Below, piece after piece: positions 1-51,290 of a DNA stretch of 51,290 nucleotides. The notes under the pieces were generated by a model, which saw nothing but the letters and a program-made list of their open reading frames with translations, was not told the origin of the DNA and searched no databases. The DNA is taken from positions 6,327 through 57,616 of the forward strand of contig CAYMHI010000006.1 of NCBI GenBank assembly GCA_964390265.1, in the 5' to 3' direction. The DNA is from an uncultured Candidatus Saccharibacteria bacterium. Its GTDB lineage: Bacteria; Patescibacteriota; Saccharimonadia; CAILAD01; BJGX01. The translations under genes were made by a program, and so were the position numbers. Position 1 is the first letter of the stretch, and each line of letters starts with the position of its first letter.

Positions 1-254
1 TCGGCGTACTCTGACTCCACCTCGAGCAACACGCCTTCACCCTTGAGCTTTTCAGGCTTAATATCTTCATTTTTTAGACCCTCTGCTGAAATACCGGTGT
101 TTTTTTGAATTACCTTGCTAACCGAACGATAGGTGGTATAGGCGTAAGCACTCGATGCAACCAAGCATATCAAAAAAACTGCTAAGAGTATCTTGAGCCA
201 TATTCGTCTTTTTTTGGGTGGTTGTAATTTACTTTCAGAATTTTGAGATATCAT
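1..254 (-). CDS. Partial CDS (N-terminus only; gene runs off the window start): membrane-anchored protein
   Basis: ATG at 254..252 opens a minus-strand frame, absent from the ORF track, that stays open to position 1. It translates MISQNSESKLQPPKKRRIWLKILLAVFLICLVASSAYAYTTYRSV..., a basic stretch followed by a hydrophobic signal-anchor. It lies divergent to lepB. Confidence 0.4.
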   Translation of the reverse strand, partial: MISQNSESKLQPPKKRRIWLKILLAVFLICLVASSAYAYTTYRSVSKVIQKNTGISAEGLKNEDIKPEKLKGEGVLLEVESEYA

Positions 255-350
255 AAGATTGCAATCTAACTAATTGTAGGCTAAACGCATAAACTATTAT
301 ACCTTATTGCTTATGCATGTACGTCATTGGAGGTAATATTAAAATTAAAT

Positions 351-380
351 TCGACTTATAAGCTGTTATCTGCGTATAAT
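351..380 (+). promoter_or_regulatory. Putative sigma70 promoter of lepB (TCGACT-18-TATAAT); the -10 ends 7 nt before the ATG, so the mRNA would be leaderless or have a very short leader
   Basis: TCGACT at 351-356 and TATAAT at 375-380, with the ATG at 388. No SD lies between them; the GGAGG at 330-334 is too far upstream to serve lepB. Confidence 0.3.
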
Positions 381-387
381 ACTATAA

Positions 388-1212
388 ATGGATAGTAAAA
401 ACCAAAACACCGATTCAGATCCCAAGGCCGAAAAAACAAGCCATCATATTGGTCATGAGTTAAAATTAGGCGAAGAAATCAAACCACACGCCGAGACTAA
501 CCCGCAAGACGGAACAGTCATCAAAGACCATATAATGGTAACCGATAGTGACCAATACGAGAGTGATATAAGTAGCTTAAAAGAGCCATCCAACGATGAG
601 CAAGAAGACGAGACACCTGAAAAAAAACACTCCATTATAAAAGAGTTGTTAATTTGGGCTGCTGTGACAATTGCAATTGTTCTTATTATTCAAAATTTTA
701 TTTTTCAGGCATTTTATGTGTCTGGAAACAGCATGGAACCAGATTATCATAACGATGACTATCTCATAATTTCTAAAATACCTCTCACTACTTTTGATAT
801 TGGCAAATTTTTTGGGCAAAAAAATATCAATATCAACCGCGGGGATGTACTGGTGTTTCGCTATCCAAATGCTCCAGAAACATTCTTTATTAAGCGCGCT
901 ATTGGTTTACCCGGTGAACGAGTTACTGTAAAAAATGGCGTGGTCACTATTTATAATGACAAAAATCCACAAGGTTTGGTATTAAAAGAGTCTTATATCG
1001 ATTCTCAATACGTCACTCAAGGTGATATCGACGAGGTGGTAGAACAGGGCAAGGTTTTCGTAATGGGCGACAATCGTAGCCCGGGCGGTAGCTTTGACTC
1101 GCGCGAGTGGGGCCAATTGCCCCAGGGCAATATTACTGGCTTTGCTGCCTTGCGACTTTTACCGGTAAGTACACTAAAATTTATTACCGACCCCACATAC
1201 TCTGAACAATAA
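388..1212 (+). CDS. lepB: Signal peptidase I (S26 family) with an acidic low-complexity N-terminal extension
   Basis: SGNSMEP motif containing the catalytic Ser, plus the KR.IGLPGE and GDNRSPGGSFDSREWG boxes. A TM anchor precedes the catalytic domain. Confidence 0.9.
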   Translation: MDSKNQNTDSDPKAEKTSHHIGHELKLGEEIKPHAETNPQDGTVIKDHIMVTDSDQYESDISSLKEPSNDEQEDETPEKKHSIIKELLIWAAVTIAIVLIIQNFIFQAFYVSGNSMEPDYHNDDYLIISKIPLTTFDIGKFFGQKNININRGDVLVFRYPNAPETFFIKRAIGLPGERVTVKNGVVTIYNDKNPQGLVLKESYIDSQYVTQGDIDEVVEQGKVFVMGDNRSPGGSFDSREWGQLPQGNITGFAALRLLPVSTLKFITDPTYSEQ

Positions 1213-1234
1213 TTTTTAACTAATAATAATTGTT

Positions 1235-2154
1235 TTATACTGTCGGTTCAGTACCGGTAATAGTGGCAAAAATACGGGCCAGCTCTTCGTCTGAATAGTA
1301 TTCTATTTGTAGCTTGCCGCCCTTAGCAGTTTTGTGAAGACTTACTTTGGTGCCTAAATATTTACCAAGGTCTTGGGTAAGCTTTCGTTGTGGTGCCTCG
1401 GCCTCTTTTACCTTGCTCCGTTTAATTTCTACGCCAGACTTAAATTCTCTAATTAAAGTTTCGGCGTGACGAACTGTTAAATTGTGCTTGATAATGTAAT
1501 TGAGAAACTGATCTTGTTTGACTGGGTCGGTTAATGAAAGAAGGGTGCGAGCATGGCCTTCGGTAATAATACCCTCATTGAGAGCAGTCTTGGCCTTGTG
1601 GGTAAGGTTTTGTAAACGAATAATGTTAGTAATAGTAGATGTTGCCTTACCCACCGACTCACCAATTTTTTCGTGAGTCATATTAAACTGATCAACTAAT
1701 TTTTGGTATGCCACTGACTGCTCTAATGGTTTTAAATCTGAACGCTGAACATTTTCAATTAAGGCTACCTCGAGCTGTTGTTGCTCATTATAGGTACGCA
1801 CTATTACTGGTACACTAGTAAGCCCTGCCAGTTTGGCGGCACGCAAGCGGCGCTCACCAGCTACTAAATTGTATTTCCAGTCGTTTTCTGCGGTAACAAT
1901 AAGTGGCTGTATAATACCGTATTGTTTAATGCTCTCGGCCAACTCTTGCAGCTCTTCTTCTTCAAAATCGGTACGGGGCTGGTAGGGATTGGCGTCAATG
2001 TTTTCTATAGGAATCTCAGTAACAGTCTTACTACTTACGCGCACCTCTTGTGGAAGTGTGTCAGATGCAAACTCATCCACCTGATCAATTTGATCTGGAA
2101 TAAGTGAATCTAGGCCCTTGCCCAGTCTACTGCTACTTGCTTGGTTGTTCGACA
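1235..2154 (-). CDS. parB: Chromosome partitioning protein ParB/Spo0J
   Basis: Contains the GERRLRAAKLAG ParB box, the N-terminal GKGLDSLIP motif and an HTH region. The ORF extends to 2221, but a GTG at 2154 preceded by AGGAGA is the likely start. Either way it overlaps the 3' end of parA. Confidence 0.85.
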
Positions 2155-2903
2155 CGCCTAGTGATCTCCTTAGTAAGCTTTTTATATGCGAATGCACCTC
2201 TGCAAAACTTATCGTAAGCATAAATGGGTTTGCCGTGCGACGGTGCTTCTGCTAATCGTATATTGCGCGGTACTGTAGTGTCAAATAATAACTTGCCAAA
2301 ATGCTTGTTGAGCTCACTCATCACCGCCGAGCTTAGGCTGGTGCGACCATCGTGCATAGTTACTACCACACCCAGCAACTTTAGACTGGGGTTGAGTGCG
2401 GCACGTACTCGCTTAACAGTATTTAGCAGTTGGCCCAGACCTTCTAAGGCATAATACTCGGCCTGTGCAGGTATAAGTAAATAGTTAGCTGCTACCAAGC
2501 CGTTAATTGTGAGTAGCCCCAAGGATGGTGGGCAATCAATAATTATATAATCATAATCAAGCCCTTGAAGAATAGTTTTGAGTACAAACTCTCGGCTTTG
2601 GCGACGCGCCAGCTCAATCTCGGCAGCGGCGAGGTGTGAGTTGGCCGGTAAAATTGCCAGGTTTTTATACTCAGTTTCAACAATACAGTTTTGAGCTAAA
2701 ACACTCCCTTGCAACACATTGTATATACTGTGCTGCAACTCGGCTTTATTAATGCCCAATCCACTCGAGCTATTTCCTTGAGGGTCTAAATCTATCAATA
2801 GAGTAGATTTACCCATTTTGGCTAAATAAGCCGCAACATTGATTGCAGTAGTTGTTTTGCCCACGCCGCCTTTTTGGTTCGCAATTGCAATACAATGCGC
2901 CAC
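2133..2903 (-). CDS. parA: ParA/Soj family partitioning ATPase
   Basis: Deviant Walker A KGGVGKTTTAINVAAYLA and 256 aa. It sits immediately upstream of parB on the same strand. Confidence 0.92.
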   Translation of the reverse strand: MAHCIAIANQKGGVGKTTTAINVAAYLAKMGKSTLLIDLDPQGNSSSGLGINKAELQHSIYNVLQGSVLAQNCIVETEYKNLAILPANSHLAAAEIELARRQSREFVLKTILQGLDYDYIIIDCPPSLGLLTINGLVAANYLLIPAQAEYYALEGLGQLLNTVKRVRAALNPSLKLLGVVVTMHDGRTSLSSAVMSELNKHFGKLLFDTTVPRNIRLAEAPSHGKPIYAYDKFCRGAFAYKKLTKEITRRVEQPSK

Positions 2904-3092
2904 TTTTTGTTTTGCCTCCCTCGGTGTATTATTCTTAAGTTAAGTGTAGCATATCTCGAGCATTTTTTTCAAGTAATGCGAAACTTTGGCGAACACTAGC
3001 ACCAACTGTATCTCTACTCTTTACAAATAGCTGTATATTTGCTACAATTGTGCATTAGTAACCAATATCTATAAGGTATATACAAAAAAACT

Positions 3093-3401
3093 ATGTTAGC
3101 AGTAATAGAAACCGGATCAAAACAATATATTGTAGAAAAAGGCCAAACACTTGAGGTTGAGCTTTTACATAACGAAAAACCAGAAGTTGAGTTTAAGCCT
3201 CTACTAATTATCGATGGTGAGAACATTAAGGTAGGTAAGCCAATTGTGGCCGGTGCTCTGGTAAAAGCCAGTGTTGCCGACGAAGTAGTAAAAGGTAAAA
3301 AGCAAGTAATATTGCACTACAAGGCCAAAAAACGACAAAGCACCAAGACTGGTCACCGTCAAAAGTACTCAGCCATTACTATTACCGATATAAAAGCTTA
3401 G
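3093..3401 (+). CDS. rplU: 50S ribosomal protein L21
   Basis: MLAVIETGSKQYIVEKGQTLEVE... matches the L21 N-terminus (MYAVI.TGGKQY.V) over 102 aa. No rpmA follows it. Confidence 0.9.
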   Translation: MLAVIETGSKQYIVEKGQTLEVELLHNEKPEVEFKPLLIIDGENIKVGKPIVAGALVKASVADEVVKGKKQVILHYKAKKRQSTKTGHRQKYSAITITDIKA

Positions 3402-3516
3402 AATTTCAAATAAATTACGCCCTCCAAGACATCCCAAACATGATTTGGATGAAATGATATCTATTCATATTTTTATTGATACATTTTTAAGATCTCAAAA
3501 TCTTCTTTAAATGTAA

Positions 3517-4986
3517 TTATTTGCAGGCTTCTACCAATGGATCACCAACTATACGTGCTTGCATCCAAGCCAAGGTGTCTTTTAAGCTGGCGTTCATAGT
3601 TTGATAATGATCTACTAAACCAGTAGGATTGTAGCCCTGTATCGCATAGGGGCTAGTATTGTATTCTTTTAAATTTACTTGGTTACCAGATTGGCATAAC
3701 CTAACATAACTAGCACGGTTTTGGCGTGGCAATACAACGTTGTCGTGTAGCCCTTGATTAATTAACTTGGGTGTTGTGGTTTTTATTGGGCCAACTAGGT
3801 TTGACTCCATATCAGCCTGAAACTGTGAATATATAGGATTGCTAGCAATATTGCCGGACTGAGCAGCCTTAATAAACTCGGGTGTGTATATTTTGGCAGA
3901 TCTATTAACGCCTATATTGTTGGGCCAGTATTGATTAACGCTGTCAATGCATTCCCTAGTAGAGTCGGCCTCAATTGTTTTGTTCCAGGGTGGCATAATA
4001 ATCTTATTGACGGGATAGCTGCGCTTATACCAGTCTTGATAGCTAGTGAGTACGAATGGGCCAAACCAATTAATGTTGGCATTATTAACAATAGCATCTG
4101 TTAGTGTCTCGTTTACGCTAGTAACTGGGCCAAACCCTATACTGCCTTTTAATTTAATATCTGGTGCATACTTGTCTGCAATAGCATCGGCCCAGAATGC
4201 GGCGTGTCCACCTTGGCTGTAACCACCCGTAAAAATAGCCTCGTCATTGATACTGTTTTTGCTGCTATCTAGATTATACAAAGCTCTAATACCATCTAAA
4301 ACAACCCTACCCTCAATGTCACCTACCATATAATGATGAACTCTGGCAGGATCTCGCATGCCCTCATAATCAGCTACCACTACCGCATACCCCTGGCTAG
4401 CGTATGCCGCCATTAGGCTGTCGTAATTTGCCCAATTTCTTTTTTGAGGTTGTTCCAAACTAGCAGCACAGCCATCGCCAATTCCAGTAGTACCGGTAGC
4501 AAAAGAAAGGACGGGTAGTTTTTTACCCTTGGCATCGGCGGGTAAATAAACCTTTGCATAAATTGGAATATCGCTAGTATTACCATCTGAGCTAGTATAG
4601 CTTATAACTTGTTTGGTCATACCGGTGTTTACTGGTAGATCAAAATTACGATTGGTTTGTTTTATTAAAGCTTGAGTTTGGGCAGCAGATAATACTTGCT
4701 CTGGCTCGGTGGAAATAATTTTGCCAGTTGTTATGGCCGGTGGTTTGGTTTGTTCTACCTGTTGTGCCGGGGTGTTGTGAATAACATTTCGGGCATCTAC
4801 GTAGGCTTTCCAACGCAGCCATCCCCCCAAAGCAATCATAATAAATATTTCAATTCCTAGTATTATAAAAAGTTTTTTGTTTATTTTTTTATTATTAGAT
4901 TTGCTATTAGCATCAGGTAGAGTTCTGTTACTTAGCGACTGTTTATTGGTATTATTACTCATATTAACGTGATTATTTTTTTTCAT
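3517..4986 (-). CDS. Secreted or membrane-anchored alpha/beta hydrolase, secretory-lipase (LIP)-like
   Basis: N-terminal TM anchor followed by a GYSQGG nucleophile elbow (GxSxG) in a roughly 400-aa extracytoplasmic domain. Confidence 0.55.
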   Translation of the reverse strand: MKKNNHVNMSNNTNKQSLSNRTLPDANSKSNNKKINKKLFIILGIEIFIMIALGGWLRWKAYVDARNVIHNTPAQQVEQTKPPAITTGKIISTEPEQVLSAAQTQALIKQTNRNFDLPVNTGMTKQVISYTSSDGNTSDIPIYAKVYLPADAKGKKLPVLSFATGTTGIGDGCAASLEQPQKRNWANYDSLMAAYASQGYAVVVADYEGMRDPARVHHYMVGDIEGRVVLDGIRALYNLDSSKNSINDEAIFTGGYSQGGHAAFWADAIADKYAPDIKLKGSIGFGPVTSVNETLTDAIVNNANINWFGPFVLTSYQDWYKRSYPVNKIIMPPWNKTIEADSTRECIDSVNQYWPNNIGVNRSAKIYTPEFIKAAQSGNIASNPIYSQFQADMESNLVGPIKTTTPKLINQGLHDNVVLPRQNRASYVRLCQSGNQVNLKEYNTSPYAIQGYNPTGLVDHYQTMNASLKDTLAWMQARIVGDPLVEACK

Positions 4987-5462
4987 AATTCACCTTTTAC
5001 CATTAAATACATATCTACATTATAATCTACGTTAGAAATTATTCTATCTATATTGTAACCAGCTCGCTCATAAAAATGCTGTTGATTATGGGTTACTAAT
5101 TGAATTGATGCGACACCCCCTTTTTTTAATGTAAGTTCTGTTTCACTCAATAAAAGCTGTCCCAATTGTTTTTTGCGCAATACCGGATCAATGTATAACC
5201 AGTACAAAAAGGCTTGAGTATTGTCTTTTTGTATGCCCGCTATTGAATAACCTTTGAGGCTGTTACCATCATAAATGCCAGTATATAAGCGCTTGGGATG
5301 TAGAGCGCCAAGACATAGCCTTGTTACATTGTTAGTACGACGCACATTCTGACGATATTCAGGCGAAAAATATGCAAAATCTTTTTCTAGTGCTTGATCA
5401 AAGAGATTGTAGAGTTTACCTCCATGAACAAATGGTATTTTTTTGATAAGTATATTTGTCAT
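4983..5462 (-). CDS. GNAT family N-acetyltransferase
   Basis: LYWLYIDPVLRKKQLGQLLL fits the acetyl-CoA binding motif A (R/Q-x-x-G-x-G/A) in a 159-aa protein. It overlaps the upstream gene by 4 nt. Confidence 0.55.
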   Translation of the reverse strand: MTNILIKKIPFVHGGKLYNLFDQALEKDFAYFSPEYRQNVRRTNNVTRLCLGALHPKRLYTGIYDGNSLKGYSIAGIQKDNTQAFLYWLYIDPVLRKKQLGQLLLSETELTLKKGGVASIQLVTHNQQHFYERAGYNIDRIISNVDYNVDMYLMVKGEL

Positions 5463-5504
5463 ATAAAGAATATGCCTAAGTGAATTAGTCGATGATATTG
5501 CAAG

Positions 5505-6437
5505 CTATAAATTGGCAATATAGTGTTCAGCCTCTAAGGCGGCTTTACAGCCCTCGCCGGCAGCTGTAATAGCTTGTCTATAGCGCGAGTCGGCAACATC
5601 GCCGGCAGCAAATACTCCAGCCACTCTAGTAGTTGTATCTGGCTTGGTCTTTAAATATTTTTTTTCGTCAAGTTCCAAAACACCTTCAAAGAGTTTTGTA
5701 GCCGGGGTGTGGCCTATAGCCACGAATAAGCCTTCACATTTAAATTCTGATATTTTATCATTTTTGGTATCTTTGAGCTTTACACCCTCTACAAAATCTT
5801 TACCTAATACATCTACAATCGTTGCATTCCAGATAATATTAATTTTCTTGTGTTCTTTTACACGGTCTTGCATAATCTTGCTGGCTCTAAATTCGTCGCG
5901 ACGATGTACTATAGTAACTTTGCTAGCAAATTTTGCCAGCGTGAGAGCCTCTTCCATGGCGCTATCGCCACCGCCAGCAACCACCACATGTTTATCGGTA
6001 AAGAAAAAACCATCACAGGTAGCACAGGCCGAAATGCCCCTACCCATTAACCGTTGCTCGTTTTCTAAGCCCAACCAGTTAGCACTGGCGCCAGTAGAAA
6101 TTATTATCGTCTTGGCGTTATACTCATCACCCCCTACCCAAACCTTTTTAACTTTGCCTTTAAAATCTATCTTTGTTACAAAGTCTGCGCGAAACTCGGT
6201 GCCAAAACGCAAAGCCTGTGACTTCATCTCTTTCATCAGTTCTGGACCCATAATGCCGTCTTTAAATCCTGGAAAATTCTCTACCTCTGATGTAAGTAGT
6301 AACTGACCACCCGGCGTATCACCTGCCAGCATAAGTGTCGATAAATTTGCTCTGGCGGTATAAATTGCAGCCGTGTAGCCAGCCGGACCGGCGCCAATAA
6401 TAATTACATCGTACGATTTGTTCGATTGTTTGCTCAT
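5505..6437 (-). CDS. trxB: Thioredoxin-disulfide reductase
   Basis: FAD site IIIGAGPAGYTAA, redox-active CATCDGFFF, NADPH site VVAGGGDSAMEEA and 310 aa. A TATAAT lies 9 nt before the ATG with no SD. Confidence 0.92.
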   Translation of the reverse strand: MSKQSNKSYDVIIIGAGPAGYTAAIYTARANLSTLMLAGDTPGGQLLLTSEVENFPGFKDGIMGPELMKEMKSQALRFGTEFRADFVTKIDFKGKVKKVWVGGDEYNAKTIIISTGASANWLGLENEQRLMGRGISACATCDGFFFTDKHVVVAGGGDSAMEEALTLAKFASKVTIVHRRDEFRASKIMQDRVKEHKKINIIWNATIVDVLGKDFVEGVKLKDTKNDKISEFKCEGLFVAIGHTPATKLFEGVLELDEKKYLKTKPDTTTRVAGVFAAGDVADSRYRQAITAAGEGCKAALEAEHYIANL

Positions 6438-6502
6438 AGAAATCTTATTATACCAAAATAATTGGTGAATATTTATATTCGAATTAAAGTTTTAAAAATC
6501 TT

Positions 6503-7279
6503 TTATGGTCTAAGCGTACCAGCAAAAACTTGCCAAGCTAAAGCTGACTTTGCAACTAAGCTAAGAATAATGTAGGCTCGTTCGCCGTAAAGGTAATCGC
6601 GCCAAGGACCAATCTTTTTGTATTGCAATACCATATTGATAGCGAAACAATTGAAAAATATAAATAAGCTTACAAATATGTAGTAAACAAAGGTTGGTAT
6701 TTTGGCATCACCTACGCCAAACTGCGCCGAAGCCCAAAAAGTTAGTGCTATACCTATCCATGGTATTATACCCGCCAAACTACCTATCCAAAAACTCAAC
6801 CAACTAGTCTTTTTGGTAGTTTGATTATGCACTTCCATTATTAAGCCACACAAATTCATTACGGCTGTTAAGGCAAATAATGCTAGAAGCGTTACTATGT
6901 CATAAATACCTGTAAGCATGGCAATGGCTACTATCATAGTACTGGCACTTACGCTATATTCTATCCAACGAGCTCGGTTCATACCTTTTGCAAGATCGGC
7001 CTCATAGCCCTTGCGCCAAACTGTGGTGATTATTAAATGTGCAATTCCGCTCATAAACAAAAAGGCCACAACAAGGTAGGCCAAATTGATATTAAATAGC
7101 GTTTTGGTGACCGGCGCCAAAGTTCGAGTAGCTACATCAAACTGCAAAAAAGTAGTTGTTACGGGCAAAGTAAAGCTTTTACTCAAATACAATATTAATC
7201 CAGCTTGGGCAAAATGCAGTGCAGCCGCCACAAGATTTAAATTACGCAATTTTTTCATTGAAATTTTCGATTCAGCCAC
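6503..7279 (-). CDS. Heliorhodopsin (7-TM retinal protein with inverted topology)
   Basis: Strong similarity to heliorhodopsin 48C12 as I recall it. RWIEYSVSASTMIV matches RWVEYSLSSSVMIV, which contains the counterion Glu. GERAYIILSLVAKSALAWQVFAGTL matches GERAYIVLSLVAKSALAWQIFSGTL, which contains the Schiff-base Lys. AAGGAG sits 6 nt before the ATG. Confidence 0.85.
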   Translation of the reverse strand: MAESKISMKKLRNLNLVAAALHFAQAGLILYLSKSFTLPVTTTFLQFDVATRTLAPVTKTLFNINLAYLVVAFLFMSGIAHLIITTVWRKGYEADLAKGMNRARWIEYSVSASTMIVAIAMLTGIYDIVTLLALFALTAVMNLCGLIMEVHNQTTKKTSWLSFWIGSLAGIIPWIGIALTFWASAQFGVGDAKIPTFVYYIFVSLFIFFNCFAINMVLQYKKIGPWRDYLYGERAYIILSLVAKSALAWQVFAGTLRP

Positions 7280-7369
7280 TATATGCTCCTTAAAAATTAA
7301 TTAAATTTATTGTAACATAACTGCAATAGCTATGTGATATAATAAGGTTAGATTAATAAGGAGATAACT

Positions 7370-7750
7370 ATGACAGGATTTGTAACAAACATTGAAAAAG
7401 ATACTCTTGAAAACGACAATTTTCGTAAGGTGCTGTATACAGCTAAGCATATGCAACTGGTAGTAATGAGTATAAATGTAGGTGAAGAAATCGGTTTAGA
7501 AACTCACCCCGAGCACGATCAGTTCATTAGAGTGGATGCTGGCAGTGCTAAAGCTATTTTAAATGGCGAAGAATCAGAACTTACCGATGGTAGCTGTGTA
7601 ATTATTCCGGCTGGCGTAGAGCACAATATCGTCAACACTGGCGAAGATAAACTCAAACTATACACTATCTACTCACCCCCAGAACACCCCGATGGTACAG
7701 TGCACGCCACTAAGGCCGACGCCATGGCTGACCCTCACGAACAGCACTAG
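7370..7750 (+). CDS. Cupin domain protein
   Basis: 126 aa with cupin His/Glu motifs (G.E.GLETHPEHDQF...PAGVEHN). Strong SD AAGGAGA and an extended -10 TGaTATAAT lie upstream. Confidence 0.7.
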   Translation: MTGFVTNIEKDTLENDNFRKVLYTAKHMQLVVMSINVGEEIGLETHPEHDQFIRVDAGSAKAILNGEESELTDGSCVIIPAGVEHNIVNTGEDKLKLYTIYSPPEHPDGTVHATKADAMADPHEQH

Positions 7751-7803
7751 GAGTTATAAAATTCCCACGGATACTGGCAGGTTTCTGATACAATAGAATC
7801 CTT

Positions 7804-8985
7804 ATGCAAAAACTTTCAACTCAACAAGCTGAGGCCTTGAGCGCTATTGGTGCGTGGCTAAAAGCTTACGATAAAGACAAACAGCCAGCCTATCTGACCC
7901 TAGGTGGTTATGCCGGCACGGGCAAAACCACGCTTATAGCCTCACTAAGACAAGTTTTGGCTACTAATCGGCCCGAGATGCGCTTAGCTTTTGCAGCCTT
8001 TACCGGTAAGGCCGCTCAAGTACTAAAAAAACGCCTGCGAGAACAAAAGACTTTAAAACGTGGCGATTCGGTCTCTACCCTGCACTCACTTATTTACTAT
8101 TCAGATAGCAAACCGGGCGACATACCTAGTTGGCGTAAAAAGTCTGAGATAAAGTACGACCTAATAATTATTGACGAGGCCAGTATGGTTAGCGAAGATT
8201 TATGGCGCGATTTGCTTAGTTTTGGTGTGCCTATTCTGGCCGTGGGCGATCATGGACAATTGCCACCAATTAATTCCGAGTTTAGCTTAATGGCAGAGCC
8301 TCAGCTACGATTAGAGCAAATATGGCGTCAAGCTGTAGACAGCCCAATTATTAAGTTAGCTACTAGTGCGCGTACAACTGGCAGAATAGACGTAGGTACT
8401 TATAGCCCTTATGTGCTTAAGCTCGACCGAGCCAATCCTGAAACAGGCGACAAAATTGAAGAAATACTACGTTCACATAATGCTGATACGCTGGTTTTAT
8501 GCGGTTATAATCATACTCGCCAAAAACTTAATAACCATGTGCGGGAACTCAAAGGCTACGAATCTATTGAGCCATCACGCGGCGACACGATAGTTTGCTT
8601 ACGTAACAGTCGAGAAAGTGGATTAAGTAACGGCCAAATAGGCACCATAGATATGATATCTGAAGCTGACAAGGACAAAAAGGGTGAGTGGTGGTACATA
8701 GAAGCCGTTTTTGATGGTGCTCGTTTTGAAGGCTATGCCCCGCGTGAACAATTTGGTGCCCAAACCACAATTGGGCGATTACCCAAAAGACCCAAGGGTG
8801 ATTTAGTAGGCCTTTTTGATTTTGGCTACGGCCTAACTGTACACAAAGCGCAAGGCTCGCAGGCCAAGCGCGTACTGGTATTTGAAGAAAGATTCGCCAA
8901 GATGAACGACGATGAGTGGTGTAAGTGGTTATATACAGCAGTTACTCGGGCTGAAGAAGAGCTCTATATTGTTGGTAATCAATAA
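7804..8985 (+). CDS. RecD/Dda-like SF1 DNA helicase (AAA_30 plus UvrD_C_2 type)
   Basis: Walker A GYAGTGKTT, Walker B IIIDEASMV, and the C-terminal VHKAQGSQ motif typical of RecD/TraA-like helicases. 393 aa. Confidence 0.7.
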   Translation: MQKLSTQQAEALSAIGAWLKAYDKDKQPAYLTLGGYAGTGKTTLIASLRQVLATNRPEMRLAFAAFTGKAAQVLKKRLREQKTLKRGDSVSTLHSLIYYSDSKPGDIPSWRKKSEIKYDLIIIDEASMVSEDLWRDLLSFGVPILAVGDHGQLPPINSEFSLMAEPQLRLEQIWRQAVDSPIIKLATSARTTGRIDVGTYSPYVLKLDRANPETGDKIEEILRSHNADTLVLCGYNHTRQKLNNHVRELKGYESIEPSRGDTIVCLRNSRESGLSNGQIGTIDMISEADKDKKGEWWYIEAVFDGARFEGYAPREQFGAQTTIGRLPKRPKGDLVGLFDFGYGLTVHKAQGSQAKRVLVFEERFAKMNDDEWCKWLYTAVTRAEEELYIVGNQ

Positions 8986-9018
8986 AAAAGCCTACCAGTT
9001 ATTGGTAAGCATTAATTC

Positions 9019-9414
9019 TTAAGTTACTGCAATCGGTTGGGGATCCCAAGTATAATAACCATTGCTATGATAGCCAGTATGCCCTGCCTGAAAAATACAA
9101 TGCGCCGTAAAGGGTTTTGTTAATCCAATTTCACTACTAAACACGTGGGTGCTTCTACATATTCTCAGGCGGAGTAGAGCATCAATTTCAGACTCTTCTA
9201 CTAAAACCCATCTACCTTTATCACCAAGATCCATCCTTTGTTTAGCACGCAATAAGACTGTACTTCTAGGGTCATCAGTTGGGAAAAGGTACTCCAGTCC
9301 GTCAAATGGACCCACCGGCCATGGAGTTTTTGCATCACCCCAGCGACGCGTTTTTTCATCTGGGCTATCGCCACCAGTATTATCCCAAACCTCTATAGCA
9401 CCTGAATCGCTCAT
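9019..9414 (-). CDS. Hypothetical protein
   Basis: 131-aa ORF with an AAAGG SD upstream and no recognisable domain. Confidence 0.45.
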   Translation of the reverse strand: MSDSGAIEVWDNTGGDSPDEKTRRWGDAKTPWPVGPFDGLEYLFPTDDPRSTVLLRAKQRMDLGDKGRWVLVEESEIDALLRLRICRSTHVFSSEIGLTKPFTAHCIFQAGHTGYHSNGYYTWDPQPIAVT

Positions 9415-9499
9415 AGGTCGCCTTTCGCGTTGAGTTTGATGACCAGGTTATTCTAGACTATACAAGCAATTTTATCAACAATAATTAATAAGCGCATAA

Positions 9500-11326
9500 C
9501 TATTTTCTTTTACGTTTATTAGGATCGAGTTCGCGTTTGCGTAATCTTAGAGATTTTGGAGTAACTTCTAATAGTTCATCATCTTCGATAAAATCAATAC
9601 ATTCCTCAAGACTCATTTTGATAGGCGGCATGAGCTGTACAACGCCGTCGCTTGAGCTAGTACGCATATTGGTGAGTTGTTTGCCCTTGCATATATTTAT
9701 CTCCATATCTTCACCACGATTGTTGAGTCCAATGATTTGCCCGGCATAGACTTTTTGGCCTGGTTCTACAAAACAAACTCCACGTTCTTCTACTTTTTGC
9801 AGTGAATAAGCCGTAGCGCTACCGGCCTTAAAAGATATTAGTGCACCATTACGTAGTTGCTTGAGTGCAGGAGTTTGCTCAGTATAACCAATCATTAAAC
9901 TATTAATTACGGCTGCACCTTTGGTGGTAGTCATAAGTACATTACGCAGACCAAGTAGAGCTCGGGTAGGTAATTCGTAAACCAGTTTTGATACACCTTT
10001 TGAGCTACTAAATTGTTCCTTCAGCGTTGCTCTACGGGTACCCAGCTCCATTTGTACGGCACCAACGTTTTCGGGCGGAACTTCGATTATTAGTTCTTCT
10101 ACCGGCTCCATAATTTTGCTATCTTCTATTTTGGTTACCACTTGAGGGCGACCAACTTCTAGCTCAAAGCCTTCACGACGCAGAGTTTCAATTAGCACAC
10201 TTAAGTGAAGCTCACCCCGTCCACTCACTAAAAAGCCAACATCACTATTCTCTAGCTCTAAGCCCACATTGGTCTCGAGTTCTTTGTGTAGTCTATCGCC
10301 AATTTGACGACTAGTGGTAAAATCGCCCTCGGTACCTTTTACCGGGCTAGTGTTGGGGCCAATATAAATCTTAAGGGTTGGTGCCTCTACCTCTAGCACC
10401 GGCAATGCTTCTGGATTATTAACATCGGTAATGGTCTCACCTATTTGAGCATCGGCTACGCCAGTAAGTTGAACTATATCGCCGGCAATTGCGGCCTTGG
10501 CCTCAACGGTAGTAAGACCTCTACTTATAAAAACGTTGTCGATACTTGTCTTGGCTTGTGTACCGTCTTTTTTGCACAGCACTACTGACTCGCCGGGTTT
10601 TACAGATCCCCTATTTACTCGCCCTATAGCATATTTGCCCTTAAAATTATCCCAACGCAAAGCTGTAACCAACATTTGAAACGGTCCTTCTAGCTCTACT
10701 TGAGGGGCTGGTACTTGCTCTACAATGGCGTCAAATAATACATCTAAATTGGCCTCAGCTGTAGTATCGCTAGGCATCTCTGACCATGCTTTACCTTCGC
10801 GGCTAATAGCGTAATAGACTGGGTAGTGCAGTTGATCCTCGTGCACAGCCAGTTCTAAAAACAAATCAGCCAATTCTTCTTCTACATCGGCTACTCGGCT
10901 GCCTGACTTATCAATTTTATTAATTACGACAATTGGCTTAAGACCACCCACCAAGGCCTTTTGCAATACAAACTTGGTTTGTGGCATAGGGCCTTCTTGA
11001 GCATCAACAATTAGCAAACAGCCATCGGCCATATTGAGAGTACGTTCTACCTCACCGCTAAAATCTGCGTGACCAGGGGTATCGATAATATTTATTCTAT
11101 AGCCATTGTGTACCACCGCAGTAGTTTTGGCCGTAATAGTAATGCCCCGCTCACGCTCTTGATCGCCACTATCCATTATAAGATCTTGGCTCATCTCAGC
11201 TTGGTTGTCGCGAAAAGTTTGTGATTGCTTTAATAACCCATCTACCAAGGTGGTTTTTCCATGGTCTACGTGGGCAATAATGGCGATATTGCGAATTTTG
11301 GTGGGATCTTGATTTTGTTCGTTCAT
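9500..11326 (-). CDS. typA: Translational GTPase BipA/TypA
   Basis: G1 [10 protein letters not shown] and the DTPGHADF box. 608 aa with EF-G-like domain order. Confidence 0.93.
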
Positions 11327-11464
11327 ATTGAAAATTTCTAATTAAATATAATAGCGCGATCAGCTTATAATATCGCTGTCGCGCTATCAGTTTAATACTA
11401 TTATATCATAGTATTATACCAAGCACAATACTCAGTATTGTATCTGATATTTCATTAAATATTG

Positions 11465-11492
11465 ACTTATAGTATAGAATGTGCTAGAATGT
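11465..11492 (+). promoter_or_regulatory. Putative sigma70 promoter (TTGACT-16-TAGAAT) driving the GC-rich ORF at 11566
   Basis: TTGACT at 11465-11470 and TAGAAT at 11487-11492. The intervening sequence contains a direct repeat AGAATGT x2. Confidence 0.4.
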
Positions 11493-11565
11493 ACTCATCT
11501 TGGTTGTACTACCAAGCGCAAGTCACCAGATTGGTGTCTGTGAATACCCCCTTACGGGAGTAGAG

Positions 11566-11982
11566 ATGAACTTTTCCAGGACCATACGTATGGCCATCGC
11601 GATCACCGAGGAGCTGCTGAGGGAGGCGTTCTCGGCGACATACTACGCCGACTACACCTACGAGATCAATGCGGTAAACGAGCCCAGCAAGGGCAGCGAC
11701 CTGTCTCGGAGCTACCAAGTCAGCTACCGCAACTTCGAGGTGAAGATCAGGCGCGACGGCGACCCTGTCGCCTTCGTCGAGATCGCTCTCATCGAGTCGT
11801 TCGTGCGAGAGAACGGCTGGCAGGTCATGATGGAGTGCACTGACAGCACCTCGATGTGTGGATCATATACCTTCGCAGGCAAGATGATTCAGGGCCGATG
11901 GCAACTGCGCCGTACTCACCGCTTCGCCTACAGCCAGCACACCGACAACACGCTCGTCTGGGATCCGTACTGGCTGTACTAG
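11566..11982 (+). CDS. Hypothetical protein encoded on a GC-rich island
   Basis: ATG at 11566 preceded by GGGAGTAGAG. The 138 aa are coded with GC-rich codons (GCC, GGC, CGC), unlike the flanking genes. I recognise no homology. Confidence 0.6.
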   Translation: MNFSRTIRMAIAITEELLREAFSATYYADYTYEINAVNEPSKGSDLSRSYQVSYRNFEVKIRRDGDPVAFVEIALIESFVRENGWQVMMECTDSTSMCGSYTFAGKMIQGRWQLRRTHRFAYSQHTDNTLVWDPYWLY

Positions 11983-12064
11983 CTCATCTGAGCCGCCCGC
12001 CGAGAGCGACATCTCGGTGCACCACCCAAGTTTATAAGCTTATTGTAAATTTAGGTGATAAACC

Positions 12065-13642
12065 TCAAAATAACGATTGTTGTTCAAATTCTTGATTAGC
12101 TGCTTGACCTTGATTGGTTACAACGCTATATTTATCACCGTTATAAACTAGGGCATTTAAAAACTCAAAAATTCGTACCATGGCATAAGTATCAAGCTCA
12201 CAATACTGGCGTAAGCTCTCCATTAGTTTAGCTTTCTCGATATCGTTAAATTTATCTTCGTAAACGGATTGCATCCATAACCTTTGAGCAGAACCACCTT
12301 CTTGTATATCCATATCTTTGTAACTAAGCTCGGGGGCAATTACCGGCAAAACGTTTTTGATACTGGCCGAGCCCATAAAATCACTATCTATATAATAGCC
12401 CTCACTAAATGGCTTCATCAAATCAATCACTCGACTATTCACATCTTCTAAAAATTTGGCGTATTCGGGTAAAAGTTTACCCATAAGATCATTGCAGGTC
12501 TTCTCAAAGCCCTCCCACCACACCAGCACTGTACCTCTCTCACCAATGTCGTTCTGAAGTTGTTTTACTAGCTCGGGAACAGGGTTAGTATCTAGGGTGT
12601 GCAAAAATTCTTTGTGTAATAAGTCGCCACCTGGTTTTTCTATTATATGCAGAGAATATTGAAATGGAATTTGATCAAATGGTTTGGTGCCATCAAATGG
12701 CGGCACTATAGAGCTTAGTGTCTCATAATCTAAAAAATACAGAGGATACTCTAAAGAATTCATAAACCTTTTAATCTTTTTGATATCTACAATCGGCTCG
12801 CCTAGTTTAGTTGCCTCTACTTGCCGCTTTTGCTTGGGCTTCAATGTAAAATCATTTGGAATATCGGCAATTGAGCTAATGTGCATATCTTCTAGCTGGC
12901 CAAGTTGCTCGGGGGCTGCAGAACATAGGTTATAAATAGAGTACTTGTCTTCAGTTGGTCTTAGCGCTAAAAAAATTTCTAGCCAGTCTTTAATTGCTCC
13001 CATCTTAGTTCGGCGCGGTGTGGGGTCGGGCATTTCTGTTGATTCAACTACTTTTAGGGCTGCTTCAATATTTCGCTTAGTTGTATCTAACTTCTGCCTT
13101 ACTTTGCTAGTAACATCTTGCTGTACGCTAAGGGAAAGTTCATCTAACGCACCATGGCGCACATACTGATTGTTGCAAAAAACCACGCCAATATTGCGCA
13201 CCCTGTAGCCGGCACCTTCTAATACCGCTACTTGAAATGCCAAGTCTTCTATATGGTCTGCCTTTACCTTGGTGCTAGACTTTATCTCATACAAATCAAA
13301 GGTTTTCTCACCTACTAGCTCTACAATATCAACAATGCAGGTTATTTGTTGGCCAGCAAAATTAGTCTCAAATCTACCTTGTGAGAGAATTTTAGCACCC
13401 TCTCTAAGTGCTTTATGGGTGCGCTCTGGCATACTCAAATACTCTTGGTAGTTATCAAAACCAACTCGCACTACACCTTTAAAACGCTTCTCGGCAAACT
13501 GTTCAAACAAATTACCAGCATCAAAACGAGCCTGTAAGTTGTCGTCAACTTCGGGTAGCATTTTTTTGTCGTGTTTTTTTAGCCACAACCAAGCTGGGTG
13601 CTTAAGATACATTATATATTCAGATTTGCTAAGCGTAATCAT
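12065..13642 (-). CDS. DUF2779-like protein (predicted PD-(D/E)XK/Cas4-like nuclease family)
   Basis: N-terminus MITLSKSEYIMYLKHPAWLWL resembles the DUF2779 signature M..LSKS.F..G.QC.K.LWL. 525 aa. Confidence 0.45.
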   Translation of the reverse strand: MITLSKSEYIMYLKHPAWLWLKKHDKKMLPEVDDNLQARFDAGNLFEQFAEKRFKGVVRVGFDNYQEYLSMPERTHKALREGAKILSQGRFETNFAGQQITCIVDIVELVGEKTFDLYEIKSSTKVKADHIEDLAFQVAVLEGAGYRVRNIGVVFCNNQYVRHGALDELSLSVQQDVTSKVRQKLDTTKRNIEAALKVVESTEMPDPTPRRTKMGAIKDWLEIFLALRPTEDKYSIYNLCSAAPEQLGQLEDMHISSIADIPNDFTLKPKQKRQVEATKLGEPIVDIKKIKRFMNSLEYPLYFLDYETLSSIVPPFDGTKPFDQIPFQYSLHIIEKPGGDLLHKEFLHTLDTNPVPELVKQLQNDIGERGTVLVWWEGFEKTCNDLMGKLLPEYAKFLEDVNSRVIDLMKPFSEGYYIDSDFMGSASIKNVLPVIAPELSYKDMDIQEGGSAQRLWMQSVYEDKFNDIEKAKLMESLRQYCELDTYAMVRIFEFLNALVYNGDKYSVVTNQGQAANQEFEQQSLF

Positions 13643-13762
13643 AGTACAATTATACCTTAAATATCATTGAGTAATTTGTATTCCAAGCTATCATTGCCAA
13701 TACAGCATATATGCTTTAAAATATTTACGATCATTTGTTCCTACCAAAAAGGCCGTGTAGAC

Positions 13763-14281
13763 ATGACAAAACAAGGTGAAAATACTTATTACGATGTATT
13801 AGGCGTACGCCGAGACGCAACAGACAGAGAAATCAAAAAAGCCTACCGACGGCGAGTTCGACAGCTTCATCCCGACACCAACCCCGAAGTTTCGGATGAT
13901 GCGATAATGGAATTAAATAGAGCCTACAAGGCACTTTCTACGCCAGGTCTACGCTCTGCTTATGATAGTTTGCTAGCTCTGGGTGATCCAGTGGCTACTA
14001 CTACGCCAACTCGGCCTAAGAAAAAGACTGTACGTCGCAGGCTGCAAAGACTGCGATTCGGGCTCACAGACTATGTTTCGTTTGTTTACATCTCAATCAT
14101 CGACTTTTTTAGAGCGGTGTTTGTAGAAATAGGCTACTTCTTTGGTAGCATATTTGCCGAGATTGGCTACTTTGCCAGCTCAATAGCAACCAACATAAGC
14201 ATCTACCCCATCATCTCTACTATCATCATTATTGCGCTAATTGCCGGCGCGGCCTTGGTGGGCTTTGTGGTGGTGCACTAA
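13763..14281 (+). CDS. J-domain (DnaJ-like) protein with a C-terminal membrane hairpin
   Basis: YYDVLGV...IKKAYRRRVRQLHPDTNPE carries the HPD motif. The ORF opens at 13667 but the likely start is the ATG at 13763. Hydrophobic C-terminal segments follow. Confidence 0.75.
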   Translation: MTKQGENTYYDVLGVRRDATDREIKKAYRRRVRQLHPDTNPEVSDDAIMELNRAYKALSTPGLRSAYDSLLALGDPVATTTPTRPKKKTVRRRLQRLRFGLTDYVSFVYISIIDFFRAVFVEIGYFFGSIFAEIGYFASSIATNISIYPIISTIIIIALIAGAALVGFVVVH

Positions 14282-14325
14282 CGCCAACCGCAACATACAG
14301 ACCTACATAACTATGTGGGTCTTTT

Positions 14326-15156
14326 TTATTTAGAAATTACGAAATTATCTATCTCGCGGGCAATAATTTTACTATATCCCATATTCAAATCATGGCCAGT
14401 ATTAACTTTTAATAGACTAATATTTGGAAGTTTTTTTGCTAAACGACTTATATTACTACTATTTACCAAAACATCGAATCTACCATATATTATTTTAATA
14501 GGCACACGAAGAGTTGAGATATCAGATATTGCATGTTGTTGTTCAATTGTGTTTTTTAGGCTTTCGTGAAAAACCATCCAGTTTTGCTCGGTCACGTCCA
14601 TACCCCGTATGTTGAGTTTTTTAAGCATCGCCGAGCCTTTAATAGCCCAGTCGGGGTTACTACGTAACCTACGGTAGGCCTTAAAATATAATTCATCGCT
14701 GTTATTTTGCCACTCTAATAGTTTTTGATCATTTAGCTCAGCTCGTTTATAAAACGGTGGGCTACATAATACCATGCCAAGAACCTTATCTGGATATCTA
14801 CTTGCTAGTCGTGTAGCTACAATCCCGCCCATAGAATGAGTCACAAAATATGAGGGTTCCCACTTTCCCAATTTCTTTAGTGTAGCAACAATAGCATCTA
14901 CTTGGTCATCGGCAGTATAACGACAATCATTGGGTTGGGGTGACCTTCCAAAACCAAGTAGATCAAGCAACAATATATTGTGCTTACCTCTAAGTGGTTC
15001 ATAAACGTATTTCCATACACTAATTTTACTTGCAAGGCCGTGTAGAAAAATAATTTGCTGGCCCGGCCCAGCAATAGTTTTATAATTAAGAATATATTTA
15101 GGTTTGAATAATGATTTAAACCAACCTTTAATAATAGTGCTTAATTTACCAAACAT
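14326..15156 (-). CDS. Alpha/beta hydrolase fold protein
   Basis: HGLASK oxyanion region and a THSMGG nucleophile elbow in 276 aa. Confidence 0.75.
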   Translation of the reverse strand: MFGKLSTIIKGWFKSLFKPKYILNYKTIAGPGQQIIFLHGLASKISVWKYVYEPLRGKHNILLLDLLGFGRSPQPNDCRYTADDQVDAIVATLKKLGKWEPSYFVTHSMGGIVATRLASRYPDKVLGMVLCSPPFYKRAELNDQKLLEWQNNSDELYFKAYRRLRSNPDWAIKGSAMLKKLNIRGMDVTEQNWMVFHESLKNTIEQQHAISDISTLRVPIKIIYGRFDVLVNSSNISRLAKKLPNISLLKVNTGHDLNMGYSKIIAREIDNFVISK

Positions 15157-15214
15157 ATATTTTAGTATTCTGACCCACTTTTATACGTTAGCTTGAATAA
15201 TTTGATGAGTTTTT

Positions 15215-15469
15215 TTATTTGCCTTCTCTTTCTACTACAATGGTGCATTCAGTCACCAAAGCGGCAATAGCTCCAACTGCTGCTAGTGGCGGAGCCAATA
15301 CAGCCCCCACCACGCCAACTGTTAGTGGTAGCTCTACTATACTTTTGCCCTCTTTGTTGCGAATAGTAATGCGGCGAATATTGCCCTCGGCAATAAGATT
15401 TTTTACTTTTTTAAGCAAATCTTCGCCGTTAACCTTAAACTCTTCTGTTCTTTGTGATTTGTCGGTCAT
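15215..15469 (-). CDS. DUF4342-like small protein
   Basis: ITIRNKEGKSIVELPLTVGVVGAVLAPPLAAVGAIAALVTECTIVVER matches the DUF4342 core. The likely start is the internal ATG, which has an AAAGGAG SD. Confidence 0.5.
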   Translation of the reverse strand: MTDKSQRTEEFKVNGEDLLKKVKNLIAEGNIRRITIRNKEGKSIVELPLTVGVVGAVLAPPLAAVGAIAALVTECTIVVEREGK

Positions 15470-15511
15470 ATATAACTCCTTTTTTATACTACTATTATAG
15501 CCTATGCGCAA

Positions 15512-16012
15512 TTATTTTTTAGTTTCCCAAGTAATAGTTATTACGCTAACAAACTCTTGCCCGCTAGTAGAATTTACTAAAAACTCAAAACGCTGATTGT
15601 CTTTGGTGTACTCTTGCGAAAATGGTGCATCGCTAAAAGTAACCGAGCTATCTTTGGGGGCCCAACCAAAAGCTTTTAGCTTTTCATCATAAAATTTAGC
15701 GACATCGGCGGCTTTGTCGTTGGAGTACAGAATTAAGCTAATACCGTTTTCTACTTTATCGGTTTTTTTGCTTAGGCTAGTAATCTTGACCACCGGGTAT
15801 TGGGGCAACTCAGCGGCAATATAACTGGTAGGGTAGGTGTCGATACTTTGCGCTACATCTATAGCAGACTGACCTTGATTATTATCTACGGGGTTATTAA
15901 TAAACCTATACACCAACCAGCCCACCAATAGTACTCCAGCTATGGTAGTTGCAACAATAATTATTATTAACTTGGTGTGGCTTGGTTTGGATGAGCTCGT
16001 TATTTGGGACAT
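15512..16012 (-). CDS. Membrane-anchored exported protein of unknown function
   Basis: N-terminal TM (LIIIIVATTIAGVLLVGWLVY) followed by a soluble domain. Confidence 0.5.
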   Translation of the reverse strand: MSQITSSSKPSHTKLIIIIVATTIAGVLLVGWLVYRFINNPVDNNQGQSAIDVAQSIDTYPTSYIAAELPQYPVVKITSLSKKTDKVENGISLILYSNDKAADVAKFYDEKLKAFGWAPKDSSVTFSDAPFSQEYTKDNQRFEFLVNSTSGQEFVSVITITWETKK

Positions 16013-16122
16013 AAATACATTTTAGCACTATTGTATTATTTTTTAATTGCGTTGGGTTGCGTAAGCTTGCACCTATAATGCTTTTGCTTTATGATAATAC
16101 TTAAATATCTAAATTATCATTT

Positions 16123-17718
16123 ATGGCTAAAAAACGAACTAATAAGATTAAAAAGCGAACCTTAAAAAAATCGCCTATTCTAAATTTTGCAAATAAAAAA
16201 TGGCGCCTGATATTTGTAGTTAGTATTGTGGCATTGATTGGCATTGTGGTATTGTTTGTATCTAATGCGAGTGCTCCACCCAGATCGGTCACAGAGTTTG
16301 GTGCCGTAGGAGACGGTGTACACGATGATACAGCTGCCATACAGGCAGGCATAGATGCTGTATCGGCATCGGGCACTTTAGCCAACCAAGCTCAAGAGCT
16401 ACGACTACCTGCTGGAACATATAAAGTTACCAGGCCGATTTTTATGAAATCAAATGTACAGTTTAGAGGTGTTCAAGGTCAAACCAAACTTATGAGCAGA
16501 AGTAGTGTGCCGGGTTCGAGTTTTATTATGTATATTGGCGACGTTCACCCCCAAGCTTTCGATAGTAGGCAACAGCCCAATCAACAATTCACCAATTACC
16601 CGGTAAGAGGGCAGTATACCAAAGACAGTAGCTCAATCACTCTTGCGAATATAGCAAACGTCTCTCAATTTAAAAAAGATGAGTTGGTTTGCATTCGCTC
16701 TACCAAGGAATTTAATAATGGCGTGGGTACAGAAGGATGGTCTCAACCAGACATTGTGCAGTTTAATAAAATAACTAATATAAACGGCGACACTTTAGAG
16801 TTCGCCCAGAAATCTCTAAATACTATTTCTGACCCTCAAGTGTGTAAAATAACAGGTATAGACGGGTACCAGACTGCTGTTCTGGGCACCCAAGTAAATT
16901 GGTATGGTATTCAAAATGTTGAGATTAGCGGCATAACTTTTCAAGATGCCAGCTTTGGCTTAGCCGGCGGTCTTTGTTACGCCTGTTTTGTAAAAAACGT
17001 GAATTTTGAAAACATTACCAAACCAATGAACTTAAATGCTATTGTAAACAGTATATTTAGTAACATAACCGGGACGTACAATCAAAATGCTCTTGAGATA
17101 AAGATGGCTTCATCGCGCAGTAGTTTTAAAAATATTAATATGACGTATGTTGCCCCCAACAATAATCAGGCCCAAGCACATGCCGTAGATGTAGGCGAAC
17201 GCTCGGTTGATATCACACTCAATCAATTAAAACTCAATGTCGGCCCAGAATGGGTGGTAGACCAAAGACTTATTGGAATTGGCGATGCACAAGATGTAGA
17301 TATTATAAACTCTCAGATCAATCTTAGTGGTGGTGGCAAAGCGGCCGTGTTTGAAATACGGGGCAATTACGACTCCCAGTTAGGCGGCTCTGCATTCCCC
17401 ACCGATAAATATAATATTGCCAACAACACCATAAACCTTGGTATTCAAAAAGAACAGTTAGCCATAATGGCCGGATACAACAATAGCTTACTAAGTGATA
17501 TCAAGTTTTCGGGAAATAGATGGCTAGGTACCGAAACTAAAGACGGTACGGCATATTTTGCTCTCGACTACATAGTTAATTGGTCGGTCAAAAATGATTA
17601 TATACCGGTAGCTACCCAAATGGTTGTCGTCAATAACAGCCAACAACCAACACTCGAGAACGTACGTTATAAAGGTAGCGAAGAAAGATCTGGCCCTAAA
17701 AGAAAAAATCCACGCTAA
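16123..17718 (+). CDS. Membrane-anchored right-handed beta-helix protein (pectate-lyase superfamily, glycoside hydrolase 28-like)
   Basis: N-terminal TM, then VTEFGAVGDGVHDDTAAIQAGIDAV, which matches the Pectate_lyase_3 motif GAKGDGVTDDTAAIQ. Confidence 0.7.
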   Translation: MAKKRTNKIKKRTLKKSPILNFANKKWRLIFVVSIVALIGIVVLFVSNASAPPRSVTEFGAVGDGVHDDTAAIQAGIDAVSASGTLANQAQELRLPAGTYKVTRPIFMKSNVQFRGVQGQTKLMSRSSVPGSSFIMYIGDVHPQAFDSRQQPNQQFTNYPVRGQYTKDSSSITLANIANVSQFKKDELVCIRSTKEFNNGVGTEGWSQPDIVQFNKITNINGDTLEFAQKSLNTISDPQVCKITGIDGYQTAVLGTQVNWYGIQNVEISGITFQDASFGLAGGLCYACFVKNVNFENITKPMNLNAIVNSIFSNITGTYNQNALEIKMASSRSSFKNINMTYVAPNNNQAQAHAVDVGERSVDITLNQLKLNVGPEWVVDQRLIGIGDAQDVDIINSQINLSGGGKAAVFEIRGNYDSQLGGSAFPTDKYNIANNTINLGIQKEQLAIMAGYNNSLLSDIKFSGNRWLGTETKDGTAYFALDYIVNWSVKNDYIPVATQMVVVNNSQQPTLENVRYKGSEERSGPKRKNPR

Positions 17719-18074
17719 TTGGTTATTACCAGCTCACCTAGTAAGTAAATAACCACTACTAGGCCTAACAGAATTGGTATAGCTACTATTAACGACCTTT
17801 CTTTGTAGCGAGCTACACTCAAAACTCCAATTACAAATGCACAGATAGCCACGCCCATAGCTACAAGCATTGGCTTGCTTACAAATAAGTTGTCGGTGAA
17901 TGTTTCACCACCCTGCAGATTAAATATCTGGGTTGTCAATGTTACCGAGGCAAGTACGGCCACAAATAATACAATAAGCCACAGTGACCACACAGCTAGC
18001 TGAGTTGAGGGCATTATACGCAGGGTTTTACGCCTGCGAGCTGGCTGCTTCTGATTTGTAGATGAATCAGTCAT
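17715..18074 (-). CDS. Small integral membrane protein
   Basis: 119 aa with three hydrophobic helices. It overlaps the upstream gene by 4 nt. Confidence 0.45.
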   Translation of the reverse strand: MTDSSTNQKQPARRRKTLRIMPSTQLAVWSLWLIVLFVAVLASVTLTTQIFNLQGGETFTDNLFVSKPMLVAMGVAICAFVIGVLSVARYKERSLIVAIPILLGLVVVIYLLGELVITN

Positions 18075-18087
18075 ACGTTTTTAATTA

Positions 18088-18585
18088 CTACTTAACAACC
18101 GATAGTAGTAAAAAGATTAGTGAGATAGGCACACCGAAATCCCACACCAATATCATGGTGTTATTGGGTGCATAGTTTTTTTTACGAACAATCTCTATAG
18201 AGTGGTTTACACCAGCTAAAAACAAAAATGAGATTATAGGTAGGCTAATGGCTACCCAGGCTTGCAGAGTGCCATAGTAAACTACATAAAAGCAGCCGAG
18301 TGCTAAGCCCAGACTTACAAAGGCTATCTCGTACTGAAATCCATTGGTCTTCCAGCCAATACTTGCAGCCATTTTATTGGCGAAAACTGAGTGCATAATA
18401 GAAGAAAACAAAAACACCCAGCCACAAAAGAACAGTATCCACTTGATATATCCTACCAGAGTAACCTCACCTGTCACCGCACCAGGTGCAGCCGAGCCAC
18501 TCAATGCCATTACCCATGCCAACAAAAACATACTCGGCAGCACAAACGATGATATTTTACTACCAATTTTATTCTTTTTTGCCAT
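18088..18585 (-). CDS. Integral membrane protein
   Basis: 165 aa with four or five TM helices. Confidence 0.45.
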   Translation of the reverse strand: MAKKNKIGSKISSFVLPSMFLLAWVMALSGSAAPGAVTGEVTLVGYIKWILFFCGWVFLFSSIMHSVFANKMAASIGWKTNGFQYEIAFVSLGLALGCFYVVYYGTLQAWVAISLPIISFLFLAGVNHSIEIVRKKNYAPNNTMILVWDFGVPISLIFLLLSVVK

Positions 18586-18673
18586 TGTTACCCTTCTTTT
18601 TTAGTTATAAGCTTAAGAATTATAGTATATCAGATAAACCCAATTCACAATATCTATACCAACAAATAAAACT

Positions 18674-18702
18674 TGACTATTACCTTTTACTGTGTTAATA
18701 TA
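18674..18702 (+). promoter_or_regulatory. Putative sigma70 promoter (TTGACT-17-TAATAT) for the GC-rich secreted-protein gene
   Basis: TTGACT at 18674-18679 and TAATAT at 18697-18702, both in AT-rich host-type sequence just upstream of the GC-rich coding block. Confidence 0.45.
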
Positions 18703-18753
18703 GTCTGGTTCAACAGAATACTGTTGTGTACCCGAGAGAAAGTGACAAATCAG

Positions 18754-19206
18754 ATGCGAGTACGTTTTTTTGCAATTCTGCTCCTGGCATCACTGGTGCT
18801 TGCACCACTTCTGCCCACGTCCGCCACTCCGGCCGACGCCCAGCAGGGGCCGCAAGCCGAGAGCATCTCGGCCACCCTCCACTTCACTGAGGCCGACAGC
18901 TACTACCGCACCCGTGTGCCGAACGGCGGCATGTACTGTGAGGGTGCGCTGCGCTACTTCAGGCAGGGTGGCAACGAGGTCACCACCATGAAGATGGCCG
19001 GTATCGAGTGCCAGCTCATGTGGATCCGCGTGGACTACGGCAACGGCTACGAGCCGCCCATTCGCAGTACCACCGTCGGCACCAGCGGCAAGCTCAGGGT
19101 GACTACCCCGCCTTCTCGCCCGTTCGTGAGCGTCAAGTACCACCTGAGAGTGTTCAACGTGGACGCCCAGCAGGAGGTCAGCACCAACGTGGTGCGCGTG
19201 CGGTAG
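18754..19206 (+). CDS. Secreted protein of unknown function encoded on a GC-rich island
   Basis: ATG at 18754 preceded by GAGAGAAAG. Signal peptide MRVRFFAILLLASLVLAPLLPTSATPADA and strongly GC-biased codons. Confidence 0.65.
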   Translation: MRVRFFAILLLASLVLAPLLPTSATPADAQQGPQAESISATLHFTEADSYYRTRVPNGGMYCEGALRYFRQGGNEVTTMKMAGIECQLMWIRVDYGNGYEPPIRSTTVGTSGKLRVTTPPSRPFVSVKYHLRVFNVDAQQEVSTNVVRVR

Positions 19207-19222
19207 CGCCACAAGCTTTACC

Positions 19223-19266
19223 AGCAGCTCATTGCCCATCACCGGGCGATGAGCTGCTTTTCATTT
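19223..19266 (+). terminator. Rho-independent terminator
   Basis: Perfect 10-bp stem AGCAGCTCAT/ATGAGCTGCT, then TTTCATTT. It closes the GC-rich block. Confidence 0.6.
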
Positions 19267-19332
19267 AGAGCAATTTTATTTGATTTTTTACTGGTATATA
19301 TATGGTATAATATAGGCAATAATATTTAATGA

Positions 19333-19554
19333 TTGGAGTTAATTATGGATCTCTTTCAAGCAATTTATTGGGTAATAGCAGGATTAATCTGGATAGCCAT
19401 TGCGTTCTGGCCCGCTAGAGTAGCCGCCCGCAAAGGCCACAGCTTTATTGGATACTTTATATTTAGCCTATTTTTCTTTCCTGCCGCTGTCATTGTGGCT
19501 TACGTAGTTAAAGACCAAAGCCACGCTCAACCTCCTACCACATCTGCAGAATAG
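19333..19554 (+). CDS. Small membrane protein, superinfection-immunity-like (Imm_superinfect family-like)
   Basis: 73 aa. IWIAIAFWPARVAARKGHSFIGYFIFSLFFFPAAVIVAYVV resembles the ..FLP.IIA..R.H.N...I...N.FLGWT..GW motif region. GGAG SD upstream. Confidence 0.4.
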   Translation: MELIMDLFQAIYWVIAGLIWIAIAFWPARVAARKGHSFIGYFIFSLFFFPAAVIVAYVVKDQSHAQPPTTSAE

Positions 19555-19556
19555 AT

Positions 19557-20111
19557 TTAGCTTTTTAGTTTTTTATTCATCATTACGTTAATAAGCGTAA
19601 TTAGTAAAAACGCAAACAGTGCCTTTGAGCCAAAAAATGGTGTGAGTGCACAAACCAATGCCGTTACAATTACAAAAACAAGACTACGAGTTTGGCCATT
19701 ATTTATATCAACCTTGTTATATCTTCTATAAAAACTAGGGTGTTTAGAAACGTACCAACCCTGAATATATGTTACTAAGGCCAACAAAAACAGATTGAAC
19801 GGGTAAAAAAACTGCCCTATAAACAATTGACTGTATTCAGAATTGAGACTAGTAGTGAAAGGTATTAGCACAACTATAAAAAGCCTTAAGGTATTAAGTG
19901 CCGTTGCGCGCCTGTCTACTCTTTCTATGTCTTCAAATTGGCGCATATGTACCGACCACATAATACCCAGTATGGCAAAGCTAAGTGCAAAGCTAAAAAA
20001 GTTGGGACCCATGGCCAGCAAAGCCTGCCAAAGCCCCTCGTCGGTAATACTCTTGGCTAGAGTTGGCACATTGAGATCTAACACCAAAAGCGTCATGGCT
20101 ATTGCAAACAC
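19557..20111 (-). CDS. DUF1211/TMEM175-family membrane protein (putative K+ channel)
   Basis: FAIAMTLLVL matches the TMEM175 signature FSDGVFAIAITLLVLE. A GTG start lies exactly at the Gly-Val of the motif. The upstream in-frame sequence RRIENLTDG also fits the motif but contains no canonical start. Confidence 0.65.
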   Translation of the reverse strand: MFAIAMTLLVLDLNVPTLAKSITDEGLWQALLAMGPNFFSFALSFAILGIMWSVHMRQFEDIERVDRRATALNTLRLFIVVLIPFTTSLNSEYSQLFIGQFFYPFNLFLLALVTYIQGWYVSKHPSFYRRYNKVDINNGQTRSLVFVIVTALVCALTPFFGSKALFAFLLITLINVMMNKKLKS

Positions 20112-20226
20112 TCCGTCGGTGAGGTTTTCTATTCGGCGAGTGGAATATAGCTCGTTTTGAGTATTTTGGTTGTGCTTTTCGATAATATTATTATAACCTT
20201 TTATTCATATATTTCTATTGCCAAGT

Positions 20227-20265
20227 AATAAAAAACCGCAAAAAAAGTATATTCTCTTTTGCGGT
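20227..20265 (-). terminator. Rho-independent terminator for the small-gene pair
   Basis: 9-bp stem ACCGCAAAA/TTTTGCGGT, followed on the minus strand by TTTTTTATT. Confidence 0.5.
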
Positions 20266-20278
20266 AGTGTGTGATGTT

Positions 20279-20569
20279 TTAACGATGCATGCGCAAACGT
20301 CGACGCCTTCGACGACTTCTATCTGGTAGCGACCTAGCCCATTCTCGAGCCCTTTGCATTTCTATTCGGTCGAGCCGAGCAAACTCTGCGTCTATCTCAG
20401 CTACTATATGGGCGGGCTTGGGTCCCAGTGGGTCTATTGTGGGCACCCAGCCCTTATCTTTCCAGATTCTGTTGGGGTAGCTACAACAGTCCTTTACATG
20501 CTTGTAATTGCCTTCGCCATGGCATGCACAGCTGCAGGGGCAACTTGGAGTATCTTTTTCTTCCATCAC
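20279..20569 (-). CDS. Cysteine-rich small protein with a poly-Arg C-terminus
   Basis: 96 aa: CPCSCACHGEGNYKHVKDCCSYPN ... RSRRRRRRLRMHR. It overlaps the upstream ORF by 4 nt (ATGA) and sits in a moderately GC-enriched block. Confidence 0.45.
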   Translation of the reverse strand: MMEEKDTPSCPCSCACHGEGNYKHVKDCCSYPNRIWKDKGWVPTIDPLGPKPAHIVAEIDAEFARLDRIEMQRAREWARSLPDRSRRRRRRLRMHR

Positions 20570-20781
20570 TGGTCATCGCTTTCTATAGCGGCTTTTAAGC
20601 CTCGGGCAATAATCTCCTCACTTAGTGCTCTTTCATAGGCTCCGCGTGTTGATACCCACCCCTTATCAGTTTTGCCTTGTCTTCTGAGTTCTAGCAATTC
20701 TGCATCACTCAACTTTGCGAATCGAACTTTATATTCTCTATATTTCTGTTGCGGATCGGTACTTTGCCATTCTGGCGCCAC
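20566..20781 (-). CDS. Small hypothetical protein (71 aa), translationally coupled to the Cys-rich protein
   Basis: ATGA overlap with the downstream ORF. No recognisable domain. Confidence 0.4.
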   Translation of the reverse strand: MAPEWQSTDPQQKYREYKVRFAKLSDAELLELRRQGKTDKGWVSTRGAYERALSEEIIARGLKAAIESDDQ

Positions 20782-20878
20782 TGCCTTTACTTTCTGTTAG
20801 GTGCTATTAGTGGATATATTATAACACCAACCCAACTCACTCCTCCATATAAACAGGCTATTATTCAAAATTAGTTAG

Positions 20879-21691
20879 CTATACGCTAATGTCTCGGCGT
20901 ATAAAAATTATCATGCCTACAAGCGTGGCAACCACAGCAATTCCACCAAAAACCAAAAATGGCTGTAAACTTAACTCGCCCTTTACTAATGCCTTGTCTG
21001 GAGAATAGTAGTAAAAAAACGACACATATTTTAATTTCTCTAAATTATCTACGAGCCCTGAGAATATTTTGGCTACATACATTAATAGCAAACTACCGCC
21101 TACAATAAAGTATACTCGGCTTCGCTCACGTACTGCCGCCGAGACCATCATACTAACAGCGTAAATCGCCCAAGCAAAACAAAAACTAACAAGTGCCGTT
21201 CGCCAAACATTAGCTGCCGAAATACTCAGATTCATCACGCTGGTAAGTGGAATTATGCTTACCACCGAAAATAGAATAAAGACCAGCAAAATAGCTAATC
21301 CGGCCAAATATTTGGATAAGCACAATCGCAAACGTCCAAAAGACATACTTAGCAGCATTGCCATTGTCCCACGTTCTATTTCACCAGCTATAGATTGACC
21401 AGCCATAGACAGGGCCAGCAAAATGGCTAAAATTTGCCAAACAAAACTAAAGTGCTCTACCGATATATAGCCAGCAACGGTACCTAGTTGTATTTGTTCA
21501 ATATTAAAGGCCTCGAATAACGCTTTGGGGTAAGCCTCAAATAGTTTATTAAACTCAGCCGATTGCTCTTGTACAGATGGGTAAATAGCAATATACAGCC
21601 AAATAAGCGCAAAAGCTATAAGGCAATACGCCACAACCGACCAACGTCTTTGGACCAGCTCTTTTCGAATAAGAGTGTATATATTATTCAT
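20879..21691 (-). CDS. ABC-2 type transporter permease
   Basis: 270 aa with six TM helices. ATGA overlap with the upstream ATPase. Confidence 0.7.
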   Translation of the reverse strand: MNNIYTLIRKELVQRRWSVVAYCLIAFALIWLYIAIYPSVQEQSAEFNKLFEAYPKALFEAFNIEQIQLGTVAGYISVEHFSFVWQILAILLALSMAGQSIAGEIERGTMAMLLSMSFGRLRLCLSKYLAGLAILLVFILFSVVSIIPLTSVMNLSISAANVWRTALVSFCFAWAIYAVSMMVSAAVRERSRVYFIVGGSLLLMYVAKIFSGLVDNLEKLKYVSFFYYYSPDKALVKGELSLQPFLVFGGIAVVATLVGMIIFIRRDISV

Positions 21692-22560
21692 TGGTAAAAC
21701 CTCATAAACATTTCCTCTACACTAGCATGAGTTATTTCTACATCGCGCAATTTGTGTTTGCCTAACAACGCTATTACGGGCGATAAATCTCCAGTAACGT
21801 GCATAATAAGTTCTTTTTTGGTTGCCTTTTTTATTTCGACATTGGGTAACTCAAATTTCTTACTATCAAAGGGCTGGCTAAATACAATTGTAACTTCGTG
21901 AATATTCATTTTGCGCAAACTTTGCATAGTCTCGCTCGCCACTAACTTGCCGTCACGAATAATACCTACTCTGTCACAAACCTCCTGCACCTCCGATAGA
22001 TTGTGCGATGACATAAAAACACTTCCGCCTCCACGGCGAAATTGGGCCAATATATCATAAATATCGTGCTGCAAAATAGGGTCGAGGCCTCTAGTAGGCT
22101 CATCGAGCACCAATAGTTTGGGCTGATGCATTAGCGCCAATATTAATGATAACTTTTGTTTATTGCCCGAAGATAGACGTGATACCCTTGTATTAAGCTC
22201 TAAGCCAAATTTTTCTACCAACTCTTCAGTAACACCGCTTGTGCCCCGGATATTACTAGCAAACTGCAGATGCTGTGCAGCCGTCCAGCCCTGATACAAG
22301 GTGCTATCTGAGGACAAGTATCCAACCTTATTAAATTCGTGCGGTCCACCATGCTGTAGTGGTTTGCCAAACAATTTTACACTACCTGAATTGGGCTTGA
22401 TAAAATCCATGATCATACGTATCGTGGTGGTTTTTCCTGCCCCGTTTGGCCCCAAAAATCCATATATTTCGCCGCTATCTAATGACACCGACAAACTATC
22501 TACTGCTACTTTTGAGCCAAAATGTTTGCTGATATTTTGAAGCTGTAACATTCTCATCAC
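21688..22560 (-). CDS. ABC transporter ATP-binding protein (ABC-2/NatA-like)
   Basis: Walker A GPNGAGKTT, signature LSSGNKQKLSL and Walker B LLVLDEPTRGLD. Confidence 0.9.
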   Translation of the reverse strand: MMRMLQLQNISKHFGSKVAVDSLSVSLDSGEIYGFLGPNGAGKTTTIRMIMDFIKPNSGSVKLFGKPLQHGGPHEFNKVGYLSSDSTLYQGWTAAQHLQFASNIRGTSGVTEELVEKFGLELNTRVSRLSSGNKQKLSLILALMHQPKLLVLDEPTRGLDPILQHDIYDILAQFRRGGGSVFMSSHNLSEVQEVCDRVGIIRDGKLVASETMQSLRKMNIHEVTIVFSQPFDSKKFELPNVEIKKATKKELIMHVTGDLSPVIALLGKHKLRDVEITHASVEEMFMRFYQ

Positions 22561-22599
22561 TTTCTATTATACACCCAAGTAGCAACCAATTTTTATCTA

Positions 22600-23853
22600 C
22601 TACAAGAGCGATGCAAGGCTTGTAACGGCTTGAAATATTACCAAGGCAATTGAGCTAATTAGACCCAGTATAGGCACTAGCAAAGGCACCTTAAACACCG
22701 GCTTTCTTTCGGTGCTACGTCCAAGCTTGACGGCTATTAGTGCAGCATTTACGAGAGCGAATAGTATTAACACTAAAAAACTAGTAGTTGTTGCTAGTAC
22801 CTTCAAATCGGCAATTATAGCCAAGCAGGTTGCTACAGCGACTACTACTATTATGGCCAAAAAAGGCGCTCGACTTTTTGATTGCACCTTACCAAAACTC
22901 TCATGAATTAGGCCTCTTTCGCTCATACCAAATAACAACCGCGAACCACTAATAATATGCGCCAGTACTCCCCCAGCCGCTGCAGTAAGTGCAATTAGAG
23001 CAATCAGCCAACCTGGTAGGTTAGTAATTTGTCGAAAAACCAAACTCAACGGCGCGTTACTTTGATTGAGTTGAGCTATTGGTACATTACTAATGGTTAC
23101 TATAGATACCAGCACATAAAATACCGTAGCTATTAGTAATGCCGAGATGATAGCTATAGGCATGGTGGTGCGTGGTCGCTTGGTTTCTTCAGCCAAATGC
23201 ACCATATCTTCTACTCCTATAAAAGCGTAAAAAGCCAAAAATACTCCGGCCACTACACCACTTAGTTGAAAGCCTTGCAGGCTAGTTGCCAATCCATCGC
23301 TACTGGCATAATGCACTATACTGCTCCGTCCAAACCAAATTATTACTGCCAAGCCCGCCAACTCTATAATAGTATGTATAGCCGAAACCTTGGCCGACTC
23401 CTCTATGCCCCAGCTAACCAATAGGCCAAAAACTATAATAATTAGAGCAGCGCCAATTGGTATAGACAGTCCCGTAGCGGCGTTTAAATACCCTCCAAAG
23501 GCGCGAGCTAAGGCTGCCGCCGAAACCACCGTAGCCAGCCCCATTAACAAACCCACCGCTATAGTAAAAGTACGATTCTTAAACCCTGCGCCCACATAGG
23601 CGGTCGATCCTTCACTATAAGGGCGTCGGCTAGAAAACTCAGCAAAAGACAAAGCGCTAAAACCAGCAACCACCATAGCACATACAAATGCTATCGGAGT
23701 GGCCATGCCAGCTTCTCCGGCTACTTTACCCACCAGCGCATATATGCCAGCTCCAACAATATTACCCAAGCCATAAATTGCAATCAGACCAAACCCTAGT
23801 TTACGAGCCAATCTGGGCCTGGGCTTGGTCTTAACTGCTTTTTTTGTTTGCAT
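22600..23853 (-). CDS. APC-superfamily amino acid permease
   Basis: 417 aa with about 12 TM helices, the N-terminal GAGIYALVG motif of amino acid/polyamine permeases and a basic N-terminus. Confidence 0.8.
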   Translation of the reverse strand: MQTKKAVKTKPRPRLARKLGFGLIAIYGLGNIVGAGIYALVGKVAGEAGMATPIAFVCAMVVAGFSALSFAEFSSRRPYSEGSTAYVGAGFKNRTFTIAVGLLMGLATVVSAAALARAFGGYLNAATGLSIPIGAALIIIVFGLLVSWGIEESAKVSAIHTIIELAGLAVIIWFGRSSIVHYASSDGLATSLQGFQLSGVVAGVFLAFYAFIGVEDMVHLAEETKRPRTTMPIAIISALLIATVFYVLVSIVTISNVPIAQLNQSNAPLSLVFRQITNLPGWLIALIALTAAAGGVLAHIISGSRLLFGMSERGLIHESFGKVQSKSRAPFLAIIVVVAVATCLAIIADLKVLATTTSFLVLILFALVNAALIAVKLGRSTERKPVFKVPLLVPILGLISSIALVIFQAVTSLASLL

Positions 23854-24040
23854 AACTATTATTATACAGGCTTATATAACAATATAATATTTCACTATTA
23901 TTACTAATTAAATTTTAGACTTATCTCGCAGCATCTAGGATATATATCTGTGTGTTCTCGACCGAGTCGGCAGTTAGCACCTACTATGATGCCAAAAACT
24001 CCAGAAGCTACCGGCCTAGTTGGTAGCAATCGACATTCAA

Positions 24041-24068
24041 CCCTCTCACTAATCGTTAGAGGGTTTTT
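24041..24068 (+). terminator. Terminator-like hairpin (CCCTCT/AGAGGG) followed by TTTTT on the plus strand, with no plus-strand CDS upstream
   Basis: 6-bp GC stem, 11-nt loop and a T5 run. It may close a small non-coding transcript initiated in 23880-24040. Confidence 0.3.
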
Positions 24069-24099
24069 ACATATAAGTTAATATAATAATTGATGTAAA

Positions 24100-24131
24100 T
24101 GAAAAACCGTCCATGCAAATGCATGGACGGT
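24100..24131 (-). terminator. Rho-independent terminator of the flotillin gene
   Basis: Palindrome ACCGTCCATGCAAATGCATGGACGGT, followed on the minus strand by TTTTTC. Confidence 0.55.
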
Positions 24132-24143
24132 ATATGTAATGAC

Positions 24144-26264
24144 CTACTCGTAGGTGGTCATGCCCTCATCGACTGACTCAGCCGAGGAGTCGCCTTCTGA
24201 TGGCGTGGCTTCGGTTGTTGGGTCGGTCGCGAGCTCGGGCTGAGCAGAATCGTTACTGCCCATGAAAGAGCCGCCATCGGCGCCATTGCGCATCGCCATC
24301 GCGAGCAATGCATCTAGCATACCACTTCCGGCGCCCTGGCCACCCACAAGGATATCGGGCGTCAGGTTGATGTTGCCATCACCAATCTCGTGCAGAGCAG
24401 CAACGACCGCCGTCTGTTCGGGACCAATGGCATCCTTCTGTGCCTCGTAGCCAGCTGCCACAGCAAGACCCTTGGCCTTGGTTGTCTCAGCTTCAGCCAG
24501 ACCAGTTGCCTGAATGGCACTGGCATTGGCATCACCGGTGATCTTGGTGATATCGGCCGCTGCCTGGCCCTTCTGACGTGTGACCTCAGCCTCGCCTTCA
24601 GCCTGCTTGACAGCTGCCTTAGCTTCAGCATCTCTGACGTCAATATTGACGTTCGCTCGAGCCAAATCGGCCTGAGCATCAGCCACACCCTTCTGGTTCT
24701 CGAGAGCAATACGTGCCTGCTCGGCTACCATCTCACTCTCGTACGTTGCCTTCTGCTGAGCCGCGATCTCTCGCTTTGTGAGTACTTCAACAAGCTCGGG
24801 CGGGAAGACTACGTCCTGAATGTAGACACCTCGCACCTCAACCTCATAGCGGGTCAAGTACGTAGTGATATACTGTTCGGCCGCAGCCTGAACTTCGTCA
24901 CGTTTCTGAATGAACTCAGCAGCACCGAGTGACTGCAACTTGTTACGGAAGTAGTTGCCTACCGCCGATTGCAGCACCTCATTGACAAGATTCTGCATGG
25001 TCGCAACCATGCTGATAACCTTCGGTGCCCTAGTATCAGGTACGTGAATCTGCACCTGTAAATCAATACTGAAGTCGAATGCCTCCCTGCTCATGGCATC
25101 AATTGCAGACAATCGCGCATCAAGATCATGAGCTTCGCTGGTAGCGTTGGCCCAGTTTAGCGTCAAGATAGACGTCGGAACGATCTCGGCCTCGTAGATA
25201 CGAGGGTTAAGGGTATACTTGCCGGTGCGCATCGGCTCCGACCAAATACCCTGATGACCCGGCTTAACAATAGAGCCAAACTTGAACTCATTACCAGAAG
25301 TGTCTTCAGTCGGCAAGCCAACATAGGCCTTGATGACAGCTACCTCGCCCTGACGGACGACGAGCATGTCGCGGATCTCGACTTCTACAAGATAAGGATT
25401 GAGCAAGTATTGCCCGTAGAGCAATGGGTCGTGCTGCAAACCAATACACCCACCGGCGTCCAGAAAGGCCTGGAAGTCCTGATAGTTATCGTGCACTTCA
25501 TTTTGCGGAGCCAACACTTTGGTAATGATGGTATTGGCCGGAATGCCCTCTGCCTCGGCTGCGATGACATCATCATAGCCACCAAGTCGACTGGCAATGC
25601 CCTTGGCCGCTGCGCCTTCTAGGGTAGTGACCACACCAACCTTGTCAGTATGCCCCTCTGGTCTAATAGTGAATGGTTTGAACTTACTTCTGTCGACCAT
25701 GTGTAAAACATTCTTGGTACTTTCGGAGAGGACTTCACCGAAGGTCTGCGAAGCAGTCTGTACCACGAAGGCAATGGGGTGCATCTGCTGGGTAGTACCC
25801 GGAGGCAAAACCTTTCGCTGCACACCACGCTGTCCTCCATTCGATAAGAAGGCATTGAGATCTGCGAAAGATCCAAATTCTTCCTTGTCTACACCTGTCT
25901 TCACACCCCGAGGAAGTTCTTCGCCTACTTGAGCGACAACTACGCCAATCTCATCTGGCGGCACTTGCACCATCTGACACTTCTTGACCAAGAAGATCGG
26001 CCAAAGCTTGAAGCGTGTACCCGGTTGTAGCAACTCTGCTTGGTACCCTGCCTCACCATGGAAGGCAATCAGATGCCCATCGTTAAGCTTCTTTCCAAAT
26101 CGCTTCTCGACTAGTCCGAACTGGTCGGGGCCGATGCTATGGATGCTCTTTGTGACGAACCGCCACGCAAAGAACGCAACGATCAGCAGTAAGACGCCTA
26201 GCACTATTGGAACAACCGGAATACTCATGGCTGCACCAATCATATATATATGGGAATGTACCAT
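24144..26264 (-). CDS. Flotillin-like SPFH/band-7 protein (FloT/YqiK type) on a GC-rich island
   Basis: N-terminal TM, an SPFH domain and a long Ala/Glu/Gln/Lys coiled-coil flotillin C-terminus (EAKAAVKQAEGEAEVTRQKGQAAAD...). The start is uncertain: ATGs occur at 26264, 26243 and 26228, and the ORF extends to 26336. GC-rich codons throughout. Confidence 0.8.
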   Translation of the reverse strand: MVHSHIYMIGAAMSIPVVPIVLGVLLLIVAFFAWRFVTKSIHSIGPDQFGLVEKRFGKKLNDGHLIAFHGEAGYQAELLQPGTRFKLWPIFLVKKCQMVQVPPDEIGVVVAQVGEELPRGVKTGVDKEEFGSFADLNAFLSNGGQRGVQRKVLPPGTTQQMHPIAFVVQTASQTFGEVLSESTKNVLHMVDRSKFKPFTIRPEGHTDKVGVVTTLEGAAAKGIASRLGGYDDVIAAEAEGIPANTIITKVLAPQNEVHDNYQDFQAFLDAGGCIGLQHDPLLYGQYLLNPYLVEVEIRDMLVVRQGEVAVIKAYVGLPTEDTSGNEFKFGSIVKPGHQGIWSEPMRTGKYTLNPRIYEAEIVPTSILTLNWANATSEAHDLDARLSAIDAMSREAFDFSIDLQVQIHVPDTRAPKVISMVATMQNLVNEVLQSAVGNYFRNKLQSLGAAEFIQKRDEVQAAAEQYITTYLTRYEVEVRGVYIQDVVFPPELVEVLTKREIAAQQKATYESEMVAEQARIALENQKGVADAQADLARANVNIDVRDAEAKAAVKQAEGEAEVTRQKGQAAADITKITGDANASAIQATGLAEAETTKAKGLAVAAGYEAQKDAIGPEQTAVVAALHEIGDGNINLTPDILVGGQGAGSGMLDALLAMAMRNGADGGSFMGSNDSAQPELATDPTTEATPSEGDSSAESVDEGMTTYE

Positions 26265-26489
26265 GTCCTTATAGGACCTTTCTCTAGGGAATACTTTCCG
26301 ATGCGCTATTATACAGACGAAATGAAAAATACGCAATAGTTTTGTTTTGCATAAGCCCTTTAGGATTATTTATTGCTAACAGATATACTACAACCCTACG
26401 CAACCAACTAACAACTAAGAAAGTTGGTATAAATGAAAAACCGGCCTGCTCTCTGGGTCAGAGAACAGACCGGGTGTTGCTGGTGGTGC

Positions 26490-27176
26490 TTAACAGTCGG
26501 GGTCGGCTACCGGTACTCGCAACTGGTCTCGGACTACACTCTTGTGGTAGCCCGTCTCGGGTGTACCCATCACCACGTCGTATACCAGCGTGAACTGGTT
26601 GAAGCGAGCGCCCAGGGCGCGCAGGTTGCACTCTGTCAAGCGAGATTCGCTGATCTCGCCCCGACCGTACTCCCCGTTCTGGAACTGCCAGCCCGCGATC
26701 AACGTCTCAGAGTAACCATCGATCGAGAACTCCTCCTCGTAATTGAAATCACGGGTTACCAAGAACCCAGGCTGATCACCCGAATGCAGGTAGTCATCCA
26801 TGGAGTCTTGTTTGAGGCCATCAATCTCGGCCTGATTGGCCTGGATGTTCACATCGGCATGCATGTGCTCAATGAACACCTGGGTGGTCTCAGGCGCACT
26901 CACTAGTTCTACGCGGATGTTGAGGGTCTTGCTGTCGGTGATCCTCCACGAATCAATGTCATAGCCCGTGGAGTAGGTCATTCTTAGCTCGACAGGAGAA
27001 GGCGAACCAGAATTGATGGTGGTCTCGATGCTGAAGTTGCCACCGGCCAGATCGTTGTCGAGCACACCAATACCCCGCTCGTGCTGGGTATCTTGAGATT
27101 GCTCTGGCCCTGAGGTGCAGGCCGCCAGCATGGCGATCAGCACCGTCACCAGTAGCAGAAATGAAGGTACGCGCAT
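26490..27176 (-). CDS. Lipoprotein of unknown function on the same GC-rich island
   Basis: Signal peptide MRVPSFLLLVTVLIAMLAAC with lipobox LAAC. The start is the internal ATG, which has an AAAGGA SD. GC-rich codons. Confidence 0.6.
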   Translation of the reverse strand: MRVPSFLLLVTVLIAMLAACTSGPEQSQDTQHERGIGVLDNDLAGGNFSIETTINSGSPSPVELRMTYSTGYDIDSWRITDSKTLNIRVELVSAPETTQVFIEHMHADVNIQANQAEIDGLKQDSMDDYLHSGDQPGFLVTRDFNYEEEFSIDGYSETLIAGWQFQNGEYGRGEISESRLTECNLRALGARFNQFTLVYDVVMGTPETGYHKSVVRDQLRVPVADPDC

Positions 27177-27293
27177 TTTCACGGTTTTTGTCCTTTTGGT
27201 AGATGAAAAATGCAATGTCTAGAGTATTCTACACTATTTGTGCTATTATGTCAATACTGAGGTTGTAATTCAAAAACTTGTTATACTATAGAA

Positions 27294-27797
27294 ATGAATA
27301 ATGCCAAAAAACGACTTAGCAACAAATTATTGATAGCCGTAGCAATGATTGTATCAATTATAATTATTATTGCTGGCTATCTGTACCTTACTAGATCCAA
27401 AACAACCGCGCCGGCAAGCACTACGCAAAACAGCTCTCAACCTATTAAGGCAGAGACAGTATTTACCCCTTACACTGCCAGCTTTCAAATAGTTATAAAT
27501 GGCGAAACTCGCACTTTTACCGACCCGCGCTACCACAATAAATCGGCCGATGTATACATAGCACCAGAAGGCTCTAGCCAGGTACAAGTGGTTGTAGCCA
27601 AGCCCAATATCACTTGGGGCGATCTTTTTAAGACCTTACCCATGAGTGTAGATACCAATTGTATTGTTACCGGTACCAAGCAAACATTTTGTAGCAATGC
27701 CACCAAGCAACTCCAATTCTATATTAATGGTGTTGAGTCGCCAAACGCTCTTACTGCTGACATTGAGCCAGGTAGTCAACTCAAAATAGTGTATTAA
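27294..27797 (+). CDS. Membrane-anchored exported protein of unknown function
   Basis: N-terminal TM LLIAVAMIVSIIIIIAGYLYL, then a Thr/Ser-rich linker and a soluble domain. Confidence 0.5.
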   Translation: MNNAKKRLSNKLLIAVAMIVSIIIIIAGYLYLTRSKTTAPASTTQNSSQPIKAETVFTPYTASFQIVINGETRTFTDPRYHNKSADVYIAPEGSSQVQVVVAKPNITWGDLFKTLPMSVDTNCIVTGTKQTFCSNATKQLQFYINGVESPNALTADIEPGSQLKIVY

Positions 27798-27798
27798 T

Positions 27799-28089
27799 CT
27801 AAACCACTACTTCTAGTTTTATTTGTACAGTATCTCCAGCCTCTATTCTCTCAGCCTTACGCACCGCAGACTTTAGGGGCAACATATAGCTGTTAGACTT
27901 GGTGTCGGTAAAAATTGATGTCTGCCAGTTAGTGACTCCGATAATCACCTTGACGCGCAAAGAACCAAAACCGGCCTTGTGGTGGCCATGCTCAAAATCT
28001 ATTTCTCTAGCCACACTTTTTGGTAATGTGACATAATACCATGCCGCTGCACCGGGGTAGACTTTTACTTTGGCACTAAACTCATGCAT
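27799..28089 (-). CDS. Small protein, DUF1905-like
   Basis: 96 aa beginning MHEFSAKVKVYPGAAAWYYVTLPKSVAREI. This is a weak, memory-based family assignment. Confidence 0.35.
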   Translation of the reverse strand: MHEFSAKVKVYPGAAAWYYVTLPKSVAREIDFEHGHHKAGFGSLRVKVIIGVTNWQTSIFTDTKSNSYMLPLKSAVRKAERIEAGDTVQIKLEVVV

Positions 28090-28119
28090 AGTAAATTTTT
28101 TGCATTTTATAAAATCTGC

Positions 28120-28965
28120 TCACTGAGACTCGCTATATGTTGGTTTCTTTTCTTCTACTGCCAATTCTATTGGGCTTTTGGTAGTAGTTAGCTTGGATAC
28201 CCAAAGTTGCATTTCGCTGGGAGGCACCTGCATATAGTATGTAGTAGGTGGCCTACCATTGTCGCCGCCCATATATGGCGATGGCAAACTTTTCACCCCC
28301 AAACTAGCCAGAAAAGACTCAATAGCTGCCTGTTTTGCCCCCACACGAGGTATTAGTGTTAGCTCGGTACAAAAATCTTTTCTTTCGGTGTATGTGGTAC
28401 AAGCATCTATTTCTTTTTGGCCCATCACGTCTATAGTTTTATCAACCATTACTTTATTGGAGTTGTAGTCGTACCACTCAGCAATAAGTTCAGATTGGCC
28501 TTTGGGTAGCTTATCGGCGTTAATTTTATATTTCCACTCTTTAGATTGATAAGCGCCCACCTCAACCTTTGTTAGCGCCATTGTGCATGCTCCACCACCC
28601 ATAATTGATTTGCCATTAATAGTTACAGTTGGATCGTTACAACCACTAGAGAAGTTGGCAGTAAATGCCAAAGGACTATTGTTGGTAAATTTTGCTGTTA
28701 CCTCTATCTCCTCGTTATTTTTTACGGTCGTTTTGTTTGTAGTCAGTACCAGCTTTTTACTTTGGCCATTACCACTAAGTACAATATAAAGCACCGCTCC
28801 TATACCTATTAGCAATAACGCAAAGAGTACAGTACCTAATACAATCCTTCTTTTGCGTGGGTTTTTACCGGGCACATTGTATGTTGGTGGTGATTGCTCG
28901 CCATTAGAGTTGGTAGTCTCTATTGGCTGCACACCCGCTGTCTCTTGCATATTTTGATCAAGCAT
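28120..28965 (-). CDS. Membrane-anchored exported protein of unknown function
   Basis: N-terminal TM VLFALLLIGIGAVLYIVL, then an extracytoplasmic domain of about 220 aa. Confidence 0.5.
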   Translation of the reverse strand: MLDQNMQETAGVQPIETTNSNGEQSPPTYNVPGKNPRKRRIVLGTVLFALLLIGIGAVLYIVLSGNGQSKKLVLTTNKTTVKNNEEIEVTAKFTNNSPLAFTANFSSGCNDPTVTINGKSIMGGGACTMALTKVEVGAYQSKEWKYKINADKLPKGQSELIAEWYDYNSNKVMVDKTIDVMGQKEIDACTTYTERKDFCTELTLIPRVGAKQAAIESFLASLGVKSLPSPYMGGDNGRPPTTYYMQVPPSEMQLWVSKLTTTKSPIELAVEEKKPTYSESQ

Positions 28966-29023
28966 AACTATATTATACTCTTACATACACACTATAAAAA
29001 ATCGCGTAATTTTTTGATTAAAA

Positions 29024-29434
29024 CTATAGCCCAGGTTTCTTGGCTGCTTCTACTAGTAGCTTTTTAACAGTGTCTATATTCAGATCTTCAAACCGCTTAA
29101 ATCTTATACAACTTTTACCTACACTTACTTTACCAAGTTCGTCTTTGTACTTCTCGGCTAAATACCTACCATCTATCAAGGCACAAACATACAAACTAAC
29201 ATAGTTTTTTTGGCTGGCTAGAGCAACAACTGGCCACTTAATGTTTTCTTTTTTGTAATTTAAATAGTCAAACTCACCATAACCTAGCATGTTGTACAAA
29301 AAATTGGGCTTAAGGGCTGGCACGGTCTTTTGTATGAGGTTGTCTAGCGATAATATTATTTCTTTTCGCTCTGGGCTTAGAGCATCAATATACTCTTCTC
29401 TACTACTTACACCAACTGGTTTAAACATATTCAT
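29024..29434 (-). CDS. Small cytoplasmic protein, DUF1801/YdhG-like
   Basis: 136 aa. This is a weak family call. Confidence 0.4.
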   Translation of the reverse strand: MNMFKPVGVSSREEYIDALSPERKEIILSLDNLIQKTVPALKPNFLYNMLGYGEFDYLNYKKENIKWPVVALASQKNYVSLYVCALIDGRYLAEKYKDELGKVSVGKSCIRFKRFEDLNIDTVKKLLVEAAKKPGL

Positions 29435-29468
29435 GAGAATATTATATCAAATTTGTTTATTTTACCAA

Positions 29469-29495
29469 TTAGCACTCTTGACATGCGAGTGCCAA
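29469..29495 (+). promoter_or_regulatory. CIRCE-like HrcA operator (TTAGCACTC-N9-GAGTGCCAA)
   Basis: It matches the CIRCE consensus TTAGCACTC-N9-GAGTGCTAA with one mismatch. The 9-nt spacer contains the -35 TTGACA of the hsp20 promoter. Confidence 0.6.
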
Positions 29496-29507
29496 ATTTG
29501 CTAAAAT
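29478..29507 (+). promoter_or_regulatory. Sigma70 promoter of hsp20 (TTGACA-18-TAAAAT)
   Basis: Consensus -35 at 29478-29483 and a -10 at 29502-29507. GGAGG SD before the ATG at 29566. Confidence 0.5.
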
Positions 29508-29565
29508 TAAACTGTAAAGATCATTAAGACTTTGCAATAATTATTAATATATTGGAGGTGTAATT

Positions 29566-29991
29566 ATGGCAAATATTGTTAAATATGATCCTTTTGCTGA
29601 GCTCAATGCTTTGCAAAAACAGTTTTTTGGCGATGATTGGTTTACACCAGTAAAATCAATGAACATCCCCACCACCGATGTCTATACGGTAGACGACAAA
29701 GAAATGGTAGTAGAGGCACACTTGCCCAACTTTGATCAAAAAGATATAGATATTCACGTAGAAGACGGCGCGCTTATAGTGCAAGCCGAAAAGCGCGAGA
29801 CCGAAAAAGACAAGACCAAAAAATATGTTGTGAGAGAAAGCTCTAGTAGCTTCTATAGGCGCATTAACCTACCCCAAATGGCCGACGAAAAACACATTTC
29901 TGCTGAAATGAGCGGTGGTGTGCTAAAGGTAAGTATTCCTCTCAAGGCTTTACCTGCCCCCAAAAAAATCGCTATTAAATCTGGTAAATAA
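29566..29991 (+). CDS. Hsp20/alpha-crystallin family small heat-shock protein
   Basis: 141 aa with an alpha-crystallin domain (P.DVYTVDDKEMVVEAHLPNF...GVLKVSIP). Confidence 0.9.
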   Translation: MANIVKYDPFAELNALQKQFFGDDWFTPVKSMNIPTTDVYTVDDKEMVVEAHLPNFDQKDIDIHVEDGALIVQAEKRETEKDKTKKYVVRESSSSFYRRINLPQMADEKHISAEMSGGVLKVSIPLKALPAPKKIAIKSGK

Positions 29992-30022
29992 AAACCCCAA
30001 GTTGTGTTTGGGGTAGGGTTAA

Positions 30023-30640
30023 TTAGACTGCCTGGGCCACAGGCGGATTGTCAGTACTCGACTGCGTAGCCGAACGTGCTGCCTTAATGACATGGTTGGT
30101 AAGCAAATACCACAGCGTACCGTACAGGGCGGCATATACAACAGCCATACAGTTGCGCGCCACATCCCAGTAGTACTGCGATATATCAATATGTAACATC
30201 GACAAGCTGTTATCTGATGAGTAGAGCCGCATGCTCTCAAGGCTGTCATTAAGGCTTATTAGCCCTACAACTGCCGATGAGGCTGCGAGTACTACAAATA
30301 GTACTTGTAGTACTCTCTCTGCACGAATATATACCTTTATTTGCACATCGGTGTGATGTTGGAATCTGCTTAGGTACCTGCTGCTGGTGAGGCCTAGCCA
30401 AAACGCTACAAGCAACACCGTCGCTAATATCAATAAGAAGACGGACGCTGTGTTGAGCTGAGCAATATCGGTGTAGTTGTGTGACAGGCCTAGGCTGAAA
30501 CTGTCGCCGTAAGCATTGCCTAACTGCCGAAAGTCGCTCGCGGCAATATTTGCGTAACGAATATATTGCACCAGCGTTACTACTCGCAGCACAGTTATTA
30601 CCAAAAAGGCAATTACCAGCTTTATGTATGGGCGCTTCAT
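30023..30640 (-). CDS. Integral membrane protein of unknown function
   Basis: 205 aa with four or five TM helices. The 3' end is GC-enriched. Confidence 0.5.
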   Translation of the reverse strand: MKRPYIKLVIAFLVITVLRVVTLVQYIRYANIAASDFRQLGNAYGDSFSLGLSHNYTDIAQLNTASVFLLILATVLLVAFWLGLTSSRYLSRFQHHTDVQIKVYIRAERVLQVLFVVLAASSAVVGLISLNDSLESMRLYSSDNSLSMLHIDISQYYWDVARNCMAVVYAALYGTLWYLLTNHVIKAARSATQSSTDNPPVAQAV

Positions 30641-30790
30641 TTTGGCTCTCCTGGGTAGATGGAAGGTACGGAATGTTGTGCCTATACTATAGCACTTTTT
30701 GGTTAATTATTCAATAATTACGTGTTGGTTATAAGTGAGTCTGTTTAAAGCATAACCAAAAAAACCTGGCACATATTTGATTGTCAGAGG

Positions 30791-31297
30791 CTAAAACGTA
30801 TTAAGTTTTTTACCACGCAAGATTGCAAAGCCTTTTTGCATTGCCACAAACTCAATATCGTCTAAGCCTTTCGTAGGCGTAGCAGCTTGTTCAAGCTCGT
30901 TTTCTGCAAACCAACCATAGTCGCTATGGTCTTCTAGATTAATGCTTATATCTTTTTCGTCACTTACAAACTTGGCGAAGTATATAACTTCAATAGTGTG
31001 CGAGCCTTTTATTTCATTGCTATAACTAAAGACAAAAAACGGGTCGCCCAGCTCTACAGTAGCACCAAACTCTTCTTTTATCTCACGTTTTAGGCCTACA
31101 TCTATTTCTTCACCAAAATCAATATGCCCACCAGGCAACTCGTACACACTAGGTAAAAACTTCTTGGTATCAGCACGTTTAGCTAAAAACACTTTTTCTA
31201 CACCATCATCTTTTTTATGTATAAAGGCACAGGCAGAAAATACCTGCTGCCCCTCGGCTTTTGTCTCGCTATCGTGCTGTACTTTTTGTTTTATCAT
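30791..31297 (-). CDS. NUDIX hydrolase
   Basis: Nudix box GGHIDFGEEIDVGLKREIKEEFG (G.x5.E.x7.REUxEExGU). Confidence 0.85.
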   Translation of the reverse strand: MIKQKVQHDSETKAEGQQVFSACAFIHKKDDGVEKVFLAKRADTKKFLPSVYELPGGHIDFGEEIDVGLKREIKEEFGATVELGDPFFVFSYSNEIKGSHTIEVIYFAKFVSDEKDISINLEDHSDYGWFAENELEQAATPTKGLDDIEFVAMQKGFAILRGKKLNTF

Positions 31298-31321
31298 GAT
31301 TTACTCATATTTTACAACATT

Positions 31322-31603
31322 CTATCGATTTTTGATGCCATCAAGGCGTAAAGTATCAGACTCATCACTATGACTACCGGCAGTGCCGACGTGCTTACTG
31401 CCTATCTTGGCACCATTTTTTATAACATGCACCAGCGCCATGGCGTGGCCGCGGCCAAGATCAAAATCACTTTTGAGCCAAGCTATTATGTCGCTAGATT
31501 TGGTGTTGGCATCAAACCCTTTAGATTTTGCCATAGCTAAAAACTCATTGGGCGTTTTGCCAGTCTTTTTCTCTATATTATCTAAGTAGGCTTGAAACGA
31601 CAT
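31322..31603 (-). CDS. DUF4287-like small protein
   Basis: MSFQAYLDNIEKKTGKTPNEFLAMAK matches the DUF4287 N-terminus as I recall it. Confidence 0.55.
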   Translation of the reverse strand: MSFQAYLDNIEKKTGKTPNEFLAMAKSKGFDANTKSSDIIAWLKSDFDLGRGHAMALVHVIKNGAKIGSKHVGTAGSHSDESDTLRLDGIKNR

Positions 31604-31627
31604 ACACCAATTATATCAAAAAACACT

Positions 31628-32764
31628 CTAAAACTTATTCTTATCTAGCTCTTCAAACTTGGCCTTCATAGTAGGATTACCACGGGTCAGGCGCTTGATA
31701 GTCAGATCTTCGGCTTTTTGATTGGCAAGTCTCAAGTTGTCTTCAGAACGCAGCAGATTCTCTTTGGTCTTTTGTAGTTGTGCGATAGTCTTGTCTATAC
31801 CCTCTATGGCCGATTGAAACTTACGACTTGCTAGATCGTAATTGCGCGCAAACCCTTCTTTGAATGCATTGATATTATCTTCAAAATCAGTGATGTCGAT
31901 ATTTTGAGCTCTGACCAATGCTAGCTCAGACTTGTATTGCATAGAGTTGAGTGCGGCGTCGCGTAGCAGGGTAATAATCTGTATGAAAAACTGCGGACGT
32001 ATCACATACATCTTGGGGTGCTTGTGTGAGACATTGACTATGCCGGTATTGTACAGCTCACTATCTGCCTCGAGCAATGTGACTAGCACTGCAAATTCGC
32101 ATTTCTTCTCATTGCGGTCTTTGTCGAGCTCTTTCAAGAAATCCTCATTGCGCTTCTTGGTAGCAGTCTCATCACCTTCGTTTTTCATCTCAAACATTAT
32201 AGAGATGATCTCGTTGCCGGCCTCGTCGGTCTCACGATATATGTAGTCGCCCTTGCTCCCACTACTAGCATCGTTGTCTTTTTCGAAGTAGGCGTTTTTA
32301 AATGCGGTTGCTCGCAACTTGTTGAATTCCGTCTCGCAATGTTGCTCGAGAGTCTCACCCACCATCTTGGTACTGAGCTTAGACTTCATATCTTTGTAGA
32401 GCTCTACTGTGCTCTCGGCTATTTTTAGATCACCCTCGAGTCCATTTATCTTGTTTTCGTAGCGTTCTCGGAGCTCTTCGACAGCTTCGGTGACAGCCAG
32501 TTTCTTCTCAGTATCTATCGAGTCTAGCTTGGATTGTAGCTTGACTATCTCGGCATCTTTTTGGGCTGTCTCGGCTTGCAGAGCACTTTTAGTCTTGGCC
32601 TCGGCCAGCGCTACGGCGCTCTCTTTGTCTTTTTCAAATAGCTCGAGCCGCTCGTGCAGTTCTTTCTCAAACTCACCATCGCGCACTTGTTTGAGTATAT
32701 TGGTAAAATCCGCCTCGTCGAGCTTAAAAGTTTTTTTACAATGTGGACATACAATTTCGTTCAT
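31628..32764 (-). CDS. DUF2130 protein (N-terminal CxxC zinc ribbon plus long coiled coil)
   Basis: [40 protein letters not shown] matches the DUF2130 N-terminus. 378 aa. Confidence 0.6.
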
Positions 32765-32888
32765 GTACCATTACTCCATCTTCTTATATAAAATTCTTAT
32801 CACCATTTTACCAAATATAGTACGAACACTCAATCATTAATAATGTTAATTACAAACCTCTTTTGTATATCGATTTCTATGCAGAGTA

Positions 32889-33761
32889 TTAGTTCTTAAT
32901 CTCTAGCGAATATTTAAGCAAAGTAAGAGAAGAATATGCTACCATTTGTACATAATTTAATGCAAATTCTTTGTTGATATCTTCATCTTTTGTAAGGGAA
33001 TTTTGGTAGTCAAATAGATAGTTCACCAAATCAAAAAAGAAAGCGATTGTGTTGATAACTGGCGACATACTATTTTCATCAAATCTAAGATGTAGAAACT
33101 CATTCTTTCTGAAAGAATCTGATCTCATTAATTTAGCTCCAATATCAAAATTATAAATAATACTTTTATATTTTTGTTTATTCATACAGTCACTCCTTAT
33201 ACTCCACCCAATAAGCTGTATAATATTAGTATTGTTACTAATAATTTTCATAATCTTTAGTCTAGGTTCCACAGTATGTACTAAATCATGTCTGTAAATC
33301 TGTATTAAGTATTTACTATACTTTCTATATCTTGCCTTCATATCTTTAGGTCCAAAAGACATTAACAGTTTACTAATATTACCTGTACCTTTACCATAGG
33401 AACTATTTTTATCGGGGCCATATCTTAACATAGATACTAAATCTATATAACAAAAAATATTTCTTAATACTGTAAATGGTGCTCCACCAGCTGTTACTTC
33501 GGGTGAATTTAATAGAGGGTAAACATCGTCACGTAATTGATCAATAAGAACACCTATGTATTCACTGGGGGTTATTAACCCGCAATTATATTTCAAATAT
33601 GGCTCAATTCTACTAGCCTCTTCAATGGCCGTAATATCATTAATAAATTCGTATACCCTAGCCCGATCGCCATCAGCCAATCTAACTAAATTTTTGTCCT
33701 TTAAAATTTTATCTAGTACTTCATTTCTGAACGCTTGTGTATTGTCTTCCCAGCCGCTCAT
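32889..33761 (-). CDS. Hypothetical protein within the defense-like island; possible HEPN/Abi-like (Rx4H motif)
   Basis: 290 aa and very AT-rich. It contains QIYRHDLVH (R-x4-H), but I recognise no other homology. Confidence 0.45.
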   Translation of the reverse strand: MSGWEDNTQAFRNEVLDKILKDKNLVRLADGDRARVYEFINDITAIEEASRIEPYLKYNCGLITPSEYIGVLIDQLRDDVYPLLNSPEVTAGGAPFTVLRNIFCYIDLVSMLRYGPDKNSSYGKGTGNISKLLMSFGPKDMKARYRKYSKYLIQIYRHDLVHTVEPRLKIMKIISNNTNIIQLIGWSIRSDCMNKQKYKSIIYNFDIGAKLMRSDSFRKNEFLHLRFDENSMSPVINTIAFFFDLVNYLFDYQNSLTKDEDINKEFALNYVQMVAYSSLTLLKYSLEIKN

Positions 33762-33800
33762 ATTATGTTATGAGTATATTTTTCAATTTCAACCAACATG

Positions 33801-34964
33801 CTAGCGATTACCCTTTGCACGGTTATGGGATATGCATAGCATTTCGCAGTTGCTAATGTCGGTTTTACCACCATTACTCCAGGCTGTTACGTGATCCGCA
33901 TCCATTTCAGATAACTTATATATACGGTCTTTGTTATTATTATTCCCAGAAGCACAAACGGGGCAATTTGATACTCCTTTTGCTTCAGCCTTTGCTGTTT
34001 GTTGTGCATAAGCCGTCTTAATCGTAGATGGTTCAAATATGCGTATTTTTAGCAATGAAGGGTCCTTCATGCCACCAAGAATGTACTCAAAAACACCTTT
34101 CTTCCTGCGTACTTCGTAATTCGTAAAAAGCTCTCTAACTTTGGATGCAACCTCTTGTGGATCATAAGAATTAGAACCGTAATCTTTGTACAAGCGATTC
34201 CATTCAAGCCCACGCATTTCGCTATGAACATCTGTGAAAATATTTGAAGCCCAATCTATGACCTTGTCGAAATGACTTTTAAGTTCTTCTATGTTGCCAT
34301 CATTACGATGCTTACTCATGTAGGCATCTATTCGCCCATTGCTTACCCAATCCAGCGCTGTCTCAAGGAAGTCTTGCCGCTTTACATCGCCGGCAACGTA
34401 GGCACTCCATTTTTGAACATTAGCATCTTGACTGTTACTAAAAACTTCCTTTGCCTTTGTCACGAATGGCCCATGATAGACTGCATTTCGAATTTCTTGT
34501 ATTTTTAAAGGTACACCAGCAATGTTAATGGTCTCAAACCATTTCATCATTTCTTGCTCTTCACCCTCGCAGATATAAATGAGTAACTCTTTATCTAATA
34601 TCAATTTACGCTGTGCTTCAGACATTCCACTGTAGTATTGTTCGTGATCATTAGCGTCTTTAACTGCAAACTTGCCTTTAACAAATCGGCCAATACTAGT
34701 AATTCGTTGTTGGCCATCTAACACCTCGTACTTATTGCCACCAATTTTATTAAAATAGATAATACCAATTGGATAGCCCTTTAATATGCTATTTATTACA
34801 GCAACGTCCTTTATGCCGTCGGCATAAATATAATTTCTCTGATACTCGGGCTGAATTGTGAGCTTTCCCGTAAGTCCAAACAAACCTTTTCCTTCAAACT
34901 CATTGTATTCAAATCCATCTACTATCTCTCTTATGGTAATGTTAGTATTTAGTGTTGTAATCAT
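33801..34964 (-). CDS. DUF262 (ParB-like nuclease/NTPase, DGQQR motif) fused to a C-terminal HNH endonuclease
   Basis: The N-terminal domain carries the ILDGQQRITSIGRF hallmark of DUF262/GmrS-like domains. The C-terminus is an HNH (His-Me finger): CPVC..(n)..DADHVTAWSNGGKTDISNCEMLCISHNRAKGN. ATGA overlap with the upstream MTase. Confidence 0.8.
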   Translation of the reverse strand: MITTLNTNITIREIVDGFEYNEFEGKGLFGLTGKLTIQPEYQRNYIYADGIKDVAVINSILKGYPIGIIYFNKIGGNKYEVLDGQQRITSIGRFVKGKFAVKDANDHEQYYSGMSEAQRKLILDKELLIYICEGEEQEMMKWFETINIAGVPLKIQEIRNAVYHGPFVTKAKEVFSNSQDANVQKWSAYVAGDVKRQDFLETALDWVSNGRIDAYMSKHRNDGNIEELKSHFDKVIDWASNIFTDVHSEMRGLEWNRLYKDYGSNSYDPQEVASKVRELFTNYEVRRKKGVFEYILGGMKDPSLLKIRIFEPSTIKTAYAQQTAKAEAKGVSNCPVCASGNNNNKDRIYKLSEMDADHVTAWSNGGKTDISNCEMLCISHNRAKGNR

Positions 34965-36136
34965 TTTAGTGCCTTTCTATGTTTAATAAGTATTCGCGAG
35001 TATACTTTTTTCTTATTTACAACACCAACGCCTTGACCTGCACCCTCCGCCCCAGAGACATTAGGAATAAAACCAGTGATTTTTAATAATTCTTTCGGCA
35101 TATTTGCATAAGAGTTCCCGCTAGCTTGCCAGATTATTTCGAATTGATCAGGGTTATATTTATCTAAAAAACTAATAGGTACACCCATGATGCCGTCGAA
35201 GTCTGATGGGATTGCATCTGTATATGGCACCTCGATTGCATTGTAATTGTCGTATCTTCTATATGCTGAATCGCTTTTAGTAATCTTTTTATTAAATTTT
35301 TTATTATCTGCCATAGTCATGATTGCTAAAGGTTGATGCCGTCTGCCGTGGTCAAGGTTTGTAAACCAGCAAGAATTACCCAGCCTCGTAAAGTCACCTT
35401 TGTATCCTAGTTTTTCAGCTTTCTTCTTATAAGCAGGGGGCACATCAGAGCCTTTAGGAACAGCAAATACCATATCGCTAGTATAGCCCGTAGCCCCTTG
35501 CCACATCTTATTTTCTCTAATTAACGGAAAAATTTCTTTATATATTACTGCACCAATATTACCTATAATCAAGAACTTTTTATCATACTTAACTAGCTGC
35601 GCTACATATTCACGGAAAAGGCTGAAGGGCGGGTTGGTAACAATAACGTCAGATTTATTGAGTAGTGCAACGCACTCATCGCTGCGAAAATCGCCATCCC
35701 CCTCGAGTGGAGCCCACTCATTATTCTTATTTGCCTTGAGCTGTTCAGCAATGTCTGAAATATTGAAAGCTCCATCACCATCCATGTCATGTACATCGTT
35801 TATAATAAATAAATTTGCATTAACTTTTGGCCTACCCTTTTCAGGCTGAATAGTTTTATCGTCACCAAATAATGCAAGTTGTGTATTAGCTATCGGCGAA
35901 GGTTTGTAGCTTGTAGTAATGAGTTGCTTGAGGCCTAGACGGTTAAAATTAAGTGCAAAATAGCGGAAAAAGTTACTTTCAAAAGGGTCATCGCAATTAC
36001 AATAGACAACTTTTCGACGGAAAGAATTTGGATCATATTCGAGATATGCTTCTATTTCTTTTTGAATGTCAGCAAATTGAGTGTAGAACTCATCATTCTT
36101 TGCACTTTTAGCTGCACTTAAATTAGTATTTGCCAT
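34961..36136 (-). CDS. N6-adenine DNA methyltransferase, M.EcoRI-like family
   Basis: NDEFYTQ...VVYCNCDDPFESNFFRYFALNF...DVIVTNPPFSLFREY (motif IV NPPF)...GIMGVPISFL. The domain order and motifs resemble M.EcoRI-family enzymes as I recall them. Confidence 0.8.
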   Translation of the reverse strand: MANTNLSAAKSAKNDEFYTQFADIQKEIEAYLEYDPNSFRRKVVYCNCDDPFESNFFRYFALNFNRLGLKQLITTSYKPSPIANTQLALFGDDKTIQPEKGRPKVNANLFIINDVHDMDGDGAFNISDIAEQLKANKNNEWAPLEGDGDFRSDECVALLNKSDVIVTNPPFSLFREYVAQLVKYDKKFLIIGNIGAVIYKEIFPLIRENKMWQGATGYTSDMVFAVPKGSDVPPAYKKKAEKLGYKGDFTRLGNSCWFTNLDHGRRHQPLAIMTMADNKKFNKKITKSDSAYRRYDNYNAIEVPYTDAIPSDFDGIMGVPISFLDKYNPDQFEIIWQASGNSYANMPKELLKITGFIPNVSGAEGAGQGVGVVNKKKVYSRILIKHRKALK

Positions 36137-36199
36137 TAATCTCCAAGGTTTAATTAACTCTAATTATACTACTTTTTCAGATAAGCAGACAGGTTATTC

Positions 36200-36547
36200 T
36201 TATAGCTCCGTGTATTTTTTATGATTGCCTTTGGCCTTGGCTACAGGATACTTTTGGGCGTTCTTGGCCAGCTTGGCCATAAAAGCCTCTGATATATCTA
36301 TATCTAAGTCATTACACATAAGTAGAATCCAATACAACACATCGGCCAGCTCCTCGCTTACATCAACTTTATTATCTACTACATGATCTCTCATCTCCTC
36401 GGCGCTCTTCCACTGAAAATGCTCTAGTACTTCGGCCGCCTCTAGTGCAAGCGAAATCGCTGAGTCTTTGGGGTTGTGAAACTGCGCCCAGTCGCGCTCG
36501 TCACGAAACTTCACTACTTCTTTTTGTAAATCATTTATCTCTGCCAT
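36200..36547 (-). CDS. MazG-like nucleotide pyrophosphohydrolase (small all-alpha NTP-PPase)
   Basis: 115 aa. The EEAEVLEHF...EELADVLYWILLMCNDLDIDI motifs are characteristic of MazG/YpjD-type proteins. Confidence 0.85.
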   Translation of the reverse strand: MAEINDLQKEVVKFRDERDWAQFHNPKDSAISLALEAAEVLEHFQWKSAEEMRDHVVDNKVDVSEELADVLYWILLMCNDLDIDISEAFMAKLAKNAQKYPVAKAKGNHKKYTEL

Positions 36548-36577
36548 AGTACTGTTAATTCTACTCTTATTGTAATA

Positions 36578-36979
36578 CTAGCGCCAATTGAGATAGGTAA
36601 TACTCAGCTGCAAAGCGGTGGCAAATAAGCCCCAGAGCAGATATGGCACATTGACTATCGATACCCAACGCAGGTGTGGCCAGACAGCAATAAGTGCCCA
36701 AACAAGAGTTGCCACTACTAAGAGAATATCTATACTGGCCAGCAAGTTGTTGCGCAAGCCAAACTGCAACGGTGTAAAGGCGAAGTTGAAAGTGAGATTG
36801 AGCGCAAACGGTAGCGCTACTAGCCACGGCAATTGCTTGGTGGCAGCCATATAAAAAACTACGCCAAAAGATATAAGAATAATAATAATATAGAGTAACG
36901 TCCAAACCTGGCCAAAAAGCCATACGGGCGGAGCCCACGATGGCTTAATGAGCGATTGGTACCAATTGTAAGTTTGCAT
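36578..36979 (-). CDS. tspO: TspO/MBR (tryptophan-rich sensory protein) family membrane protein
   Basis: WYQSLIKPSWAPPVWLFGQVWTLLYIII matches the TspO signature Y..L.KP.W.PP...F..VW..LY. The likely start is the internal ATG (MQTYNWYQ). Confidence 0.8.
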   Translation of the reverse strand: MQTYNWYQSLIKPSWAPPVWLFGQVWTLLYIIIILISFGVVFYMAATKQLPWLVALPFALNLTFNFAFTPLQFGLRNNLLASIDILLVVATLVWALIAVWPHLRWVSIVNVPYLLWGLFATALQLSITYLNWR

Positions 36980-37239
36980 TGTAGCTCTATTGTAACGCCT
37001 GGGGCGTACCATAACAATAATTAGAGATCCTGAAGCAAGTTCAGGATGACGGGTGCGTGCGCCTATAGACATAAGCAATACGATTATGTTATATTGGCTA
37101 TATCACCATAACCAGGGATGCCTAAGGTTTCGACCGGCCGCTAGTCCTGGTCTTTTTGTATTTTACTGACTTTCTTAATCGATCAATCTAAACAATATAT
37201 TGATTAATTAGCTTGAGTAAGTTTGAGAATGAGATAGTT

Positions 37240-37404
37240 TTAATTAAACAGCGCACTAATAGAATCGGTGATACCCCCGGTAGACTCAGTAATATTCGTA
37301 GCGGTGTCGGCAACGCCGCCAGTAAGCTCCTCGGCTGGGTTGAGACCCTCGGCTACTGCGCCCAAGTCCCCAATGTTTTCGGTGATGTTATTGAGAATTT
37401 CCAT
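37240..37404 (-). CDS. Candidate 54-aa Gly/Thr/Ala-rich small protein in a GC-rich patch
   Basis: ATG at 37404, translating MEILNNITENIGDLGAVAEGLNPAEELTGGVADTATNITESTGGITDSISALFN. It is too short for the ORF track and conflicts with the listed plus-strand ORF 37213..37434, which has a TTG start. Confidence 0.3.
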   Translation of the reverse strand: MEILNNITENIGDLGAVAEGLNPAEELTGGVADTATNITESTGGITDSISALFN

Positions 37405-37684
37405 AATTTACTTTGCTCCCTTCAATTGCTTTAGATTTGTTGGTATCTTCTTTGCTGCCACGGTTGGTAATTTTGTGCTTGGCCTTGTGATAGTGATGTT
37501 TGGTTTTCTCCAGTAAGTTTTTGGCCCAAACAAACTCGGTAGCCAACAGCCCTAGCCCAGCGATAATAATGATAAACCCGGGGCCCGGCAGTACCAGCAT
37601 AACTAGGCCTATTAATAATACGGTAGAGCCTATTACGCCTACTATCACTCGCTTGGCGTGGCGCAGTGATTTATTGTCTTTCAT
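37388..37684 (-). CDS. PGPGW-domain small transmembrane protein
   Basis: LLIGLVMLVLPGPGFIIIIAGLGLLATEF matches the PGPGW family, with a basic C-terminal tail. Confidence 0.6.
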   Translation of the reverse strand: MKDNKSLRHAKRVIVGVIGSTVLLIGLVMLVLPGPGFIIIIAGLGLLATEFVWAKNLLEKTKHHYHKAKHKITNRGSKEDTNKSKAIEGSKVNYGNSQ

Positions 37685-37949
37685 TACTAAACCTTAGATA
37701 AGTCTTGGGTGTATTTGCCGACTCTTTGCGCTTGTCATTAAAGCGCTTGGCGGCATTAATAGGGTTTTTGACTGTAGTGCGCAAGACGGTCTTTACAGGC
37801 TTGGGTAAGTGCTGTCTACCGTATGCCGACATTGCCTCGGCTCTAATAGCCCACTTACTAGCCATGTAGTCCCAAATATCGTCTTGGGTTTCTCGGTGTT
37901 TGAGCCAGTTATTTACTTTTTTGATGCGTGATGATCTTGATGTATTCAT
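37671..37949 (-). CDS. Small basic hypothetical protein
   Basis: 92 aa, overlapping the PGPGW gene start by 14 nt. Confidence 0.4.
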   Translation of the reverse strand: MNTSRSSRIKKVNNWLKHRETQDDIWDYMASKWAIRAEAMSAYGRQHLPKPVKTVLRTTVKNPINAAKRFNDKRKESANTPKTYLRFSNERQ

Positions 37950-38086
37950 ATATTCCTCCGTAACTTTTTAATAATTTTAAATGTTTTTTGTAGGCTCGCC
38001 TCCTTTGTATTGATAGTTAGACTTGCATATATATAACAAATTATGTATACTAGTTATAATTATTAACTAGTAATATAAGTATACCA

Positions 38087-38401
38087 ATGAGACGATTATA
38101 TAGTCAAGCCAAAATAGATAAAATAATTAAAACCACCGCGATTATAGGTGATCAATACAACTTATTAATTTTCTTTGAGCTAAATAACTTTGGCGAGAAG
38201 TCTTTTAATGAGCTCAAGCGCATGACCCAAATAAATGCCGTCACCTTAACCCGCAAGCTCAAAGCTCTAGAAGCCAACGGGCTGGTTACCAAAAGAAGCT
38301 CGGGCAAAGAAATATTGTATTCACTCACGCCCAAGACTCAAAAGCTCAAGCCAATAATAGATGATATTGCTGACGTGATAGAAAACGATAGCCTAAATTA
38401 G
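38087..38401 (+). CDS. HxlR-type winged-helix transcriptional regulator
   Basis: FNELKR...INAVTLTRKLKALEANGLV...ILYSLTPKTQKLKPII fits the HxlR pattern (..Y.LT..G..L.P..). Confidence 0.65.
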   Translation: MRRLYSQAKIDKIIKTTAIIGDQYNLLIFFELNNFGEKSFNELKRMTQINAVTLTRKLKALEANGLVTKRSSGKEILYSLTPKTQKLKPIIDDIADVIENDSLN

Positions 38402-38420
38402 GCTCTTCTAGGGCCATAAT

Positions 38421-39098
38421 TTAAGTAGACTGTTTAATCAACACAGCGCTATTGTGCTTGGCGCTATTAACCTCGCTTGAGACAGTGTAGGCGCTCATAT
38501 CTTTGGCTTTGTATGGCTGCAGTAGGTGTTCCAAAAATCCAATGTCATCATTGGCCTTGGGGCTAATCCAGTCGTCCTCTTGGCTGGGCTCTAATATAAC
38601 CGGCATACGGTCGTGTATGGGCTTAACTACCCCATTGGGGTTGGTGGTAATAATGGAGTAACTACGGATGACTTCACCGCTGGATTTGTCTGTCCACTCA
38701 TCATATAGCCCGGCAAAGGCAAAGGTATCCTCACCGGTAAGGTGTATGTAGTAAGGGGTTTTGGTACTGCCGTCGCGCCGCCATTCATAAAATCCACTAG
38801 CTGGCACCAAACAGCGTTGCGACTTAAAAGGGCGTTTCCAGGTAGGTTTTTCGGCCAAGGTCTCGGCTCGGGCATTTATCATCTTGTAGCCTATAGTGGC
38901 GTCCTTGGCCCAAACAGGGATAAGCCCCCAACGCATCAGCTCGAGCTGGTTGCCTTTGCCGCTATTGGTGATTACCGGCATGGTCTGGCCGGGCGCGATA
39001 TTGTAGTTGGGTTTGATCTCACCAGCCGGCTTGCCCTGCACTCCAAAACGAGTGATGAGTTTGGCCTTGCCACTAACGAGGGTGTATCTTCCGCACAT
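38421..39098 (-). CDS. SOS-response associated peptidase (SRAP/YedK/HMCES family; abasic-site DNA-protein crosslink)
   Basis: The N-terminal MCGRYTL carries the catalytic Cys2 of SRAP proteins. 225 aa. Confidence 0.9.
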   Translation of the reverse strand: MCGRYTLVSGKAKLITRFGVQGKPAGEIKPNYNIAPGQTMPVITNSGKGNQLELMRWGLIPVWAKDATIGYKMINARAETLAEKPTWKRPFKSQRCLVPASGFYEWRRDGSTKTPYYIHLTGEDTFAFAGLYDEWTDKSSGEVIRSYSIITTNPNGVVKPIHDRMPVILEPSQEDDWISPKANDDIGFLEHLLQPYKAKDMSAYTVSSEVNSAKHNSAVLIKQST

Positions 39099-39171
39099 AG
39101 GTATAATTATACACTTTTGCGGTCAATTTTGCTCTTGCATTTGTTCGCTATATGTTCGTATAATATAGAGT

Positions 39172-39432
39172 ATGATAGAGCCGGTAAACCAAGCTGTAGA
39201 TATACTCTCACTCTCACGCAAGGGGCGAGGTATAGTGGTGCCTTTGCGGATGAAGTGGAACAACAAGACCTATGAGATCAAAAAAATAGGCTTGCGCCAC
39301 CCCGTGCGCGAGGGTCGGGTGCTTTATCATATATTTGAATGTAGCGATGGCAACCTAAGCTTTCGGCTCAGACATAATACTGAGTCTTTGCAATGGACCC
39401 TAGAGGCAATTAGTGATGGCCTACCTGCTTAA
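39172..39432 (+). CDS. Small protein immediately upstream of, and overlapping, the Y-family polymerase gene; possible polymerase accessory subunit (YolD/UmuD analogue)
   Basis: 86 aa. It overlaps the polymerase ORF by 17-20 nt. No domain recognised. Confidence 0.4.
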   Translation: MIEPVNQAVDILSLSRKGRGIVVPLRMKWNNKTYEIKKIGLRHPVREGRVLYHIFECSDGNLSFRLRHNTESLQWTLEAISDGLPA

Positions 39433-40696
39433 CTCATCAGAGCTATGCAAAGATAATCCGCAAACCATGCACATCGATCTCAATAGTGCCTTTGCGACTA
39501 TTGAGCAACAAGCCAATCCATTGCTGCGCGGTAAACCGATAGGTGTGTGCTCGTATACTAGCCCGGGCGGGATAATTCTGGCGGCTAGCTATGAGGCTAA
39601 GGCGCTAGGCATAGTTACCGGCACACCGGTGCGCCAAGCCAAAGCCATCTGCCCAAATATTGTAGTGATGATGCCCGACCCCGATAAGTATTATTATGTG
39701 AACTCCTTGCTGTATCGTCTGCTGGGTAGATACACCTCAGATATTACTCCCCTCTCAGTCGATGAGTTTGTGCTCGATTTTAGCCGCAGCCGCAGCGTTA
39801 ACCCTCGCCCACTTACGCAAATAGCCCGCGAGATAAAGCGCAGGATTCACTATGAAATTGGCGACTGGATGCGCGTAAATATTGGCATTGGTACCAATCG
39901 GTTTTTGGCCAAGACAGCGGCTAGTTTGCACAAGCCCAATGGGCTAGATGTAATAAGCCATAATAATTTGCACGAGGTATATGCTAGCTTGGAGCTGCGT
40001 GATTTGTGCGGCATAAACTATCGCATGGAGTCGCGGCTAAATGCGGCGGGTATTTTTACACCATTAGAATTTCTAGAGGCCAGCGCTGAGGTACTCAAAA
40101 AACGAGTTTATAAAAGCATAGAGGGCTACCGGTGGTATCAGCGCTTGCGGGGCTACGAGGTAGATGGGGTTACCTATGGGCGCAAATCTTTTGGTAATGA
40201 TTTTGCTATCTACCAAGCGACTGCCGACCGGCACGAGTTGTCGCGAATGATAATGAAGCTGTGCGAAAAAACTGGCCGGCGCCTGCGACGCAATAATTAT
40301 TTTGCCCGCGGTGCCCATTTGTGGCTACTATACGATGATAATACCTATTGGCACACCGGCAAGAAATCGCAGACTGTTCTCTACTCTACCAACGATATCT
40401 ATGAGGCCATTATGCGCGTGTTTAATCGTCAGCCCGAATACAAGCCGGTGAGCAAGATTGGCATATCGGTCTATGGCCTAGAACCAACTCGGCCCGAGCA
40501 AATAGAGCTGTTTGAAACCATAGCTACCAAACAGCGACAAATTGCTGGCGCAGTCGATAAGACCAACGACACTTATGGCGAGTTTACACTTATACCGGCG
40601 CTGATGATGAATATGAACGATACTATTATTAAGCGCGTACCATTTGGTGGTACTAAAGATCTTAAACTTCTCTACAGCCAATACGCCAATATCTAG
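39416..40696 (+). CDS. Y-family DNA polymerase (UmuC/DinB/UvrX-like) with catalytic residues intact
   Basis: MHIDLNSAFATIEQ is motif I (D..F.A.VE) and LSVDEFVLDF is motif III (SIDEAFLD). Alternative starts are the GTG at 39413, the ATG at 39416 and the ATG at 39467 directly before motif I. Confidence 0.85.
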   Translation: MAYLLNSSELCKDNPQTMHIDLNSAFATIEQQANPLLRGKPIGVCSYTSPGGIILAASYEAKALGIVTGTPVRQAKAICPNIVVMMPDPDKYYYVNSLLYRLLGRYTSDITPLSVDEFVLDFSRSRSVNPRPLTQIAREIKRRIHYEIGDWMRVNIGIGTNRFLAKTAASLHKPNGLDVISHNNLHEVYASLELRDLCGINYRMESRLNAAGIFTPLEFLEASAEVLKKRVYKSIEGYRWYQRLRGYEVDGVTYGRKSFGNDFAIYQATADRHELSRMIMKLCEKTGRRLRRNNYFARGAHLWLLYDDNTYWHTGKKSQTVLYSTNDIYEAIMRVFNRQPEYKPVSKIGISVYGLEPTRPEQIELFETIATKQRQIAGAVDKTNDTYGEFTLIPALMMNMNDTIIKRVPFGGTKDLKLLYSQYANI

Positions 40697-40740
40697 AATT
40701 GGTTGATTGTGACGAAACTAGATTTAATTAAAACAAATAA

Positions 40741-41607
40741 CTACTTATCGCCCGGAGGGTCGTTTTTGATAAAGCTACCGTCTTGAAGCTCTGAGAATGC
40801 CGAGTGCAGCTCGGCCTCGGTGTTCATTACTACTGGCCCAGCCCAAGCTATGGGCTCACGTAGAGGCTTACCACCAAACACCAATAGTCTGGCGCCATCT
40901 TTGCGGCTAGAAAGTTCGATACTATCGCCGTCCTTAAATAACACTACATGCTTGGCGGCAATGTCTTGGCTATCTGTGCTAATAGAGCCACTCACGATAT
41001 ATATAAAATATTTATGACCGGTAGTTGTAATGAGTTGCCATTTTGTATCGCCTGTAAGCTCAACATCTAAAAAAGTTGGCTCTACGTATTCGCCCTTAAA
41101 AGCACCAGTTGTGTCGCGATACTGGCCAGATATCACTCGCACATTACTACCCTCTTCACTCACCACCGGAATGTCACGACTCAAAATATCGCCGTACTTG
41201 GGCTGAGTCATTTTGTGTTTTTTGGGTAAATTGAGCCATAATTGTATACCCAACATATGCGCCGAGTCTTGTGGCATTTCTTGGTGCACAATACCACTAC
41301 CTGCAGTCATCCATTGCACGTCACCATCATTTATGACACCTACTGTGCCGAGGCTATCGCGGTGCTCGAGATTTCCTTTAATAAGATAGGTAATGGTTTC
41401 AATACCGCGGTGTGGGTGCCACGGAAACCCTTGGGCGTAATCATTGGGGTCGATACTATCAAAGCCATCCATCATTAGGAATGGATCAAACTCCTTGGCC
41501 TGCTCTGCGCCACCAAATAACCGCACTAGCTTAACACCAGCGCCATCTATAGCTGGAGTGCCGGTGATAATTTGGTGTATTTGGCGAGTTGTTTTGGATT
41601 GACTCAT
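40741..41607 (-). CDS. Pirin family protein
   Basis: HPHRGIETITYLIKG matches the pirin metal-binding motif HPHRGFETVTY. Bicupin, 288 aa. Confidence 0.88.
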   Translation of the reverse strand: MSQSKTTRQIHQIITGTPAIDGAGVKLVRLFGGAEQAKEFDPFLMMDGFDSIDPNDYAQGFPWHPHRGIETITYLIKGNLEHRDSLGTVGVINDGDVQWMTAGSGIVHQEMPQDSAHMLGIQLWLNLPKKHKMTQPKYGDILSRDIPVVSEEGSNVRVISGQYRDTTGAFKGEYVEPTFLDVELTGDTKWQLITTTGHKYFIYIVSGSISTDSQDIAAKHVVLFKDGDSIELSSRKDGARLLVFGGKPLREPIAWAGPVVMNTEAELHSAFSELQDGSFIKNDPPGDK

Positions 41608-41748
41608 AATAATATTTTACTATAGTTGGTGGTGAGTGTATTTATTAGATATGACAAATAGACATTGACATAATGTATTAATATTGTTATACTTAGCCCA
41701 ACTCTAATTGAGTGCACCCCACACAATACACGACCGGAAGGAAAGGTA

Positions 41749-42141
41749 ATGGCCGAAGAGGTGGTATTGACACCCGAACGCGTTGAAGAAATCTTCAGAA
41801 ATTGCAAGCGCCGAAAAACCGACGCAAAAGATGACTTGGTGCGAGCCGAAGGCCAAATTCTACCCTACGGGTTTAGTCGCACTAGGCTCGATGAGCATTG
41901 CGACACCATTAGGGCGTGCTTGGCCGAGCTACCCGATGAGTTGCATGAGTCAACCGGCACCGGCGGTAACCTCAGACAAGCCCACCACAATAGCGATGGA
42001 ACTACCTGGACAGATGAACGCATAGTGGTTGAGCACCTCATAGCGCTTGGTACTGCTACAGGCATGATTAGGTGGCTATATCTCAATAGCCGGCGCACAA
42101 TGTTTGAGCGTGGCCTGCCCGTCTTTGTGATCAACATCTGA
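41749..42141 (+). CDS. Hypothetical protein (moderately GC-rich)
   Basis: 130 aa with a GGAAAGG SD. ATGA overlap with the next ORF. Confidence 0.5.
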   Translation: MAEEVVLTPERVEEIFRNCKRRKTDAKDDLVRAEGQILPYGFSRTRLDEHCDTIRACLAELPDELHESTGTGGNLRQAHHNSDGTTWTDERIVVEHLIALGTATGMIRWLYLNSRRTMFERGLPVFVINI

Positions 42142-42383
42142 TGAGCAAAACTACGCAAGTTCGACAACTCAAAGCAACTCCAAAGCCCGAAAGGCACCTT
42201 AAGTTGGTAGAAGACACTCCAGAGCAACCATCCGATATGACAAAACGTCAAATGCGAGCCATGGTGTTTTGTGCCCTGATAGTTGTGATTTTGCTAGTGT
42301 GGTGGGGCAGCTCGCCCAGCGAAAGCGACACTGCACCAGTAGTGCGCGACACCATTGTTTCGCCGGTAACAGCCCCGGGCTAA
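42141..42383 (+). CDS. Small single-pass membrane protein
   Basis: 80 aa with TM AMVFCALIVVILLVWW. Translationally coupled to the upstream ORF. Confidence 0.45.
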   Translation: MSKTTQVRQLKATPKPERHLKLVEDTPEQPSDMTKRQMRAMVFCALIVVILLVWWGSSPSESDTAPVVRDTIVSPVTAPG

Positions 42384-42509
42384 GCTAGTTTGCGCCCGCA
42401 CGACTTATCATTAATATGATAGGTCGTTTTTTATTTTGTTGTTAATTCAAGCAAAGCAGAGCTCAACAAGTTTTTCATTTACTATAGTCTACGTGTTAAG
42501 ATAGTAGTA

Positions 42510-43244
42510 ATGATACAGATAAAAGATGTTACCAAAACTTACGGTAAGGGTGAAAGCCTGTTTACCGCTCTTTACAAGGTAAGTGCCGAGATACCCGATG
42601 GGGCTAGTGTAGCGATAATAGGTAAAAGCGGATCGGGCAAATCCACGCTTATGCATATAATGAGTGGTCTTGACCGTGCGAGCGATGGCGAGGTTATTGT
42701 AAATAATAAAAGCCTAGTTGGTCTCAAGCCTAAACAAATTGATAATTTTAGGGCAACTGAAATGAGCTTTATATTTCAAGCCTTCTTTGTAGAAGCCAAC
42801 CAAACATGCTACCAAAATGTATTATTACCTCTCGAGATAGCTCGCGTAGGTAGGCGCGATAGACGTAAGCATGTGCTTGAGGCTCTGCGCGCTGTTGACT
42901 TAGAGGACAAAGTAGATAGTCTGGCTGGCAATCTAAGTGGTGGCCAAAAACAAAGGCTTGCAATTGCTCGAGCGATTGTCAATAAGCCTAAGCTTATTTT
43001 TGCCGACGAGCCAACTGGAAACCTAGATAGCGCTACTGGCGAAATTGTAATTGATTTACTATTTAAACTTAACCGCGAGCGAGGCATTACTATTGTAATT
43101 GTTACTCACGACCAAGACCTAGCCCTGCGCACCGATATGCAGCTATATATGAAGGATGGCGAGATTATTGAGGTAACGCATTCCAAACACAGGGTCAAAA
43201 AAACTACTCAAGTCGATACTCTTAAAAAACAGGGGTTACGCTAA
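42510..43244 (+). CDS. ABC transporter ATP-binding protein, MacB/LolD/FtsE-like
   Basis: Walker A GKSGSGKST, signature LSGGQKQRLAIARA and Walker B LIFADEPTGNLD. Confidence 0.9.
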   Translation: MIQIKDVTKTYGKGESLFTALYKVSAEIPDGASVAIIGKSGSGKSTLMHIMSGLDRASDGEVIVNNKSLVGLKPKQIDNFRATEMSFIFQAFFVEANQTCYQNVLLPLEIARVGRRDRRKHVLEALRAVDLEDKVDSLAGNLSGGQKQRLAIARAIVNKPKLIFADEPTGNLDSATGEIVIDLLFKLNRERGITIVIVTHDQDLALRTDMQLYMKDGEIIEVTHSKHRVKKTTQVDTLKKQGLR

Positions 43245-44593
43245 TGTATATTACCGATATTATTCGACGTGCCGGCAGAAGCTTACGCAGCGCCAAAGCT
43301 CGAACACTACTGACGGCTTTAGCAATTGCTGTTGGTGCATTCGCTCTTACTTTAACTTTGGCAGCCAGCAATGGCGCTACAGCGTTTGTTAATAAAATAA
43401 TATCGGACAATTTTGACCCTGCCGAATTGGTAGTGGTGGCCGACAAGTCGTTGTTGGGTGGCGGTAGTGGAAGTACTGAACCAACCGAGTTTAGTGGCAA
43501 CTTTGGTAGCTCACTTTCAAATGCCGGAGCCATAACGCAAATTAAACGCTTAACCGATGCCGACATAACCAAAATTAAAAGTATTGATGGCGTAGAATCG
43601 GTACGCGAAGACCTGGTGGTAAACTTACAATACATTACCAGACCCGACCAAAAAAAATATGTCGCCACCATGCAGTCTTACTCGCCTTTTCTCAAGCCCG
43701 AATTACTGGCTGGCAATATTCCACAACCACTTACCGGCAAGCAGATATTGCTGCCAGAGGGCTTCTTAAAAAGTCTTGGGTTCTCTAGTGCTGAATCGGC
43801 TATTGGCGAGAAAATAACGGTAGCTGTCAAAAAACCATCTTCATCACCTACACCTCAAACCCTGGCTCAAGCCACCTTTACCCCAAGCCAAGATGTTGTT
43901 TTACAAGAGTTTAGTATCGCAGCAGTGCTCAAAAAACCCGCCACCGCTCAACCTGGAACCGAGCTATACCTATATACCAGCCAAGACGCAGCTCGAGAGC
44001 TTAACGATATTGCCACGCTTGGCACCAACGACTACCGAGCCTATACCAGTATTTATGTTAAGGTAGTTGATGGCCAGAATGAGCAAAATCTCAATGCCGT
44101 GCAAACCGAGATAGAAAAGCACGGCCTCTATGCCCAAAGCGTTAAAGAAACTCAAAAGTTTCTTACCCAAATAATTGATGTATTGCGCGGAATAGTAATA
44201 GCCTTTGGACTAATTGCTATTATTGCCTCAATATTTGGCATTGTTAATACTATGTATATTAGCGTAATTCAGCGCACGCGCGAGATTGGATTAATGAAAG
44301 CGCTAGGTATGCGTAAGCGCGACATTGGCCGCCTGTTTAGGTTTGAAGCAGCTTGGATAGGTTTGCTGGGTGGTATTATTGGCTCTGGGCTAGCAATTGG
44401 CTTAGGCATAGCGCTAAACCCCTGGATAACCACTAAGCTAAGTCTGGGTGCGGGTAACAGCCTACTGATATTTAAGCCCACCCAGGTAGTAGGTTTAATA
44501 TTCATTTTAATGCTGGTTTCAATTCTTGCTGGTTGGCTACCATCGCGCAAAGCCGCCAAGCTTAATCCTATAGAGGCATTAAGAACCGAGTGA
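43244..44593 (+). CDS. ABC transporter permease, FtsX/MacB type with a large extracytoplasmic domain
   Basis: One N-terminal TM, a loop of about 250 aa, then the C-terminal FtsX 3-TM module (...NTMYISVIQRTREIGLMKALGMRKRDI...). TAATG coupling to the ATPase. Confidence 0.85.
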   Translation: MYITDIIRRAGRSLRSAKARTLLTALAIAVGAFALTLTLAASNGATAFVNKIISDNFDPAELVVVADKSLLGGGSGSTEPTEFSGNFGSSLSNAGAITQIKRLTDADITKIKSIDGVESVREDLVVNLQYITRPDQKKYVATMQSYSPFLKPELLAGNIPQPLTGKQILLPEGFLKSLGFSSAESAIGEKITVAVKKPSSSPTPQTLAQATFTPSQDVVLQEFSIAAVLKKPATAQPGTELYLYTSQDAARELNDIATLGTNDYRAYTSIYVKVVDGQNEQNLNAVQTEIEKHGLYAQSVKETQKFLTQIIDVLRGIVIAFGLIAIIASIFGIVNTMYISVIQRTREIGLMKALGMRKRDIGRLFRFEAAWIGLLGGIIGSGLAIGLGIALNPWITTKLSLGAGNSLLIFKPTQVVGLIFILMLVSILAGWLPSRKAAKLNPIEALRTE

Positions 44594-44645
44594 GTAAGCA
44601 ACTTTTTATATGGTAATTTATGAACATATTGGTTAAGATATATTC

Positions 44646-45692
44646 ATGAAGCAAGTATTTGACAGAAGTCGCAAGAGTAATGAAAACATTGCCGAAGCTC
44701 TGCTATTACCCACTATTTTAGTTACTGGCTTAATAGCCCTTTTTTTATTTTGGAACGAAACGGCCGTTAAATTGGTAGGTCGTGGATCTATAGGAATGAT
44801 GGTATTAATATTTGGAGCCATTATTACCTTACTCATTTTTACTCCAGCCTATATCTATGGCCTAAAATCTCACAAAGAACAGCTTACTAGCAAGCAACTG
44901 GTATTTAATATATTCTCGCTTACCATCGCTTCTGTAATAATGACCATGCTACTCACCTCGCTTGGAGTGGGGTTAATTTCGCAGTCGTTTAAGGGCCTTA
45001 CTCTAGATAGATATGTATCGGCAGTAATAGTTGGAGTTTATAGTGGGCTGATTGTTTATATGTTGGTTCCGGCAGTTATTAGGTTAAATACGCGAGGTAT
45101 AGCACAAATATTTTCTGTTGTAATGATCTGTGGGATGTTACTAAGTATGATTACCTCAACCAATCCATACTGGTGGGAAGTAAATTTTTCCTCACTAGGG
45201 AGCACCGACAGCCCTTCAGCAGTAGCCTTTAATTTCACCTTAATACTATCAGGTTTGTTATTAATTACACTCAGCTCACATTTACTCGATGATATTACTA
45301 AGCTACTTAAAGGCTTGAGCACAAAAGCTCAGAACGCTAGAGTGGGATTGCTAAAAATATTATTTATTTTTATTGGTATATGTATGGCCGGTGTAGGCAT
45401 ATTCACCTACGCTGAGCACCCTACTTTGCACAATCTTTCGGCTTACTCTATGGTGCTTGGCTTTGCGATAATGATTATTGGATTAAAGAAAATTATTCCA
45501 TTTATAGACACTACATTTTTAGCTAACTCTTATTTTACCTTGGTAATAATTGGTGTGTGCTACTTTTTGTTTGCTAGAGTAGGTTATTTGAATCTCACCG
45601 CTTTTGAGCTACTGGCTTTTGGCATTACCTTTGCTTGGCTTGTGGTTTTTATACGAAAGATAAACAGCCTACAGACAAGCAATTCTGGTTAA
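44646..45692 (+). CDS. Polytopic membrane protein of unknown function
   Basis: 348 aa with about 10 TM helices. Confidence 0.5.
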   Translation: MKQVFDRSRKSNENIAEALLLPTILVTGLIALFLFWNETAVKLVGRGSIGMMVLIFGAIITLLIFTPAYIYGLKSHKEQLTSKQLVFNIFSLTIASVIMTMLLTSLGVGLISQSFKGLTLDRYVSAVIVGVYSGLIVYMLVPAVIRLNTRGIAQIFSVVMICGMLLSMITSTNPYWWEVNFSSLGSTDSPSAVAFNFTLILSGLLLITLSSHLLDDITKLLKGLSTKAQNARVGLLKILFIFIGICMAGVGIFTYAEHPTLHNLSAYSMVLGFAIMIIGLKKIIPFIDTTFLANSYFTLVIIGVCYFLFARVGYLNLTAFELLAFGITFAWLVVFIRKINSLQTSNSG

Positions 45693-45696
45693 AATA

Positions 45697-46083
45697 TTAT
45701 TTTGTTTTTGTGCTACTTTTTTCTTCAGAGGGCGTAAGCAACACGATGCTTAGGCCAATACCAAAGAATAGTGCTTGTAAAAAATTGACTTTACCAATTG
45801 AGGCTATCTCACCAACTACCCAAAACATCATAATAATGCCAGAAACTACAGTAGCTAAATTGGCACCTATTAATTTTTTGTGTTGGCTTACAGCAGCAAT
45901 AAGCGCACTACCACCCACCACTGCCATAAGAATTACTCCTGGAAAGTAGTAGGTTTTAAATCCGGTAGGCTCCAGCCATTGTGCCGGTAAGCCCATTTTG
46001 CCCATTATTAAACCAACCCCGCCCAATATGGCCGCAAAGCTAGCAAACCACAAAAGACCAATTAATATTTTGTGTTTATTCAT
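45697..46083 (-). CDS. Small membrane protein (4 TM, DoxX-like?)
   Basis: 128 aa and hydrophobic. Confidence 0.4.
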   Translation of the reverse strand: MNKHKILIGLLWFASFAAILGGVGLIMGKMGLPAQWLEPTGFKTYYFPGVILMAVVGGSALIAAVSQHKKLIGANLATVVSGIIMMFWVVGEIASIGKVNFLQALFFGIGLSIVLLTPSEEKSSTKTK

Positions 46084-46143
46084 TGTTTTATTATACCTTT
46101 AAATTTAGCTTAGCAAAATAGCTATGCTTTATGATAGACAACC

Positions 46144-48891
46144 TTGTATGAGATAATACCTGCAATGCAAAACGAGCCCAAACATCACTACCCTAAACCC
46201 GAAAAAGCCGGTTGGCTGGCCAAACTTTCGCTACGCTCAGTGCGACACCCCAAAACTAGCGCTATTGTCTGGTTGGTAATTTTTATATTTGGTTTGCTTA
46301 GCTATTTGCAGTTTATGCAACGACAGGGGTTTCCGGATGTTCAAGTACCAATTAGCACTGTTACTGGCACGTACTTTGTCAACGATAGAGTAAAAGTAGA
46401 TAGCGAAATAGTTAAACCAATTGTAGATGTGGCCAAAAGCAATCCTAAGGTTAAAAAAACCACAGCTACAACTCTCAATAATGGTTTTAGTATAGTAGTG
46501 CAATACAACGACGGCGTAAATGCCAAGACTGAATCTGAAAACTTACAAAAAAGTATTAAGGCGAGCTACAAAATGCCCGACCAAGCCAAGATAGAATACA
46601 ACAACATTAATGCTAGTAAGTTTTTGAATGAATACGACACATTGGTGGCCGTACGAGCCAGTAACTTAACTACCGAAGAACTTGAGGCCTTGGCTAGTAA
46701 ATACGCCAGTGCGCTTAACGATAAGCTGTCGCCGTCATCTGCGGTAGTGATTTCGGTATTTCAAACTGGTATAAGCCCTTATACGGGGCAAGTAATTAAG
46801 CAGCAAAAGTCGTTTGATTTTTCTGCTACCAGAGTAAACAACCAACTCTCGGCCGTAGAAAGTAGCATAATAATTGGCATAAAAAACCCCAAGGGCACCG
46901 ATATAATTCGCTTTGATGACAAATTGGTAAGTTCACTAAATGAACTAAACGCCCAGCCTGAATTTAAAAACATTCATGGCAGTATTGCCGCCGACCAAGC
47001 CACGGCTATTAAAGAGCAAATTCACTTATTACAGGACAACTTGCTTGAAGGGTTGTTGATAGTAGCCTTGGTATGTATGTTGTTTATTAGTTGGCGAGCC
47101 GGCATTGTAGCTGCTCTTGGCATGATTGGTACATTAACAATGACGCTCGGGGTTCTTTATATTGCCGGCATTTCTCTCAATACCATTACTCTATTTGCCT
47201 TAATTCTATGTTTGGGCTTGATTGTTGATGATACCGTTATTATGGCTGAGGCGATAGATAAATATAAAGACGACTCGCGCAGCTTTGCCGAGGCCGTTAA
47301 GATTGCTGCAAATCACGTTGCTGTGGCTAGTCTAGCTGGAACAATCACAACTATGCTAGCTTTTGCCCCGCTCTTATTTGTAAGTGGTATTCTGGGAGAA
47401 TTTATACGTGTTCTACCAATAACAATTATTACAAGTTTGGCTATATCGCTCTTGGCATCTATTACGTTAATACCATTTTTGGCTAACAAGATAGATAACA
47501 AACCAGCACGCGACTGGCGTAAAACACTAGGTCGATTTAATCCATTTAGATGGGTAGAGTTGGCAATATCTTTTGCTGGAAGCGGTATATTACTATGGTC
47601 AAATACCAAGTGGAGAAAGATATTAGTGAGTGTAATCGCTATTGGTATTAGTATTGAATTTGTTATATTGGGAGCACAATATTTCAATCAATTGAAATTT
47701 GATATTTTTCCAAGTACCAAAGATAGCGATGTAATTAGTATTAATATAGATTATTTACCGGGTAACGATTTAGCTAAAAATATTGTTATTGCCAAAAAAG
47801 TAAATAATATAGTTACATCTACTATCGGCAATGAGATAGAAAGAATAAGCTATAACGGCAGTGGGTCTGTACGATCGGCAAAATTACAAATCAAACTTTC
47901 TTCGTACGCTAACCGTCAACCAACCTCTAAAGAGCTTATCGACAAGATTAATGGTAATTTGGGGGAGATAGAAGGTGCTAATCTTACAGTCGCGCAGGTA
48001 GATGCCGGTCCACCTAAAGACAATTTGCCCTTCAAAGTACAAATATCGGCGCGTAACCGACAAACGGCTAATGAAGCTGCTCAAAAATTAATTCAATTTA
48101 TGCAAACTCATAATTTTGTGCGTTCTAACGGTGAGAGTGTAGCAATTACCGAGGTAGAATATGATGGTCAGCGACCAATCTTGGTGCGTGCTAATGGTGA
48201 CGAAGTGGTGCAAGTCAGCGCTGGTTTTAGCGATAGTGACACTTCGGCGCTAGTTGGATTGGCAGAAAATGAAGTTAAGGAGTTTATAAATAACCCTGCC
48301 AACACAGCCGGCTTACAATCTAGTGATTACCGTTTCGATTTCGGCAACGAAAGCTCCAACCAAGAATCGTTCAAAACTGTACTTATTGCTTTTCCAATAC
48401 TCTTAGTAGTTATGTATATTTTGCTAGCTATACAGTTTAGATCTGTGGTTCAACCTCTACTAATATTTTTGGCTATCCCCTTTAGCTTCTTTGGCGTAGG
48501 TATTGGGCTTTATATTACCAGCAACCCCATTAGCTTTTTTGTAATGGTGGGTTTCTTTGCCCTAATTGGTATATCGGTCAACAACACAATACTACTTACC
48601 GACTTTGCCAACCAACGACGCAAAGAAGGTGATGGGCCTCGCCAGGCCATTGCTAGTGCTCTAAACTCACGAGTACGCCCACTACTCACCACTAGTCTAA
48701 CTGCTGTAGTTGCTCTTATTCCGTTAGCACTAAGTAATCCTTTCTGGGAAAGCCTAGCTGTTACTCTAATATTTGGGGTTATAAGCAGCGTATTTTTGGT
48801 AATTGTAGCCTTCCCTTACTACTACCTATTATTCGAAGGCTCTAGAGTACGCGCCGGCAAATTCTGGCAAAACACAAGAAAAGCTCAGTAA
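46144..48891 (+). CDS. RND-superfamily (AcrB/MMPL-like) transporter
   Basis: 915 aa with two 6-TM bundles, each preceded by a large extracytoplasmic loop. The region ...LLVVMYILLAIQFRSVVQPLLIFLAIPFSFFGVGIGL... fits RND TM10-11. Confidence 0.7.
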   Translation: MYEIIPAMQNEPKHHYPKPEKAGWLAKLSLRSVRHPKTSAIVWLVIFIFGLLSYLQFMQRQGFPDVQVPISTVTGTYFVNDRVKVDSEIVKPIVDVAKSNPKVKKTTATTLNNGFSIVVQYNDGVNAKTESENLQKSIKASYKMPDQAKIEYNNINASKFLNEYDTLVAVRASNLTTEELEALASKYASALNDKLSPSSAVVISVFQTGISPYTGQVIKQQKSFDFSATRVNNQLSAVESSIIIGIKNPKGTDIIRFDDKLVSSLNELNAQPEFKNIHGSIAADQATAIKEQIHLLQDNLLEGLLIVALVCMLFISWRAGIVAALGMIGTLTMTLGVLYIAGISLNTITLFALILCLGLIVDDTVIMAEAIDKYKDDSRSFAEAVKIAANHVAVASLAGTITTMLAFAPLLFVSGILGEFIRVLPITIITSLAISLLASITLIPFLANKIDNKPARDWRKTLGRFNPFRWVELAISFAGSGILLWSNTKWRKILVSVIAIGISIEFVILGAQYFNQLKFDIFPSTKDSDVISINIDYLPGNDLAKNIVIAKKVNNIVTSTIGNEIERISYNGSGSVRSAKLQIKLSSYANRQPTSKELIDKINGNLGEIEGANLTVAQVDAGPPKDNLPFKVQISARNRQTANEAAQKLIQFMQTHNFVRSNGESVAITEVEYDGQRPILVRANGDEVVQVSAGFSDSDTSALVGLAENEVKEFINNPANTAGLQSSDYRFDFGNESSNQESFKTVLIAFPILLVVMYILLAIQFRSVVQPLLIFLAIPFSFFGVGIGLYITSNPISFFVMVGFFALIGISVNNTILLTDFANQRRKEGDGPRQAIASALNSRVRPLLTTSLTAVVALIPLALSNPFWESLAVTLIFGVISSVFLVIVAFPYYYLLFEGSRVRAGKFWQNTRKAQ

Positions 48892-48928
48892 ATATTGAGT
48901 GATTGTAGCTGTTATTTAAAAAGCCTAA

Positions 48929-49567
48929 TTACTTTTCTAAAACTGTAAATACGTGATTCCACTGGCCGGTAGAAATGCCATACTTAACCCATAGTACGCA
49001 CAGAGGTTCTAGCTCACGAGCGCCGGTAATGCCCCCTATATCTACCGGTTGCCAGCCAAAACTTAATAAGATAGTGTGTACTACTTCTTTTGCGCCAGCA
49101 TCGTCTCCGCAGTAAAACATAGTTGGAATTGTTTTGCCAAAACTAGGTTTGTACATATGAGCATTGCCTACTGTATTTAAAGTCTTTACTACTTTAGACT
49201 TTTTGAGCCACTTTTGTACTTGCTCGCCAGCTGAGTCGGTCGTGCCAATTAATAATGATGGTGGCATTCCTGCGCTAAAGTCTAATGGATTGGTAACATC
49301 TATTACTACTTTGCCTTCAAGATTTTTTGGCTCAATCAATGAAATTACTTGCTCTGTAGCTGTCCAAAGAGTACATAAAACAGCAAGTTCGGCAAACTTT
49401 GCAGTGGTGGCAAAATCGCCTATTTCTATATTAAGCTGTTTTTTAATTGACAATGCTTTTTTGCTTTTGGGGTCGCGTGTTGCCATCATTACTTCGTGGC
49501 CCTCACTTTTAAATGCCTTTGCTAATGCCTGACCAACATCGCCACTACCTAATATTCCGACTTTCAT
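48929..49567 (-). CDS. NAD(P)-binding oxidoreductase, F420-dependent NADP reductase (Npd)-like family
   Basis: Rossmann N-terminus MKVGILGSGDVGQALAKAF..HEV. 212 aa. Confidence 0.6.
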   Translation of the reverse strand: MKVGILGSGDVGQALAKAFKSEGHEVMMATRDPKSKKALSIKKQLNIEIGDFATTAKFAELAVLCTLWTATEQVISLIEPKNLEGKVVIDVTNPLDFSAGMPPSLLIGTTDSAGEQVQKWLKKSKVVKTLNTVGNAHMYKPSFGKTIPTMFYCGDDAGAKEVVHTILLSFGWQPVDIGGITGARELEPLCVLWVKYGISTGQWNHVFTVLEK

Positions 49568-49592
49568 AATAGTATCTCCACCAAATATTTAT

Positions 49593-49850
49593 TTAATTAA
49601 GCCTAGCAATTTCCTCTTGATTAATACCATTTTCAACATTATTAAAGCCAAGAAATACTAGTTTTTGTTTAGCTTGCTCTGCCCTAGCTCCGCTCCGGCA
49701 ATAAACCACTATTTGATCTTCTTTGTTAATTTGCGACAAAGTATCGTTATTGTTATTAATAATACCTACAGGCACATTTAGTGCACCAGCCACATGACTA
49801 GCGGCATATTCTTCGGGCTCTCGTACATCAATATATATAGTTTTACTCAT
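49593..49850 (-). CDS. Single-domain rhodanese (sulfurtransferase)
   Basis: IDVREPEEY...VVYCRSGARA contains the active-site CRSG loop. 85 aa. Confidence 0.85.
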   Translation of the reverse strand: MSKTIYIDVREPEEYAASHVAGALNVPVGIINNNNDTLSQINKEDQIVVYCRSGARAEQAKQKLVFLGFNNVENGINQEEIARLN

Positions 49851-49914
49851 ATAGACATTATATCATTATTTACATAAGGGTTTATATGCCGTAATAATTT
49901 GTTATGATAGATTA

Positions 49915-50490
49915 ATGACAGTTAAAAGCAACAAGCTATATTATTATTTAATTACGATTGGTGGCTTAATGGGTGGTTTGGCGTCTTTTATGCAGCTAAT
50001 CGAAAAGATCCACATACTCAAAAATCCGCAAATTAATTTGCTTTGTAATGTTAACGAGGTAGTAAATTGCACTAATGTATTGAGCGCGCCTCAAAGCGCA
50101 GTTTTTGGATTCCCCAACTCAATGATGAGTCTGGTTTTATTTGTGATATTTTTTACCATTGGCTTGGTGGGTATTAGCGGCGGAAAAGTATCAAAAATAT
50201 CATTAAAGATAATATTTATATTAAGTTTATTTACACTTGGCTTTGGCTCTTGGTTCTTATGGCAAAGCACATTTGTAATTGGTGCTATTTGCCTATACTG
50301 TATTGCTAATTTTTTTGGTCTAATACTTATCAATGCCGGCTTAGCTCGAATTAATTATTTTGAAAGGAATAATAATAAATCAAAGAATATTTTGCCCGAC
50401 AAGATAATGGCCAATAACTATGATTATTTATTGTGGGGGCTGTATAGCCTAGCAGTACTTGCAACAATCTACATTAAACTTGGATTATAA
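49915..50490 (+). CDS. Vitamin K epoxide reductase (VKOR) family protein (DsbB-like thiol oxidase)
   Basis: Loop Cys pair LCNVNEVVNC and a CxxC in the TM helix (AICLYCIANF). Four or five TM helices, 191 aa. Confidence 0.7.
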   Translation: MTVKSNKLYYYLITIGGLMGGLASFMQLIEKIHILKNPQINLLCNVNEVVNCTNVLSAPQSAVFGFPNSMMSLVLFVIFFTIGLVGISGGKVSKISLKIIFILSLFTLGFGSWFLWQSTFVIGAICLYCIANFFGLILINAGLARINYFERNNNKSKNILPDKIMANNYDYLLWGLYSLAVLATIYIKLGL

Positions 50491-50493
50491 ATC

Positions 50494-51290
50494 TCAACGT
50501 TTGCTACAACTTTGAGTAGAAACTGAGTTAAAATTATTTTGAGCTTCGCTTAATACGTTTTTTAAAACTGGTGAGGTAATAGAATAGCCAATAGCGTCGC
50601 CGTTGTCGGCGGCGGCAAACACCATACCCACTACAGTACCGTCGGGTAACACCACCGGTCCACCCGAGTTACCCTGTACTATAGTAGATTGCAACTCGTA
50701 TACACTGCGGGGCGCCATGCCGTTGCCATATATGTTTAAACCTACAGCATTTAAATTGCGCAATATACTTGCCGAGTTAGCCCTAAAATTGCCGCCTCCA
50801 GGATAACCCAGCACAACGGCCGCCGTACCTCGGGGCTTAATTGAATCATCTATTACCAATGGTTGACCAACCAAGTTGCTTGTTCTAAGTATTGCTATGT
50901 CTAAGTCGGGATTAAAATATACTACAGTAGCCTTGTGTTGACCCCTAGTGTCTTCAACTGCAACCTGACTAGTACCAGCAACTACGTGAGCATTGGTCAT
51001 TACTAGGTTTGGAGCAGCCACAAAGCCTGATCCATAAAGTATTCCGCCACAACCTGGTGCACCAATCCGCACCGTAGAACGCCCTGCCGCCTTAACGGCA
51101 GCCTGAATATCTGCTGAGCCAGTTGGTGCGACTGGTTCGGTAAGCGCAGGTGGCTCGCCGGCAAATACCTGCGGAAACTCCAGCGGAGTTATTAAGCCGT
51201 TTATTCTTGCCAGTATAGCTGGCGTGGGCGGCAAGTTACTATCTAGAGTTTTAACAATTAGTGAATTTTGCAGTTGTTGATTTATAGCCA
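50494..51290 (-). CDS. Trypsin-like serine protease (S1 family), 5' end probably beyond the window
   Basis: Catalytic triad in motifs TNAHVV (His), DLDIAIL (Asp) and GNSGGPV (Ser). The listed ORF starts with a TTG at 51234, but the frame stays open to 51290. Confidence 0.8.
   Translation of the reverse strand, partial: AINQQLQNSLIVKTLDSNLPPTPAILARINGLITPLEFPQVFAGEPPALTEPVAPTGSADIQAAVKAAGRSTVRIGAPGCGGILYGSGFVAAPNLVMTNAHVVAGTSQVAVEDTRGQHKATVVYFNPDLDIAILRTSNLVGQPLVIDDSIKPRGTAAVVLGYPGGGNFRANSASILRNLNAVGLNIYGNGMAPRSVYELQSTIVQGNSGGPVVLPDGTVVGMVFAAADNGDAIGYSITSPVLKNVLSEAQNNFNSVSTQSCSKR

What the first reader, a model, noticed from the sequence alone, without database searches (positions are those of the whole stretch)
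6503..7279. Heliorhodopsin gene with no retinal-biosynthesis genes in the neighbourhood
The ORF aligns convincingly with characterised heliorhodopsin, conserving both the Schiff-base Lys and the counterion Glu, and it has a strong SD. Nothing in the 51 kb looks like crtE/B/I/Y or blh. Its neighbours are trxB and a cupin protein. In a small-genome organism this suggests dependence on exogenous retinal. This has been proposed for type-1 rhodopsins in Saccharibacteria; whether it applies to a heliorhodopsin here is open.
Basis: partly seen in the sequence, partly recalled or inferred. Interest (0 to 1): 0.6.

Follow-up and report, generated by a model that had tools for sequence, protein, structure and literature searches.

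The report
Heliorhodopsin gene in a Saccharibacteria genome
This is an ordinary, intact heliorhodopsin (a retinal-binding light-sensor membrane protein) in a tiny-genome Saccharibacteria bacterium; such genes, and the idea that their owners must scavenge retinal, are already in the literature.

Summary
Window 6503..7279 on the minus strand encodes a 258-aa heliorhodopsin (HeR). It gives a full-length Pfam PF18761 match (E 8e-98) and an NCBIfam HeR equivalog match (342 bits). It is 56% identical to the crystallised TaHeR, and the AlphaFold model has TM 0.89-0.93 to it. Schiff-base Lys (K244), counterion Glu (E107), the His pair, the SLVAK motif and the lateral-fenestration residues are all present. 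The GTG start has AAGGAG 6 nt upstream. The neighbours are trxB (downstream, same strand) and a small cupin (divergent).

No predicted protein in the 51 kb matches a carotenoid or retinal enzyme. The organism is a Candidatus Saccharibacteria bacterium. The closest species representative has 88% HeR identity and the same gene order.

The interpretation (retinal scavenged from outside) is plausible. It cannot be shown from about 6% of a genome, and it is not new:
- HeRs were catalogued in 80 Saccharimonadia genomes.
- Rhodopsin-bearing Saccharibacteria were reported to lack blh.
- The HeR fenestration was proposed as a route for exogenous retinal in TaHeR.

HeR-trxB adjacency occurs only in the closest relative, and trxB has its own conserved promoter-like element. 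A recurrent HeR-cupin linkage (15 of 80 species) is the only unreported detail. Low interest.

The parts
6503..7279 (-). Heliorhodopsin CDS, 258 aa, GTG start, TAA stop. It has 7 TM helices plus an A-B beta-hairpin and a B-C loop helix. K244 (Schiff base) is codon 6550..6548 and E107 (counterion) is codon 6961..6959.
7286..7291 (-). Shine-Dalgarno AAGGAG, 6 nt upstream of the GTG start of the HeR gene
   Evidence: read directly from the sequence
7309..7338 (-). Promoter-like site for HeR: ATCACA, 18 nt, TACAAT, with TG upstream (extended -10). The -10 element is conserved in the 88%-identity relative L002.
   Evidence: consensus match only, not shown to function
7335..7343 (+). Extended -10-like TGATATAAT for the divergent cupin gene, 24 bp from the HeR -10 element (back-to-back promoters). 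Conserved in L002.
   Evidence: read from the sequence, inference
7370..7750 (+). Small single-domain cupin (Cupin_2, 126 aa), a homologue of Bacillus halodurans BH2720 (PDB 2OA2, function unknown). It is divergent from HeR and is the commonest HeR neighbour in Saccharibacteria.
5505..6437 (-). Thioredoxin reductase (low-Mr TrxB, 310 aa, CATC active site, HRRDEFR NADPH motif), 65 bp downstream of HeR on the same strand
6447..6455 (-). TGGTATAAT extended -10-like element 9 nt before the trxB ATG. There is no SD. It is conserved in L002 while the rest of the spacer has diverged, which suggests trxB has its own (leaderless-type) promoter.
   Evidence: inference from sequence
3517..5462 (-). GNAT acetyltransferase (4983..5462) and LIP-family secreted lipase/hydrolase (3517..4986), overlapping by 4 nt, downstream of trxB. 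They form a conserved trxB-GNAT-LIP block in relatives, independent of HeR.

Best explanation
The gene encodes a functional heliorhodopsin of a Candidatus Saccharibacteria (CPR/Patescibacteria) bacterium.

Shown here:
- The protein has the HeR fold, the Schiff-base lysine K244 in an SLVAK motif, the counterion E107 and the His pair H22/H81.
- It has the residues that form the lateral opening between TM5 and TM6 next to the retinal ring: F163, S167, G170, F209, N210, A213.

Inferred from the family:
- It sits in the single membrane with its N-terminus inside.
- It binds all-trans-retinal covalently, absorbs visible light, and enters a slow photocycle that signals to a partner protein rather than pumping ions.

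Inferred from the lineage and the literature:
- The cell cannot make retinal. It loads the apoprotein with retinal taken from its host or surroundings through the lateral fenestration.

The output partner is not identifiable from this locus. The weakest step is the output: a light-linked adjustment of stress or redox physiology is the leading published idea. The neighbouring trxB fits it only loosely, because trxB seems to have its own promoter and is adjacent only in the nearest relative.
For: Family and fold:
- Pfam and NCBIfam give full-length matches.
- The protein is 56% identical to TaHeR and 44-45% identical to 48C12.
- The AF2 model has pLDDT 90.5 and TM 0.89-0.93 to 6is6/7u55.
- The model shows 7 helices, an A-B beta-hairpin (37-65) and a B-C helix (89-97). 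These are the HeR-specific elements described in PMC9385722.

Residues:
- K244, E107, H81, S240, G170, F209 and A213 are invariant in 42 relatives. N210 is present in 39 of 42.
- Position 163 is F or Y and position 167 is C/S in 40 of 42 relatives (V in 2).
- Together these match the fenestration rule of Kornilov et al..

Lineage:
- The 80 best genome hits are nearly all Saccharibacteria/Saccharimonadia MAGs.
- L002 has 88% HeR identity and the same gene order from abhydrolase-DUF2779-BipA on one side of HeR to L21-ParA on the other.

No retinal genes:
- None in the window.
- None among the 20 Pfam-scanned clusters of the 36 commonest neighbour-gene clusters, plus those matched to window genes, in 1.07 Mb of HeR flanks from 80 species.

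Literature:
- No blh in rhodopsin-bearing Saccharibacteria, and fast uptake of external retinal by HeR.
- 80 HeRs in Saccharimonadia and an oxidative-stress proposal.
- Redox genes are enriched near HeRs.
Against: - Only about 6% of the genome was seen, so a retinal pathway elsewhere is not excluded.
- No Saccharibacterial HeR has been expressed or measured, as far as the searchable literature shows.
- No histidine kinase, glutamine synthetase, photolyase or other published HeR partner lies next to the gene. The window's ABC-transporter genes are 13 kb and 35 kb away.
- The neighbourhood is poorly conserved across Saccharibacteria, so it gives no clear output.
- Topology, retinal binding and lack of ion transport are inferred by homology, not tested.
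Confidence: 0.7

Rival explanations
1. HeR and trxB form a light-to-redox module. HeR is co-transcribed with thioredoxin reductase, or physically regulates it, to counter photo-oxidative stress.
For: - HeR and trxB lie on the same strand with a 65-bp gap and no terminator-like hairpin between them.
- The same adjacency is seen in L002, and trxB lies within 0.9-2.7 kb downstream in L022 and L013.
- Bulzu et al. report redox proteins (thioredoxin, peroxidase, catalase) enriched near HeRs.
- Chiriac et al. propose an oxidative-stress role in CPR.
Against: - Direct adjacency occurs in only 1 of 80 other species. A close trxB homologue (76-84% identity) lies within the fetched flanks in only 5 of 80 (7 of 80 counting two 39-42% partial matches), and in two of those it is on the opposite strand.
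- trxB has its own conserved TGGTATAAT element 9 nt before its ATG and no SD, so it is probably transcribed on its own.
- trxB-GNAT-LIP-L21-ParA is a conserved housekeeping block to which HeR is merely adjacent in this sub-lineage.
Confidence: 0.12
2. The HeR is mainly a two-chromophore light harvester. The fenestration binds an exogenous xanthophyll antenna, as Kornilov et al. 2025 propose for most HeRs, in addition to retinal.
For: - The proposed carotenoid-binding-site motif is present: aromatic pair F163/F209, small residues S167/A213, G170 and N210.
- Saccharibacteria are monoderm epibionts that could reach host pigments (knowledge of the lineage; for the argument).
Against: - The proposal rests on docking and sequence statistics in a preprint. 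No carotenoid-bound HeR has been shown.
- The same residues equally serve retinal entry.
- No energy-conserving output (pump activity) is known for this HeR clade.
Confidence: 0.1
3. The genome does make its own retinal. The pathway is simply outside the 51-kb window, or uses an unrecognised enzyme such as the neighbouring cupin acting as a dioxygenase.
For: - The window covers only about 6% of a 0.6-0.8 Mb genome.
- A cupin homologue lies near HeR in 15 of 80 species, far above the roughly 2% expected by chance.
- Cupins include C-C-cleaving dioxygenases. There are weak hits to quercetin 2,3-dioxygenase at E 0.006.
- Blh is a reported neighbour of some HeRs in other phyla.
Against: - Jaffe et al. 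found no blh in 79-98% complete rhodopsin-bearing Saccharibacteria genomes.
- No carotenoid gene family recurs in 1.07 Mb of HeR flanks.
- The cupin is a 126-aa soluble protein whose closest structure (BH2720) has no assigned function. Its family is common in bacteria without rhodopsins.
- A substrate (beta-carotene) would still have to be imported.
Confidence: 0.06
4. The protein is a light-gated or light-driven ion transporter, like the viral HeRs.
For: Some viral HeRs (subfamily 2) transport ions.
Against: - This protein carries the fenestration motif, which the transporting viral subfamily lacks.
- It is closest to TaHeR and 48C12. As recalled from the original HeR papers (Pushkarev 2018, Shihoya 2019), those two show no transport; this was not re-read here.
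Confidence: 0.03

Closest known systems
TaHeR, heliorhodopsin of Thermoplasmatales archaeon SG8-52-1 (PDB 6IS6, 7U55)
   Same: - 56% identity over the whole length, model TM 0.89-0.93.
- Same Schiff-base Lys, counterion Glu and His pair.
- Same fenestration residues: Y164/C168/G171/F203/N204/A207 in TaHeR against F163/S167/G170/F209/N210/A213 here.
- The host is likewise thought to lack retinal synthesis.
   Different: - The host here is bacterial (Saccharibacteria), not archaeal.
- There is a 7-residue longer loop between TM5 and TM6 (residues about 184-193).
- S replaces C at the fenestration position.
- The protein has not been characterised experimentally.
Heliorhodopsins of Saccharimonadia catalogued by Chiriac et al. 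2022 (Microbiome 10:84)
   Same: Same lineage, same SLVAK retinal-binding motif and same predicted inverted rhodopsin family. Many relatives at 60-95% identity are already in public databases and NCBI names them 'heliorhodopsin HeR'.
   Different: This particular sequence and species is not singled out in that work. I could not check whether this exact MAG was in their set.
SacR type-1 rhodopsins of Saccharibacteria (Jaffe et al. 2022, ISME J 16:2056)
   Same: Same phylum. The same logic of retinal auxotrophy with a chromophore supplied by host Actinobacteria, and rapid loading of external retinal.
   Different: SacRs are type-1 DTS-motif outward proton pumps with the opposite membrane orientation. 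The protein here has no type-1 (PF01036) match and is not expected to pump.
HeR 48C12 (freshwater Actinobacteria; PDB 6SU3)
   Same: 44-45% identity. E107 has the same number in both proteins, and K241, F162, C166, G169, F206, N207 and A210 of 48C12 map one-to-one onto K244, F163, S167, G170, F209, N210 and A213 here.
   Different: It is more distant than TaHeR.

Membership tests
Heliorhodopsin (PF18761 / NF038020) | Significant full-length match to the family profile above the curated cut-off | tested here: met
   Pfam 327 bits against 26.7, profile positions 1-242 of 242. NCBIfam equivalog 342 bits against 100.
Heliorhodopsin (PF18761 / NF038020) | Retinal Schiff-base lysine in TM7 within an SxxxK motif | tested here: met
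   S240-L-V-A-K244 aligns with TaHeR K238 and 48C12 K241. It is invariant in 42 relatives. The motif definition comes from PMC9166423.
Heliorhodopsin (PF18761 / NF038020) | Single glutamate counterion in TM3 (E107 in 48C12, E108 in TaHeR) | tested here: met
   E107 aligns with it and is invariant.
Heliorhodopsin (PF18761 / NF038020) | 7-TM fold with a long A-B loop beta-hairpin and a helical B-C loop | tested here: met
   AF2 model with pLDDT 90.5: helices 8-32, 66-85, 102-122, 128-155, 161-187, 196-221 and 229-256; strands 37-48 and 53-65; helix 89-97. TM 0.89-0.93 to 6is6/7u55.
Heliorhodopsin (PF18761 / NF038020) | Inverted topology (N-terminus cytoplasmic, C-terminus outside) | not tested
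   Inferred only from homology to TaHeR and 48C12. No topology prediction or experiment was run.
Heliorhodopsin (PF18761 / NF038020) | Lateral fenestration next to the beta-ionone ring: opposing aromatics, small residues and Gly (48C12 positions 162/166/169/206/210) | tested here: met
   F163, S167, G170, F209 and A213, plus N210, by alignment. The opening itself was not measured on the model.
Heliorhodopsin (PF18761 / NF038020) | Binds all-trans-retinal, absorbs visible light, has a slow photocycle and does not transport ions | not testable with these tools
   Needs heterologous expression and spectroscopy.
Heliorhodopsin (PF18761 / NF038020) | Host is a monoderm organism | tested here: inconclusive
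   The host is placed in Candidatus Saccharibacteria by synteny and identity to MAGs. That Saccharibacteria are monoderm is taken from general knowledge of the lineage and was not shown here.
Retinal auxotroph (rhodopsin owner without a retinal pathway) | No crtE/B/I/Y, no blh/brp and no carotenoid-cleavage oxygenase anywhere in the genome | tested here: inconclusive
   These genes are absent from the 51-kb window and from the recurrent neighbours in 80 related loci. The rest of the genome could not be fetched. The literature reports absence of blh in rhodopsin-bearing Saccharibacteria.

The most novel reading that the evidence does not exclude
In Saccharibacteria the heliorhodopsin works with a small BH2720-type cupin.

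- In 15 of 80 species the two genes stay within a few kb of each other despite rearrangements.
- Here they share back-to-back promoters 24 bp apart.
- The cupin could be the missing output or accessory factor of this HeR clade. For example it could be a metal- or redox-dependent effector, or an enzyme acting on a scavenged carotenoid or retinoid. Together with the adjacent thioredoxin reductase it would form a light-responsive stress module that runs on host-derived chromophore.
- No paper in the searchable library mentions heliorhodopsin and cupin together.
Probability: 0.1. Interest if true: 0.5.

Novelty: already known. Interest (0 to 1): 0.15.

Why it matters
As it stands this adds one more Saccharibacterial heliorhodopsin to a family that has already been catalogued, so it matters little.

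Heliorhodopsin function is still largely unresolved. Episymbiotic bacteria with 0.6-0.8 Mb genomes that keep this gene in hundreds of species must gain something from it. A Saccharibacterial HeR that is shown to load host-derived retinal, and whose partner is identified, would tie chromophore exchange to the host-epibiont relationship. The recurrent cupin neighbour is a cheap lead for finding that partner.

Tried and rejected
1. **Finding the rest of the genome.** The exact-sequence look-up returned DNA for only one 7-kb Logan contig. Cluster listing showed an NCBI copy on a 57.6-kb contig but gave no accession.

2. **HeR-trxB operon idea.** No terminator-like site lies between the genes. However, trxB has its own conserved extended -10 element and no SD, and direct adjacency is not conserved. 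I downgraded this idea.

3. **Looking for a conserved signalling partner.** I clustered all ORFs in 80 related loci and ran Pfam on 20 cluster representatives. The only recurrent neighbours were the cupin, NUDIX, an unknown 177-aa protein, a ClpB-like protein, PAP2, VKOR, SDR, DUF308 and housekeeping genes. No histidine kinase, glutamine synthetase or photolyase recurred.

4. **Hidden Blh among unannotated window ORFs.** NCBIfam on ten hitless ORFs gave nothing relevant. The sequences I inspected are secreted or soluble proteins, or a 205-aa membrane protein unlike Blh.

5. **RNA elements.** There are no Rfam or tRNA hits in the window.

6. **Ion-transporting viral-type HeR.** Rejected, because the protein carries the fenestration motif that subfamily lacks.

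Full report
**Observation**

- Read on the minus strand, AAGGAG (7291..7286) lies 6 nt before the GTG. The 'strong SD' is therefore real.
- The closest relative starts at the same position with ATG, which supports this start.
- The protein matches Pfam PF18761 over the whole profile (E 8e-98) and the NCBIfam equivalog model 'heliorhodopsin HeR' (342 bits, cut-off 100).
- Among solved structures the best hits are TaHeR (6is6, E 1e-83) and 48C12 (6su3, E 1e-60).
- An AlphaFold2 model built on 42 relatives has mean pLDDT 90.5. It superposes on TaHeR with TM 0.89-0.93 and 56% identity, and on 48C12 with TM 0.85 and 44-45% identity. Type-1 rhodopsins follow only at TM about 0.6.
- The model shows seven helices, a long A-B beta-hairpin (37-65) and a short B-C helix (89-97). 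PMC9385722 describes these features as peculiar to heliorhodopsins.

**Key residues**

From the printed alignments:
- K244 equals TaHeR K238 and 48C12 K241.
- E107 equals TaHeR E108 and 48C12 E107.
- H22 and H81 equal TaHeR H23 and H82.
- The TM7 motif is SLVAK, one of the commonest motifs reported for CPR heliorhodopsins.

The residues that Kornilov et al. list as forming the lateral fenestration are 48C12 F162, C166, G169, F206, N207 and A210. They map to F163, S167, G170, F209, N210 and A213 here. In 42 relatives G170, F209 and A213 are invariant, position 163 is always F or Y, and position 167 is C or S in 40 (V in 2). All sequence-level hallmarks are therefore present. Topology, chromophore binding and photochemistry are inferred, not tested.

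**Surroundings in the window**

Downstream on the same strand:
- A normal low-Mr thioredoxin reductase (5505..6437; CATC motif).
- A GNAT acetyltransferase.
- A LIP-family hydrolase.

Upstream and divergent:
- A 126-aa Cupin_2 protein (7370..7750).
- A RecD-like helicase.

Pfam scans of 59 ORFs across the 51 kb and NCBIfam on ten hitless ORFs found no phytoene synthase or desaturase, lycopene cyclase, Blh/Brp or carotenoid oxygenase. There are no tRNA or Rfam hits.

**Organism**

A scan of one genome per species with a profile of HeR relatives found 438 stretches that encode a relative. The 80 best are almost all Candidatus Saccharibacteria/Saccharimonadia MAGs, including near-complete 0.64-0.80 Mb contigs and one chromosome.

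The nearest is L002 (CAYZYH010000001.1), with 88% HeR identity. It carries the same gene order (abhydrolase, DUF2779, BipA, RecD-like helicase, cupin, HeR, trxB, GNAT, LIP, L21, ParA) at 65-93% protein identity. The protein database holds thousands of relatives. Some are already named 'heliorhodopsin HeR [Candidatus Saccharibacteria bacterium]'.

**Is the neighbourhood informative?**

I clustered all ORFs in the 80 related loci (1.07 Mb).
- Direct HeR-trxB adjacency occurs only in L002.
- trxB is 0.9 and 2.7 kb away in two further species, and about 5 kb away on the opposite strand in two more.
- The HeR-trxB spacer has no terminator-like hairpin. It does hold TGGTATAAT 9 nt before the trxB ATG, with no SD. 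This element is conserved in L002 while the rest of the spacer has diverged. I read this as trxB having its own promoter, which weakens the operon idea.
- HeR has its own extended -10-like element (TGtTACAAT, 7314..7309). It lies 24 bp from a TGATATAAT for the divergent cupin, and both are conserved in L002.
- The cupin is the commonest neighbour. A homologue lies within the fetched flanks in 15 of 80 species, and of the 12 that formed one ORF cluster 9 lie within 1.5 kb, in several orientations. About 2% would be expected for a single-copy gene (binomial 6e-11). The species are not independent, and Saccharibacteria genomes are generally syntenic.
- Its closest structure is BH2720 (2OA2), which has no known function.
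- Other recurrent neighbours are NUDIX, an unknown 177-aa protein, a ClpB-like protein, PAP2, VKOR, SDR, DUF308, MurT/GatD, TldD/PmbA, SHMT and others.
- No carotenoid or retinal enzyme recurs, nor any published HeR partner (histidine kinase, glutamine synthetase, photolyase).

**Mechanism**

The best-supported account is the family's standard one. The protein is a retinal photoreceptor with a slow photocycle that signals to a partner.

In this lineage the chromophore most likely comes from outside:
- Jaffe et al. found no blh in 79-98% complete rhodopsin-bearing Saccharibacteria. They note that heliorhodopsin takes up all-trans-retinal quickly through a small opening.
- The TaHeR fenestration was postulated to serve uptake of exogenous retinal because its host cannot make it.
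- The fenestration residues are conserved here.

The output is unknown. A link to photo-oxidative stress has been proposed for HeRs in general and for CPR in particular, and it is compatible with the locus but not demonstrated by it.

**Rivals**
- A HeR-TrxB module (about 0.12).
- A xanthophyll-antenna light harvester, as in a 2025 preprint (about 0.1).
- A retinal pathway elsewhere in the genome, or an unrecognised one (about 0.06).
- An ion transporter (about 0.03).

**Novelty**

Heliorhodopsins in Saccharimonadia (80 of the CPR occurrences, SLVAK motif) were described in 2022. Retinal auxotrophy of rhodopsin-bearing Saccharibacteria was described in 2022. Exogenous retinal capture by a HeR was proposed in 2019 (as cited). 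Retinal auxotrophy of HeR-bearing freshwater Actinomycetota is also discussed.

The finding is a correct annotation of a known kind of gene in a lineage where it is already known. What has not been done, as far as the searchable literature shows, is biochemical characterisation of a Saccharibacterial HeR. The HeR-cupin linkage is not mentioned in any paper in the library that contains both words.

**Verdict**
- Interest is low (0.15).

Noticed in passing
window 7370-7750 (+); loci L002, L009, L011, L017, L020, L029, L030, L034, L038, L039, L052, L053, L070, L076, L003: A small BH2720-type cupin is the most frequent neighbour of heliorhodopsin in Saccharibacteria. It occurs in 15 of 80 species-representative loci, in varied orientation and distance. 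In the window the two genes have back-to-back extended -10 elements 24 bp apart. No paper in the library mentions both.
   Followed up: partly
window 6447-6455 (-); L002 8814-8822: trxB has no Shine-Dalgarno sequence but has a conserved TGGTATAAT ending 9 nt before its ATG. This suggests a leaderless-type transcript from its own promoter.
   Followed up: partly
L007 3989-4495, L011 7445-7951, L019 7091-7624, L030/L034 7458-7958, L048, L051, L057: A conserved soluble protein of about 170-200 aa with no Pfam match (motifs GWFQWYCRYYMGRR and QRQALLHWAYDSR) sits immediately next to HeR in 8 species. In L011, L030 and L034 it forms NUDIX-unknown-HeR, with a 4-nt overlap between NUDIX and the unknown protein and a gap of about 45 bp before HeR. 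It is absent from this window.
   Followed up: partly
window 36578-37078 (-): A TspO/MBR family protein (tetrapyrrole-binding, linked elsewhere to light and oxygen responses) is encoded in the same small-genome contig as the heliorhodopsin.
   Followed up: no
window 24144-27215: This region has clearly higher G+C (0.47-0.53 against about 0.40). It holds a 730-aa SPFH/Band-7 protein with a long Ala/Glu-rich tail and a hitless ORF whose N-terminus looks like a lipoprotein signal. It may be horizontally acquired.
   Followed up: no
window 31628-36136 (-): A restriction-modification-like cluster: an EcoRI-type adenine methyltransferase (E 8e-126), a GmrSD_N + HNH nuclease, a hitless 290-aa protein and DUF2130.
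   Followed up: no
window 38421-41607 and 49915-50490: A DNA-damage and redox set sits on the same contig: SRAP peptidase, a Y-family (IMS) polymerase, pirin and VKOR. VKOR is also a recurrent HeR neighbour in 5 other species (for example L006, L050, L078).
   Followed up: no
window 42510-48891 (+); L082 4586-6799: A MacB-type ABC pair and a 915-aa RND/MMPL-like transporter lie in this window. An MMPL protein also lies 3 kb from HeR in the complete relative OY970356.1. Such transporters handle lipids and could bear on uptake of hydrophobic cofactors.
   Followed up: no
L082 16871-20756: In the 778-kb complete Saccharibacteria chromosome, a cytochrome oxidase operon (COX2/COX1/COX3/COX4) lies about 6 kb from the heliorhodopsin. 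This fits reports of terminal oxidases in freshwater CPR.
   Followed up: no
window 1235-2903 (-): The longest ParB ORF overlaps the end of parA by 89 nt, so the true ParB start is probably further downstream.
   Followed up: no

Follow-up and report, generated by a model that had tools for sequence, protein, structure and literature searches.

A widespread two-gene restriction-modification module with a DUF262-HNH nuclease, and its neighbouring genes, in a Candidatus Saccharibacteria genome

The characterised DUF262 nucleases, GmrSD, BrxU and SspE, all depend on or sense modified DNA (PMC12707154, PMC12065111). In these proteins, an N-terminal DUF262 domain with DGQQR is combined with a nuclease domain of the His-Me finger type at the C-terminus (PMC4619093), a layout shared by the nuclease analysed here. 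In the literature, we found no paper characterising a DUF262 domain that is used against unmethylated DNA. Two other groups of proteins are relevant to the locus. HEPN domains follow a rule by which an Rx4-6H motif has a polar residue after the arginine, and at least 16 HEPN clades are known to be linked to restriction-modification (R-M) systems (PMC3710099). DUF2130 has been placed in the PD-(D/E)XK superfamily as a family with no assigned function (PMC3424549).

Here we describe a locus in a 51,290-nucleotide stretch of DNA (the window) from an uncultured Candidatus Saccharibacteria bacterium. We consider it very probable that the core of this locus is an autonomous, horizontally mobile R-M pair, with a gene for a 290-aa protein as its cargo, a DUF2130 gene as a separate neighbour and a MazG-like gene as an unrelated flank.

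Layout of the locus and its core gene pair

Five consecutive open reading frames on the minus strand were found exactly where the initial annotation had placed them. These genes and two of the gaps between them are as follows.

36200-36547, minus strand: MazG-like gene, 115 aa, PF12643
36137-36199, minus strand: 63-nt gap upstream of the methyltransferase gene, with TATAAT at 36168-36163 and GGAG at 36144-36141
34961-36136, minus strand: M.EcoRI-family methyltransferase (MTase) gene, 391 aa, PF13651
33801-34964, minus strand: DUF262-HNH nuclease gene, 387 aa, GmrSD_N + HNH
32889-33761, minus strand: gene for the 290-aa protein, no Pfam match, RHDLxH motif
32765-32888, minus strand: 124-nt gap between the 290-aa gene and the DUF2130 gene, with a promoter-like TTGAGT-17-TAAAAT, TG-extended, at 32833-32805
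31628-32764, minus strand: DUF2130 gene, 378 aa, PF09903

The domains named earlier from the sequence (MazG-like, EcoRI_methylase, DUF262 with HNH, DUF2130, and a 290-aa protein lacking a Pfam match) were all recovered by profile searches. The MTase matches EcoRI_methylase PF13651 in Pfam (E=7.6e-126) and, over its full length, MTase_II PDLC03297 in PADLOC (E=5.7e-105), and its translation contains the NPPF catalytic motif (VTNPPFS). The nuclease contains GmrSD_N/DUF262 (3.4e-20) and HNH (3.2e-7) domains in Pfam. Its residues 7-386 align to positions 6-371 of the 372 in the PADLOC profile REase_II PDLC03418 (E=2.8e-89), and its N-terminal domain also gives partial PADLOC matches to NsnA and PD-T4-2_A. 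When the nuclease profile was compared with the PDB, the sole touch was BrxU 7p9k in the DGQQR region (E=0.064). The invariant residues of the nuclease are D83-G-Q-Q-R87, D357-H358, N372 and H380-N381, together with four cysteines (C334, C337, C373 and C377). The catalytic motifs of both proteins are intact. At the C-terminus of the nuclease, Pfam profiles found only a classical zinc HNH, PF01844, and no PF07510 (DUF1524/GmrSD_C); true GmrSD neighbours at two other loci (L084 and L105) do match PF07510. It is worth noting that the conserved DGQQR is an NTPase-type motif, which makes NTP dependence of the nuclease a possibility.

The stop codon of the MTase gene and the start codon of the nuclease gene overlap in an ATGA at 34961-34964, as had been reported, and a gap does follow the nuclease gene, with a length of 39 nt rather than the 40 nt given before. 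The region was also described as a block of about 30% GC, which is not the case: 31628-36547 has 38.3% GC, versus 42.1% in the whole window. The values for single genes are 44.8% (DUF2130), 30.8% (290-aa), 38.7% (nuclease), 37.8% (MTase) and 44.0% (MazG). About 30% GC is thus confined to the 290-aa gene, MazG and DUF2130 do not fall below background, and an AT-rich island comprises the three middle genes at most. The TATAAT and GGAG upstream of the MTase gene are consensus matches read from the sequence and possibly represent a candidate promoter and ribosome-binding site of the MTase-nuclease operon's own; promoter-like sites in this region are no more frequent than in shuffled sequences. The promoter-like site in the gap 32765-32888 is a weak hint that DUF2130 may be transcribed separately.

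More than 8000 relatives of the nuclease exist, nearly all of 387 aa. To count co-occurring genes, we used 80 genome loci that carry the nuclease, from many phyla. An MTase gene lies directly upstream in the same orientation in 75 of these 80 loci. In the other five the nuclease is at the start of a contig, so that the order is found in 75/75 loci where there is room for it. The 4-nt overlap is the commonest spacing (39/81 loci), and the spacing is 20 nt or less in 68/81. The pair is co-inherited across Saccharibacteria, Bacteroidales, Clostridia, Proteobacteria, Chloroflexi, Verrucomicrobia and others, with 60-71% identity, and is found without other partners on a 9.2-kb Moraxella plasmid, on E. 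faecium megaplasmids and in the Flavobacterium phage laban6-1. The nuclease is better conserved than its MTase in 45/47 loci, which is unusual for Type II pairs.

The MTase and the DUF262-HNH nuclease therefore form a widespread, catalogued and translationally coupled two-gene R-M module. An MTase with a SAM-dependent MTase fold and NPPF as its (D/N)PP(Y/F) motif, a separate, adjacent and co-inherited nuclease gene and a match to a curated REase family are all present, as expected of a Type II system. The combination had been called undescribed, which does not hold, as both proteins match PADLOC Type II profiles and the nuclease has thousands of relatives; the profile searches that had been proposed placed both in catalogued Type II families. 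The defence character and the R-M-type pair of the initial annotation were confirmed, and its five genes as a single system were not. A catalogued family and neighbours that are not conserved were what it had named as arguing against its reading, and both were found; a known specificity, which it had also named, was not. When palindromes were examined for avoidance in the window and in 1.24 Mb of host DNA, neither a signal nor a candidate recognition site emerged, and we found no experiment on, or named prototype of, a DUF262-HNH Type II nuclease family.

The 290-aa protein family

The open reading frame after the nuclease is a different one at nearly every of the 80 loci. Even in relatives 87-89% identical, the third gene is DUF4268, SLFN_AlbA_2 or GmrSD. 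The position at the 3' side of the nuclease serves as a slot for variable cargo, and here the 290-aa gene occupies it.

The 290-aa protein has no match in Pfam, even at E<=10, or in PADLOC, PHROGs or NCBIfam, and a Pfam search of 48 relatives gave no match to a HEPN family. Its Rx4H motif, pointed out in the initial annotation, is present as R157-H-D-L-V-H162 (RHDLxH), and the arginine and the histidine are invariant in 21 full-length and 48 distant relatives. The predicted structure (pLDDT 86.5, pTM 0.88) has a helical core that bears the motif, and its fold similarity to solved HEPN domains, which are four-helix up-down bundles, is marginal. The family is very rare, and a co-oriented R-M system lies directly upstream of the homologue in 7/10 loci, the window included. 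With a conservative count of at least 6/10 R-M-adjacent loci, the binomial P is ~1e-8 at a background of 2%. The upstream systems are of at least five unrelated kinds, only one of the loci (L176) having a Type I system, and the family therefore does not belong to any one of them as a dedicated subunit.

These features suggest that the 290-aa protein is a putative R-M-linked, HEPN-like RNase or abortive-infection effector of a second line of defence. Acting alone or once restriction fails, such an RNase would bring about abortive infection. It is also conceivable, and in our view rather unlikely, that the protein is not an RNase and serves as a regulator that binds DNA or protein, an inhibitor-decoy sensor, a stabiliser of the restriction complex or a selfish rider on R-M systems. 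Against these roles, the residue after the arginine of the invariant motif is a histidine, which is polar as the HEPN rule demands, R-M-linked HEPN clades are already numerous (PMC3710099), and the distant relatives of ~200 aa keep the motif-bearing core alone.

If the RNase reading is true, the family adds a new member to the layered strategy of restriction plus suicide RNase and might be a generic backstop for any R-M type, PrrC-like and without an ATPase or a fixed partner. The core R-M pair is ordinary as a catalogue entry, and the 290-aa family is uncatalogued. We regard this family as the more valuable lead, as it is rare, unannotated, recurrent 3' of unrelated R-M systems and equipped with an RNase-type motif.

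DUF2130 and the MazG-like flank

The DUF2130 protein matches PF09903 (4e-84). A CPxC zinc ribbon stands at its N-terminus and a PD-(D/E)XK-type domain at its C-terminus, with a long region in between, an architecture which we take to resemble that of RmuC. In 81 DUF2130 sequences, about 120 of the 378 positions are at least 97% identical; conservation reaches at least 97% at C6, P7, C9, D173 and K194, and the middle acidic residue is below 97%. The protein is classified as a member of the PD-(D/E)XK superfamily and is a predicted nuclease.

The gene upstream of DUF2130 is co-oriented with it in 57/60 loci. Among 51 upstream open reading frames scanned, a raw count gives about 20 restriction or defence genes, belonging to at least five types: Type I HsdR (5), AAA_15/21/OLD (up to 7), GmrSD_N (4), Type IIG (2) and the MTES_1575 helicase-nuclease (2). 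BrxL, RhuM, GmrSD and AAA_15/21 are found downstream, and housekeeping genes are also among the neighbours (80 loci). In three loci (L105, L129 and L142), DUF2130 lies 8 nt behind a divergent MTase and DUF262-HNH pair of 37% identity. At one further locus (L054) DUF2130 directly follows the nuclease gene, and at another (L042) it lies between the MTase and nuclease genes. Given these arrangements, some functional link of DUF2130 to such pairs is conceivable.

In a further reading, DUF2130 assists restriction and defence nucleases in general, such as by an RmuC-like processing of restriction breaks, and would do so here too. The co-orientation, the variety of defence neighbours, the short gaps and the conserved D173 and K194 of this superfamily member (PMC3424549) speak for it. 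We nevertheless find it doubtful, because DUF2130 is missing from 78/80 loci with this R-M type, its extreme conservation is unlike that of fast-evolving defence genes, its GC content is that of the background, it has a promoter-like site of its own, and housekeeping genes adjoin it as well. DUF2130 is probably a neighbour that forms its own transcription unit and often sits in defence islands. Current defence catalogues do not list it, and we regard it as a candidate gene of defence islands.

The 290-aa and DUF2130 genes had been proposed as additional defence players. They do adjoin many types of restriction and defence genes, and they are not specific partners of this nuclease; both are generalist neighbours. 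A bolder combination, in which the 290-aa protein is the founder of a group of stand-alone R-M-linked HEPN-like RNases that serve any R-M type and DUF2130 is an unrecognised defence-island nuclease, is an attractive speculation to which we give limited credence.

The MazG-like all-alpha NTP pyrophosphohydrolase (PF12643, 5e-18) is an unrelated flanking gene outside the module. The R-M module most likely arrived by insertion between the MazG-like gene and DUF2130, because the GC contents of the MTase, nuclease and 290-aa genes are below those of MazG, DUF2130 and the window, and because at one other locus (L097), where no R-M system intervenes, what remains of a truncated MazG directly adjoins DUF2130. 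No target-site duplication or flanking repeats were found at the insertion.

Proposed mechanism and comparison with known systems

In the mechanism that we propose for the core pair, the M.EcoRI-family N6-adenine MTase would mark host DNA, the ATGA overlap would couple translation of the two genes, and the nuclease, with its N-terminal ParB-like DUF262 domain and C-terminal zinc-bound HNH domain, would cut unmarked incoming DNA. The constant pairing with an MTase implies that unmodified DNA is the target, not modified DNA, and it is on this strict linkage that we infer the nuclease to be blocked by the methyl mark. By analogy with GmrSD, BrxU and SspE, the DUF262 domain may be an NTP-dependent sensor or clamp.

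The nuclease could instead be a modification-dependent, GmrSD-like Type IV enzyme, and the MTase beside it could serve another purpose than protection. Such a role would fit the behaviour of every characterised DUF262 nuclease and the N-terminal matches to GmrSD_N and, partially, to NsnA and PD-T4-2_A. We consider it very improbable: the invariable order of MTase then nuclease, with the 4-nt overlap as the commonest spacing, is what marks an R-M pair of the toxin-antidote kind; a Type IV enzyme would be self-destructive if a neighbouring MTase made its substrate; the nuclease ends in a zinc HNH domain rather than DUF1524; and the profile matched over its full length is one of Type II REases. 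That all five genes form one new defence system, with the 290-aa and DUF2130 proteins as dedicated sensors or effectors, is hardly credible and largely refuted by the co-occurrence data, since, despite their shared orientation and close spacing and the presence of DUF2130 beside this R-M type in 2/80 nuclease-centred and 3/80 DUF2130-centred loci, the 290-aa and MazG genes each occur in 0/80 nuclease loci, a small plasmid and a phage carry the pair alone, the third gene varies even between close relatives, and the GC contents of MazG and DUF2130 are unlike those of the middle genes.

In genomes the nuclease is annotated merely as a "DUF262 domain-containing protein" and is easily mistaken for a novelty; recognising the module prevents such over-calling. 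With its very many members and the unusual conservation of the nuclease, the DUF262-HNH family is well suited to enzymological study.

Compared with M.EcoRI-family R-M systems of Type II (IIP-like), the module has the same separate, co-oriented and coupled MTase and nuclease genes, the same NPPF motif and the same mobility on plasmids and phage. R.EcoRI is a PD-(D/E)XK enzyme, whereas the nuclease in the window has a ParB-like DUF262 domain and HNH instead and is more conserved than its MTase. GmrSD, BrxU and SspE carry DUF1524 and have ~590-730 aa, whereas our nuclease carries zinc HNH PF01844 and has 387 aa. A GmrSD-type Type IV enzyme was considered and is disfavoured: the DUF262 domain with DGQQR is present, but there is no DUF1524, and an MTase is found at every locus with room for one.

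The 290-aa family shares with PrrC-EcoprrI and other R-M-linked HEPN proteins the Rx4H motif, the polar residue after the arginine and the adjacency to R-M genes (Anantharaman et al. 2013, PMC3710099). The logic that we propose for it is that of PrrC-EcoprrI, a second-line RNase for when restriction fails. The family differs from PrrC in that it has no ABC-ATPase domain and no HEPN profile match and is not limited to Type I systems. A PrrC-type anticodon nuclease was accordingly rejected for the 290-aa protein, which has no ABC/AAA_13 ATPase and here stands behind a Type II-like pair. DUF2130 may be compared with RmuC and other coiled-coil PD-(D/E)XK proteins. It has a place in this superfamily (PMC3424549), with D173 and K194 conserved, and differs from RmuC as a distinct Pfam family, PF09903, with its N-terminal CPxC zinc ribbon.

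The five-gene block and its core pair

The block consists of five consecutive genes on the minus strand. The ORF listing gives exactly the coordinates claimed in the initial annotation, and each of its domain calls is matched by Pfam, including the lack of any family for the 290-aa protein:

36200-36547, minus strand: MazG-like protein (PF12643, 5e-18)
34961-36136, minus strand: EcoRI_methylase adenine methyltransferase, MTase (PF13651, 7.6e-126)
33801-34964, minus strand: nuclease with GmrSD_N/DUF262 and HNH domains (Pfam)
32889-33761, minus strand: 290-aa protein (no Pfam family)
31628-32764, minus strand: DUF2130 protein (Pfam, 4e-84)

The reported overlap of the MTase and nuclease genes is also visible in the sequence, as an ATGA that holds the stop codon of the MTase and the start codon of the nuclease, and the 290-aa gene follows the nuclease after 39 nt. 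These observations are real, except for the claim on composition. A GC content of about 30% had been given for the whole block, but this holds only for the 290-aa gene (30.8%). The block as a whole has 38.3% against 42.1% for the window, with 38.7% in the nuclease and 37.8% in the MTase, while DUF2130 (44.8%) and MazG (44.0%) lie at or above background. Rfam and tRNA scans of the window were negative for rRNA, tRNA and all other Rfam families, and promoter and terminator scans did no better than shuffles.

The MTase and the nuclease had been regarded as an undescribed combination, but a PADLOC profile search assigns both to Type II models. The nuclease matches REase_II PDLC03418 with E=2.8e-89 over nearly the full profile (residues 7-386 to positions 6-371 of 372), and the MTase matches MTase_II PDLC03297 with E=5.7e-105. 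The other PADLOC matches of the nuclease (NsnA, PD-T4-2_A and HEC-05/06) cover the DUF262 domain only. The nuclease has more than 8000 relatives, the best 120 of which share at least 66% identity and are nearly all exactly 387 aa long; the closest named relatives among the matches listed belong to Candidatus Saccharibacteria, which makes a Saccharibacteria or Patescibacteria host probable. In an alignment of 22 nuclease sequences, the ParB-type DGQQR (D83-R87), the HNH residues D357-H358, N372 and H380-N381, and four zinc-type cysteines (C334, C337, C373 and C377) are invariant, so the DUF262 and HNH domains both look catalytically intact.

To assess which genes belong together, 80 genome loci carrying a nuclease of 60-71% identity were searched with all proteins of the window. 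Their hosts include Saccharibacteria, other Patescibacteria, Bacteroidales, Clostridia, Alpha- and Gammaproteobacteria, Chloroflexi, Verrucomicrobia and Omnitrophota, among others. An MTase homolog lies immediately upstream on the same strand in 75 of the 80 loci, and in all five loci that lack it the contig begins with the nuclease. Homologs of the 290-aa gene, MazG and DUF4287 were found in none of the 80, and DUF2130 in two. The MTase alone thus accompanies the nuclease consistently, and the proposal that the five genes form one new system is not supported.

The spacing of the pair is also tight. Across these loci and close relatives (n=81), the two genes overlap by 4 nt in 39 and lie within 20 nt in 68. 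We note that nine of the 81 loci (L019, L020, L025, L033, L034, L038, L042, L051 and L074) have 0.3-3.1 kb inserted between the two genes; in L042 the insertion carries an AAA_15/AAA_21 ATPase and a DUF2130 gene. When the ORFs 3' of the nuclease are clustered, nearly all loci fall into different clusters. Relatives with 87-89% identical nucleases retain the pair and its overlap with a variable next gene, which is DUF4268 in L081 and L082, SLFN_AlbA_2 in L083, and a 727-aa GmrSD in L084-L086; elsewhere this slot holds AAA_13, SMEK, DUF4209 or unannotated proteins. The slot 3' of the nuclease is a variable cargo position. L081, with an 89% identical nuclease, also encodes a 63-aa HTH_17/MerR-type protein directly upstream of the MTase (6627-6818), which may be a controller (C) protein. 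The window has no such gene and carries MazG on that side of the MTase.

The pair is mobile. A 9.2-kb plasmid of Moraxella osloensis carries it, as do plasmids of Rhodococcus and Pseudarthrobacter and optrA/erm(A) megaplasmids of E. faecium; in the Flavobacterium phage vB_FspS_laban6-1 it forms a two-gene insertion (gp07-gp08) beside the tape-measure gene. On the enterococcal megaplasmids, pBN83-1 among them, it lies ~5 kb or less from both optrA and erm(A). Carriers that can be cultivated include M. osloensis NBRC 115781 (plasmid pSKB0120-6) and E. faecium BN83 (pBN83-1). Taken together, the near-constant MTase, the rarity of the other genes and this mobility indicate that the functional unit is the MTase plus the nuclease. 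As read from its sequence, the core is a catalogued and widespread two-gene restriction-modification (R-M) system.

Among the 47 loci with both proteins full-length, the nuclease is more conserved than the MTase in 45, with a median identity to the window of 63% versus 48% and a mean pairwise identity of 72% versus 57%. The usual Type II trend is the reverse, with the nuclease less conserved than the MTase. The MTase diverges mainly at residues ~91-120, ~211-240 and 331-391.

Proposed working of the core

The domain content, intact motifs, gene order, coupling and strict co-inheritance of the pair were observed directly. Following established R-M logic, N6-adenine methylation by the MTase would shield the DNA of the host, and unmethylated DNA would be open to attack by the nuclease. 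We read the nuclease in this way because a strictly linked and coupled MTase would make no sense for a modification-dependent enzyme. By analogy to GmrSD, BrxU and SspE, which combine DUF262 with DUF1524, the DUF262 domain may add NTP-dependent sensing or clamping (PMC4619093, PMC12707154). The nuclease nevertheless stands outside the GmrSD family, as it lacks DUF1524 and is never solitary.

Literature searches turned up neither a characterised or named Type II prototype of the DUF262-HNH kind nor a recognition site. Sequence searches of the PDB gave only a marginal contact with BrxU for the nuclease, through its profile, and no match for the MTase or DUF2130. The AF2 model of the nuclease has a pLDDT of 66, owing to an input alignment that was too shallow and too similar, and was left out of the fold searches. 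A recognition site was also sought by Markov-corrected observed/expected ratios of 4-mers and 6-mers, both in the window and across host loci totalling 1.24 Mb. Among palindromes, only the usual GGCC, CTAG and GATC are depleted there, and neither AATT nor GAATTC is consistently avoided.

DUF2130, MazG and the surroundings of the cassette

The DUF2130 family appears among the members listed for the PD-(D/E)XK superfamily, with its function unassigned there (PMC3424549). Among 81 sequences, conservation reaches 97% or more at about 120 of the 378 positions, including a CPxC zinc ribbon, D173 and K194. In 80 metagenome loci centred on DUF2130, an M.EcoRI-like MTase with a divergent DUF262-HNH protein (37-38% identity), ending 8 nt before DUF2130, was found three times. 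The ORF upstream of DUF2130 has the same orientation in 57 of 60 loci, and the 51 upstream ORFs scanned include five Type I HsdR, up to seven AAA_21/AAA_15/OLD-type ATPases, four GmrSD_N proteins, two type IIG enzymes and two MTES_1575 helicase-nucleases. Downstream ORFs include BrxL, RhuM, GmrSD, AAA_15/21, DUF2726 and a serine recombinase, together with housekeeping genes. None of the four libraries searched, PADLOC included, links DUF2130 to defence. DUF2130 is often a resident of defence islands, an enrichment that is qualitative, and it is not a specific partner of the R-M system in the window. It is a candidate defence-island nuclease.

MazG never accompanies the R-M genes in the 80 nuclease loci. 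In the DUF2130-centred locus L097, a truncated 63-aa MazG-like ORF (161-352), similar to the N-terminus of the MazG in the window, abuts DUF2130 (330-1619) with no R-M genes between them, possibly representing an ancestral or empty-site arrangement. This MazG remnant and the GC pattern suggest that the MTase, nuclease and 290-aa genes form a cassette lying between two older residents, MazG and DUF2130. The flanks of the cassette carry no convincing repeats, either direct or inverted.

Elsewhere in the window, positions 24001-27000 have a clearly higher GC content, 0.51-0.54 against ~0.42, and may be another acquired segment. No rRNA lies in this stretch, and the 730-aa ORF within it (24144-26336, minus strand) has no relative by sequence in PDB. 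Judged from their translations, the ORFs at 38421-39098 (225 aa, starting MCGRY) and 39413-40696 (427 aa) look like an SOS-response-associated peptidase and a Y-family DNA polymerase, respectively.

The 290-aa family

The 290-aa protein has no match in Pfam (even at E<=10), PADLOC, NCBIfam or PHROGs, nothing meaningful in a PDB sequence search, and no significant Foldseek match of its model to PDB or BFVD. Nine relatives came from a word-indexed search among 5.8 billion proteins, and 56 from an exhaustive profile search among 1.84 billion representatives. Thirteen of the 56 are full-length with E values of 1e-30 or better, and about 40 are shorter (~200 aa) and align only to profile positions 65-170. 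None of 48 relatives matches any Pfam or PADLOC model, and none of the viral contigs searched carries the family. Y156, R157, H162 and P166 are invariant across all relatives, within a motif YRHxxxHxxxP that conforms to the HEPN rule of Rx4H with the histidine after the arginine (PMC3710099).

The genomic contexts of the family are a stronger result than the motif.

Genes directly upstream of the 290-aa gene and its relatives, with the gap to it
Window: M.EcoRI-like MTase and DUF262-HNH; 39 nt
L087/L088: C5-MTase, 342-aa protein and Vsr; 30 nt
L090: 1059-aa MmeI/Eco57I-type IIG enzyme; 55 nt
L175: Eco57I and TaqI_C type IIG enzyme; 1 nt
L179: fragment 80% identical to the L175 enzyme; 1 nt
L178: C5-MTase and RE_HaeII; 75 nt
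L176: Type I hsdR-M-S, then two small ORFs
L174, L177: not R-M; relative convergent with phage terminase genes (prophage edge)
L089: no R-M

R-M genes lie directly upstream in seven of ten loci, although the independent linkage events are somewhat fewer, since L175 and L179 come from related lineages. The binomial P is ~1e-8 for a conservative count of at least six of ten, assuming that 2% of genes are R-M. L174 and L177 were dropped as R-M contexts, as the adjoining genes encode phage terminase subunits and phage MTases. By sequence and context, the family of the 290-aa gene is rare, uncatalogued and linked to R-M, and it has a HEPN-type motif.

The partner R-M systems are unrelated in mechanism, which makes a dedicated subunit role for the 290-aa protein unlikely. 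By analogy, the best fit would be an R-M-linked second-line effector, or an independent abortive-infection gene riding on R-M operons. A second-line effector role has been proposed for PrrC, an R-M-guarding HEPN anticodon nuclease, and for at least 16 other HEPN clades linked to R-M (PMC3710099).

Follow-up and report, generated by a model that had tools for sequence, protein, structure and literature searches.

The DUF262 domain is best known from Type IV or modification-sensing enzymes such as GmrSD, BrxU and SspE (PMC12707154). These enzymes, and likewise DndI, have a ParB/Srx-like DUF262 domain with a DGQQR motif at the N-terminus and a His-Me finger nuclease at the C-terminus, with helices in between, and are 560–770 amino acids long. 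They act on modified DNA or sense backbone modification, and need no cognate methyltransferase.

A 'DUF262 domain-containing protein' is also listed in REBASE as the Type II restriction endonuclease for RTCAGG (PMC13091528). The system concerned is BanLI, a restriction-modification (R-M) system of Bifidobacterium animalis, whose methyltransferase M.BanLI methylates RTC(m6A)GG, on one strand (PMC3990576). Cloned in E. coli, BanLI reduced the plating of P1vir to about 0.1, which is weak restriction, while pre-methylated DNA transforms 1.8-fold better (PMC3990576). Its discoverers aligned M.BanLI to M.EcoRI, and suggested that BanLI is an 'incomplete Type IIS system' that had lost a second methylase (PMC3990576). 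We found no published account of the cleavage site or NTP requirement of BanLI in the accessible literature. The literature on DUF262 plus HNH Type II enzymes and on EcoRI-family methylases gave no direct pointer to a characterised enzyme; the pointer to BanLI came from a 2026 Bifidobacterium paper that deals with DUF262 and REBASE.

Here we describe a gene pair from an uncultured Candidatus Saccharibacteria bacterium, located within a 51,290-nucleotide stretch of DNA that is referred to below as the window. The pair is most probably a classical methylation-blocked R-M cassette of the BanLI family. For the window this amounts to routine annotation: the Saccharibacteria-like genome contains a Type II R-M cassette, which becomes relevant if the organism is to be transformed.

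Layout of the gene pair

The initial annotation described an adenine methyltransferase translationally coupled to a DUF262-HNH nuclease, and our analysis bears this out: both open reading frames are present on the minus strand, with the methyltransferase gene first and the nuclease gene second, joined by an ATGA overlap, and they match Pfam families PF13651 (methyltransferase), and PF03235 and PF01844 (nuclease). The features of the pair are as follows.

34961..36136, minus strand: N6-adenine DNA methyltransferase of the EcoRI family, 391 amino acids, 44.2 kDa (Pfam, PADLOC, homology to M.BanLI)
33801..34964, minus strand: R.BanLI-family restriction endonuclease, 387 amino acids, 44.1 kDa (Pfam, PADLOC, homology to R.BanLI)
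34961..34964, minus strand: ATGA overlap of the methyltransferase stop TGA with the nuclease start ATG (translational coupling; from the sequence)
36141..36144, minus strand: GGAG ribosome-binding site, 4 nt upstream of the methyltransferase start codon ATG (sequence read by eye)
36163..36168, minus strand: candidate −10 box TATAAT, 5′ of the methyltransferase gene (read by eye)

As in Type II systems, the methyltransferase and endonuclease are separate adjacent genes, as judged from the reading frames, their domains and their matches to the PADLOC profiles MTase_II and REase_II. The TATAAT sequence was not called in a promoter consensus scan because it lacks a good −35 hexamer, and promoter-like sites were rarer in the scan than in shuffles. 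A scan of the minus strand for terminator-like sites found none between the methyltransferase and nuclease genes. We propose that both are carried on a single transcript and coupled by the ATGA overlap, so that the nuclease would not be made without its antidote. Rfam gave no RNA family match anywhere in the window.

Domains and motifs of the two proteins

The methyltransferase matches the Pfam family EcoRI_methylase (PF13651) end to end, over amino acids 5–386 and profile positions 1–344 of 345 (E = 7.6e-126; 420.5 bits, the gathering cutoff being 26.4), and the PADLOC profile MTase_II with E = 5.7e-105. It contains the catalytic motifs of a SAM-dependent N6-adenine methylase:

35975–35995, minus strand: motif I-like CDDPFES, amino acids 48–54 (sequence motif)
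35624–35635, minus strand: motif IV NPPF, amino acids 168–171 (sequence motif)

The full-length match places the methyltransferase in the same Pfam family as that of the EcoRI R-M system. R.EcoRI is a PD-(D/E)XK enzyme, and its palindromic site GAATTC is methylated on both strands. In contrast, the nuclease found here is unrelated to R.EcoRI, being a DUF262 plus HNH protein, and the sole characterised relative of the pair has an asymmetric site methylated on one strand.

The nuclease, which has an unusual build of ParB-like NTPase plus HNH domain, can be divided as follows.

34476..34859, minus strand: ParB/Srx-like DUF262 (GmrSD_N) NTPase-type domain, amino acids 36–163 (PF03235, E = 3.4e-20)
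34704–34718, minus strand: DUF262 motif DGQQR, amino acids 83–87 (sequence)
33966..34475, minus strand: putative helical middle region, amino acids ~164–333 (all-helical in the AlphaFold2 model)
33804..33965, minus strand: zinc-finger HNH nuclease domain, amino acids 334–387 (PF01844, E = 3.2e-7)

Two further DUF262 motifs are present, YQRNY at amino acids 41–45 and INIAG at 146–150; all three are invariant among 40 homologues. The HNH domain carries a four-cysteine zinc finger, and its residues are C334-x2-C337, D357-H358, N372, C373-x3-C377 and H380-N381. The initial annotation considered that inactivating substitutions of DGQQR or HNH residues in related strains would refute its reading. 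This is not what the comparison shows: in all 119 close homologues of the nuclease, the DGQQR, HNH and zinc-binding residues are unchanged, and of 107 full-length representatives of clusters, with identities as low as 34%, approximately 94–102 retain them. All catalytic motifs of both proteins are intact in the window.

In fold comparisons, the DUF262 domain matches sulfiredoxin, PadC, ParB, SspE and DndI, and the HNH domain matches the HNH domains of McrA, Gme and Cas9. The best structural match of the nuclease is BrxU, which was also the sole match in a profile search of the PDB, although a marginal one (E = 0.046). Sequence searches of the PDB found no relatives of either protein, no NCBIfam model matches, and the exact window nuclease has no entry in the contig index. 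The nuclease thus resembles the GmrSD/BrxU type in having an N-terminal DUF262 domain with an intact DGQQR motif. It differs in being only 387 residues long, in being linked to an m6A methyltransferase, and in ending in a classical HNH domain (PF01844); the Pfam scan reported no DUF1524, the C-terminal family of GmrSD.

The middle region is probably a ParB-associated DNA-binding ('ParBDB') module, of the type that follows DUF262 in NsnA, GmrSD and SspE, and it is a candidate for the part of the enzyme that reads the DNA sequence. The concept of a 'ParB-DUF262 + ParBDB' sensor was described previously (PMC12065111). The nuclease matches the PADLOC profile for NsnA of the Menshen system (PDLC03877, E = 2.4e-30), the match reaching amino acid 213, and shares with NsnA both the DUF262 domain and the helical DNA-binding region that follows it. 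However, the DUF262 module is here fused directly to a DNase, and its partner is a methyltransferase: a PADLOC scan of the methyltransferase, of a 290-residue ORF downstream (ORF290, described below) and of the neighbouring DUF2130 gene gave no match to NsnB (ABC ATPase) or NsnC (effector), and neither of these belongs to the conserved pair.

Relationship to BanLI

The nuclease is 40% identical to R.BanLI over residues 9–387 of 387 (E = 5e-100), while M.BanLI and the window methyltransferase share 45% identity end to end (E = 1e-108). The nuclease also matches the PADLOC REase_II profile PDLC03418 over residues 7–386 (E = 2.8e-89). This profile scores R.BanLI at 905 bits over its full length (1–372 of 372), and is therefore essentially the R.BanLI sequence.

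The BanLI locus itself (L219) was recovered by means of a published primer, and has the gene order integrase, M, R. It resembles the window pair in having two genes, M followed by R, whose stop and start codons overlap; in domain architecture and protein sizes (M 363–370 and R 372 amino acids, compared with 391 and 387 here); and in matching the same PADLOC profiles. The window thus has the hallmarks of the family, a full-length R.BanLI homologue with an M.BanLI homologue immediately upstream and an overlapping junction. The two-gene architecture is already known, and the initial annotation overstated the case in calling it unusual. The differences are that BanLI comes from another host phylum, that it adjoins an integrase, whereas the window copy is flanked by MazG-like and DUF2130 genes and has an additional orphan ORF downstream, and that the recognition sequence here need not be RTCAGG, identity being only 40–45%.

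The family is large, with at least 8000 close matches, and those listed with E ≤ 1e-30 form 407 clusters at 50% identity. A REBASE entry from one Bifidobacterium strain therefore stands for a very large family across many phyla.

Linkage of the two genes across genomes

The occurrence of the pair was analysed in 80 genomic loci anchored on the nuclease, of which 78 were determinable. In all 78, an EcoRI-family methyltransferase lies directly upstream on the same strand. These loci come from Patescibacteria, Bacillota, Bacteroidota, Chloroflexota, Treponema, Alphaproteobacteria and Ignavibacteriae; the linkage is also found on plasmids, and is retained by nuclease relatives of only 34–39% identity. 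The same −4 overlap as in the window occurs at 32 of the 78 related loci, and an overlap or a gap of at most 17 nt at 67; one M-R fusion protein of 688 amino acids was also found. The pairing is far beyond chance; the same gene order recurs in hundreds of genomes.

Each of the 78 loci contains exactly one EcoRI-family methyltransferase, and there is no second within ±6 kb of the pair. Because a single methyltransferase is the rule, the idea of BanLI as a degenerate system with a lost second methylase does not fit.

The initial annotation also regarded a solitary methyltransferase in relatives as evidence against its reading. Solitary methyltransferases do exist, at 23 of 76 determinable methyltransferase loci on viral contigs, where they adjoin genes for gp32, PolA, portal, terminase and ThyA. 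They do not refute it; they are what a protective methylase predicts. Conversely, a nuclease without a methyltransferase is essentially never found: the sole example, which taken singly speaks against the R-M assignment, is an intact nuclease with none within its 9.2-kb locus (L183). This asymmetry is as expected for a toxic nuclease and a protective methyltransferase, and supports the R-M assignment.

These observations also bear on the possibility, raised in the initial annotation, that the DUF262-HNH nuclease is Type IV-like and cuts m6A-modified DNA, with the co-transcribed methyltransferase creating the substrate on invading DNA. Such a role would be in keeping with the best-known DUF262 enzymes and with BrxU as the closest structure, but we consider it very unlikely. 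If co-expressed constitutively, the methyltransferase would also modify the host's own chromosome, making the pair suicidal, and a phage that carried the methyltransferase alone would destroy itself. Type IV enzymes stand alone, whereas this nuclease is never free of a methyltransferase at the 78 genomic loci, and a fusion of the two also exists. Pre-methylation in BanLI improves rather than reduces plasmid establishment, and the nuclease ends in a classical zinc-finger HNH domain, the Pfam scan having reported no DUF1524. The proposal that the methyltransferase marks phage DNA for a modification-dependent nuclease thus finds no support in the linkage or in the solitary phage methyltransferases. 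DUF262 is no marker of Type IV restriction, occurring here in what is most probably a methylation-blocked enzyme.

Mobility and persistence of the cassette

M and R co-evolve, as an R-M pair would be expected to: their pairwise identity matrices are correlated (Mantel r = 0.60, p = 0.001, 68 pairs). Of the two, the nuclease is the more conserved, with a mean pairwise identity of 72% compared with 60% for the methyltransferase. Relatives with 87–89% identical nucleases lie in unrelated neighbourhoods, which supports the two-gene pair as the mobile unit. The GC3 of the R-M genes is 0.32–0.35, compared with 0.48–0.52 in the flanks, and the cassette was probably acquired horizontally by this Saccharibacteria-like genome. 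Searches of the surrounding DNA for repeats and inverted repeats revealed no convincing boundaries of a mobile element. The DUF2130, MazG-like and NUDIX neighbours were considered as components of the system and rejected, none being conserved with the pair.

Depletion of k-mers was assessed with a maximal-order Markov model for all 4-, 5- and 6-mers, pooled and per locus, across the window together with 80 host loci (860 kb). There was no carrier-specific depletion in the window or the pooled loci, only the usual generic avoidance of palindromes (GGCC, CTAG, GATC and CATG). RTCAGG, tested directly, was not depleted, with an observed/expected ratio of about 0.8–1.1 in the window and pooled loci. 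The recognition sequence of the window enzyme may differ from RTCAGG.

The lack of detectable site avoidance in hosts counts against a classical R-M cassette and would suit a selfish or decaying one, in which the methyltransferase is active, the nuclease provides little defence, and persistence depends mainly on post-segregational killing and horizontal transfer. The weak restriction by BanLI points the same way, as do the spread of the pair across phyla and plasmids and its changes of neighbourhood between close relatives. We regard this explanation as improbable: the nuclease is under strong purifying selection, as seen in its mean identity and its invariant catalytic residues, and the phage-borne solitary methyltransferases imply that it is a real threat to phages. 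Addiction and defence are, moreover, not mutually exclusive.

Proposed mode of action

As a classical R-M cassette, the pair would work as follows. The single EcoRI-family methyltransferase would add m6A to host DNA at its recognition sequence, which for BanLI is RTCAGG, an asymmetric site with the mark on one strand. The nuclease would locate unmethylated sites through its ParB-like DUF262 and helical middle domains, and cut with its zinc-finger HNH domain; we infer this division of labour from the domain composition. That methylation blocks cleavage by the window enzyme is suggested by BanLI and by the unequal occurrence of solitary M and R genes. If GmrSD, BrxU and SspE are a guide, cleavage is probably gated or stimulated when a nucleotide binds at the DGQQR site. 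The initial annotation had offered a methyltransferase-protected, possibly NTP-dependent restriction enzyme as one option; the BanLI homology and the linkage favour the protected enzyme, and the intact DUF262 motifs suggest NTP dependence.

A plain Type II picture may nevertheless be incomplete: were methylation confined to one strand, replication would leave one of the two daughter duplexes without protection. One-strand methylation is combined with long-range communication in Type III and ISP enzymes, and ParB proteins are CTP-gated sliding clamps. By analogy, the ParB-like domain might be a nucleotide-switched clamp or communicator, and cleavage might require a pair of unmethylated sites in a particular relative orientation, so that freshly replicated host DNA would be protected. 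The functional likeness to Type III and Type ISP would lie in a single methyltransferase, a probably asymmetric one-strand mark and a nuclease that carries an NTP-binding domain; the window pair differs in that it has neither a helicase nor a translocase domain and lacks the Mod/Res organisation.

The one-strand mark of M.BanLI, the presence of just one methyltransferase per locus, the invariant NTP-site motifs and the higher conservation of the nuclease, which fits a constrained multi-step machine, are all compatible with such a two-site enzyme. Against this, one-strand methylation is documented for one family member, 40–45% identical to the window proteins, and DUF262 may simply bind DNA. 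To our knowledge, MmeI-type enzymes also persist with one-strand methylation, with no proven orientation rule. We therefore view two-site cleavage as conceivable but doubtful for the window pair. Its extension to the whole BanLI family, as a widespread unrecognised class in which a one-strand mark is combined with a ParB-like, nucleotide-switched HNH nuclease communicating between two unmethylated sites, is a little more doubtful still. If true, Type III or Type ISP logic would have been reached with a ParB/Srx NTPase in place of a helicase, which would explain both the absent second methyltransferase and the greater conservation of the nuclease.

The downstream gene ORF290

32889..33761, minus strand: ORF290, a 290-amino-acid orphan, 39 nt downstream of the nuclease and outside the conserved cassette (context, GC3)

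ORF290 is absent from beside the pair at the 80 genomic loci. It has no match in Pfam, PADLOC, NCBIfam, PHROG or PDB sequences, even when all 10 members of its family were searched at lenient thresholds, and it may be a HEPN-like accessory defence gene. Its GC3 of 0.25 is lower than that of the R-M genes, and it belongs to the same low-GC insert. ORF290 is a rare gene, which recurs beside unrelated defence genes.

Gene structure and domain composition

The initial annotation described an adenine methyltransferase gene coupled to one for a DUF262-HNH nuclease, and ORF calling, Pfam and PADLOC place both reading frames on the minus strand with the domains expected:

34961..36136, minus strand, EcoRI-family N6-adenine methyltransferase, 391 aa (Pfam PF13651, E=7.6e-126, profile positions 1-344 of 345)
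33801..34964, minus strand, nuclease, 387 aa, with two domains recognised by Pfam
Nuclease residues 36-163, minus strand, GmrSD_N/DUF262 domain (Pfam, E=3.4e-20)
Nuclease residues 334-387, minus strand, classical HNH domain (Pfam, E=3.2e-7)

The methyltransferase also matches the PADLOC MTase_II profile (E=5.7e-105) and carries the motif NPPF at residues 168-171. Its stop codon overlaps the start of the nuclease as ATGA, and a terminator scan found no terminator-like site between the two genes on the minus strand. Reading the sequence, we find GGAG 4 nt 5' of the methyltransferase ATG and, approximately 27 nt further 5', a perfect TATAAT, a candidate −10 box. Between this candidate box and the ribosome-binding site lies the palindrome TTAATTAA (36150-36157, minus strand), which could be an operator or could be mere chance in AT-rich DNA.

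The AlphaFold2 model of the nuclease is of moderate quality (pLDDT 77.4, pTM 0.61), and its Foldseek matches show the same themes below significance. A PADLOC NsnA match covers residues 33-213 and reaches beyond DUF262 into the helical middle of the protein; a recent analysis terms the corresponding region of NsnA, GmrSD and SspE a ParB-associated DNA-binding domain (PMC12065111). The nuclease is therefore probably built from three parts: a ParB/Srx-like nucleotide-binding domain (residues ~1-165), a helical DNA-binding module (residues ~166-330) and a zinc-finger HNH domain (residues 334-387). By analogy with GmrSD, BrxU and SspE (PMC12707154), the first two parts would recognise the site and detect m6A, and cleavage would be gated by nucleotide binding.

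The gene pair belongs to the BanLI family

The PADLOC REase_II profile PDLC03418 ('Type II restriction enzyme') spans the nuclease end to end (E=2.8e-89, 7-386). The RTCAGG Type II enzyme listed in REBASE for Bifidobacterium animalis subsp. lactis is the product of a gene annotated 'DUF262 domain-containing protein' (PMC13091528, 2026). This system, BanLI, consists of an EcoRI-like methyltransferase of 41.7 kDa followed by a 43.5-kDa restriction gene product; M.BanLI methylates 5'-RTC(m6A)GG-3' on one strand only, the system cloned in E. coli lowers P1vir plating to about 0.1, and pre-methylation by M.BanLI raises transformation 1.8-fold (PMC3990576).

A DNA pattern search with the published primer BanLIF retrieved the BanLI locus (L219) from gut metagenome contigs. 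Its gene order is integrase, methylase, nuclease; the methylase ends ...EEAQGK, matching the prediction from the reverse primer, and its stop is overlapped by the start of the 372-residue nuclease. The window nuclease is 40% identical to R.BanLI over its full length (E=5e-100), and the methyltransferase 45% identical to M.BanLI (E=1e-108). R.BanLI scores 905 bits against PDLC03418 over residues 1-372 of 372, so that the profile is essentially the R.BanLI sequence alone. The window pair is thus a new member of the BanLI family, which is known and REBASE-listed but mechanistically unstudied. Its own importance is modest; the larger question, at the level of the family, is the role of a ParB-like NTPase in a methylation-blocked restriction enzyme.

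The family is large. A word-indexed search found at least 8000 nuclease relatives at E<=1e-5; among the best 120, nearly all are 386-394 aa long with at least 66% identity, and the few that are named come from Candidatus Saccharibacteria or other Patescibacteria. An exhaustive search of cluster representatives gave 5049 proteins at E<=1e-3 and 407 at E<=1e-30, with the full-length architecture kept down to ~34% identity. In one-genome-per-species contigs, at least 581 stretches encode a relative, the best 80 coming from Saccharibacteria, other Patescibacteria, Clostridia, Bacilli, Bacteroidota, Chloroflexota, Treponema, one alphaproteobacterium and Ignavibacteriae. The pair also occurs on plasmids of Enterococcus faecium, Moraxella osloensis, lactic acid bacteria and actinobacteria.

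Linkage and co-evolution of methyltransferase and nuclease

In 78 of these best 80 genomic loci an EcoRI-family methyltransferase is encoded immediately 5' of the nuclease, in the same orientation; the remaining two begin at a contig end. The two genes overlap in 42 of the 78 (with the same ATGA in 32) and are 0-17 nt apart in 25; in the other 11, a gene or spacer of 197-3151 nt comes between them. Inserts between the two genes are located as follows:

L026, 5666-6004 (also in L034, L038 and L054)
L040, 4919-5998
L182-L191, approximately 3127-3978

Among the inserts is a 112-aa ORF that matches nothing in Pfam and is translationally coupled to the gene on either side; independent lineages carry a RhuM-family or Bro-N protein at this position.

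Nucleases of 87-89% identity sit in unrelated neighbourhoods, and the GC3 of the window pair (0.32-0.35) differs from that of the flanking genes (0.48-0.52), which together identify the pair as the mobile unit. Across the 80 genomic loci, neither DUF2130, nor the MazG-like gene, nor the 290-residue ORF downstream of the nuclease (ORF290) travels with it. Pairwise identities of methyltransferase and nuclease are correlated over 68 complete pairs (Mantel r=0.60, permutation p=0.001), showing that the two co-evolve. A single 688-aa protein fuses EcoRI_methylase, GmrSD_N and HNH, which is weak evidence because one indel at the ATGA junction would yield such a protein.

The mean pairwise identity in the 68 related pairs is 72% for the nuclease versus 60% for the methyltransferase, the reverse of the usual Type II pattern. 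Variation in the methyltransferase is especially high over its C-terminal ~55 residues, and residue 335 is where many tblastn matches end. In the relative L084, whose nuclease is 89% identical to that of the window, a 63-aa HTH_17 protein (1115-1306) is encoded directly 5' of the methyltransferase; it could be a controller-type regulator, and the gene is not present in the window.

Viral contigs and the role of methylation

On IMG/VR contigs the two genes behave asymmetrically. Searches anchored on the methyltransferase gave 53 loci with a nuclease (L088 being the only one with the nuclease first), 23 that lack a nuclease despite 1.4 kb or more of downstream sequence, and 4 that end too early to tell. 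The solitary methyltransferases adjoin genes for gp32, DNA polymerase A, portal, terminase and thymidylate synthase, and are phage genes. When the search was anchored on the nuclease, 41 viral loci carry a methyltransferase, and 6 are undecidable because they start too near a contig end or contain a partial nuclease match only; in L185 the upstream sequence is too short to judge, as its sister loci have a gene inserted between the pair. The only real exception is L183 (IMG/VR 3300029046_000012, 1-5173), with an intact nuclease and no methyltransferase within its 9.2-kb locus. Here a CI/LexA-like repressor region takes the methyltransferase's place, on an element bearing an integrase and, by eye, a probable relaxase; the methylase may come in trans from the host, or some other circumstance may make this copy tolerable. 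A nuclease almost never found alone and a methyltransferase found alone in phages are the signature of a toxic nuclease and a protective methylase.

The initial annotation had left open whether methylation blocks the nuclease or marks DNA for it. If the methylase marked DNA for cleavage, a constitutively coupled pair would be suicidal and the phage-borne methylase copies self-destructive, and we therefore reject this reading. Methylation-blocked restriction is supported by the linkage, the viral asymmetry, the co-evolution, the mobility of the pair and the fusion protein, together with the BanLI experiments.

The initial annotation had raised inactivated motifs and an orphan methyltransferase in relatives as possible counter-evidence; neither refutation holds. 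An alignment of 40 sequences shows no variation in DGQQR, the four zinc cysteines or D357-H358/N372/H380-N381, and DGQQR and the zinc/HNH residues are kept in all 119 full-length close homologues. Full-length cluster representatives retain DGQQR in 102 of 107 and a recognisable HNH core in at least 94 of 107, most exceptions resembling frameshifted metagenomic fragments. Solitary methyltransferases occur on phage contigs only.

A single methylase and the recognition site

Methylation of one strand by a lone methylase led the BanLI authors to describe an 'incomplete Type IIS system' from which a second methylase had been lost (PMC3990576). We found no second EcoRI-family methyltransferase within 6 kb on either side in any of the 78 loci, and no methylase of another family adjacent in the close relatives inspected, so a single methylase appears to be the norm for the family. 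Should methylation of one strand prove general, it would have to be explained how the host stays protected after replication. The known solutions, Type III and Type ISP enzymes, link one-strand methylation to NTP-driven two-site communication. A similar logic here would be compatible with the invariant NTP site and with the stronger conservation of the nuclease, and we regard it as an unlikely but conceivable solution.

A k-mer depletion analysis of the window and 860 kb of carrier loci revealed generic palindrome avoidance only, without a recognition sequence and without depletion of RTCAGG. At 40-45% identity, the specificity of the window pair may well differ from that of BanLI.

Surrounding genes

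ORF290 (32889..33761; GC3 0.25) lies 39 nt downstream of the nuclease, in the same low-GC insert as the pair. It has no match in family libraries or PDB sequences, and only 10 homologues among 5.8 billion proteins. In five of six independent contexts the family abuts unrelated defence genes:

Context 1, the window restriction-modification pair
Context 2, a C5-methylase / 342-aa ORF / Vsr operon
Context 3, a 1059-aa MmeI/Eco57I-type enzyme
Context 4, an AAA_15/AAA_21 ATPase
Context 5, a ResIII/SNF2 helicase

The motif YRHDLVH, invariant in the family, fits the HEPN Rx4-6H signature, and HEPN genes tied to restriction-modification systems are a known theme (PMC3710099). Contexts and motif are suggestive of a HEPN-like defence-linked gene.

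An Rfam scan of the window (1-51290) matched no family and hence gave no tRNA or rRNA gene. The GC-richest stretch (24144-26336, minus strand; 0.51-0.54 compared to 0.42 overall) codes for a protein of 730 aa that contains an SPFH/Band 7 domain, and the composition of the stretch suggests a separate foreign origin. Genes for an SOS-response-associated peptidase (SRAP) and a Y-family polymerase (IMS) adjoin at 38421-40696, approximately 2-4 kb from the restriction-modification pair; in the relative L083, a Y-family polymerase gene and a Peptidase_S24 gene lie near the pair.
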